Of a stretch of 24,000 nt of DNA, positions 1 to 24,000 are shown piece after piece. The notes below the pieces were generated by a model. The model had not been told where the DNA came from. It did no database searches and saw only the letters and a list, made by a program, of their open reading frames with translations. The position numbers and the translations under genes were made by a program. Each line of letters opens with the position of its first letter. Within the stretch, counting starts at the first letter, position 1. Source of the stretch: Actinomycetes bacterium (GTDB lineage: Bacteria > Actinomycetota > Coriobacteriia > Anaerosomatales > Anaerosomataceae); assembly GCA_022839745.1 (NCBI GenBank), contig JALHJB010000011.1, positions 8,622 through 32,621 on the forward strand, given 5' to 3'.

Positions 1-447
1 CTTGTCCGCGAGCGCGTACACACCCGATGGCGGCTGGACGCTCTGCGGCGGAAGGTCTACGACATCCTCGACACTGTCCACTATCAGACAGATCCTGTGC
101 GATCCCGCCGTACAGAAGACCATCGGCGTCTCGAGCGTGTACGGCACCCCCTCCAGGCCAACGAGCGTGCGCAGATCGAGCACCGGGATCACCGCACCCC
201 GCAACTCGATCAGTCCCACGAGGGCCGGGTCATCGTCCGGGACCGGCAGAAGCTCGGCCAGCTGCTGGATCTCGTCGACCCGCTCGATCGGCAGGCCATA
301 GAGTTGTCCGGCGAGCCGGAACGCTACGGCGCGATCGATATCGCTCAGCGAGGGCGCCGGTGCGGCGCCCTCAGCGAGCGTGTCAGCCTTGGCGTCGGAG
401 CCGATCGCGTCGATCACATCATCCTGTGTGTGCTCATTGCCCAACAC
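1..447 (-). CDS. cheW: CheW-like chemotaxis coupling protein (partial; C-terminus runs off the left window edge)
   Basis: Missing from the ORF track because the frame is open at the window edge. Minus-strand translation starts at GTG 447, with AAGGAG at 453-458 and a 5 nt spacer. It reads VLGNEHTQDDVIDAIGSDAK...AVAFRLAGQLYGLPIERVDEIQQLAELLPVPDDDPALVGLIELRGAVIPVLDLRTLVGLEG...CLIVDSVEDVVDLPPQSV. This is the classic CheW-domain pattern. The frame stays open to position 1 (149 codons) with high GC3. The RBS overlaps the stop of the upstream gene, so the two are in one operon. Confidence 0.8.
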   Translation of the reverse strand, partial: MLGNEHTQDDVIDAIGSDAKADTLAEGAAPAPSLSDIDRAVAFRLAGQLYGLPIERVDEIQQLAELLPVPDDDPALVGLIELRGAVIPVLDLRTLVGLEGVPYTLETPMVFCTAGSHRICLIVDSVEDVVDLPPQSVQPPSGVYALADK

Positions 448-457
448 GCGAACTCCT

Positions 458-2311
458 TCACCCGGTGAAGCGCAGGACCCTGTTCAGTTCCTCGGCACTG
501 ACCTCACCATTCTTGACCCTCAACAGGCCCGCAGCCGCCAACGGACGCATGCCAGCGGCGGTGGCCGCCGCGGAAATATCACTGACACCGGTGGCACGGC
601 CCACCGCGGCCCGTACGGGTTCGGTGAACGGCAGCACCTCGTGGATCGCGATGGCGCCGCGGAAGCCCGACTTGCCGCAGTTGGGACACCCCGACCCCGC
701 TCTGTCGCGGAGCCCCGCCGGCGCGCCCGGGATGCGGGACGCCAGCACGCCGTCGGTCTCGACCGAGCAGTTCGGGCAGTTGAGGCGCACGAGCCTCTGT
801 CCTACGGCAAGTGTGAGGGCCGCAGCGAGGCTATGCGGTTCGGCGCCAAGGTCGAGCATACGCCAGATACCCGAGGCGATATCCGCCGCCGCGAAGGTGG
901 CCACCACGAGCTTGCCCATCCCTGCCGCCTCGACCGCGAGGTGCACGTCCTCGACGCTTCGCAACCCGTCGACCGCGATCACATCGGTGTCCTGACGCAT
1001 CCCCGCGGCGATGTACGCTGCCGAGGACAGCCCGCCCGGCTCGATCATCACCTGGGCGACCGCCGGGATCTCATGTTCGATCGACTGCTCAACGGAGTAC
1101 ACGGTCTTGCCGGCCCCCGCGGCATGGGCGAGCAACGCGTAGTACGTTGCGCTCGCACCGCCCGCCACGGGTGCGCACACGAGCAGGATCCCCCGCCCGC
1201 GCTCGACCATCGCCCTGAGCGCACGCGCCTCGGCCTCGGAAACGCCGAGCTCCTCGAGCCCCCGCGGCTCAGCCTTGAAGGCGGCAAGCGAGACAACGAG
1301 GCGCTGCCCCGCGATCGTAGGCACGACCGAGATCGTGAGCACAAGGTCCTTGTCGGCGATATGCGTGCGGACCCTTCCGAGCGCCGGCCGCGTGGCCGGA
1401 ACGCCGCCAAGGTGCGCGTACTGCTTGAATCCGTCCACAAGCCCGTTCTGCAGAGAAAGCGGCGCCGAAGCGATCTTCTCGAGGCTTCCCCTGACGCGAT
1501 AGACCAGGAAGAAGTCGTCCTTGTATGGCAGCAGGTGTATCCGGCTCGCGCCTCTGGCGACCGCGTGGTCCAGGATGTCGGCCACGAGCACCGCGACCTT
1601 GCGGGTGTCAGCCACGGCGAGCACATCAAGGTCGATCGCCGCCGGCCCGGACTGCACCGCGGACTCGGCGGCCATCTGTTCCATCGTCTCGCTGATGGCC
1701 ACCGCCGCCCGGCTCGACGCGGCCTCGTCCACGGGAGCGACCGGAACGGCCGCCGTTTGATCGAGGGGCTCCTCGAAGAAATCCGAAGCCTCGACGACCT
1801 CGGTGTCGACATCGGCCGGAACACCCGGCGCCTGGGCGGCCGCGGAATCAGCGTGCTGCGCAACGGCCGCGTCGGTGTAGTACTGGCCGAGGGCGTTGTC
1901 CACTGACACCGGATCGGCGAGAACAGCCTCGACCTCCAGGCCGATGCGCTCGGCCACGGTGTCAAGGGCGAAGACGTCCATCGGGTCACCGACAGCGACG
2001 GTCAACATACCCTCGATCTCGAAGAGCGGCAGCACGCGGAACTCGCGCGCGACCGGAGCGGGCACGAGTGCGATGGCGTCGTCTTCGGGCGCATAGCTCG
2101 CCAGGTCGACCTGAGGGACACCCATCTCGTGCTCGAGCACCGACATCACATCGAATGGGCTCACATAGGCGCGCTCCATCAGGATCGCACCCTCATGGGT
2201 GCCCGCGGACCGCGCGGCATCCACCACGCTGCCCGCCTGCTCCGCTGTCATCAGCCCGGCCTCGACCAGACCGTCGAGGACCCGGCGTGAGATCCCGCTT
2301 GCCGGCGACAT
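458..2311 (-). CDS. GspE/PilB-family secretion-ATPase-like protein with an N-terminal T2SSE_N/MshEN-like domain; catalytic motifs degenerate (predicted pseudo-ATPase)
   Basis: 617 aa ORF. The N-terminus (LDGLVEAGLMTAEQAGSVV...GVPQVDLASYAPEDDAIALVPAPVAREFRVLPLFEIEGMLTVAVGDPMDVFALD) matches the T2SSE_N fold. The core (ILDHAVARGASRIHLLPYKDDFFLVYRVRGSL...) and the C-terminal tetracysteine CPNC...CPNC match GspE/PilB. The Walker A position reads APVAGGAS, the GEIRD position reads DGLRS, and the His-box position reads ATFAAAD. Confidence 0.85.
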   Translation of the reverse strand: MSPASGISRRVLDGLVEAGLMTAEQAGSVVDAARSAGTHEGAILMERAYVSPFDVMSVLEHEMGVPQVDLASYAPEDDAIALVPAPVAREFRVLPLFEIEGMLTVAVGDPMDVFALDTVAERIGLEVEAVLADPVSVDNALGQYYTDAAVAQHADSAAAQAPGVPADVDTEVVEASDFFEEPLDQTAAVPVAPVDEAASSRAAVAISETMEQMAAESAVQSGPAAIDLDVLAVADTRKVAVLVADILDHAVARGASRIHLLPYKDDFFLVYRVRGSLEKIASAPLSLQNGLVDGFKQYAHLGGVPATRPALGRVRTHIADKDLVLTISVVPTIAGQRLVVSLAAFKAEPRGLEELGVSEAEARALRAMVERGRGILLVCAPVAGGASATYYALLAHAAGAGKTVYSVEQSIEHEIPAVAQVMIEPGGLSSAAYIAAGMRQDTDVIAVDGLRSVEDVHLAVEAAGMGKLVVATFAAADIASGIWRMLDLGAEPHSLAAALTLAVGQRLVRLNCPNCSVETDGVLASRIPGAPAGLRDRAGSGCPNCGKSGFRGAIAIHEVLPFTEPVRAAVGRATGVSDISAAATAAGMRPLAAAGLLRVKNGEVSAEELNRVLRFTG

Positions 2312-2320
2312 CCGCCGCCC

Positions 2321-2701
2321 CTAACCCTGTACCTTGGACAGCTCTTCAGCGACCGCCGCCAGCAACGTGTCCGGCTCGACGGGCTTCGTCAGATACTGGT
2401 TAGCACCGGTGCGGATACCGGTGGCCATAGCCTGCTCCTCGGTCTTGGCCGTGAGCATGATGATCGGGATCTGCTTGTAGTTCTGGTCGAACTTCAGGAG
2501 CCGACAGACGCGATAGCCGTCAAGCTTGGGCAGCATCACGTCGAGCAGGATGAGATCGGGCTTCTCGGCCCGGGCGGTCTCGAGCGCCTCGGCACCGTCA
2601 GATGCGGTGATCACGTCGTACCCACCCGCAAGAAGGATCGCCTTGATCATCTCGAGGATGGTAGGGCTGTCATCGACCGCGAGGATCCGAGCGCCTGCCA
2701 T
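2321..2701 (-). CDS. Single-domain CheY-like response regulator (receiver domain only)
   Basis: 126 aa reading ARILAVDDSPTILEMIKAILLAGGYDVITASDGAEALE...PDLILLDVMLPKLDGYRVCRLLK...IPIIMLTAK...YLTKP. It carries the DD...D...T...K receiver signature. RBS GGGAGGGAG lies upstream. The gap to the next gene is 9 nt. Confidence 0.9.
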   Translation of the reverse strand: MAGARILAVDDSPTILEMIKAILLAGGYDVITASDGAEALETARAEKPDLILLDVMLPKLDGYRVCRLLKFDQNYKQIPIIMLTAKTEEQAMATGIRTGANQYLTKPVEPDTLLAAVAEELSKVQG

Positions 2702-2768
2702 ACGAGTCTCCCTCCCGATTGCCCGCGGAGCGCGCCGGACCCCCGGCGCATCACCGCATCCGGTCCCA

Positions 2769-4349
2769 TTATCCCTTGCCGGCCGCTTTCCGACACTCTA
2801 TCAGACTACGTTCACACGTCCTGATCAGCAGATCCGCCTGAAACCCGCCAGAGAACTCGGTCCAGTCGCCCTCGGGACTCTTCCTGAGAGCACGTAGGGC
2901 GTTCTCGTACTCCTTGGCCGCCGCGTCGAACTGGCGCTGCGCCTTGTAGATATTGGCGAGGTTCAGGTGCGCCAGCGCGAAGTCGGCGTCGATGTACACC
3001 GTCTTCTTCAGCTCGCTGATGGCACGCACCGCGTCGCCCTGCCGCTGGTGGATGATGCCGAGGATGTACCGTGCCACCGGCAACAAGGGGTTGATCGCAA
3101 GCGCGCGATTGCACTCCGCGAGGGCCTCGTCGTAGTCACCGGTGTCCGCATGCACGTAGGCGAGCAGCAGGTGCGCGTCCGCGTTGTTCGGATCGAGCTC
3201 CAACACGCGTCGCGCCTCATCCACTGTCTGCTCCGGACGACCTTCGCGCAAATCGGTGCGCGCTCGGTCGAGGATGGCAGCCACGTCGCCCGTTGCCGCC
3301 GATGGCCGGGTCCCGGCGCTGCCCGGGGATCCCGCCGCCGTTGCGGCAGGCGTGCCGGATCCGGTCCGGGCTCGTGAGGAGCGTGCAGCGGACGCCGCCG
3401 GTTGCTGTGCGGTCGCGGCCGCACGCGCACGTTCTCTGCGGCTGTCACCGGCCCGCGCGCCATGCGGCGCCCGCGGATGGCCCGGCACGAACAGCGTCTG
3501 TGCCGCGGGCTTCCGATACAAGAAGACGTCGCCGACCTCAACAGCCTCGAAGTCGTCGCTGATCGAAGTGAGTGTCTCCGAGTGGCCGATGAACAGATAG
3601 CCGCCATCGTTCAGGCTGTCGTAGAAGTTGCGCACCACACGGCGCGTGGATTCGATCCTGAAGTAGATGGTGACATTGCGACAGAAGATGATGTCCCAGT
3701 TGCCCATCACCGATAGCGGATACGGCTCTTTGATGAGGTTCTGATAGCCGAAGTCCACGAGCGAGCGCACCCGGTCGTTCACGCGGTAGTCGCCGGTGGG
3801 GGTCATCTCGAAATGCCGCGCGACCATGTCGGGCGCCACGTTGGTCATCGCACGCCTGCCGTACACGCCAGCACGGGCCCGTCCGAGCGCCTTGGTGGAC
3901 ACGTCGGTCCCGAGCACCTGGGGATTCCATCCGCTCGCGCTGAGCGCCATATCGTTCAGCAGCATCGAGAGGGAGTACGGCTCCTCGCCCGTGGAACATC
4001 CGGCGGACCATATCCGCAGGTCGCGATTGCCGACGGGTTTCGAGGCCATGATCTCCGGTAGCACCTGGTCCCGAAGCGCGTCGAACTGCGCCGGGAAGCG
4101 GAAGAAGCTGGTCTCGTTGATGGTCACGAGGTTCAGCAGCTCATTGAACTCACGGTCGTCCTTCTCAAGAGCGTTGTAGTACTCATCGAACGTGGTGTAG
4201 CCGAGCCGCGTGGCCCGCGTCACGAGCGAGATGCGTAGCGAGTCGAGCTTGGACTCCTCGAGGTAGATGCCCGAGTGCCGGTGGACAAGGTCCCGGAAGC
4301 GGCGGAACTCCTCGAGGTCGAGGTCCTTGGCGAGTCCCTCGTTCAGCAT
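2769..4349 (-). CDS. cheR: CheR-type protein-glutamate O-methyltransferase with a C-terminal TPR domain
   Basis: 526 aa. The N-terminal two thirds are CheR (FRRFRDLVHRHSGIYLEESKLDSLRISL...NETSFFRFPAQFDAL...LRIWSAGCSTGEEPYSLSMLL...IFCRNVTIYF...GGYLFIGHSE). An Ala/Ser/Gly-rich linker follows. The C-terminus holds TPR repeats (ADAHLLLAYVHADTGDYDEALAECNRALAINP...AHLNLANIYKAQRQFDAAAKEYENAL). Confidence 0.9.
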   Translation of the reverse strand: MLNEGLAKDLDLEEFRRFRDLVHRHSGIYLEESKLDSLRISLVTRATRLGYTTFDEYYNALEKDDREFNELLNLVTINETSFFRFPAQFDALRDQVLPEIMASKPVGNRDLRIWSAGCSTGEEPYSLSMLLNDMALSASGWNPQVLGTDVSTKALGRARAGVYGRRAMTNVAPDMVARHFEMTPTGDYRVNDRVRSLVDFGYQNLIKEPYPLSVMGNWDIIFCRNVTIYFRIESTRRVVRNFYDSLNDGGYLFIGHSETLTSISDDFEAVEVGDVFLYRKPAAQTLFVPGHPRAPHGARAGDSRRERARAAATAQQPAASAARSSRARTGSGTPAATAAGSPGSAGTRPSAATGDVAAILDRARTDLREGRPEQTVDEARRVLELDPNNADAHLLLAYVHADTGDYDEALAECNRALAINPLLPVARYILGIIHQRQGDAVRAISELKKTVYIDADFALAHLNLANIYKAQRQFDAAAKEYENALRALRKSPEGDWTEFSGGFQADLLIRTCERSLIECRKAAGKG

Positions 4350-4371
4350 CCCGTCACCACATGAGTGCTCA

Positions 4372-5103
4372 TCACGCAGGGACCTCGATGCGCTCGATCA
4401 GACCCGCGGCGTGCATGCCGTAGAGGATCTTGGCGGTCTCAAAATCGTTGTAGCCGGTGAGGTCGACGAGCTCTTTGACCGACCGGCCACCGTGCAGGTA
4501 GCACAGCAGCATCCATTCGCGCGGCTTGAGGTGTATCTCCATCGACTTGTCGCCGGGAGCCGAGGCCATGACGAACTCGGTCTCCATGTTCGGGATCTTC
4601 TGCTTGATCCTGCTCCACAGTTCGAGCCTGCGCGACGCCTCCATGATGATGTTCTCGACCGAGACCGAGATGCCGATGTCCTCATCATCACAGGTCTCGT
4701 CAGGCTCGAAGCGCAGTTCTCCCTCTTCCCAGCGGAACAGGTCGAACAGCGTGTCGTTGATCTGCTCCTGGATGAACGACTCCAGCACACGGCCGTCGAG
4801 GTAGCCCTCATCCACGAGGATCTGTCCCAGCCTGCGCCCGGCCTTCTCCTTCTTCTGGATCTTCTGGAGGCCAAGCGCCTGCCGGAGCTGCTTCTCGGAG
4901 ATGACACCCGCCTTCACCAAACGCCTGCCCAGCGACTCACGATGCCAGTTGGAGCTCGCGAAGAACACGCGGCCCTTCTTGAAGCAGACTTTGCCCTGCG
5001 CGTCGGGCCGCTCCAGATACAGGGTGCCGGTCTTCCGGCCGGTGGCGAGCAGACGGAACATGTCCGCAATGGAGAAATCTCTGAGGTTGCCCTCGAGCGC
5101 CAC
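4372..5103 (-). CDS. PATAN/DUF4388-domain protein with a tandem MshEN-type (GspE-N-like) motif region
   Basis: The ORF track extends to 5241. I prefer GTG 5103 because GAGGGG sits 8 nt upstream, giving the N-terminus (M)ALEGNLRDFSIADMFRLLATGRKTGTLYLE, which is typical of DUF4388. The 5104-5241 stretch has visibly lower GC3 and contains a candidate promoter. The central region LGRRLVKAGVISEKQLRQALGLQ...RRLGQILVDEGYLDGRVLESFIQEQ resembles the T2SSE_N/MshEN motifs. Confidence 0.8.
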   Translation of the reverse strand: MALEGNLRDFSIADMFRLLATGRKTGTLYLERPDAQGKVCFKKGRVFFASSNWHRESLGRRLVKAGVISEKQLRQALGLQKIQKKEKAGRRLGQILVDEGYLDGRVLESFIQEQINDTLFDLFRWEEGELRFEPDETCDDEDIGISVSVENIIMEASRRLELWSRIKQKIPNMETEFVMASAPGDKSMEIHLKPREWMLLCYLHGGRSVKELVDLTGYNDFETAKILYGMHAAGLIERIEVPA

Positions 5104-5177
5104 AGGTCGCACCCCTCGTATCGCGTCAACGCAGCGGGAGTATCGGTTCAGCCGGCCCCTCGGGCGGCTGCCACTCA

Positions 5178-5186
5178 ATCGTAGCA
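5178..5186 (-). promoter_or_regulatory. Candidate extended -10 element (TGCTACGAT on the minus strand) for the chemosensory-like operon
   Basis: It matches TGnTAnnnT. The same TGCTA-type element recurs upstream of ftsE, smpB and ssrA in this window. It lies about 75 nt upstream of the preferred GTG start at 5103. No clear -35 element was found. Confidence 0.3.
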
Positions 5187-5271
5187 CGTCAGACAGGTCG
5201 CTCAAACGTTTGCGGATTTGTCCTGAATCAGTCTTGCGCACCGCCTTAAACTAGCTTACGCTTCATCTTGT

Positions 5272-5297
5272 AGTACATGCGCATATTCGAATGTACT
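5272..5297. promoter_or_regulatory. Inverted repeat AGTACAT-N12-ATGTACT with an inner ATTCGAAT palindrome; candidate ArsR-family operator
   Basis: Read directly from the sequence: AGTACATGCGCATATTCGAATGTACT. It lies in the relatively AT-rich divergent intergenic region just upstream of the SD (GGAGG 5298-5302) and the GTG 5307 start of the ArsR gene. ArsR/SmtB repressors typically bind imperfect inverted repeats overlapping their own promoters. Confidence 0.3.
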
Positions 5298-5306
5298 GGA
5301 GGAATT

Positions 5307-5633
5307 GTGGATCAGAGCGAGTTCTTCTGCCTGCACTCGGATCTCTGCAAGACGCTCGCGAGCCCCAAGCGGCAGATGATCCTGAGCGCACTCAGAGACG
5401 GAGAGTCGGCCGTCAATGAGATCCAGGAGCGTACCGGCATCCCGCAGGCCACCCTCTCCCAACACCTCGCGATCCTCCGCTCGGCGGGCGTCGTCCGCAC
5501 CAGGCGCGAAGGCAACCGCATCTTCTACGCGATCACCAACCCCAAGATCATCCAGGCGTTCGACCTGATCACCGAGGTGATGCAGGAGATCATTGACGGT
5601 CGTAAGGACGCTGCGAACGGCGCCGAGGGCTGA
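5307..5633 (+). CDS. ArsR/SmtB-family winged-helix transcriptional regulator
   Basis: The sequence LCKTLASPKRQMILSALRDGESAVNEIQERTGIPQATLSQHLAILRSAGVVRTRREGNRIFYAI is the canonical ArsR HTH. I prefer GTG 5307, 4-5 nt after GGAGG. The in-frame ATG 5277 used by the track has no SD and would put the palindrome inside the CDS. Both starts share the stop at 5633. Confidence 0.85.
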   Translation: MDQSEFFCLHSDLCKTLASPKRQMILSALRDGESAVNEIQERTGIPQATLSQHLAILRSAGVVRTRREGNRIFYAITNPKIIQAFDLITEVMQEIIDGRKDAANGAEG

Positions 5634-5691
5634 AAGCGGTCGCGCGCGACTGCCGGGGATAGCACGGACTACCGACACGAGGGAGGCATCA

Positions 5692-6174
5692 GTGGACGAG
5701 AACGGAAAGAAGAGCCTGGCGATGGTGGTGATGAGCGGCGACTTCGACAAGTTGACAGGCGCATTCATCATCGCAAACGGCGCCGCCGCAATGGGCATGG
5801 ACGTGACGATGTTCTTCACGTTCTGGGGCCTGCGTGCGCTGAAGAAGAACGTTCGCACGGGGAGCACGTTCTTCGGCAAGATGGTCGGCCTGATGTACGG
5901 CGGGGGCATCGAGAAGTCCCACCCGTCGAAGTTCGCCTTCGGTGGCATGGGCCGGTGGATGTTCAACAAGATGATGAAGAACCACGGCGTGCAGTCGCTG
6001 TCCGAGATGCGCGACCTCGCCCTCCAGCTCGGCGTCGGCCTCTACGCCTGTCAGATGTCGATGGACGTCATGGAGATCCCCCAGGAGTCCTTCGTAGATG
6101 GCGTGAAGGACCCGGTCGGCGTGGGCTTCTTCCTGCTCAAGGCGCAGAACGCCGACATCCAGTTGTTCATCTAG
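5692..6174 (+). CDS. DsrE/DsrF-like family sulfur-relay protein (DsrE2/DsrE3-type, COG2210-like)
   Basis: Start is GTG 5692 after GAGGGAGG; the track ORF begins upstream at 5593 in the same frame. The sequence LAMVVMSGDFDKLTGAFIIANGAAAMGMDVTMFFTFWGLRALKK...LYACQMSMDVMEI...IQLFI has the DsrE-like fold pattern. It contains a single conserved-looking Cys, in YACQMS. Confidence 0.75.
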   Translation: MDENGKKSLAMVVMSGDFDKLTGAFIIANGAAAMGMDVTMFFTFWGLRALKKNVRTGSTFFGKMVGLMYGGGIEKSHPSKFAFGGMGRWMFNKMMKNHGVQSLSEMRDLALQLGVGLYACQMSMDVMEIPQESFVDGVKDPVGVGFFLLKAQNADIQLFI

Positions 6175-6271
6175 CGACACCAGGCTCGGAAGTATCCGCC
6201 CGCCCTGATGGCGAGCGGTGGGGATGGATCGCGCGCCACCGGGCGCGTGACTGACAGAAAGGAACCACACC

Positions 6272-6514
6272 ATGTCTGACGAGACCAAGATCGACCTGGA
6301 GCTCGACCTCAAGGGCCTCCTCTGCCCGCTGCCGATGGTGAAGGTCAGCCAAAACATCAACAACGTGCCGGTGGGCGGCGTGATCCGCGCCGTGGCGACC
6401 GACCCGGGTGCCATGGCGGACATCCCCGCGTGGGCACAGTCGACCGGCAACGAGGTCCTGTCCGCCGACAAGGAAGGCTCCGAGTTCGTCTTCCTCGTCA
6501 AGCGCGTCAAGTAG
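6272..6514 (+). CDS. tusA: TusA/SirA-family sulfurtransferase
   Basis: 80 aa reading LDLKGLLCPLPMVKVSQNINNVPVGGVIRAVATDPGAMADIPAWAQSTGNEVL. It has the CPxP active-site motif and the typical TusA length. Confidence 0.85.
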   Translation: MSDETKIDLELDLKGLLCPLPMVKVSQNINNVPVGGVIRAVATDPGAMADIPAWAQSTGNEVLSADKEGSEFVFLVKRVK

Positions 6515-6533
6515 CGAGGGGTCCTCACCAACA

Positions 6534-7262
6534 ATGGAAACCTATCTCTGGATAACCTCGGTATGGGGGGTGTACCTGGCCCTCGCGGTCTTCATCGTGG
6601 GGATCGGCCTCCGGATCTACCAGTGGGCGACCACGCCGAAGTCAGCGGTTCGGCTCGGGATGTTCCCCAAGCCGGCCACAAAGTCGGGCCGCTTCTTCAA
6701 GATGCTGAAGGACACGTTCATCGCTCCGCACTCCGCCAAGATCGAACCCACGATGTGGCTCTTCTCGATGATCTTCCACGTGGCGGCGCTCGCGGCGTTC
6801 GTGGGGCACCTGCGCATCCTCGGCGAGTACCCGATCCTGCCGGGGCTGCTCGGCGGCGAGCACGCCATGAACAACTTCGCCGCGTACGCCGGGTCGATCG
6901 CCGGCACGCTCATGCTGGTAGGCGTGGTGTTCTGGATCGCACGGCGCACCTTCGGCCCGTACAAAAACCTCTCGGTGCCGGAGGACTACCTGCTGCTCGC
7001 CCTGCTCTTTGGCGTGATCATCATGGGCGACCACCTGCGCTTCGTGTACGGCGGCTTCATCCACGCCGACACGTACCAGGAGTGGTTCAAGAGCCTGCTG
7101 GCCTTCAAGCCGATGTTCCCTGAGAAGCTGCTCTCGGGCAACGTGGGCTGGTCGCTCGGCACGCACATGCTCTTCACCGACCTGCTGCTGATGTACTTCC
7201 CGTTCAGCAAGCTCGTGCACACCATCGGGTCATTCGCCGCGAACTACGTGAGGAGTGAGTGA
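6534..7262 (+). CDS. DsrM/HdrE/NarI-like integral membrane di-heme cytochrome b (quinol-interacting subunit)
   Basis: Start is ATG 6534 (METYLWITSVWGVYLALAVFIVGIGLRIYQW...); the track ORF starts earlier in the same frame. It has multiple hydrophobic helices with conserved-type His residues (FHVAALAAFVGHLRILG, GDHLRF, FIHADTY, KLVHTIGSF), as in nitrate reductase gamma / DsrM family proteins. Its stop is coupled to the next gene: the two are 2 nt apart and the RBS of the next gene lies inside this gene. Confidence 0.7.
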   Translation: METYLWITSVWGVYLALAVFIVGIGLRIYQWATTPKSAVRLGMFPKPATKSGRFFKMLKDTFIAPHSAKIEPTMWLFSMIFHVAALAAFVGHLRILGEYPILPGLLGGEHAMNNFAAYAGSIAGTLMLVGVVFWIARRTFGPYKNLSVPEDYLLLALLFGVIIMGDHLRFVYGGFIHADTYQEWFKSLLAFKPMFPEKLLSGNVGWSLGTHMLFTDLLLMYFPFSKLVHTIGSFAANYVRSE

Positions 7263-7264
7263 CG

Positions 7265-8578
7265 ATGGAGAAGGTGCAACTCGAGACCCTGACGGGTGTC
7301 ATCGACAAGAAGATGAACCGGCAGCTCAAGCAGTACATCGACATCTGCGCACGCTGCGCCATCTGCAAGGATGCCTGCCACCAGTACGTGGGCACCGGGG
7401 ACTTCAAGTACCTCCCCGCCCGCCGGGCTGAGCTGATCCGGCAGATCTACAAGAAGTACTTCGACAAGGCGGGCCGCTTCGTGCCGGCGCTCTACGAGGC
7501 GCGCGAGCCCGATGACAACCTGCTCGATGAGCTGTACGACTCCACGTACGCCTGCACCGGCTGCCGCCGCTGCATGTACTACTGCCCCTTCTCGATCGAC
7601 ACCGCGTGGATCCTCTCAGTGGCCAAAGCGATCCTGATCGCCGCCGGTCGTGGGAACGAGATGCTCGGCCAGCTCGCCGACGCCGCGATCTTCAAGGGCG
7701 ACAATGCGGCGATGTTCGAGGGCGTGATGCTGAGCGGTTTCGACGACATCTCGGAGGAGGTCCGCGCTATCACGGGCAACCCCGAGCACAAGGTGCACGT
7801 GAACAAGGAGGGCGCGGACGTCCTGTACGTGGCGCTCGCCGGTGCGCACTCGATCCGCCCGGCCGCGGTCATCTTCGAGGAGGCCGGCGAGAACTGGACC
7901 ATCTCCATGTTCGAGGCGGCCAACTACGGCTTCTTCTACGGTGACACGGAGAAGGCGCGCATCATCACCAAGCGCTACATCGACGAGGCCAAGCGTCTCG
8001 GCGTGAAGGAGATCGTGGTGCCCGAGTGCGGACACGCCTACCGCGTGGCCGAGTTCTTCTACGAGGCGTGGAGCAAGGAGCCGATGCCCTTCAAGGTCAG
8101 CCATATCCTTGAGAAGGTCGACGACTACATCAAGTCCGGCCGCATAAAGGTGGATCGCGGCAAGATCGCCGGTAAGGTCACCTACCACGACCCGTGCCAG
8201 CTCGGCCGCAACGGCGGCAAGTTCGAGCAGCCGCGCGACATCGTGAAAGCCGTCACGAGCAACTTCGTGGACCTCACGCCCAATCGGGCCGAACAGTGGT
8301 GCTGCGGCGGAGGCGGCGGCATCGTGGCTATGGAGGAGTTCAAGGACGTCCGGCTGAAGTCGGGCATCAAGAAGGTCGAGCAGCTCAAGGCGAGCGGCGC
8401 CAGCGTTCTGGCGTGCCCCTGCGAGAACTGCCGCCTGCAAATCGAGGAACTCAACGACGTGCACGGCCTTGGTCTTGAGATCTGGCAGGTCATCGACCTG
8501 GTGGTGGCGGCTATGCCGCTTCCGGGCAGCCAGCGTTCAGTCGAGGCCGCCCCCGCTGGGGAGGGCGCCAACGCGTAA
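7265..8578 (+). CDS. DsrK/HdrD-like iron-sulfur oxidoreductase (two ferredoxin-type 4Fe-4S motifs plus a C-terminal CCG domain)
   Basis: Start is ATG 7265, 9 nt after AGGAG 7251-7255; the track uses GTG 7259. Motifs are CARCAICKDAC, CTGCRRCMYYCP, and HDPCQLGR...WCCGGGGG...CPCENC. The last follows the C..CCG..CxxC pattern of heterodisulfide-reductase-type catalytic subunits. Confidence 0.8.
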   Translation: MEKVQLETLTGVIDKKMNRQLKQYIDICARCAICKDACHQYVGTGDFKYLPARRAELIRQIYKKYFDKAGRFVPALYEAREPDDNLLDELYDSTYACTGCRRCMYYCPFSIDTAWILSVAKAILIAAGRGNEMLGQLADAAIFKGDNAAMFEGVMLSGFDDISEEVRAITGNPEHKVHVNKEGADVLYVALAGAHSIRPAAVIFEEAGENWTISMFEAANYGFFYGDTEKARIITKRYIDEAKRLGVKEIVVPECGHAYRVAEFFYEAWSKEPMPFKVSHILEKVDDYIKSGRIKVDRGKIAGKVTYHDPCQLGRNGGKFEQPRDIVKAVTSNFVDLTPNRAEQWCCGGGGGIVAMEEFKDVRLKSGIKKVEQLKASGASVLACPCENCRLQIEELNDVHGLGLEIWQVIDLVVAAMPLPGSQRSVEAAPAGEGANA

Positions 8579-8604
8579 CCGGCTCGCGGACGCGCGAAGG
8601 CACG

Positions 8605-8632
8605 CAGGGGCGTCGGGAAACCGGCGCCCCTG
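8605..8632. terminator. GC-rich hairpin between convergent genes (candidate bidirectional terminator)
   Basis: CAGGGGCG-loop-CGCCCCTG, with additional inner pairing (CGG/CCG). It lies between the dsrK-like stop (8578) and the stop of the convergent gene at 8641. There is no U-tract. Confidence 0.5.
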
Positions 8633-8640
8633 TCGCATTC

Positions 8641-9480
8641 CTACGAGGAGCGTGCGGCTGTGAGCGCGAGGGCGAGATGCCGCACCTCATCGCGCGTGGT
8701 GATGCCGCCGTCATCGGCAACGAGCAGCCCCCCGGCCTGCGCCGCCACGCCGATGGTGCTGCCGATGGCCTCGGCGCGTGCGGGGTTACCGAGCTCGCCT
8801 GTGAGCAGCCCGCCGATCACGGCGAGTCCGGCCTCTCGCGCGGCCCAGAACAGCCGGTCGAACCGCTCGAAGTCGAGCCCGCCTCCGGCGTGGACAGCCA
8901 CGAAGCCGGCACGCGCGATCGCGTGGAGCAACGGCCGTACGTCGCCGTCCGAGTGCAGCACACAGGGCAACCCGAGGGCGCCGGCGGCCTGTACAAGACG
9001 CGCGTACCGTGGCAGCAACTCGGCTATTGCGAAGTCGGGTGCGATGAGCGGGCCGCTGGTGCCCGCAAGGTCCTCGGCGAGCACGATCGCGCGAACGCCT
9101 GCTCGCGCCCCGTCCGCCACCTGCTGCAGTACCCCATCCAGACGCGCCTCGATCGACTCCCCCACGCGCTCGGGGTCGGTGAGCGTCGCGCGGAGACCTT
9201 GCAGCTCACCCCGCTCGAGCACGACCGGCCACAGCGGCCCGTCGACCACCCAAAACGGTGCGACACCGGCATCAAGAAGCGCGATGACCGCGTCGCCGGC
9301 CCAGGGGGCACCGGACGGTACGAACGCGAACGAGGCTCCGAGGGCGACACACGCGGCCACAAGGCGGTCTGCGGGGGTGTCGTGCGGCGTTGGCGCATAT
9401 CCCGGCACGTCGAGCATGTCGGGCGACACGAACGTGAGACCGAACGGGAAGGGTGACCCACTGACTGGCAGCCGCTCCAT
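8641..9480 (-). CDS. Uroporphyrinogen-decarboxylase-like (URO-D/MtaA-like TIM barrel) family protein, short form; function unknown
   Basis: Start is ATG 9480 (MERLPVSG...), 2 nt after the upstream gene's stop; the longer track ORF extends into that gene. The segment VRAIVLAEDLAGTSGPLIAPDFAIAELLPRYARLVQAAGALGLPCVLHSDGDVRPLLHAIARAGF resembles the URO-D-like family core. This is my recognition only and is tentative. Confidence 0.45.
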   Translation of the reverse strand: MERLPVSGSPFPFGLTFVSPDMLDVPGYAPTPHDTPADRLVAACVALGASFAFVPSGAPWAGDAVIALLDAGVAPFWVVDGPLWPVVLERGELQGLRATLTDPERVGESIEARLDGVLQQVADGARAGVRAIVLAEDLAGTSGPLIAPDFAIAELLPRYARLVQAAGALGLPCVLHSDGDVRPLLHAIARAGFVAVHAGGGLDFERFDRLFWAAREAGLAVIGGLLTGELGNPARAEAIGSTIGVAAQAGGLLVADDGGITTRDEVRHLALALTAARSS

Positions 9481-9482
9481 GG

Positions 9483-9947
9483 CTACATGCTGCGTATGCC
9501 GAAGCCCACGGCCTCGGACAGCACCCATACCACGAGGAATGCACCGGTGACGCCAAGAGAGACGGACAGGAACGCACGCTTGGGCTCCATGTCCAGCAAC
9601 CACGATGCGGCCGTTCCGGCGTACGCGCCGGTACCCGGGAGCGGTACCGCCACGAACAACGCGAGGCCCCAGAACCCGTACTTCTCCACGAGGGGATGTG
9701 CCTTGGCACGTATCTTCTCGAACTTGCGGTGGAACCAGCCTTCCTGCGGGAAGCGCTTATAGACGAACTCCAGGAAGTAGTAGCCCGGCCAGAAGATGGC
9801 CAGGCTCGCGAGCCAGATGATCGGCAGGTAGACCGTCTCACCGGCTGCCACCGCCCACGGGATCGCCGCCCGAAGCTCGATCGTCGGGATCCAGGAGACG
9901 AAGACGTACTTGAGCCACTCGGGCAGACCACTCAGGAACTCGGGCAT
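9483..9947 (-). CDS. Small membrane protein of the COG2426 / putative small multidrug export family
   Basis: 154 aa with about four hydrophobic helices. WIPTIELRAAIPWA...FWGLALFVAVPLPGTGAYAGTAASWLL matches my memory of this family. It is tightly packed between its neighbours, with 3 nt and 2 nt gaps. Confidence 0.65.
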   Translation of the reverse strand: MPEFLSGLPEWLKYVFVSWIPTIELRAAIPWAVAAGETVYLPIIWLASLAIFWPGYYFLEFVYKRFPQEGWFHRKFEKIRAKAHPLVEKYGFWGLALFVAVPLPGTGAYAGTAASWLLDMEPKRAFLSVSLGVTGAFLVVWVLSEAVGFGIRSM

Positions 9948-9950
9948 CAG

Positions 9951-10325
9951 TTACCTTTCGGGCGAGAAGACGTCGTAGATCCGCTCCACCTCGGAGCGCC
10001 AGTACGCCTCCGGATCGGAGACATCACGGCCGAGGCGCGCCGCGTTGCGGAAGTAGCCGCCGCCGGGCATCCCGGAGTCGGCGCGCACCACGAGCGAGGC
10101 GAGCATGATGCCATGCTCGGCATCGGCCTCGGTGCAGATCTCGTTCAGGAATCCCATGATCGCCCACGACCGCGGCTTGAGTACGATCGCGCTCACCGCG
10201 CGGCAGATCTCGCCGTAGGTGATCGTGCCGCGCTCGCGCGCGCGCTCCTGCAGAAGCGCGTTCGCCTCGGCCTTCGCCGCCTCCCACGCCTCGATGGGGA
10301 ATCCGTATCGGGTGTCCTTGGGCAT
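9951..10325 (-). CDS. Hypothetical protein (possible winged-helix-like fold); first gene of a three-gene operon
   Basis: 124 aa with high GC3. [12 protein letters not shown]...[39 protein letters not shown] is reminiscent of MGMT-DBD/ATL-like winged-helix modules, but I cannot assign a family. There is no SD; a -10-like CATACT lies 6 nt upstream of the ATG. Confidence 0.5.
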
Positions 10326-10331
10326 GGGGGA

Positions 10332-10337
10332 AGTATG
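10332..10337 (-). promoter_or_regulatory. Candidate -10 (TGgCATACT on the minus strand) positioned for a leaderless transcript of the 9951-10325 gene
   Basis: The hexamer ends 6 nt before ATG 10325. No SD-like purine run lies between them. Confidence 0.3.
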
Positions 10338-10407
10338 CCATACGCGCCACGACCGCTCCGCGCTCTGTCACGCGCCCGTTGCCCCGGCGCCGCGCTGCGG
10401 CCTCGCG

Positions 10408-10413
10408 TATCAT
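10408..10413 (+). promoter_or_regulatory. Candidate -10 (TATCAT) positioned for a leaderless arfB transcript
   Basis: TATCAT-gagcgc-ATG. The 6 nt spacer places the predicted transcription start (TSS) at or next to the A of ATG 10420. No SD is present. Confidence 0.35.
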
Positions 10414-10419
10414 GAGCGC

Positions 10420-10788
10420 ATGGACGACACCCGCTACGACATCCCCGCCGATGACACCGATCTGCTTGCCGAGTGCGACGTTTGGGTCTTCCGCGCCACC
10501 GGACCGGGTGGGCAGGGCGTGAACACCACCGACAGCGCGGTACGCCTGCGTCACCGGCCGAGCGGCATCACGGTAGTGTGCCGTCGGGAGCGCAGTCAGC
10601 TCCAGAACAAGCGTGCGTGTCTCGAGCGCCTGCGCGAAAAGCTGGAGGAGCACAACGCCGCGCTCGACGCCCCCAAGCGCGTGCCCACCCGGAAGAGTCG
10701 CGCGGCCAAGGCACGGCAGGTGGAGGCGAAACGATACCGGGCGCGCGTTAAGCGCGCGCGGGGACGCGTGGACCGCGGCGAGGAGTAG
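10420..10788 (+). CDS. arfB: Alternative ribosome-rescue factor ArfB (RF-1-domain peptidyl-tRNA hydrolase)
   Basis: Start is ATG 10420; the track ORF begins upstream at 10219. 122 aa reading [48 protein letters not shown]. It has the GGQ motif followed by a Lys/Arg-rich C-terminal tail, the ArfB/YaeJ architecture. Confidence 0.85.
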
Positions 10789-10842
10789 GGGCAGCATCGG
10801 TGCCGGGAGCCTACCGGATGCCGCCATCTCCGGACACGCAAA

Positions 10843-10862
10843 CGCGCCCGCCCGCGGGCGCG
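10843..10862. terminator. GC hairpin between convergent arfB and ssrA (candidate bidirectional terminator)
   Basis: CGCGCCCG-CCCG-CGGGCGCG. This is an 8 bp perfect stem with a 4 nt loop. Confidence 0.45.
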
Positions 10863-10882
10863 GACGAGCGCGTGGTTGCATG

Positions 10883-11234
10883 TGGTGGAGGCGAGGAGAA
10901 TCGAACTCCTGTCCACGACAGCCCCCTGGGGAGCATCTCCAGGCTCAGTCACATCTTGGCGTTCGGTTCGGGCGACACGGTGTGACGAGCGTGCCCGTTC
11001 CTAGCTGGTTCGGTCTTTCGCACAAGCATACCGGCTACGTCTTATGCGGCAGTCCCCTGAGTGACGTCAGATCCGGTGACGGGGACTCGCACCGGGAGAC
11101 GTCGCTGCGCTATTTAGGCAGCGAGAGCAAAGTCATTGTCGACGTTTGAGCGTCGTGTGCCCCTGTTTAGCGAGGTAAGGCGACCTCGGCCTGCTTCTCC
11201 CCTCAGAACTCCCGTGTCGAAACCAGTCGCCCCC
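10883..11234 (-). ncRNA. ssrA: tmRNA (transfer-messenger RNA, SsrA)
   Basis: The minus-strand 5' end GGGGGCGACTGGTTTCGACACGGG pairs with the 3' end ...GGAGTTCGATTCTCCTCGCCTCCACCA. The acceptor stem has a G3:U pair, a T-arm GTTCGATTC and an encoded CCA. The internal tag reading frame is ...GTC GAC AAT GAC TTT GCT CTC GCT GCC TAA (…VDNDFALAA-stop, about 11114-11146). It ends in the canonical ALAA. Confidence 0.9.
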
Positions 11235-11284
11235 GGAAGGTGAGGTATGTGAAGGTGCTCCCGCGCAACGCCTCATCGCCTGCG

Positions 11285-11297
11285 GGTCTAGCAGTAT
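11285..11297 (-). promoter_or_regulatory. Candidate ssrA promoter -10 region (TATACT overlapping TGCTAGACC on the minus strand)
   Basis: The minus strand reads cgtcTATACTGCTAGACCcgc, about 50-60 nt upstream of the mature tmRNA 5' end. This is consistent with a processed precursor. The TGCTAGAC core is shared with the ftsE upstream region. Confidence 0.3.
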
Positions 11298-11418
11298 AGA
11301 CGGGGAGCACGCGGCGTGCCAGTGCCGTGCGAGTGTGTGCCCCTGACGCGCCGGGACGGCGTTTGGGGGTATCCTGTGCTCAGGAGCACCACGCCCAGGC
11401 TGCCGAGAGGAGCCCCCG

Positions 11419-12519
11419 ATGGACCAGAACGAGTACCCGCCTCCCCCGTCTGCACCTGAACCACCCCCGGCACCAGTGACTCCTCCTGAGCCGCAGCCCG
11501 CCCCTCCGGCTGAGCCCGCACCCCCCGCACCCCCCGCGCCGCCGGCGCCCGAGATCCCGCCGCCCCCGGCCCCGATGGCTCCACCGCCACCGATGCCCAC
11601 CGCGGCACCGGTCACGCCGCCGGCAGCCCCTCCCCAGGCAGCTCCGCCTGTGGCGCCTGCGGCCCAGTACGCACCACCGCCTCCACCCGACGCGGGCACG
11701 CCGGCCTATGCCGCGCAGGCCACTCCCCCGCCTAAGAAGAGCAAGACGCTCGTGATCGTGCTCGTGATCCTCGGCGTGCTGCTCCTCTGCTGCATCGGCT
11801 CGGTCATCGGCGGCCTGACGATCTTCTCGAGCACGGTGGACGAGGTCAGCAGTTCCCTTGAAGACGCCGGGATCGATGTGGAGGTGCCGGACACACAGAC
11901 CGGTGATACCGGCTCCGGTGATGTGACCGGAGGACGGGCCGAGTGGGAGGCATTCCAACCGCAGCTCGTCGACGCATCCATCTATGCCGAGCCGACCGCG
12001 GCGCAGTCGGCCCTGATAGAGGAGATCCACAACGAGCTGTATCCGGACTTCATAATCGAAGACACGGTTGCCGAGCCGGGAATCGAGGACGCCGAGTCGT
12101 ACCATCCGGACATGCTGTACGTGAAGGCCTCGCTGGCACGCGACCCGGATGTCCGGATCGCCTACTACCTGTGGACCGATTCCGAGGCATCGAAGGCCGG
12201 AGGCGTCCACTTGACCGAGGACCAAACCGAGACCTACGAGACGCTCGCGCAGTCGTCGGACGGCACGTACTACATCTACGATCATGAGAACCTCATGGAC
12301 CTGATGAGCGGCTCGGTCGACGACGATCTGGTATCGGTGCTCAAGCAGGCCGAGGTGGACTTCCCGGGTTACGTCGCCATCATGGCGGGCGACGATGGCG
12401 ACAACATCGGTGTCGTCGTCACGCGCTGGGAGGCGTTCCCGGACCTGGAGGAGGGCCTTGCGGTCACGTTCTCGCCCGACGGGAACGGCTGGGCCGTCCA
12501 GGACGTGACGGACTGGTAG
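11419..12519 (+). CDS. Hypothetical single-pass membrane protein: about 110 aa proline-rich N-terminus, one TM helix, acidic C-terminal domain
   Basis: 366 aa with SD GAGAGGAG upstream. The N-terminus is PPPPSAPEPPPAPVTPPEPQPAPPAEPAPPAPPAPPAPEIPPPPAP.... It is followed by KKSKTLVIVLVILGVLLLCCIGSVIGGLTIF (a TM helix) and then a 230 aa Asp/Glu-rich domain with no family I recognise. Confidence 0.7.
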   Translation: MDQNEYPPPPSAPEPPPAPVTPPEPQPAPPAEPAPPAPPAPPAPEIPPPPAPMAPPPPMPTAAPVTPPAAPPQAAPPVAPAAQYAPPPPPDAGTPAYAAQATPPPKKSKTLVIVLVILGVLLLCCIGSVIGGLTIFSSTVDEVSSSLEDAGIDVEVPDTQTGDTGSGDVTGGRAEWEAFQPQLVDASIYAEPTAAQSALIEEIHNELYPDFIIEDTVAEPGIEDAESYHPDMLYVKASLARDPDVRIAYYLWTDSEASKAGGVHLTEDQTETYETLAQSSDGTYYIYDHENLMDLMSGSVDDDLVSVLKQAEVDFPGYVAIMAGDDGDNIGVVVTRWEAFPDLEEGLAVTFSPDGNGWAVQDVTDW

Positions 12520-12567
12520 TACGCGCAAACCGAGTGCCCTGTACCGCGCACTCGCCTCAAGACACGC

Positions 12568-12595
12568 CGAAGGGCCGCCCGCGGGCGGCCCTTCG
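12568..12595. terminator. Perfect 12 bp GC hairpin between convergent genes (candidate bidirectional terminator)
   Basis: CGAAGGGCCGCC-CGCG-GGCGGCCCTTCG. It lies between the stop at 12519 (+) and the smpB stop at 12620 (-). Confidence 0.55.
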
Positions 12596-12619
12596 CGGCA
12601 TCGCGCCGAGCGCCGGATC

Positions 12620-13090
12620 CTACTCGCCCTTGTTCCGGTCTCGCAGCGCGCGTTCGACATCGCGCTTCTGGTCGCGCTCGGCGATCGCATCGCGCTTGTC
12701 ATACAGCTTCTTGCCCCGGGCCAGGCCGATCTCGACCTTCACGAGGTTCCCCGGCGAGAGGTAGACCTTGAGTGGCACGAGCGTGTACCCGCGCTCTTTG
12801 GTCTTGCCGAGCAGATACCGGATCTCGGAGCGGTGCAGCAACAGCTTCCGCTCCCGATCGACCCGCACGTTGCTGCGGTTCCCATGGCTGTATGGCGAGA
12901 TGTGGACGTTGTGCAGCCAGACCTCGCCTCGCCTGATCGTGGCGAAGCTGTCGCGCAGGTTCGTCTTGTTCTCGCGCAGCGACTTGACCTCGGTGCCGGT
13001 GAGCACGATGCCGGCCTCGAACGTCTCGTCCACGAAGTAGTCGTGGTACGCCTTCTTGTTGGTGGCGATGATCTTCTCTTCACGGGCCAT
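12620..13090 (-). CDS. smpB: SsrA-binding protein SmpB
   Basis: Start is ATG 13090 ([67 protein letters not shown]...LLLHRSEI...[11 protein letters not shown]...[17 protein letters not shown]). This is an unmistakable SmpB sequence. The track ORF extends 29 codons further upstream. Confidence 0.95.
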
Positions 13091-13127
13091 GCGGTGCGTG
13101 GTTCCTCTCATACTATGCGACGTGCTG

Positions 13128-13137
13128 ATGCTAGCAT
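13128..13137. promoter_or_regulatory. Perfect 10 bp palindrome ATGCTAGCAT that reads as an extended -10 (TGCTAGCAT) on both strands; candidate symmetric bidirectional promoter
   Basis: On the minus strand it lies about 38 nt upstream of smpB ATG 13090. On the plus strand it lies about 33 nt upstream of ATG 13170. Both readings match TGnTAnnnT. Confidence 0.35.
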
Positions 13138-13169
13138 GAGCGTGAGGATGATCCGCGAAAGGACACGAC

Positions 13170-13457
13170 ATGGACACGATGGGCTACCAGCAACCGGCAC
13201 CCGCTCAGCGGAACGACCCCCAGTACATCGCGTATCTCGAGCAGCGTATCGCCGCACTCGAGGCACGTCTGCCACGCACGAAGGTCGTCGCACCGGGCTT
13301 CTGGACGCGCGCGTTCGCTATCTGGGGCCATGGCCTCGCGGCGCAGTTCGTGGTTGGCGCCGTGCTCGGCATCGTGTTCACGCTGATCAGCCTCGTCTTC
13401 GCAGGCGGAATGGCCGCCATGCTCGGGCCCGTCCTCGAGAACGCGACGTACTACTAG
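13170..13457 (+). CDS. Hypothetical small membrane protein (95 aa)
   Basis: AAAGGA lies upstream of ATG 13170. GC3 is good. The C-terminal half is hydrophobic ([41 protein letters not shown]). I recognise no family. Confidence 0.5.
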
Positions 13458-13488
13458 CACGCACGCGACGCGCGGAAGAATAGACGAA

Positions 13489-13514
13489 GCGGGCGGGCCC
13501 GATGGCCCGCCCGC
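13489..13514 (+). terminator. Perfect 11 bp GC hairpin downstream of the 13170-13457 gene
   Basis: GCGGGCGGGCC-CGAT-GGCCCGCCCGC. There is no U-tract. Confidence 0.45.
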
Positions 13515-13547
13515 GCACGACGTTCCTCGAGCTGATGCCTACTCCCA

Positions 13548-13835
13548 TTACCAGAGCTGGCCGGAGTACCTGCTTCCGCCCTTCGCGTCGGAGAGGTCCC
13601 CGACAAGGTCGATCCCCTCGGTCACGTCCACGCCATCGATGACGACGGAACCCACCACGTCGGCCATGCGGAAGCGACCGATCGAGCGGTCCATGAGTCT
13701 GTAGTCGGCGGTCTACCCCCTCGCTGACAGCGACCCCCCGGTCGCCCCGTCTGACGAGGTGAGTATGCCCCCGCTCGGGGTGAACAGGAACACTTCATGC
13801 ACAATAGTGGCAATTGGTGCCATGGATACTCTCAT
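13548..13835 (-). pseudogene. 95-codon reading frame interrupted by one in-frame TAG (13713-13715); candidate pseudogene or two micro-ORFs
   Basis: Absent from the track because both halves are under 60 aa. The minus strand reads MRVSMAPIATIVHEVFLFTPSGGILTSSDGATGGSLSARG-TAG-TADYRLMDRSIGRFRMADVVGSVVIDGVDVTEGIDLVGDLSDAKGGSRYSGQLW-TAA. The distal half has about 90% GC3, typical of real coding sequence in this genome. Confidence 0.3.
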
Positions 13836-13845
13836 GCGCGAGAAC

Positions 13846-13876
13846 GGCAATGGGCGCCCCAGGGGCGCCCATTGCC
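13846..13876 (-). terminator. 31 nt near-perfect palindrome (15 bp arms) downstream of the M42 peptidase gene; terminator or protein-binding site
   Basis: GGCAATGGGCGCCCC-A-GGGGCGCCCATTGCC. It lies 46 nt after the peptidase stop (13922) and 11 nt upstream of the ATG at 13835. Confidence 0.4.
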
Positions 13877-13921
13877 TGTCAGTCACCCGTACCCGCCTGG
13901 ATGGCGGAGCACCTGTCTACA

Positions 13922-14983
13922 TCACGGCGTGAAGTCGGTTGCGGGATCGAGCCTGAGCACGAACGCTGCCAGCAGCCTGGCGGTGTTCTCCACGTCCTCG
14001 AGCGCCAGCACTTCGGTGGGGGTGTGCATGTACCGGAGCGCCACGCTCACCAGCGCGGCCGCCTTGCCGCCACGCGACAGCTGGATCGCGTTCGCGTCGG
14101 TCCCGGTGCCACGGGGCGCGCCCTCGACCTGATACGGGATGCCCTCGGCCTCTGCCGCCTCGACAAGCAGGTCGAACACCCGCGGATTGATGTTGGGGCC
14201 GCGGCTGATCACGGGGCCCTTCCCGCAGACGACCTCGCCGAACTTGCGCTTGTCCACGTCCAGGTAGTCGGTGGCGTGGGTGACCTCGACCGCGATACCC
14301 ACGACCGGGTCCTGGCTGTACGCCGAGGTGGTGCCGCCGCGCAACCCGATCTCTTCCTGCACGGTACCGGCAGCGATCAGATCGCCCGCGGCGCCACCGG
14401 CTTCCTTGACCAGACGCATCGCCTCGGCGCAGATCCACGCGCCCATCTTGTCATCGAACGCTCGGGAGACGGCCATGCCGTCGCCGAAAGTCTCGAGGCC
14501 GACACCGTACGTCACCTGGTCGCCGATGCGGACCTTCTTCTTCACGTCCTCGCCGCTCATGCCGAGGTCGATGAACATGCGGTCTATCTTGACGACCTTC
14601 TTGCGGTCCTCGTCCTCGAGCAGGTGGATGGGCAAGCGGCCGAGCACGCCACGGAGCACGCCCTCCTTCGCATGCACGTCGACGCGCATACCCGGCAGGA
14701 TCTGCGGATCATGCCCACCGATGGGAGCGAACGCGCAGTACCCATCATCGGTGATGTACGTGACCATGAAGCCGATCTCGTCGATGTGACCGGCGAGCAT
14801 GACGCTCGGTCCGTCCCCCGTGCCCTTGAGCACGGCATGGACCGATCCCATCACATCGGTCGCAACCTCGTCGGCGAGCGGGGTCACGTACTCGCGGAAG
14901 ACCCGGGCGGCCGGCTGCTCATAGCCGGACGGAGACGGGGCCTCCACAAGCGTCTTGAAGAACTCGAACGATTCGGGACGCAT
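13922..14983 (-). CDS. M42 family metallopeptidase (glutamyl aminopeptidase / FrvX-type)
   Basis: 353 aa reading FFKTLVEAPSPSGYEQPAARVFREYV...VMLAGHIDEIGFMVTYITDDGY...FAPIGG...RAFDDKMG...QEEIGLRGG...DV...GPNINP...GGTDA. This is the M42 pattern. SD GAGGAGG lies upstream of ATG 14983. Confidence 0.9.
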   Translation of the reverse strand: MRPESFEFFKTLVEAPSPSGYEQPAARVFREYVTPLADEVATDVMGSVHAVLKGTGDGPSVMLAGHIDEIGFMVTYITDDGYCAFAPIGGHDPQILPGMRVDVHAKEGVLRGVLGRLPIHLLEDEDRKKVVKIDRMFIDLGMSGEDVKKKVRIGDQVTYGVGLETFGDGMAVSRAFDDKMGAWICAEAMRLVKEAGGAAGDLIAAGTVQEEIGLRGGTTSAYSQDPVVGIAVEVTHATDYLDVDKRKFGEVVCGKGPVISRGPNINPRVFDLLVEAAEAEGIPYQVEGAPRGTGTDANAIQLSRGGKAAALVSVALRYMHTPTEVLALEDVENTARLLAAFVLRLDPATDFTP

Positions 14984-14995
14984 AGAATGTCCTCC

Positions 14996-15297
14996 TCAAT
15001 GGATACTGGAATGAATACTCAGTCTACCGCCCGACCTGCGATGATGCCAGGTCTCCCACCGCCCCCAGAGCACAAGATCCCGACTCGGACGGCCGATCAC
15101 TTCCTCGCGTGCGTAACCAGTGAGGTCCAGGAACGCCTGGTTCACCTCGTAGACGGCCGCACCGTCCACGCGGGTCATCACAAGCGCACTGGGAGTCCCG
15201 TACCCATGAACCATGTGCGGCTCTGATGCCAGAGCACACCGGCGATCGCAGCGCACGCACCGAACAGGCAGACCATCGCCAGCAGTGCCGTCCTCAT
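14996..15297 (-). pseudogene. Frameshifted and truncated TM-anchor + PAS-domain sensor remnant
   Basis: One frame gives MRTALLAMVCLFGACAAIAGVLWHQS... (a signal-anchor helix; ATG 15297, stop 15178). A second frame (track ORF 14996-15256) gives ...GTPSALVMTRVDGAAVYEVNQAFLDLTGYAREEVIGRPSRDLVLWG, the first half of a PAS domain. That frame then ends in non-PAS sequence 12 nt before the peptidase start. No output domain follows. Confidence 0.4.
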
Positions 15298-15356
15298 ATC
15301 AAGCGCTGCCACGCTGCTCCCTGTCATCGCGCGGGCATGCCTGAACCCTGGAGTCG

Positions 15357-17450
15357 CTACGCCAGCTCGAAGTCCAGCCGGCGCTCGCTCACGCTCGCGT
15401 CGAGGACCCGGACCGTCACCTGTTGGCCGAGACGATAGCTCGTACCCGTGGCCTCGCCTCGCAACAGGAAGCGTTCCGCGTCGAGCCTGTAGTAGTCATC
15501 GGCCATCGTGTCCACATGCACAAGACCTTCCGCTGTGTTTTCCAGCTGAACGAACAGCCCGAACCCCACGACCCCGGTGATGATGCCGCCGAACACCTCG
15601 CCGAGGTGCCGTGCCATCAGAGCGACGAGCTTCACCTTCTGACTGTCGTCCTCAGCGGCTTCCGCCTCGCGCTCCATCGTGGACGAGTGCTCCGCGAGCC
15701 ACTCGAGCTCCGGCACCATCAGCGAAGTGGGCGGCATGTCAAGCGTGCGCGACAACTGCGCTTTGAGCAGCCGGTGCACGATCAGGTCGGGATACCGGCG
15801 TATGGGGCTGGTGAAGTGCGTGTACGCGGTGCTCGCAAGACCAAAGTGCGGACCCAGGTAGTCCACATAACGAGCCCGCTCGAGCGCCCGCAGCACGAGC
15901 GAGTTGATGAGCCGCTCTTCCGGCCTGCCGTGCGCGAACGCGACGATCTTCTGAAAGGTTGCGGGTGTCGCTCCGTGCAACTCCTGCACGGGGTAGCCGA
16001 ACTCCTTGAGGATCACGGACACCTGCGCGAGAGCGTCCGCGTCGGGGTCCTCGTGGATGCGGTAGACCATCGGCGCCTTGGCTGTCGTCATGTGCCGCGC
16101 CACAACCTCGTTGGCGGCGATCATCGCCTCCTCGATCATGTTCGTGGCTTCGGTGCGCGACCGGAGCACCACGTCGATCGGCTCCCCGCGGTCGTCGAGC
16201 GTCACCCGTGCTTCGACCGTGTCGAAGTCGAGACCGCCTCTCGCGATCCGTCGCTCGTGGATACGAGCGGCCACGGTGCGGAAGTCCGTGAGCGCGCGCT
16301 CGCTCTGCTCGTCCGGGAATCCCCCGCCGTCGAACCAGCCCTGCACCTGGTCGTAGTCGAAGCGACGGTCGCTCCTGATGACGGACGGATAGCATTCGTA
16401 GCGCTCCACGAGCCCCGTCTTGTCGAGCACCATCTCAACGGTGAACGTGAGCCTGTCCTCCTGTGGATTGAGCGAGCAGATGACGTTGGAGAGATGCTCG
16501 GGAAGCATCGGCAAGACACGGTCCACCAGGTACACGCTGGTCGCCCGATGCCGCGCCTCAACGTCCACCACCGAGTCCCATGGCACGTAGTGGCTCACAT
16601 CCGCGATGTGCACCCACAGGCGGAACCCCTTGCCCTCGCGCTCGATGGAGATCGCGTCGTCGAAGTCGCGTGCGTCCGCCGGGTCTATCGTGAACGTGAA
16701 CAGGTCGCGGACGTCACGCCGCCCTCGCGCCAACTCGCCGTCGATGTCCTGACGCAACGCCTCGGCGGCCTCGATGACATCCGTGGGGAACTCGGTTGCC
16801 AGGCCGTGTTCGCGGATGATGATCTCCACGTCCACACCCGGAGCGCCTTCGGGGCCGAGCACTTCGGTCAGCACACCCTGCATCGCGTCCCGCCTGTCCG
16901 CATATCGCGTGATACGAGCGACCACGATGTCGTTAGGATGCGGCGACAGCTCGCTTCTGGGCAAATCTATGAACAGGTCCCCGCGGATGCGCGGGTCGGT
17001 GGGTACCACGATCCCGAGCTTTCCGTGACGCTCGAACCGGCCCACCACCTCGGTCACGCCGCGCTCGATGATCTGCACGACCTCGCCGGACCTGCCGAGA
17101 TGCGACCCGCGCGGATCCACTCGCACGCCCACGGTATCGCCGTGCATCGCGCCGTTCATGTCCCGCTTGCCCACGTAGATGTCGCCGAGCGGAGAGCTCA
17201 CGAACCCGAAGCCCCGACGGTTGACCGAGAGCCGCCCCACCACCAGGTGCCGCTCCTTCAGTGGGAGGTACATCCCGTTCCCCACGTCGGCGACCAGGCC
17301 GGACTTCTCGAGTTGGCGCAAAACGTTGGCCACGCGCTCGACATCGAGCCCCGGCCCTCCGCCGAGCTCTACGGCGCCCGCGACGCCGGCGGCGTCAAGC
17401 GGAGTCGACGCCGAACGCAGCGTCTTCAACACGAGCTTGTCCGGTCGCAT
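15357..17450 (-). CDS. rnr: Ribonuclease R (RNB-family 3'-5' exoribonuclease with a C-terminal S1 domain)
   Basis: 697 aa. It has N-terminal winged-helix/cold-shock-like regions (RRGFGFV). The RNB core reads FTIDPADARDFDDAISIE...HIADVSHYV...ATSVYLVDRVLPMLPEHLSN.ICSLNP...YTHFTSPIRRYPDLIVHR. The C-terminal S1 region reads GIITGVVGFGLFVQLENTAEGLVHV. Confidence 0.95.
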   Translation of the reverse strand: MRPDKLVLKTLRSASTPLDAAGVAGAVELGGGPGLDVERVANVLRQLEKSGLVADVGNGMYLPLKERHLVVGRLSVNRRGFGFVSSPLGDIYVGKRDMNGAMHGDTVGVRVDPRGSHLGRSGEVVQIIERGVTEVVGRFERHGKLGIVVPTDPRIRGDLFIDLPRSELSPHPNDIVVARITRYADRRDAMQGVLTEVLGPEGAPGVDVEIIIREHGLATEFPTDVIEAAEALRQDIDGELARGRRDVRDLFTFTIDPADARDFDDAISIEREGKGFRLWVHIADVSHYVPWDSVVDVEARHRATSVYLVDRVLPMLPEHLSNVICSLNPQEDRLTFTVEMVLDKTGLVERYECYPSVIRSDRRFDYDQVQGWFDGGGFPDEQSERALTDFRTVAARIHERRIARGGLDFDTVEARVTLDDRGEPIDVVLRSRTEATNMIEEAMIAANEVVARHMTTAKAPMVYRIHEDPDADALAQVSVILKEFGYPVQELHGATPATFQKIVAFAHGRPEERLINSLVLRALERARYVDYLGPHFGLASTAYTHFTSPIRRYPDLIVHRLLKAQLSRTLDMPPTSLMVPELEWLAEHSSTMEREAEAAEDDSQKVKLVALMARHLGEVFGGIITGVVGFGLFVQLENTAEGLVHVDTMADDYYRLDAERFLLRGEATGTSYRLGQQVTVRVLDASVSERRLDFELA

Positions 17451-17518
17451 CGCTCCTCCGCTCCCCGCGCCTGGGCCACCATTCGTCGAACGGCCCCCGC
17501 CGCGGGTTGTCTCGGGGG

Positions 17519-17524
17519 TAGAAT
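17519..17524 (+). promoter_or_regulatory. Candidate -10 hexamer TAGAAT upstream of the 17572 gene
   Basis: This is the best TAnnnT match in the rnr / 17572 divergent intergenic region. It is followed after exactly 6 nt by ATG 17531, which opens a 13-codon uORF (see findings). Confidence 0.35.
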
Positions 17525-17571
17525 CAACGTATGGTGCAACCTTACCGCAAGCAGCAGCATCAGGAGTCGTG

Positions 17572-17997
17572 ATGGAACACCCTCACCCTCGCCCCGCGTT
17601 GCTCATCCGCGACGGCACGCTCACAAACCCCCGCGATATCGTCCGTGCGCTCGAGACGATCGAGGCGTTCACGTACCGGTACGCGGTCGACGGCGCCGAG
17701 ATCGCCACCGGACGGGCCACGCTGGTGCGCATCATGCTCGACGACTTCTCGGCTACCACGCTCGTGAACGGTTGCCTGTTCCTCAACGTGGCGAGCTTCA
17801 ACTACCTGAACTTCACCACTGATGCGAACGGACGAAGCCATCTGACGCTCTTCAACGACGGAGCAAGCTTCGAGCTCACACCCACCGACGACCCCGAGGG
17901 CCGTCCTGGTCAGCGCGGCGCGATCCGGCTGATGGAAGAAAGCGTGTTCGAGGACAACATGTTCGTCTCACTCGACGACGAGGACGACGACGAGTAA
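17572..17997 (+). CDS. Hypothetical protein with an acidic C-terminal tail (141 aa)
   Basis: ATG 17572 is preceded by AGGAG (17562-17566). The longer track ORF (from 17179) is antisense to rnr. The sequence is MEHPHPRPALLIRDGTLTNPRDIVRALETIEAFTYRYAVDG...NMFVSLDDEDDDE, with good GC3. I recognise no family. Confidence 0.55.
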   Translation: MEHPHPRPALLIRDGTLTNPRDIVRALETIEAFTYRYAVDGAEIATGRATLVRIMLDDFSATTLVNGCLFLNVASFNYLNFTTDANGRSHLTLFNDGASFELTPTDDPEGRPGQRGAIRLMEESVFEDNMFVSLDDEDDDE

Positions 17998-18020
17998 CCC
18001 GCCGGGCACGACCGGTGACG

Positions 18021-19223
18021 TCAGCGCATCTTCTCCCGCAACACCTCGAGCGCCCGCTGGAGCTGGGTATCGGTCTCTCGCTCGGCGATCAACTCGTGAT
18101 CCATCTCCACAACGACGTCCGGTGAAAGCCCGACCCCGTTGATGGCCGTGCCCTTGGGTGTGAGGTAGTGCGCGATCGTGAGCTTGACGGCGCCTCCGAA
18201 CGTCAGCTCTTCGATCTGCTGCACGCTCCCCTTTCCGAAGGTCTGCTCGCCCACGATGGTGGCACGGCCGTGGTCCTTGAGCGCGCCGGCGACGATCTCG
18301 CTCGCCGAGGCGGAGTTGCCGTTGACCAGCAACACGAGCGGCGCGTCGGTGGCGGTCTTGCCGGTGGCGCGGTATCGCTCCGGCTCGCCGCTACGGTCCT
18401 CCACCGAGACGATCACACCGTCGGAGATGAACAGGGAGCTCACCTCCACCGAAGCCGACAACAGGCCCCCGGGGTTGTTCCGCACGTCCAGGACGAAGCC
18501 CTCAGCGCCCTCGGCGGTCAACTCCTCGATCGCCGAGCGGACCTCGGTGGCGGCGTTCTGGTTGAAGCCCTCCAGCTTGATGTAGCCGATGTCGCCCTCG
18601 AGCAGCTCGCTCTTGATGTTGGGGACCTCTATCTTGGCACGTGCGATGGTGAACTCGAGCAGGTCATCGGCGCCATCACGTCGGACACCAAGGCGCACGG
18701 TGGTGCCTTCTTCGCCGCGGATCCGAAGGACCGCCTCATCCACGTCCCAGCGAGGCCGTGCCTCGCCATCGATCTCGATGATGAGATCGCTCGGCTTGAG
18801 CCCGGCCTCAGCGGCCGGCGTATCCTCGATCACCGAGTTCACCACGAGGTCGTCACCGTCGTTGGAGATCGTGATGCCGATCCCATAAAACGCGCCCATG
18901 CTCTGCTCGTTGAAGTACTGGTAATGCTCGTCGTCGAAGTAGACCGCGTGCGAGTCTTCCAGCGACTCGAGCATCCCTCTGATCGCACCAGCCGTCAGGG
19001 ACTCCTCCGACGACGGGCGCAATGCGAGGTCGTCGATGATATCCGCCACCTCGCCAACGGCGCTCTCCACATCACCAGACGCCGATGGATTGACGGCCAT
19101 GCGCTCAGCCTGGCCGAAGTCGCCTGACGCGACCCTGCCGACCAACACGCCACCAGCAAACGCGGTGATGAGGAAGACCGCCGCGATGACGACTGCGGCT
19201 ACGACCTTGAGTGCTTTGCTCAT
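18021..19223 (-). CDS. S41 family C-terminal processing (tail-specific) peptidase with an N-terminal membrane anchor and a PDZ domain
   Basis: 400 aa. The TM helix is VVAAVVIAAVFLITAFAGGVLVG. The PDZ region is GIGITISNDGDDLVVNSVIEDTPAAEAGLKPSDLIIEIDG. The S41 core is GYIKLEGFNQNA...GFVLDVRNNPGGLL...LVLLVNGNSASASEIVAGALKD...GEQTFGKGSVQ. Confidence 0.9.
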   Translation of the reverse strand: MSKALKVVAAVVIAAVFLITAFAGGVLVGRVASGDFGQAERMAVNPSASGDVESAVGEVADIIDDLALRPSSEESLTAGAIRGMLESLEDSHAVYFDDEHYQYFNEQSMGAFYGIGITISNDGDDLVVNSVIEDTPAAEAGLKPSDLIIEIDGEARPRWDVDEAVLRIRGEEGTTVRLGVRRDGADDLLEFTIARAKIEVPNIKSELLEGDIGYIKLEGFNQNAATEVRSAIEELTAEGAEGFVLDVRNNPGGLLSASVEVSSLFISDGVIVSVEDRSGEPERYRATGKTATDAPLVLLVNGNSASASEIVAGALKDHGRATIVGEQTFGKGSVQQIEELTFGGAVKLTIAHYLTPKGTAINGVGLSPDVVVEMDHELIAERETDTQLQRALEVLREKMR

Positions 19224-19230
19224 TGGGTTC

Positions 19231-20137
19231 CTAGACTCTCAGGTAGCGCCTCATCGCGAGCATGGCGCCGGCAAGGCCCATCGCCACACCGGTCACCACG
19301 AGGATGACCGAGACCTGCAGGGCATCTCCGCCGGTCATCGACAGCGGCAGGAACGTCATCAGCTCACTGAGCTTGGGCAGGATGTAGAAGTACAGGACGC
19401 TGAGGGTGCCGATCGCGAGCAGTGCGCCCACCAGGCTCTGGAGCGTGCCCTCGAGGAGGAACGGCGTGCGGATGAACCAGTTCGACGCACCCACGAGCCG
19501 CATGATCGCGATCTCCTTGCGCCGCGCGTAGATGGCGATGCGGATGGCGTTGTTGATGAAGATCATGCTGATCACGGCAAGCATGGCGACGAAGACGATG
19601 CTCACGATCCGGATGATCCGGGTGACCGTGAAGAGCTTCTCGACGACTTCCTGGCCGTACTCGAGCGACTTTGCGGGGTCGTCCGGACGATCGGCGACCG
19701 CCATGAAGTTGTCGCTCGCGACGATCTGCTCGACCACCGTGGACACGTTCCGCGGGTCCTTGAGGTCGATGTCCAGCGATGCGGGCAGCGGGTTGCCCGG
19801 CAGGTTCTCGATGACCTCGGGACTGTCCTCCATCAGGCGCGCCTTGAACTCCTCAAGCGCCTGTTCCTTGGACGTGTAGGCCACGGTGGCGACCATCTCG
19901 TTGGCCATGAGCTCGGCCTGCATCGCGTCGACCTGCTCGGCGGGGGCGCCGTCTTTCAGGAATACCCTGATGGACACCTTGTCCTCGAACGACTCGACGA
20001 CCTGGCCGAGCAGCATGCCCGAGCCAAGCGAGATCCCGACGAGGAGCAACGACAGATAGATCGTGATGATGGCGCCGAGGCTCATCACCCAGTTGCGGCG
20101 GAAGCTGGTCGCCGACTCCTTCATGAAGTAGCCGAAG

Positions 20138-20148
<11 letters not shown>
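19231..20148 (-). CDS. ftsX: Cell-division ABC transporter permease-like protein FtsX
   Basis: Start is ATG 20148 ([38 protein letters not shown]), overlapping the ftsE stop by 11 nt; the track uses 20175. It has four TM segments, a large first extracytoplasmic loop and a C-terminal FtsX-type helix bundle. Confidence 0.9.
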
Positions 20149-20827
<679 letters not shown>

Positions 20828-20865
20828 ATGGATGCTCCATATCTGTGCGACGTTACCCGGGCGCT

Positions 20866-20874
20866 AGTCTAGCA
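20866..20874 (-). promoter_or_regulatory. Candidate extended -10 (TGCTAGACT on the minus strand) for ftsEX-ctp
   Basis: It matches TGnTAnnnT and lies about 39 nt upstream of ftsE ATG 20827, with TGGAG as the SD between them. It shares the 9-mer CTGCTAGAC with the ssrA upstream region. Confidence 0.35.
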
Positions 20875-21009
20875 GAATGCGCGCCGTTCACACTCCGCCG
20901 TGACCCGCCTGTCACCGAATCCATGAGTTCTCCAGAAGGTCAACGTGCACCACGAACGAGGCGTGTGACACACGGAGGCCCGCCGATGCGACTGGATCGG
21001 GATGCGGTC

Positions 21010-21663
21010 CTACCGCCCGGCAGCGCTCAGCGCACAGAGCGGGAACGCGCGGAGACACTCGATGAGCCATGGCGCGTATGCGTCAGGCTGCTCGCGGATG
21101 GCGAAGTCGAGCTCGGCGAGCCGGAACGCCCGTACCTCGTCGACCTCGGCGGGATCGGGGCGAAGTGAGCTGGTGGCCCGCCCTACGAACACATGGCACA
21201 GCTCCTTCTCGCTGCCGAGGCCGGGAAGCTCAGCATGGTAGAAGAACGTACCCACGCTCACGAGATCAGCCGAGCAGCCCAGCTCCTCGCCGATGCGCCG
21301 ACGCGCGGCCTCGGCCACGTCCTCACCAGGATGCGGATGGCCCGCACAGCTGTCCGCCCAGGCGAGCGCCCACAGTCGCTTGAACGCGCTGCGTCGCGCC
21401 AGGAGGAGCCGCCCCTCGTCATCAACGAGCAGCGTCATGAACGCCCGATGCAGGAGGCCGGCGCTGTTGTGAGCGATCGTCCGTGACACGTATCCCAGCT
21501 CGCAATCGTTCTCATCGACCGCGACGACCGGCTCGTCGTACTGCCACGCGGCCTCGGCGGCGGTCGCCCGTTGAGCGACGGCACGGGTGTCAGGAGCACC
21601 TGTGCGCCCGACAGCACCGGGGAGCCGATCGTGCGAGCATGTTGCAGCCTGGCAGTCGCGCAT
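21010..21663 (-). CDS. idi: Type 1 isopentenyl-diphosphate delta-isomerase-like Nudix-fold protein
   Basis: Start is ATG 21663, with GGAGAG 8 nt upstream; the track ORF continues upstream across the ubiD stop and is not credible there. The sequence HNSAGLLHRAFMTLLVDDEGRLLLARRSAFKRLWALAWADSCAGHPHPGEDVAEAARRRIGEELG...GSEKELCHVFVGR...PWLIECL aligns by eye with IDI-1. The metal His residues, the GHP motif and the ExE motif are all present. Confidence 0.75.
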   Translation of the reverse strand: MRDCQAATCSHDRLPGAVGRTGAPDTRAVAQRATAAEAAWQYDEPVVAVDENDCELGYVSRTIAHNSAGLLHRAFMTLLVDDEGRLLLARRSAFKRLWALAWADSCAGHPHPGEDVAEAARRRIGEELGCSADLVSVGTFFYHAELPGLGSEKELCHVFVGRATSSLRPDPAEVDEVRAFRLAELDFAIREQPDAYAPWLIECLRAFPLCALSAAGR

Positions 21664-21725
21664 GGTGCGAACTCTCCGTTCCGCTCGTTCATCCCGCCGC
21701 TCGAGGGCGGGCCTACCGGGAAAGC

Positions 21726-21753
21726 GCCCCTCCCGGTGAGCGCCGGGAGGGGC
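21726..21753 (-). terminator. 11 bp GC hairpin immediately downstream of ubiD (possible terminator or attenuator before idi)
   Basis: GCCCCTCCCGG-TGAGCG-CCGGGAGGGGC. A second, weaker hairpin lies at 21693-21711 (CCCGCC...GGCGGG). Confidence 0.4.
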
Positions 21754-21764
21754 ACCATGAGGTC

Positions 21765-23246
21765 CTATCCGCCGAACAGCGAGGGAGCCCACTTGGCTGG
21801 GTCGACCTCGAGGAAGGCGGACCGCTTGAACCGGTCCTTCAACTCGAACGGCACAGTGCAATCGAAGATCGCCTTGCAGGAGATGCCGCGGTCGCGCAGC
21901 GCCGCGTTGTACTCGGGGCCCTGCGACGGGTCGAGCGGGTGGCACCTCACGCCGGGGATCATGATCGTGTCAACATCGCCCTGATAGCGGGTGTTCAGCG
22001 CCCACAGCACATCGTTGCTGTCGAACGGATCGACGTCCTCGTCCACGAGTATGACGTGCTTGAGCTCAGAGAACGCCGAGAACGCGAGCAGCGCGGCCTG
22101 GCGCTGTCGGCCCTCGTCGCTCGGGATGCTCTTCTTGAACTGCATGACGGCCATGTACTTGCCGCCGCCGGCCGAGTGCGCGTATACGTTCTGCAGCCGG
22201 CCCGGCATCGCGCGATCCACCATCTGGATGATGCTCGCCTCGGTCGGGATGCCGGCCATGCTCACGTGTTCCTCGCTCGGACCGATCACCGTCTGCATGA
22301 TGGGGTTCGTGCGATGCGTGACGGCCTTCACCTTGATCACGGGCAGCTCGGGGTTAGCCCGCCCGGTGTACCCAGGGAATTCGGGCATCGCTTTGCCGGT
22401 ATCGGTGTTCTGGTCCTCACGGACGCGAACGTTCGGCAGCAGCTCTCCCTCGATCACGTACTCGGCGTTGGCGATCGCCTTCTCCCCTATCGTAAGGCAG
22501 TCGACCATCTCCACAGCCGTGCCGCGGATGGCGCCCGCGATGCTCAGCTCGTTGAAGCCGAGGGGTGTGGTCGGCGGCTCGAAGCACGCCGCTATCTCGA
22601 TCGCGGGGTCCACGCCGATGCTGATCGAGATCGGCAGCGGCTTGCCCGCAGCCTCGGCCTTCTCGCGGAAGACCGTGAGATGGCGCGCGCCCGGTACGAA
22701 GTACATCGAGATCTCATCCTTGCTCTGCAGGCAGAGCCGGTGGATCGTCACATCGGACTCTCCGGTCTCGGGGTCCGACGCGTAACACATGCCCATCGTG
22801 ACGTACGGGCCCGCGTCCTCCGGTGTGTTGGTGGGAGCGGGGATCAGCTTCCGGATGTCGAAGCCGGGATCCTCGGCCCGGTGCACGACCTCCTGGCACA
22901 CGGCCTCTGACTGTGGGACCGTGACCGGGTCGATCGGCGAGGCCACCGCGTCTTTCAGCAGGTAGCCGAGGCGCCTCGGGTCGGTGTCGAGCATCAGTCC
23001 GACACGCTCGCGGCTCGCCAGAAGCCCGATGAGGACGCGGGCGCCTTCGTGCCCCTTCACGTTGTTGAACACCATGGCGGGGCCGAGCTGCGTTGGCCGC
23101 ATGACCGTGCCCCATGCACCCACGTGGCGGTACACGCCGGACAGCTCTGCATCCGGGTCGACCTCCACGTCGGTTTCGAGCAGCTGCTCGGGATGGTGCG
23201 CGAGCAGATCCAGCATCGATCGTAGATCGGGATACTTACCTGACAT
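21765..23246 (-). CDS. UbiD-family prFMN-dependent (de)carboxylase
   Basis: Start is ATG 23246, with AAGGAG 6 nt upstream; the track ORF begins at 23366 inside the upstream gene. The sequence is MSGKYPDLRSMLDLLAHHPEQLLETDVEVDPDAELSGVY...AMVFNNVKGH...GPYVTMGMCYASDPETG..DVTIHRLCLQSKDE...PISISIGVDPA...IEGELLP...EFPGYTG...HRTNPIMQT...GGGKYMAVMQFKK...VILVDEDVDPFDSNDVLWALNTR. This is the typical UbiD/LpdC-like family pattern. Confidence 0.9.
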   Translation of the reverse strand: MSGKYPDLRSMLDLLAHHPEQLLETDVEVDPDAELSGVYRHVGAWGTVMRPTQLGPAMVFNNVKGHEGARVLIGLLASRERVGLMLDTDPRRLGYLLKDAVASPIDPVTVPQSEAVCQEVVHRAEDPGFDIRKLIPAPTNTPEDAGPYVTMGMCYASDPETGESDVTIHRLCLQSKDEISMYFVPGARHLTVFREKAEAAGKPLPISISIGVDPAIEIAACFEPPTTPLGFNELSIAGAIRGTAVEMVDCLTIGEKAIANAEYVIEGELLPNVRVREDQNTDTGKAMPEFPGYTGRANPELPVIKVKAVTHRTNPIMQTVIGPSEEHVSMAGIPTEASIIQMVDRAMPGRLQNVYAHSAGGGKYMAVMQFKKSIPSDEGRQRQAALLAFSAFSELKHVILVDEDVDPFDSNDVLWALNTRYQGDVDTIMIPGVRCHPLDPSQGPEYNAALRDRGISCKAIFDCTVPFELKDRFKRSAFLEVDPAKWAPSLFGG

Positions 23247-23652
23247 GCGTGTCTCCTTCGTCTTCATGGCCACGCTCCTTGCGGAGCAGCCCGATGACTC
23301 TGTCGAGCACGATCCGGTGGTTCTGCGCCATCTCGACGATGTCGTCGCGTGCCGCGTCGTCCACATGCAGGCCGATCGACACGCTCACACGGCAGCCGAG
23401 CGCGGTGGCGAACTCCAGCGCGGCTGTGCGCGCGAGCTCGTCCTCTTTGTGGCCGGTCACGCACAGCACGCTCGCGGACGCAGACGGCGCCGAGGGGTCG
23501 GCCAGGCTCGGCCGGGGGATGCCGAGGGCGACCGCGCCTATGTGCGGCCCCTCGCCTCCCCCGAAGCACACCGAGATGTCGGGGCCGCACGAAACGACCA
23601 CTGCCTCGACCCGGGTACGCCCGGTGCCGTGACCCTCGAACCATGCCTCCAT
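23236..23652 (-). CDS. Small accessory protein of UbiD-type decarboxylase operons, tentatively an LpdD-like prenylated-flavin chaperone
   Basis: 138 aa. It is translationally coupled on both sides: an ATGA overlap with the ubiX stop and an 11 nt overlap with the ubiD start. The central GGGEGPHIGAVALG motif, the size and the position between ubiX and ubiD fit my recollection of LpdD-type subunits. The family call is tentative. Confidence 0.45.
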   Translation of the reverse strand: MEAWFEGHGTGRTRVEAVVVSCGPDISVCFGGGEGPHIGAVALGIPRPSLADPSAPSASASVLCVTGHKEDELARTAALEFATALGCRVSVSIGLHVDDAARDDIVEMAQNHRIVLDRVIGLLRKERGHEDEGDTHVR

Positions 23653-24000
23653 CAGATCTCAGCACCCTTCCAGGACACGAAACGATCGTGCTCGAGCCCG
23701 AACTGCCGCAAGACCTTGCCGATGATGTGGTTGATCTGGTCCTCCATGGTCTGCGGATTGTTGTAGAAGGTGAGGAGCGGCGGCACGATGCTGCACCCAA
23801 GATCGGCAGCCTCATGCATGTTGCGCAGATGGATCTTGCCGAACGGCATCTCTCGTGGCACGAGCACCACCCGCCGCTCCTCCTTCAGACATACATCGAC
23901 CGCACGCACGAGCAGGTTCGCCGCGTAGCCCGCAGTGATACCCGCAAGTGTCTTCATCGAGCACGGGCAGACTATCATGCCGTCGGTGACGAACGAGCCA
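23652..24000 (-). CDS. ubiX: Flavin prenyltransferase UbiX (partial; N-terminus beyond the right window edge)
   Basis: The frame is open to the window end: ...GSFVTDGMIVCPCSMKTLAGITAGYAANLLVRAVDVCLKEERRVVLVPREMPFGKIHLRNMHEAADLGCSIVPPLLTFYNNPQTMEDQINHIIGKVLRQFGLEH. This is the canonical UbiX/Pad1 C-terminal half. The M at 23978 in the track is internal. Confidence 0.9.
   Translation of the reverse strand, partial: GSFVTDGMIVCPCSMKTLAGITAGYAANLLVRAVDVCLKEERRVVLVPREMPFGKIHLRNMHEAADLGCSIVPPLLTFYNNPQTMEDQINHIIGKVLRQFGLEHDRFVSWKGAEI

Follow-up and report, generated by a model that had tools for sequence, protein, structure and literature searches.

A chemosensory operon of uncultured subsurface Actinomycetota with a stand-alone PATAN protein and a predicted non-catalytic PilB paralog as candidate output elements

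Gene content and setting of the operon

The window, by which is meant the whole 24,000-nucleotide stretch of DNA that was analyzed, begins inside a chemosensory operon. The hosts are uncultured subsurface Actinomycetota, Anaerosomatales-type Coriobacteriia, and members of the Anaerosomatales in culture are non-motile Gram-positive rods whose surface is covered in pili-like appendages (PMC9686372). The genes and features are as follows, where psPilB denotes a PilB/GspE-family paralog that is predicted to be non-catalytic.

1-447, minus strand: first CheW gene, 3′ end beyond the window edge (Pfam CheW, E 2.2e-24)
458-2311, minus strand: psPilB gene (MshEN + T2SSE), 617 aa (T2SSE E 1.2e-55, MshEN E 7e-17)
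677..778, minus strand: retained tetracysteine zinc motif, CPNC ... GCPNCG, typical of PilB/GspE-type ATPases
956..997, minus strand: degenerate Walker B region, RQDTDVIAVDGLRS instead of RQDPDIIMVGEIRD, catalytic Glu lost
1151..1174, minus strand: degenerate Walker A, APVAGGAS (no lysine), from alignment to solved PilB
2321-2701, minus strand: single-domain receiver (CheY) gene, 126 aa (Response_reg E 1.5e-30)
2769-4349, minus strand: CheR_N + CheR + TPR gene, 526 aa (profile-HMM, CheR E 6e-58)
4372-5103, minus strand: PATAN/DUF4388 gene (Pfam PF14332, E 8.9e-34, 116.6 bits against a cut-off of 25)
4762..4935, minus strand: MshEN_N-like c-di-GMP-type motif pair, PATAN aa 57-114, SLGRRLVKAGVISEKQLRQALGLQ, 10-aa spacer, RLGQILVDEGYLDGRVLESFIQEQ
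5178..5205, minus strand: probable operon promoter, -35 TTGAGC (5205-5200), 16-nt spacer, -10 TACGAT (5183-5178) preceded by TG

The gaps among the five genes are 22, 67, 9 and 10 nt, and the GAAGGAG ribosome-binding site of cheW overlaps the stop codon (TGA) of psPilB. The first CheW, with a GTG start at 447, is 186 aa when complete, as seen on an identical longer contig (L001), where the operon goes on with CheW2, MCP, CheA-REC and CheB, and is followed past CheB by glutamate racemase, a metallo-beta-lactamase-fold protein, RNase PH and Ham1. All nine operon proteins were identified by HMM. The five genes in the window make up the 5′ half of a chemosensory operon that is vertically inherited, self-contained and nine genes long. 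Neither the 24-kb window nor the 10 kb to its left (~34 kb in all) contains a pilin, PilC/M/N/O/Q, Tad or flagellar gene. A previous sequence-only reading of the window had described these five minus-strand genes with gaps of 9-67 nt and the ribosome-binding site over the stop codon, had expected the operon to run off the window, and had noted the absence of pilus, Tad and flagellar genes from the 24 kb, all of which is borne out. The leftward extension that it had suggested leads through chemosensory genes into housekeeping genes, with no pilus or Tad locus bearing an intact ATPase.

The CheR protein consists of CheR_N (E 1.1e-11) and a SAM methyltransferase, a low-complexity linker and C-terminal TPR repeats, with matches to several TPR families at aa 355-493 (Pfam, E 1e-11 to 1e-15). 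CheY contains all of the phospho-acceptor residues (conservation of DD10-11, D54, T84 and K106 reaches at least 98% among 80 orthologs), and no other protein of the operon is as well conserved, with 77-100% identity for CheY within the clade and a dN/dS of 0-0.009 against the four closest genomes compared and 0.035 against the most distant. The MCP is anchored by a two-TM hairpin with a loop of ~8 residues and has a HAMP domain; it lacks an outside ligand-binding or sensor domain, and the signal must therefore originate in the membrane or cytoplasm. CheA has one Hpt domain, along with a REC at its C-terminus, with P2 not among its listed domains, and the CheAs of the ACF, Tfp, F3 and F5 classes resemble it in having a C-terminal REC and no P2 (PMC10782961). 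With CheR-TPR and CheB for adaptation, this chemosensory core is of the non-flagellar type.

The PATAN protein, its promoter and a c-di-GMP-type motif

The PATAN protein is stand-alone, 243 aa in length, and lacks a receiver domain. It contains an N-terminal beta/alpha part, an alpha-helical insertion, the ‘alpha-clip’, and a C-terminal winged-helix-like domain (AF2 model with pLDDT 83 and pTM 0.75). The fold search yielded no whole-protein match in the PDB, and only the C-terminal ~72 residues matched, to a winged helix (prob 0.99) at an E value of 0.26, which is above any significance threshold. The identity as PATAN/DUF4388 that had been read from the sequence is confirmed by the PF14332 profile-HMM match, and the GTG start that had been proposed at 5103 is correct, the gene caller having chosen it on the identical contig. 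A longer ORF of 289 aa was rejected on the basis of this start and of the conserved promoter-like -35/-10 pair that lies inside it. The pair is located ~75 nt upstream of the start codon within a block, TTGAGC...cGTGCTACGATT, that 14 genomes share in the intergenic region between ArsR and PATAN, where the sequence on either side diverges. The TTGAGC/TACGAT pair, which was not called in a generic promoter scan, probably acts as the operon promoter.

The motif pair in PATAN is recognized by NCBIfam NF053729 (‘c-di-GMP_motif, MshE-related’) at 45.2 bits against a cut-off of 38, and the segment aligns to residues 6-71 of the N-terminus of Vibrio cholerae MshE (PDB 5HTL) with E 9.2e-7. When compared with the MshEN pattern as defined in PMC5013675, motif II satisfies the strict form, while in motif I a conserved Ser replaces the first Arg, which in MshE is Arg9 and matters for the binding of c-di-GMP (PMC5013675), and the two motifs are 10 aa apart, against 5 in MshE. 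The motif is degenerate, with its glycines lost, in the L092 and L118 lineages, where the stretch LRQALGLxKIQK is still conserved, such that the constraint may be a protein contact and not a ligand. In both of the loci checked for it, a PAS-GGDEF-EAL gene is located 2-3 kb upstream of PATAN, and at least 15 related loci have an ORF with an RxGGDEF motif 0.5-5 kb into their upstream flank. PATAN possibly integrates c-di-GMP by means of an MshEN-like alpha-clip, and the earlier hint of a ‘nucleotide-loaded’ PATAN protein gains some support from an MshEN-type motif that scores above the NCBIfam cut-off.

A PilB paralog that has lost its catalytic motifs

psPilB begins with an N1 (MshEN) domain (aa 1-150), which a disordered acidic linker (aa ~158-220) connects to N2 and a RecA-like C-terminal domain. 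It matches PilB/PilF in the PDB by sequence (E 1e-67) and by fold (E 5e-33, the fold being predicted confidently), and reaches 270 bits with the PilB equivalog TIGR02538, whose cut-off is 676 bits. The loss of catalytic motifs reported by the sequence-only reading is real, with five changes evident in the alignment: GPTGSGKT to APVAGGAS, EDPxE to EQSIE, GEIRD to DGLRS, TGH to MGK and LHTN to FAAA. The Walker A Lys, the Walker B Glu, the Asp box and both His-box histidines are missing in 120 of the 120 closest homologs, all of which keep the degenerate Walker A itself, and the zinc cysteines C511, C514, C541 and C544 are among the 190 invariant positions of a 28-sequence family alignment. From these motifs we infer that psPilB can no longer hydrolyze ATP. 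Outside the Anaerosomatales, AP..SGKT (Walker A Lys/Thr) and GIDE (Walker B Glu) are retained, and nucleotide binding may therefore matter family-wide; the Asp box and both His-box histidines are absent from the psPilB of all lineages.

The dN/dS of psPilB is 0.05-0.08 against the four closest genomes compared, which is the range of MurI and RNase PH, and 0.16 against the most distant. Within the window's clade, conservation is strong in the area surrounding the former active site. In comparisons with distant cassettes the N1b domain is the best conserved part (37-44%) and the ATPase domain the least (24-30%), whereas window psPilB and real PilBs show the opposite pattern, with the ATPase domain at or above N1b. 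A relaxed c-di-GMP motif pattern fails in the psPilB N-terminus in 81 of 81 sequences. psPilB is under strong purifying selection, keeps its PilB fold, and is probably non-catalytic yet functional.

Conservation across genomes and lineages

In each of the 80 species-level genomes retrieved, the nine genes are colinear wherever sequence exists. The complete set of nine is contained in 52 loci and the first five genes in 66, and all but two of the genomes have an intact psPilB ORF of ~610 aa. The ORF is frameshifted in L084, as are neighboring operon genes in L040, both of which are long-read MAG contigs. At least two further, very different lineage groups (33-58% GC) bear the same cassette in the same order with unrelated flanks. 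One of these groups has an additional gene for an MglA-like GTPase, the window's clade has no MglA/MglB, and at the distant locus L118 the psPilB ORF is split in two. Identity to distant cassettes is 64-72% for CheY, 59-60% for PATAN (orthologs from 33-36% GC organisms; dN/dS of PATAN 0.01-0.04) and about 30% for psPilB, which changes at a rate similarly high to that of the CheWs. The co-conservation at issue in the sequence-only reading is thus found both as strict colinearity in the 80 genomes and in distant lineages, and it suggests that the trio of CheY, PATAN and psPilB is one unit. No pilus gene adjoins the cassette in any lineage examined, so that genomic context gives no pointer to the target.

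A proposed protein-protein switch and its alternatives

We propose that the operon encodes a non-flagellar (Frz/Wsp/Tax-like) pathway and that its output takes the form of a protein-protein switch, exerted on a non-catalytic PilB paralog, a reading that we hold with about as much confidence as doubt. The output module would be CheY together with the stand-alone PATAN and psPilB. The MCP/CheW/CheA array would set the level of CheY~P, which would alter the association of PATAN and/or psPilB, with PATAN possibly adding a c-di-GMP input through the alpha-clip, and psPilB would dock via its well-conserved N1 domain and thereby occupy, recruit or block a type IV filament platform, or else a polarity factor, that is encoded at another locus. 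Contacts between proteins, rather than a driven motor, would in this way switch whether or where the cell makes pilus-like appendages. N1 is the domain by which real GspE and PilB bind platform proteins of the GspL/PilM type, and also the part of PilB1 to which PATAN attaches in Synechocystis. The GspE N1 domain binds GspL (PDB 4PHT), and in Synechocystis the PATAN domain by itself binds the N-terminal half of PilB1 as well as PilC's N-terminal domain and reverses phototaxis (10.1101/2021.06.11.447907). In addition, receiver-PilB fusion proteins exist. Full-text literature searches revealed no described pathway composed of PATAN, CheY and a catalytically dead PilB, in agreement with the sequence-only reading, and a catalytically dead PilB paralog is not mentioned in a review of type IV pilus ATPases (PMC11656802). 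The likely output of CheY, PATAN and a dead PilB look-alike suggests signaling through a non-working copy of a motor.

It is rather doubtful that the cassette instead controls polarity, division-site choice, exopolysaccharide or mineral attachment, with psPilB and PATAN as pure signaling proteins that make no contact with a filament machine. This would fit the lack of a pilus gene near the cassette in every lineage examined and has several precedents: PATAN proteins often neighbor MglA-type polarity GTPases (PMC4316618), one of which some cassettes carry, PatA of Anabaena works in heterocyst patterning and not in motility (10.1101/2021.06.11.447907), and PilB of Myxococcus xanthus is a signaling intermediary for exopolysaccharide (PMC5544727). 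However, the best-kept part of psPilB is N1, the machine-docking domain in real family members (PDB 4PHT), PilB1 and PilC are the only PATAN partners that have been tested (10.1101/2021.06.11.447907), and cultured relatives make pili-like appendages (PMC9686372).

We consider it unlikely that psPilB acts on the input or scaffold side, where, rather than receiving CheY~P, it would report the state of the filament machine to MCP/CheA, by a Pil-Chp-like mechanosensing, or tether the array. An MCP with no ligand-binding domain outside the membrane is consistent with such a role, as are the position of the psPilB gene, which immediately precedes the two CheW genes at a distance of 10 nt, and its evolutionary rate, similarly high to theirs. 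Extreme constraint, on the other hand, falls on the neighbors CheY and PATAN and not on the CheWs or MCP, and both the PATAN-PilB1 binding and the REC-PilB fusions put PilB-type proteins downstream of receivers.

That psPilB is still an NTPase, or an obligate nucleotide-binding switch with non-canonical residues, which powers or gates the machine directly, is very improbable. The motifs kept outside the Anaerosomatales and the conserved surroundings of the former active site in the window's clade speak for it, but the catalytic residues are gone from all 120 window-clade homologs, the Asp box and both histidines are missing in every lineage, and the ATPase domain is the fastest-evolving part. 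Finally, a decaying remnant that has no role itself and travels with the operon would explain the loss of all catalytic motifs and the split ORF of L118 but is refuted by the selection and conservation data, namely the near-universal intact ORF, the low dN/dS, the invariant positions and the confident fold.

Comparison with known systems

The proposed switch on psPilB can be compared with the cyanobacterial Tax/Pix systems (PixG/PixE PATAN-REC acting on PilB1 in Synechocystis), which have the same order of PATAN, CheY, CheW, MCP and CheA with receiver, and in which the PATAN domain is likewise the output element, binding the N-terminal half of a PilB-type protein, and a c-di-GMP link is also suspected. 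Here, in contrast, PATAN has no receiver and CheY is separate, the PilB-type partner is a dedicated, apparently non-catalytic paralog encoded within the operon, the gene set includes CheR-TPR and CheB, the MCP lacks a photoreceptor or other sensor domain, and the hosts are non-motile Gram-positive Actinomycetota. The three differences from the cyanobacterial systems that had been noted from the sequence (separate PATAN and receiver, non-catalytic PilB-like protein, no pilus genes nearby) all hold.

In the Frz system of Myxococcus xanthus (FrzA, FrzB, FrzCD, FrzE, FrzG, FrzF), frzA-B-CD-E-G corresponds to CheW, CheW, MCP, CheA-REC and CheB, FrzF is a CheR-TPR fusion like that seen here, and the two CheW paralogs with their unequal rates recall the divergent FrzB (PMC6952110). 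MglA and its effectors relay Frz output to PilB, and an MglA-like gene is present in some of the cassettes described here. The MCP here is membrane-anchored, however, whereas that of Frz is cytoplasmic, a double receiver of the FrzZ type is missing, the operon includes PATAN and psPilB, and the window's clade lacks MglA/MglB. Wsp of Pseudomonas (ACF class) shares two CheWs, CheR-TPR, CheA-REC, CheB and a non-flagellar output, but that output is a REC-GGDEF making c-di-GMP in place of CheY, PATAN and psPilB, and c-di-GMP here would be an input, if involved at all. In Pil-Chp (Pseudomonas/Acinetobacter, Tfp class), the targets of the single-domain receivers of a chemosensory pathway are likewise the pilus extension ATPase and cell polarity, but ChpA has many Hpt domains compared with the one of CheA here, and the Pil-Chp genes adjoin pil genes and include neither PATAN nor a dead ATPase.

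Like MshE of V. cholerae (PDB 5HTL), PATAN holds two 24-residue motifs of the RLGxxLLxxGLIxxxxLxxxLxxQ type, although the MshEN domain is at the N-terminus of an ATPase in MshE and is inserted in a PATAN protein here, as a putative c-di-GMP-binding segment. The accessory type IV pilus ATPases TfpB and PilU (PMC11656802) provide a precedent for a second PilB/PilT-family protein that modulates the main motor; they differ from psPilB in keeping their ATPase motifs and in being encoded outside chemosensory operons.

Gene content of the operon

The five genes at the left end of the window were identified by profile searches as listed below, and the description of them in the sequence-only reading was correct in all checkable details, including the GTG start at 5103, which agrees with both the gene caller and the conserved promoter.

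Genes of the operon in the window and their promoter (position, strand, feature)
4372-5103, minus: PATAN/DUF4388 protein, 243 aa (PF14332, E 8.9e-34)
2769-4349, minus: CheR_N, CheR and TPR protein, 526 aa
2321-2701, minus: single-domain receiver (CheY), 126 aa
458-2311, minus: MshEN and T2SSE protein (psPilB), 617 aa
1-447, minus: CheW, 5′ part of the gene
5205-5178, minus: conserved −35/−10 pair (TTGAGC, 16 nt, TG-n-TACGAT), within a longer alternative PATAN ORF

The genes are separated by 22, 67, 9, and 10 nt, and the ribosome-binding site of cheW overlaps the stop codon of the preceding gene. Scans for promoters and terminators within the operon gave no signal above chance. A 289-aa form of the PATAN ORF was ruled out, as the conserved promoter falls within it and the gene caller took the 243-aa form.

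An exact look-up of the 617-aa PilB/GspE-family paralogue, termed psPilB, returned identical contigs, including one of 40 kb (L001), so that the leftward extension proposed in the sequence-only reading could be made. The DNA beyond the window is the rest of the che operon, which encodes a second CheW, a 408-aa MCP, a 798-aa CheA (Hpt, HATPase_c, CheW, and a C-terminal receiver), and CheB, and the genes past CheB are those for glutamate racemase, a metallo-beta-lactamase-fold protein, RNase PH, and Ham1. The operon encodes a complete chemosensory pathway including the adaptation enzymes, with two CheW, MCP, CheA, CheB, and CheR all encoded together on L001. The MCP contains two N-terminal transmembrane helices followed by HAMP and MCPsignal domains, and since the two helices are only ∼8 residues apart it has no outside sensor domain. 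CheR is fused to TPR repeats, as in FrzF and WspC. The phospho-acceptor residues of CheY (DD10-11, D54, T84, and K106) are each at least 98% conserved, the four closest of the genomes compared give a dN/dS of 0-0.009, and by sequence CheY is nearest to the receivers of PleD and PhoP rather than to enteric CheY.

psPilB, a predicted pseudo-enzyme under constraint

The membership of psPilB in the GspE/PilB family is clear from the profile match (PF00437, E 1.2e-55), from sequence comparison with solved PilB proteins in the PDB (E 1e-67 to 4.5e-67), and from the best Foldseek matches of its model in the PDB, which are PilF, PilB, and GspE (E 5e-33); its score against the TIGR02538 PilB equivalog is 270.4 bits, below the cut-off of 675.65. 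Alignment to the solved PilB structures bore out the loss of catalytic motifs noticed in the sequence-only reading, and all of the signatures are replaced. In Walker A, GPTGSGKT has become APVAGGAS, the Asp box EDPxE has become EQSIE, Walker B has changed from GEIRD to DGLRS and lost its catalytic Glu, and in the His box TGH and LHTN are now MGK and FAAA, while the tetracysteine zinc motif (CPNC...CPNC) is invariant. The 120 closest homologues (57-100% identity), every one of them from an uncultured member of the Coriobacteriia or Actinomycetota, share this degenerate motif set devoid of catalytic residues, and the Walker A Lys is missing in all 120 of them. That psPilB retains a residual nucleotide-dependent switching activity is conceivable but unlikely. 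The AF2 model has a confident MshEN-type N-terminal domain, N1 (aa 1-150, pLDDT >90), a disordered acidic linker (aa 158-220), and then a PilB-type N2 and RecA-like C-terminal domain.

The dN/dS of psPilB is 0.05-0.08 against the four closest genomes compared and up to 0.16 against the most distant, which is the range of the nearby MurI and RNase PH. Because the catalytic signatures are lost while the gene is under the same constraint as these two, psPilB is, as judged from its sequence, a conserved pseudo-enzyme that is functional without being an ATPase. Decay of the gene is ruled out by the dN/dS values and by the conservation across homologues. In one metagenome contig (L118, 41% GC), the psPilB ORF at 5871-7516 is in two pieces (388 aa and 148 aa), a split that may be either genuine or a sequencing error.

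Surroundings of the operon and the search for pilus genes

To the right of the operon lies a divergently transcribed sulfur-relay type cluster (window 5307-8578, plus strand) encoding an ArsR-type regulator, a DsrE-like protein, TusA, a DsrM/NarI-like membrane protein, and a DsrK/HdrD-like CCG protein. Beside the start of ArsR is the palindrome ACATTCGAATATGCGCATGT, which is kept in 14 genomes and is probably the ArsR operator. This cluster and the che operon are syntenic in only part of the clade. Further right, a ribosome-rescue neighborhood within 7 kb comprises a small RF-1-domain (ArfB-like) protein (10420-10788, plus), tmRNA (10883-11234, minus; Rfam 144.9 bits, tag peptide VDNDFALAA), SmpB (12620-13177, minus), and RNase R (15357-17450, minus). 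A 366-aa ORF at 11419-12519 (plus), also called as a gene on an identical contig, is extremely rich in Pro and Ala over its N-terminal third and is predicted to contain one membrane helix; its C-terminal domain matches no Pfam family. A CtpA-like protease, FtsEX, a NUDIX protein, and a UbiD-like protein are also encoded to the right of the operon. For the UbiD-like protein, an exact look-up meant to carry the window further rightward gave no record.

None of these is a pilus gene, and the claim that pilin, pilus-platform, Tad, and flagellar genes are absent from the window holds across ∼34 kb (the window plus 10 kb to its left), with no intact ATPase locus to the left. A pilus locus on that side is ruled out by L001, where the remainder of the che operon is followed by housekeeping genes. 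No prepilin motif was found in any reading frame of the window, and the flanks of the cassette in six other lineages contain neither pilus biogenesis genes nor an intact motor ATPase. The intact ATPases closest to psPilB come from Nitrospirota and Bacillota, not from the same clade, and publications on cultured Anaerosomatales and strain EMTCatB1 do not mention pilus or chemotaxis genes. The target of the pathway may be something other than pili.

Conservation of the cassette within the clade

In a scan with a single genome for each species, 80 of the 109 loci found were retained, all of them from Anaerosomatales/OPB41-type Coriobacteriia MAGs plus strain EMTCatB1. The order PATAN-CheR-CheY-psPilB-CheW-CheW-MCP-CheA-CheB is maintained wherever sequence exists, with the first five genes present in 66 of the 80 loci and all nine in 52, and the two loci that seem to deviate lie on frameshifted long-read contigs. 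CheY shares 77-100% identity with its window counterpart, PATAN 50-97% (one frameshifted locus excepted), psPilB 51-95%, and the first CheW 37-83%. A protein search with the PATAN profile was saturated by matches from this same clade and is uninformative on breadth. PATAN, CheY, and the degenerate PilB, whose co-occurrence the sequence-only reading had proposed to survey, are colinear across these 80 loci and in the distant lineages described below, and the trio is inherited as a unit.

The cassette in distant lineages

In a search of 1.84 billion cluster representatives, where motif loss was judged by strict pattern match, a canonical Walker A or Walker B was missing in 23 of the 150 best matches, and among these 23 identity fell to ∼30%. 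Inspection of the genomic contexts of distant members, together with a metagenome scan, revealed the same cassette in L087 (36% GC), in L088 and L091 (33% GC), in a group at 40-58% GC (L092, L098, L118, L119, L141, and L142), and in L090 (71% GC). Their flanking genes are unrelated to those of the window, and pilus genes are never among them. The cassette is older and wider than the clade of the window. Minor variants include the fusion of both CheW domains in one protein of 317-329 aa (L141 11695-12648, L142 11707-12696) and a second CheW with an N-terminal zinc ribbon (L087 12397-13242).

When the window proteins are compared with those of the 33-36% GC cassettes, identity is highest for CheY (64-72%) and PATAN (59-60%), followed by MCP, CheA, and CheB (∼52%), CheR (42-44%), CheW (32-38%), and psPilB (30%). 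Within psPilB, comparison of the window protein with those of L087, L088, L092, L098, L118, and L119 showed that N1b (MshEN_C) is conserved best (37-44%) and the ATPase domain worst (24-30%), whereas against real PilBs the pattern is inverted, with the ATPase domain conserved at least as well as N1b. The C-terminal domain of the window psPilB is 32-38% identical to real PilBs and so closer to them than to other psPilBs, and between psPilB lineages the C-terminal domains resemble each other less than each resembles real PilB. This could reflect independent degeneration in different lineages. The psPilBs from outside the Anaerosomatales keep AP..SGKT and the GIDE glutamate and lack the Asp box and both histidines, so that the family looks like a PilB paralogue in which the catalytic apparatus has decayed stepwise and the N-terminal docking domain has been kept.

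Three of the distant cassettes contain an additional gene for a 170-aa small GTPase-like protein between PATAN and CheR.

Small GTPase-like genes between PATAN and CheR (locus, position, P-loop)
L087, 7526-8038: degenerate P-loop
L088, 7529-8044: intact P-loop (GPRGVGKTT)
L091, 7600-8115: intact P-loop (GPRGVGKTT)

The L088 protein matches Arf (E 2.7e-7, 30.7 bits against a Pfam cut-off of 22.3) and scores 30.3 bits against TIGR00231 (small_GTP), under the cut-off of 42.5. No MglA/Arf-like GTPase gene was found in the clade of the window or in the 40-58% GC lineages; in the window itself, 22 nt separate PATAN from CheR.

The PATAN protein and c-di-GMP

The assignment of the 4372-5103 product to PATAN/DUF4388 was upheld by the profile search (PF14332, 116.6 bits against a cut-off of 25), in which the match falls in two stretches with an insertion between them. 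The protein has no Response_reg match, and as the sequence-only reading held, the receiver is a separate protein encoded by its own gene, cheY. The AF2 model (pLDDT 83, pTM 0.75) consists of a small N-terminal sheet, a four-helix insertion (aa 58-98), a long helix, and a C-terminal winged-helix-like domain; no solved structure was found that matches the whole protein.

The PATAN alpha-clip is an alpha-helical insertion related to the N-terminal repeats of T2SS and T4P ATPases (10.1101/2021.06.11.447907). The insertion in the window protein aligns to residues 6-71 at the N-terminus of Vibrio cholerae MshE (PDB 5HTL, E 9.2e-7) and scores 45.2 bits, with a cut-off of 38, against NCBIfam NF053729 ("c-di-GMP_motif, MshE-related"), which the L087 and L088 insertions also pass (41-42 bits). 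The published MshEN motif consists of two tandem 24-residue repeats, RLGxx(L/V/I)(L/V/I)xxG(L/V/I)(L/V/I)xxxxLxxxLxxQ, with a ∼5-residue joint (PMC5013675). Motif II of PATAN fits it, motif I has a clade-wide Ser in place of MshE Arg9, and the spacer is 10 aa versus the published 5. The L092 and L118 lineages have lost the motif glycines but keep LRQALGLxKIQK. In the MshEN N-terminus of psPilB, even a relaxed c-di-GMP motif is matched by none of 81 sequences. Binding of c-di-GMP by PATAN is plausible from these motif matches, if somewhat doubtful.

Enzymes of c-di-GMP metabolism exist in the clade. At both loci checked, the strand of PATAN also carries, 2-3 kb upstream of it, a PAS-GGDEF-EAL gene whose RxGGDEF motif is intact (L083 3202-4866, L070 3731-5557), and in at least 15 Anaerosomatales-type genomes (e.g., L059, L062, L069, L074, and L081) the upstream flank contains an RxGGDEF-motif ORF 0.5-5 kb in. 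Downstream, after Ham1, L090 has a HAMP-GAF-GGDEF gene.

Apparent PATAN-PilB fusions were rejected as Rosetta-stone evidence because the PF14332 marks on 883-aa Oceanithermus proteins are weak alpha-clip cross-matches and not genuine PATAN domains. These proteins (P0293 and relatives) are PilF-like ATPases with three MshEN domains, the cross-match lying at profile positions ∼48-88, and such precomputed marks are a trap for domain-architecture surveys. Real fusions of a receiver to PilB do exist in P0345 (690 aa, receiver N-terminal) and P0349 (776 aa, receiver C-terminal), both of which have intact PilB-type ATPase motifs.

Proposed mechanism

In the mechanism that we infer, CheA would phosphorylate CheY, and CheY∼P together with PATAN, which possibly reads c-di-GMP as well, would alter the binding partner of psPilB, which in turn would dock via N1 and then occupy, recruit, or block a platform or polarity site in another part of the cell. 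Four precedents are the reason for this proposal. On its own, the PATAN domain binds the N-terminal half of PilB1 and PilC's N-terminal domain, and it suffices for phototaxis reversal (10.1101/2021.06.11.447907); GspL is bound by the N1 domain of GspE (PDB 4PHT); receiver-PilB fusions exist; and PATAN proteins recur as neighbors of MglA-type GTPases (PMC4316618). The contact surfaces in such a switch may be the conserved N1b surface of psPilB or the LRQALGLQKIQK segment. Alternatively, psPilB may have a role in the input to the pathway or as a scaffold.

Cultured Anaerosomatales are thin, non-motile Gram-positive rods with pili-like appendages all over, which in one member were seen on ferrihydrite only (PMC9686372). 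Since these non-motile relatives bear such appendages, their formation or placement is a reasonable, though conjectural, target of the pathway. A bolder and rather unlikely extension is that the cassette represents a new class of chemosensory output, in which the signal has a dedicated receiver, a pseudo-enzyme version of the pilus extension motor that acts as a decoy motor. CheY∼P and a c-di-GMP-sensing PATAN would then load psPilB onto, or unload it from, a filament platform or the cell pole, and the timing and site of assembly of pilus-like, possibly mineral-contacting appendages would be set in this way in non-motile subsurface Actinomycetota. On this view, the family would also preserve the steps by which an ATPase became a signaling adaptor, with the P-loop Lys and Walker B Glu still present in distant lineages and both lost in Anaerosomatales.

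Only for a few models, namely Frz, Wsp, Pil-Chp, and cyanobacterial Tax, is it known how non-flagellar chemosensory pathways act on their targets. Here, all of the candidate output parts (CheY, PATAN, and the PilB look-alike) are in one operon that is conserved from 33% to 71% GC, and so the connection from PATAN to PilB is directly testable with three small soluble proteins. The cassette also provides a natural case of a motor ATPase turned pseudo-enzyme, of which other lineages retain intermediate forms, and it assigns a likely sensory-behavioral system to a widespread, barely studied subsurface group with two cultured members, reported as non-motile yet appendage-covered (PMC9686372).

Comparison with known systems

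Searches of the full-text literature, of which coverage was incomplete, and a 2024 review of PilB cofactors gave no account of a chemosensory operon that encodes a catalytically dead PilB paralogue, and the same searches yielded no characterized pathway of this composition, in agreement with the sequence-only reading. The core of the cassette resembles those of Frz and Wsp in having two CheW, CheA with a receiver, CheR-TPR, and CheB, and its gene order follows frzA-B-CD-E-G. It differs from Frz, however, in that its MCP has two transmembrane helices and is not of the cytoplasmic FrzCD type, and in that its sole free receiver is a single-domain CheY rather than the FrzZ double receiver. Like cyanobacterial Tax operons it starts with PATAN and then CheY, but its PATAN is not fused to a receiver as in PatA-type proteins. 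Unlike Wsp it has no REC-GGDEF output, and unlike Pil-Chp it has no adjacent pil genes. The ACF, Tfp, F3, and F5 classes typically have a CheA that carries a C-terminal receiver and lacks a P2 domain (PMC10782961), and the CheA of the window operon is of this kind, its single Hpt domain being among the features that set the cassette apart from known systems. The cassette therefore belongs to none of Frz, Wsp, cyanobacterial Tax, or Pil-Chp, and is classed as a chemosensory pathway with a novel output module based on a pseudo-enzyme.

Follow-up and report, generated by a model that had tools for sequence, protein, structure and literature searches.

The locus described here raises the question of whether a membrane-bound enzyme resembling DsrM and DsrK, encoded beside a TusA-family and a DsrE-family protein, acts on these two small sulfur carriers in place of DsrC, as a sequence-only reading of the DNA had suggested. 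The locus lies in a member of the Anaerosomataceae (contig JALHJB010000011.1, assembly GCA_022839745.1), and all coordinates are positions in the window, the whole 24,000-nt stretch that was analysed.

Gene content and operon layout

Positions 5272-8635 contain, in order, an operator palindrome, arsR, a gene for a soluble DsrE2B-type protein, tusA, a NarI-type di-haem gene, a DsrK-like gene, and a hairpin (Table 1). Matches to Pfam and NCBIfam profiles place all five co-directional genes in the families claimed for them in the sequence-only reading, and its statement that the last two genes are 2 nt apart is true if the dsrK-like gene starts at ATG 7265 (SD GAGGAG at 7250-7255, 9 nt upstream; the dsrM-like TGA ends at 7262). 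The reported absence of dsrAB, dsrC, apr, sat, sqr, hdrABC, and lipoate-protein genes also agrees with a Pfam scan of the larger window ORFs, three of which had no Pfam match. The five genes form a self-contained operon that is probably autoregulated by its own ArsR. The hairpin closing the operon sits between convergent genes, and the RNA fold of 8579-8650 has an energy of -41.3 kcal/mol (z -3.3 versus shuffles); a consensus terminator scan made no call on it because it has no U-run.

Table 1. Features of the operon, in window coordinates.
Feature	Position	Strand	Details
Putative ArsR operator	5272..5297	.	26-bp imperfect palindrome, AGTACATGCGCAT / ATTCGAATGTACT
ArsR/SmtB-family repressor	5307..5633	+	PF01022 E 1.8e-13; 108 aa from GTG 5307
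Soluble DsrE2B-type sulfur-carrier protein	5692..6174	+	PF13686 E 1.6e-45, 155 bits; GTG 5692, 160 aa
TusA-family sulfur carrier	6272..6514	+	PF01206 E 3.6e-20, 72 bits (cutoff 28.6); 80 aa
NarI/DsrM-like di-haem b membrane subunit	6534..7262	+	PF02665 E 2e-19; ATG start, 242 aa
DsrK-like cytoplasmic subunit	7265..8578	+	Fer4_8 + CCG; 437 aa
GC-rich hairpin	8603..8635	+	12-bp core stem + 2 further pairs, GAAA loop

The true start of arsR is likely GTG 5307, which follows the SD GGAGGA, rather than ATG 5277, which falls within the palindrome. The putative operator is an inverted repeat with 13-nt arms (85% complementary), and many Coriobacteriia loci, as well as two from Dehalococcoidia (L055 and L056), have palindromes resembling ATTCGCATATTCGAAT 5' of arsR. 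The regulator scores above the cutoff of NCBIfam HTH_metalloreg (86.6 bits, cutoff 55) and below that of the BigR equivalog (74.7 bits, cutoff 155), and among solved structures it is closest to BigR (3pqj) and to the ArsR-family entry 6o8k-6o8o. Cys14 is conserved in all 64 orthologues and Cys8 in 49 of the 64. The cysteine pair of BigR/SqrR (alpha2 and alpha5, a di-/tetrasulfide switch) is missing, with BigR MLVCTL aligning to MILSAL here, an observation contrary to the sulfur-dependent regulation considered below.

The DsrE-family protein is of the soluble DsrE2B type, which corrects its earlier assignment. It combines a DrsE_2 domain, the characteristic cysteine position, solubility (no TM segment by hydropathy), and a link to a Dsr/Hdr-type CCG enzyme; in the PDB it matches 3PNX and the DsrE2B SSO1126 (2QS7) best, both with the active-site cysteine aligned, and it reaches 88.7 bits against the NCBIfam DsrE2 equivalog, below the cutoff of 210. 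The single cysteine reported for this protein is Cys120, in the motif LYACQMS. The CPLP active site attributed to the TusA protein is likewise present (Cys18 in LLCPLPM), and this N-terminal CPXP cysteine is accompanied by the fold of the family, with PDB matches to 1PAV and E. coli TusA. Its score against the NCBIfam TusA equivalog (45.8 bits) is below the cutoff of 78 and nearly equal to that against the selenium-linked YedF model (40.7 bits). When conservation of the two residues was checked in orthologues, Cys120 was present in 73 of 73 proteins and Cys18 in 77 of 77.

Relatives of the membrane pair and conservation of the operon

The membrane subunit does not reach the cutoffs of NCBIfam DsrM (NF038037; 66.9 bits, cutoff 300) or NarI (TIGR00351; 44.6 bits, cutoff 105.55), and it aligns with NarI residues 47-210. 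His82, 92, 167, 211, and 229 are conserved in all 78 orthologues, and four of these (His82/92 and His211/229), with NarI-like spacing, are the candidate haem-b ligands in two helices of the NarI fold. Four TM segments rise above the hydropathy threshold, and the NarI alignment suggests a fifth around His211-His229.

The cytoplasmic subunit carries the motifs of DsrK, namely two [4Fe-4S] ferredoxin motifs and a CCG domain of the form CX(n)CCX(n)CXXC. The ferredoxin cysteines (C28/31/34/38 and C97/100/103/107) are invariant in 75 of 75 orthologues, as are C255, C311, C346, C347, C386, and C389 (437-aa numbering). Among curated families, the best full-length match is DsrK (NF045796; 301 bits, cutoff 400), followed by TmcB (226) and HmcF (200), whereas GlpC, GlcF, and LutB give weak partial matches only; a placement check on whether the CCG subunit is of the glycolate, lactate, or GlpC type accordingly grouped it with DsrK/TmcB/HmcF and not with GlpC/GlcF/LutA. 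The protein is approximately 35-39% identical to true DsrK, a representative of which (P0132, 35% identical to the query) scores 451 bits against the DsrK model, compared with 269 and 259 bits for two representatives of the family described here (P0121 and P0122). This family forms its own tight clade, with at least 51% identity inside and at most 43% identity to anything outside among 1.84 billion representatives. The labels DsrM and DsrK given in the sequence-only reading hold for architecture and relationship, but not for DsrM and DsrK proper, given the scores against both models (301 versus 400 and 67 versus 300 bits, the membrane subunit being the more distant of the two) and the separate clade.

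A structural model of the DsrK-like protein is only moderately confident (pLDDT 66), and its C-terminal half matches the LutA and HdrB folds. Mycobacterial EtfD (9ojn) is the one sequence relative with a solved structure; membership in EtfD/EMO was considered and rejected, as the CCG domain alone aligns to this structure (45 bits) and etfAB is not adjacent. DsrM-DsrK fusions occur in L078, L080, and P0123, and the relative P0131 carries a fused DsrC-like domain, so that a CCG subunit of this superfamily is paired there with a small cysteine-carrier protein.

Conservation was surveyed in 80 species-level genomes, collected via the DsrK-like protein (50-96% identity) and representing Coriobacteriia/OPB41, Dehalococcoidia, UBA1414, and Bacillota-labelled MAGs. 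The check on gene-order co-occurrence found the order (ArsR)-DsrE-TusA-DsrM-DsrK intact in 77 of the 80 genomes, an arrangement far from chance because it recurs in genomes from several phyla. Two of the exceptions (L014 and L049) have upstream DNA missing; the third, L075, lacks dsrE and tusA but retains the DsrMK-like pair, an observation contrary to the role for these carriers discussed below. From clade to clade the flanking genes are unrelated, and a rhodanese gene adjoins the operon in the UBA1414 loci only. At least 80 species of subsurface bacteria that avoid oxygen have the operon in conserved form.

The window and the 80 flanks yielded neither dsrAB nor a DsrC/TusE-like ORF, and the genomic or functional link to dsrAB-dsrC expected of a DsrK is thus absent from this set. 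Genes for hdrA, hdrB1/B2, hdrC1/C2, and lbpA were found neither among the window ORFs nor as conserved neighbours, so the locus lacks the gene set of an sHdr system. In a survey of 950 dsrAB genomes, the Coriobacteriia carriers were gut genera only, with no OPB41/Anaerosomatales (PMC10591310); the module is a real, self-contained unit, and it is conserved as a block in lineages that this survey does not include among the carriers. The genome analysis of two Anaerosomatales isolates (Anaerosoma and Parvivirga) does not mention dsr genes. The host lineages are strict anaerobes with membrane modules on the H2/formate side and no complex II or III, and quinones were undetected in both cultured Anaerosomatales, an observation contrary to a quinone link (PMC9686372).

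Proposed function and alternative readings

The reading that we tentatively favour, with rather less than even confidence, is that of an ArsR-controlled, membrane-linked reductase in which a TusA/DsrE2B pair replaces DsrC and H2S would be formed from protein-bound sulfane sulfur. In terms of enzyme type, the complex would be a membrane-bound thiol/disulfide oxidoreductase of DsrMK/HdrDE architecture, with TusA/DsrE2B rather than DsrC as its likely protein substrate; synteny and analogy suggest that the CCG site could act on these two carriers. The substrate, direction, quinone link, and regulator signal that we infer can be laid out as follows. Sulfane sulfur (polysulfide, S0, or low-molecular-weight persulfides) would be loaded as a persulfide on TusA Cys18, and attack by DsrE Cys120 would release H2S and leave a TusA-S-S-DsrE mixed disulfide, or alternatively a trisulfide like that of DsrC. 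This species would be reduced by the Fe-S cluster bound to the CCG domain of the DsrK-like subunit, with electrons passing from the membrane pool (menaquinol or an equivalent carrier) through two NarI-like b haems and two [4Fe-4S] clusters. Modification of the N-terminal cysteines of the BigR-like ArsR by reactive sulfur would derepress the operon. Contrary to this scheme, electron transfer from menaquinol to a persulfide or disulfide is thermodynamically unfavourable. The DsrE2B of M. cuprina was inert to all sulfur compounds tried and showed no TusA binding in vitro, which is also contrary, while the "inevitable" linkage of tusA-dsrE2 to CCG-encoding hdr-like genes in sulfur oxidisers without Dsr supports the pairing of TusA/DsrE with a CCG enzyme (PMC4175335). 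Reduction of S0 via a TusA/DsrE disulfide has been proposed for Pcar_0429, a fused FAD-disulfide reductase-rhodanese-TusA-DsrE protein (PMC3543383). If the favoured reading is true, cytoplasmic sulfane sulfur is removed or respired in strict anaerobes without DsrAB, by a membrane enzyme that is kin to the last-step enzyme of sulfite respiration and is present in lineages not known for that pathway.

The same partners could operate in reverse, with a protein di- or trisulfide formed by oxidation of the thiol or persulfide sulfur on TusA/DsrE, and with electrons entering the membrane pool. This appears unlikely, although DsrMK(JOP) is thought to be oxidative in sulfur oxidisers (PMC8477390), a Leu at the X of CPXP, as in the CPLP found here, has been described for the TusAs of sulfur oxidation (PMC11094781), and tusA-dsrE2 is typical of oxidisers (PMC4175335). 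No onward sulfur enzyme (DsrAB, sHdr/LbpA, or PDO) is encoded in the operon or flanks, and an electron sink is not evident since no high-potential quinol oxidase is known from these strictly anaerobic hosts (PMC9686372). The corresponding idea of an SQR-like electron input, comparable to the role proposed for DsrMK towards DsrC in sulfur oxidisers, is doubtful to the same degree.

It is quite unlikely that the pair is instead an EtfD/EMO-like electron-transfer module without S-S chemistry, serving a biosynthetic or assimilatory TusA/DsrE relay (e.g., the cleavage of thiosulfate or thiosulfonate to make cysteine or cofactors). The only solved relative, EtfD, has the same domain logic and passes electrons from ETF to menaquinone, and E. 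coli TusA has assimilatory roles while thiosulfonate is carried by TusA and DsrE3A (PMC4175335); however, EtfD matches over the CCG domain only, compared with the full length for DsrK, the operon has no conserved etfAB, transporter, or biosynthetic gene beside it, and the five CCG cysteines and C255 are all invariant. A conventional DsrMK that works for a canonical DsrAB/DsrC encoded elsewhere in the genome, with TusA and DsrE as accessory sulfur donors, would account for DsrK being the top-scoring curated family and has a parallel in the dsrAB-dsrC-dsrMK operon of D. amilsii, which includes dsrE-like genes (PMC6378623), but it is made very unlikely by the missed equivalog cutoffs, the low identity to true DsrK, the count of zero DsrC-like ORFs in 80 flanks, and the dsrAB survey and isolate genomes cited above. 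A metal(loid) or selenium module, in which ArsR controls carriers of Se, Te, or As thiol adducts that the CCG enzyme regenerates, is highly improbable: the regulator belongs to a metalloregulator family, TusA matches YedF nearly as well as TusA, and Pelobacter ArsR-plus-CCG oxidoreductase pairs adjoin arsenic genes (PMC3543383), but the solved protein closest to the regulator is BigR, which is no metal sensor, the neighbourhood has no conserved ars, selD, or yedE gene, and both YedF matches are under cutoff.

Comparison with known systems

The ETF:menaquinone oxidoreductase EtfD/EMO shares with the operon the logic of NarI-like, ferredoxin-like, and CCG domains, but it is a fusion of approximately 1000 aa fed by ETF. 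HdrDE of methanogens consists of a b-haem anchor and a CCG subunit, and reduces the mixed disulfide of two thiols with electrons from a membrane carrier. The operon has the same combination of anchor and catalytic subunit, and the modelled HdrB-like fold adds to the resemblance; here, however, proteins would take the place of the thiols CoM and CoB, only one CCG motif was detected, and the setting is bacterial with no methanogenesis context. TusA/DsrE modules joined to a disulfide reductase are also known from a group in which S. aureus CstA is placed with Pcar_0429-type fusions and NADH persulfide reductases. In the Pcar_0429 type, a disulfide is proposed to form as sulfide is freed and then to be re-reduced (PMC3543383), but electrons come from NADH via FAD in a soluble fusion, whereas the operon encodes a haem/Fe-S membrane complex and separate carriers.

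In the tusA-dsrE2(-rhd)/sHdr arrangement (hdrC1B1A-hyp-hdrC2B2), TusA and DsrE2 likewise adjoin a CCG enzyme in hosts without DsrC (PMC4175335, PMC11094781); that system is soluble, contains HdrA, depends on LbpA, and oxidises sulfur to sulfite, in contrast to the membrane DsrMK-like pair, without HdrA/LbpA, of these strictly anaerobic hosts. The YTD cluster (yedE-like, tusA, dsrE-like, and two or three conserved proteins) is another conserved unit of anaerobic sulfur metabolism that combines TusA with a DsrE-like protein (PMC13490349), but it has no DsrMK-like genes, and the operon has no YedE-type transporter or DsrEFH type II partners. Compared with DsrMK (the minimal DsrMKJOP) and DsrC, the subunits of the operon fall under both NCBIfam cutoffs and in a separate clade, dsrAB/dsrC are not nearby, and two single-Cys proteins (TusA and DsrE2B) stand in place of the two-Cys DsrC. 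The two systems are nevertheless alike in having a NarI-type di-haem subunit, two [4Fe-4S] motifs and a single CCG motif in the cytoplasmic subunit, translationally coupled genes, and a presumed substrate that is a small cysteine-carrier protein.

Organization of the operon and its surroundings

Pfam and NCBIfam matches, together with open reading frame models, confirm the five co-directional genes of the families named in the sequence-only reading (see table). The 2-nt interval that it described between the last two genes holds for a DsrK-like start at ATG 7265, which lies 2 nt past the preceding TGA and has the Shine-Dalgarno sequence GAGGAG 9 nt upstream. For arsR, the GTG start is preferred because it is preceded by GGAGGA, while ATG 5277 falls within a 26-bp palindrome. 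A scan for consensus promoters and terminators returned nothing informative. The GC-rich inverted repeats within the operon may act in mRNA processing or attenuation.

Features of the window, with strand and supporting evidence
Feature	Position	Strand	Evidence or description
CheW - T2SSE/MshEN ATPase - CheR fused to TPR repeats - DUF4388	1-5241	-	Upstream of operon
26-bp palindrome	5272-5297		AGTACATGCGCAT/ATTCGAATGTACT; just upstream of arsR Shine-Dalgarno sequence
arsR	GTG 5307 (most likely start)	+	ArsR/SmtB, PF01022, E 1.8e-13
Inverted repeat	5636-5653		GC-rich; right after arsR stop
dsrE-like gene	GTG 5692-6174	+	PF13686 DrsE_2, E 1.6e-45; 160 aa, one Cys
Inverted repeat	6211-6250		GC-rich; in 97-nt dsrE-tusA spacer
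tusA	6272-6514	+	PF01206, E 3.6e-20; motif LLCPLPM
narI-like gene	ATG 6534-7262	+	PF02665, E 2e-19; membrane protein
dsrK-like gene	ATG 7265-8578	+	Two ferredoxin-type Cys motifs and one CCG domain
Hairpin	8603-8635		After last stop, opposite convergent gene; -41 kcal/mol, z -3.3 (RNA fold)
Convergent gene	8641-9603	-	Weak URO-D-family match, E 4.5e-4, under cutoff
ArfB (RF-1 domain)	10219-10788	+	Just upstream of tmRNA
tmRNA	10883-11234	-	Tag VDNDFALAA; Rfam 144.9 bits
ORF	11380-12702	-	440 aa, between tmRNA and smpB; no Pfam match on either strand
smpB	12620-13177	-	
UbiD-family decarboxylase	21765-23366	-	
PAC_bac-like gene	23239-23658	-	
UbiX-type flavoprotein	23655-24000	-	Cut by window end

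The window outside the operon is housekeeping or unrelated, its remaining genes encoding CheW, a T2SSE ATPase, CheR-TPR, DUF4388, ArfB, tmRNA, SmpB, an M42 peptidase, RNase R, CtpA, FtsEX, a Nudix protein, and UbiD/UbiX. The convergent gene is kept downstream of the operon in close relatives only. Similarly, the CheW-to-DUF4388 block adjoins the operon only in the window's closer relatives (about 29 loci) and probably serves a pilus or chemosensory function without relation to the sulfur module. The tmRNA, smpB, and ArfB bring three ribosome-rescue elements together inside 3 kb. The UbiD/UbiX genes were considered as support for menaquinone synthesis and rejected, since the set that they form with the PAC_bac-like gene resembles one for prFMN-dependent decarboxylation of aromatic acids; beside this cluster it is noted that cultured Anaerosoma uses 3,4-dihydroxybenzoate.

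Conservation of the gene set and its residues

The DsrK-like protein has 1311 homologues at E<=1e-20, and among those with names the nearest belong to uncultured Coriobacteriia/Anaerosomatales. Scanning a single genome for each GTDB species yielded 158 relatives, of which the best 80 (50-96% identity to the window's protein) were taken with 8-kb flanks; their hosts are Coriobacteriia/OPB41, Dehalococcoidia, UBA1414 (Ca. Humimicrobium), other Actinomycetota, and Bacillota-labelled MAGs. Sequences that carry the operon include OY969691.1, CP070842.1, and BDLO01000001.1. When the five window proteins were searched against all six-frame ORFs of these loci, the DsrE-TusA-DsrM-DsrK order, put forward earlier as a compact module, was found in 77/80, beyond chance. 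The exceptions are two loci without upstream DNA (L014 and L049) and one containing the DsrMK-like pair alone (L075). Most loci have ArsR ahead of the set; it is undetected in about ten (including L030, L069, L073, L076, L078, and L080). Clustering of flank ORFs for extra partner genes revealed conserved neighbours solely in the window's close relatives, these being clade-specific and housekeeping, and Pfam searches of flanking ORFs at eight divergent loci returned unrelated functions (CrcB, RlmN, Feo, aldo-keto reductase, ZIP, ABC transporters, and MCP). Since the flanks are unrelated between divergent loci, the conserved unit consists of exactly these four or five genes. A cluster look-up aimed at finding the operon in the cultured Anaerosoma and in Parvivirga, which does not reduce sulfur compounds, gave MAG accessions only.

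Some loci carry variations on this arrangement. In the two UBA1414-type loci, a convergent single-domain rhodanese gene lies right after the DsrK-like gene (L079, 9271-9600 (-); L075, 9283-9615 (-), the latter without ArsR, DsrE, or TusA), and these two are the only loci with a rhodanese among the flanks. Two Dehalococcoidia genomes contain a second TusA and DsrE-like pair ~8 kb downstream (L061, 16559-17218; L063, 15662-16324), and one locus has two tandem tusA genes within the module (L059, 6744-7270).

The loss of carrier cysteines in orthologues, named in the sequence-only reading as a sign against a sulfur relay, was not seen, as Cys18 of TusA is invariant in 77/77 orthologues and Cys120 of DsrE in 73/73. 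The DsrK-like protein retains eight ferredoxin cysteines as well as C255, C311, C346, C347, C386, and C389 (each 75/75), and the NarI-like subunit retains His82, His92, His167, His211, and His229 (each 78/78), with the pairs 82/92 and 211/229 matching the haem-ligand spacing of NarI. The best solved-structure matches of the DsrE-like protein, with the Cys aligned, are 3PNX and 2QS7, the latter being DsrE2B of S. solfataricus (PMC4175335). This match, and the lack of any transmembrane segment by hydropathy, make it a soluble carrier of the DsrE2B type.

Where the membrane complex falls among known families

The best curated match of the CCG subunit is DsrK, over the full length (301 bits versus an equivalog cutoff of 400), followed by TmcB (226 bits) and HmcF (200 bits). 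GlpC, GlcF, LutB, and HdrB give weak partial matches only, and the GlpC- or glycolate-type placement considered earlier is not what was found. The NarI-like subunit scores 67 bits with the DsrM model (cutoff 300) and 45 bits with the NarI model. When 1.84 billion cluster representatives were searched exhaustively with HMMER, only two more reached >=45% identity, the next ones falling sharply to 33-39%; a true DsrK by NCBIfam (P0132, 451 bits) is 35% identical to the query, and other distant representatives are sub-threshold DsrK-like or nearer HmcF/TmcB. Aligned jointly with outside sequences, the proteins of the 80 loci group as a single cluster whose members are at least 51% identical to one another, against at most 43% to any non-member. 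The identification of the subunits as DsrM and DsrK is therefore upheld for architecture and best match but not for equivalog membership. Judging from these sequence comparisons, the complex is of the DsrMK/HdrDE type, yet outside the DsrK and DsrM equivalog families.

The AlphaFold model of the DsrK-like protein is of moderate quality (pLDDT 66, pTM 0.70), and in Foldseek its C-terminal half matches LutA and HdrB. This confirms only the CCG half and fits a catalytic CCG module like that of HdrB. The NarI-like and DsrK-like subunits occur as a single ORF or protein (641-670 aa) in two loci (L078, 7389-9314; L080, 7386-9311) and two database representatives (P0123 and P0134), a natural fusion that argues for a fixed 1:1 complex. 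A Rosetta-stone test found no fusion of TusA or DsrE to DsrK-like proteins. Among DsrK/HmcF-like representatives, one carries a response-regulator receiver domain (P0129) and another a C-terminal DsrC-like domain (P0131, PF04358), the latter showing that this catalytic subunit generally pairs with a small Cys-carrier.

Proposed reaction, competing explanations, and significance

The most far-reaching reading, possible but doubtful, is that the operon encodes a Dsr-independent, energy-coupled protein heterodisulfide/persulfide reductase, in which TusA and DsrE2B, with one Cys each, would act as DsrC (or CoM/CoB) does, and the distinct DsrMK-like clade would reduce their sulfur-bridged adduct with membrane-derived electrons. 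In the best-supported explanation, TusA would load sulfane sulfur as a persulfide, which the single Cys of DsrE2B would resolve, releasing H2S and leaving a TusA-DsrE mixed disulfide or trisulfide. This adduct would then be reduced at the CCG cluster of the DsrK-like protein, with electrons passing from the membrane pool through the di-haem NarI-like subunit and two [4Fe-4S] clusters. The suggested function, direction, and electron donor are wholly inferred. The mechanism is reasonable given its precedents, as DsrK reduces the DsrC trisulfide (PMC10504309), tusA-dsrE2 is "inevitably" linked with CCG-containing hdr-like genes in DsrC-less sulfur oxidisers (PMC4175335), and a DsrC-like domain is fused to P0131.

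Other evidence counts against this model. The L075 complex persists without its TusA and DsrE carriers. Menaquinol has little reducing strength towards persulfides and disulfides. Additionally, DsrE2B from M. cuprina showed neither reactivity nor TusA binding in vitro (PMC4175335), and quinones were not detected in two cultured Anaerosomatales (PMC9686372).

Alternatively, the complex may run oxidatively, and the tusA-dsrE2 precedent comes from sulfur oxidisers; the reductive direction is favoured because the hosts are strict anaerobes with quinone-reducing modules and without complexes II or III (PMC9686372). Another explanation is that the membrane pair, whose CCG subunit matches DsrK best, is a canonical DsrMK working for a distant DsrAB. 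As already noted from the sequence, no dsrAB, dsrC, apr, sat, sqr, hdrABC, or lipoate-protein domain was found in the window, and no DsrC/TusE-like ORF was found in the 80 flanks in a search with DsrC and TusE queries. The paper on the first cultured Anaerosomatales genomes does not mention dsr and states a molybdoenzyme as the only determinant of thiosulfate reduction (PMC9686372), and the literature on OPB41 and UBA1414 genomes mentions no dsr genes. Based on window, flanks, and literature, the absence of dsrAB/dsrC from carrier genomes is well supported, short of proof. An EtfD-like electron module feeding an assimilatory relay has as its counterpart mycobacterial EtfD (9ojn), the sole match in a PDB sequence search that returned no DsrK structure, and this match is via the CCG domain alone.

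Palindromes related to that upstream of arsR (core ATTCGCATATTCGAAT) precede arsR in many Coriobacteriia loci and in two Dehalococcoidia loci (L055 and L056), which points to an autoregulated operon with a putative operator. The best solved relative of the ArsR protein is the sulfur-responsive repressor BigR (3pqj), followed by an ArsR-family entry (6o8k-6o8o), the persulfide sensor SqrR. In the window's ArsR, a Ser stands opposite the BigR Cys of MLVCTL, and the protein falls under the BigR model cutoff (74.7 versus 155 bits); conserved residues in its N-terminal helix are Cys14 (64/64), Cys8 (49/64), and His10 (54/64). Reactive sulfur may plausibly be the signal, and the remaining rival is a metal or selenium function.

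No description of a dsrE-tusA-dsrMK-like operon was found in the open full-text literature, and nothing relevant was found in the literature on TsoR/Dbac_1936. What is new here is a distinct DsrMK-like clade with fixed TusA/DsrE2B partners and its own ArsR in at least 80 species of several anaerobe phyla. The usual interpretation of DsrMK-type complexes is that they mark a sulfite or sulfur metabolism dependent on DsrAB, and if this clade's link to TusA/DsrE2B without DsrAB holds, its matches in metagenomes should not be counted as the Dsr pathway. The complex is a candidate sulfane-sulfur reductase for widespread subsurface anaerobes (OPB41, Dehalococcoidia, and UBA1414), whose electron sinks are poorly known. 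If the proposed reaction is true, subsurface Coriobacteriia, Dehalococcoidia, and relatives would possess an unrecognised cytoplasmic route of sulfane-sulfur respiration or detoxification, which might be the missing electron outlet for their membrane hydrogenases. The four proteins offer a compact system in which to test how a CCG cluster handles protein-bound sulfur. All components belong to known families, and the proposed chemistry would extend that of known CCG proteins, with an active site able to serve carrier proteins besides DsrC.
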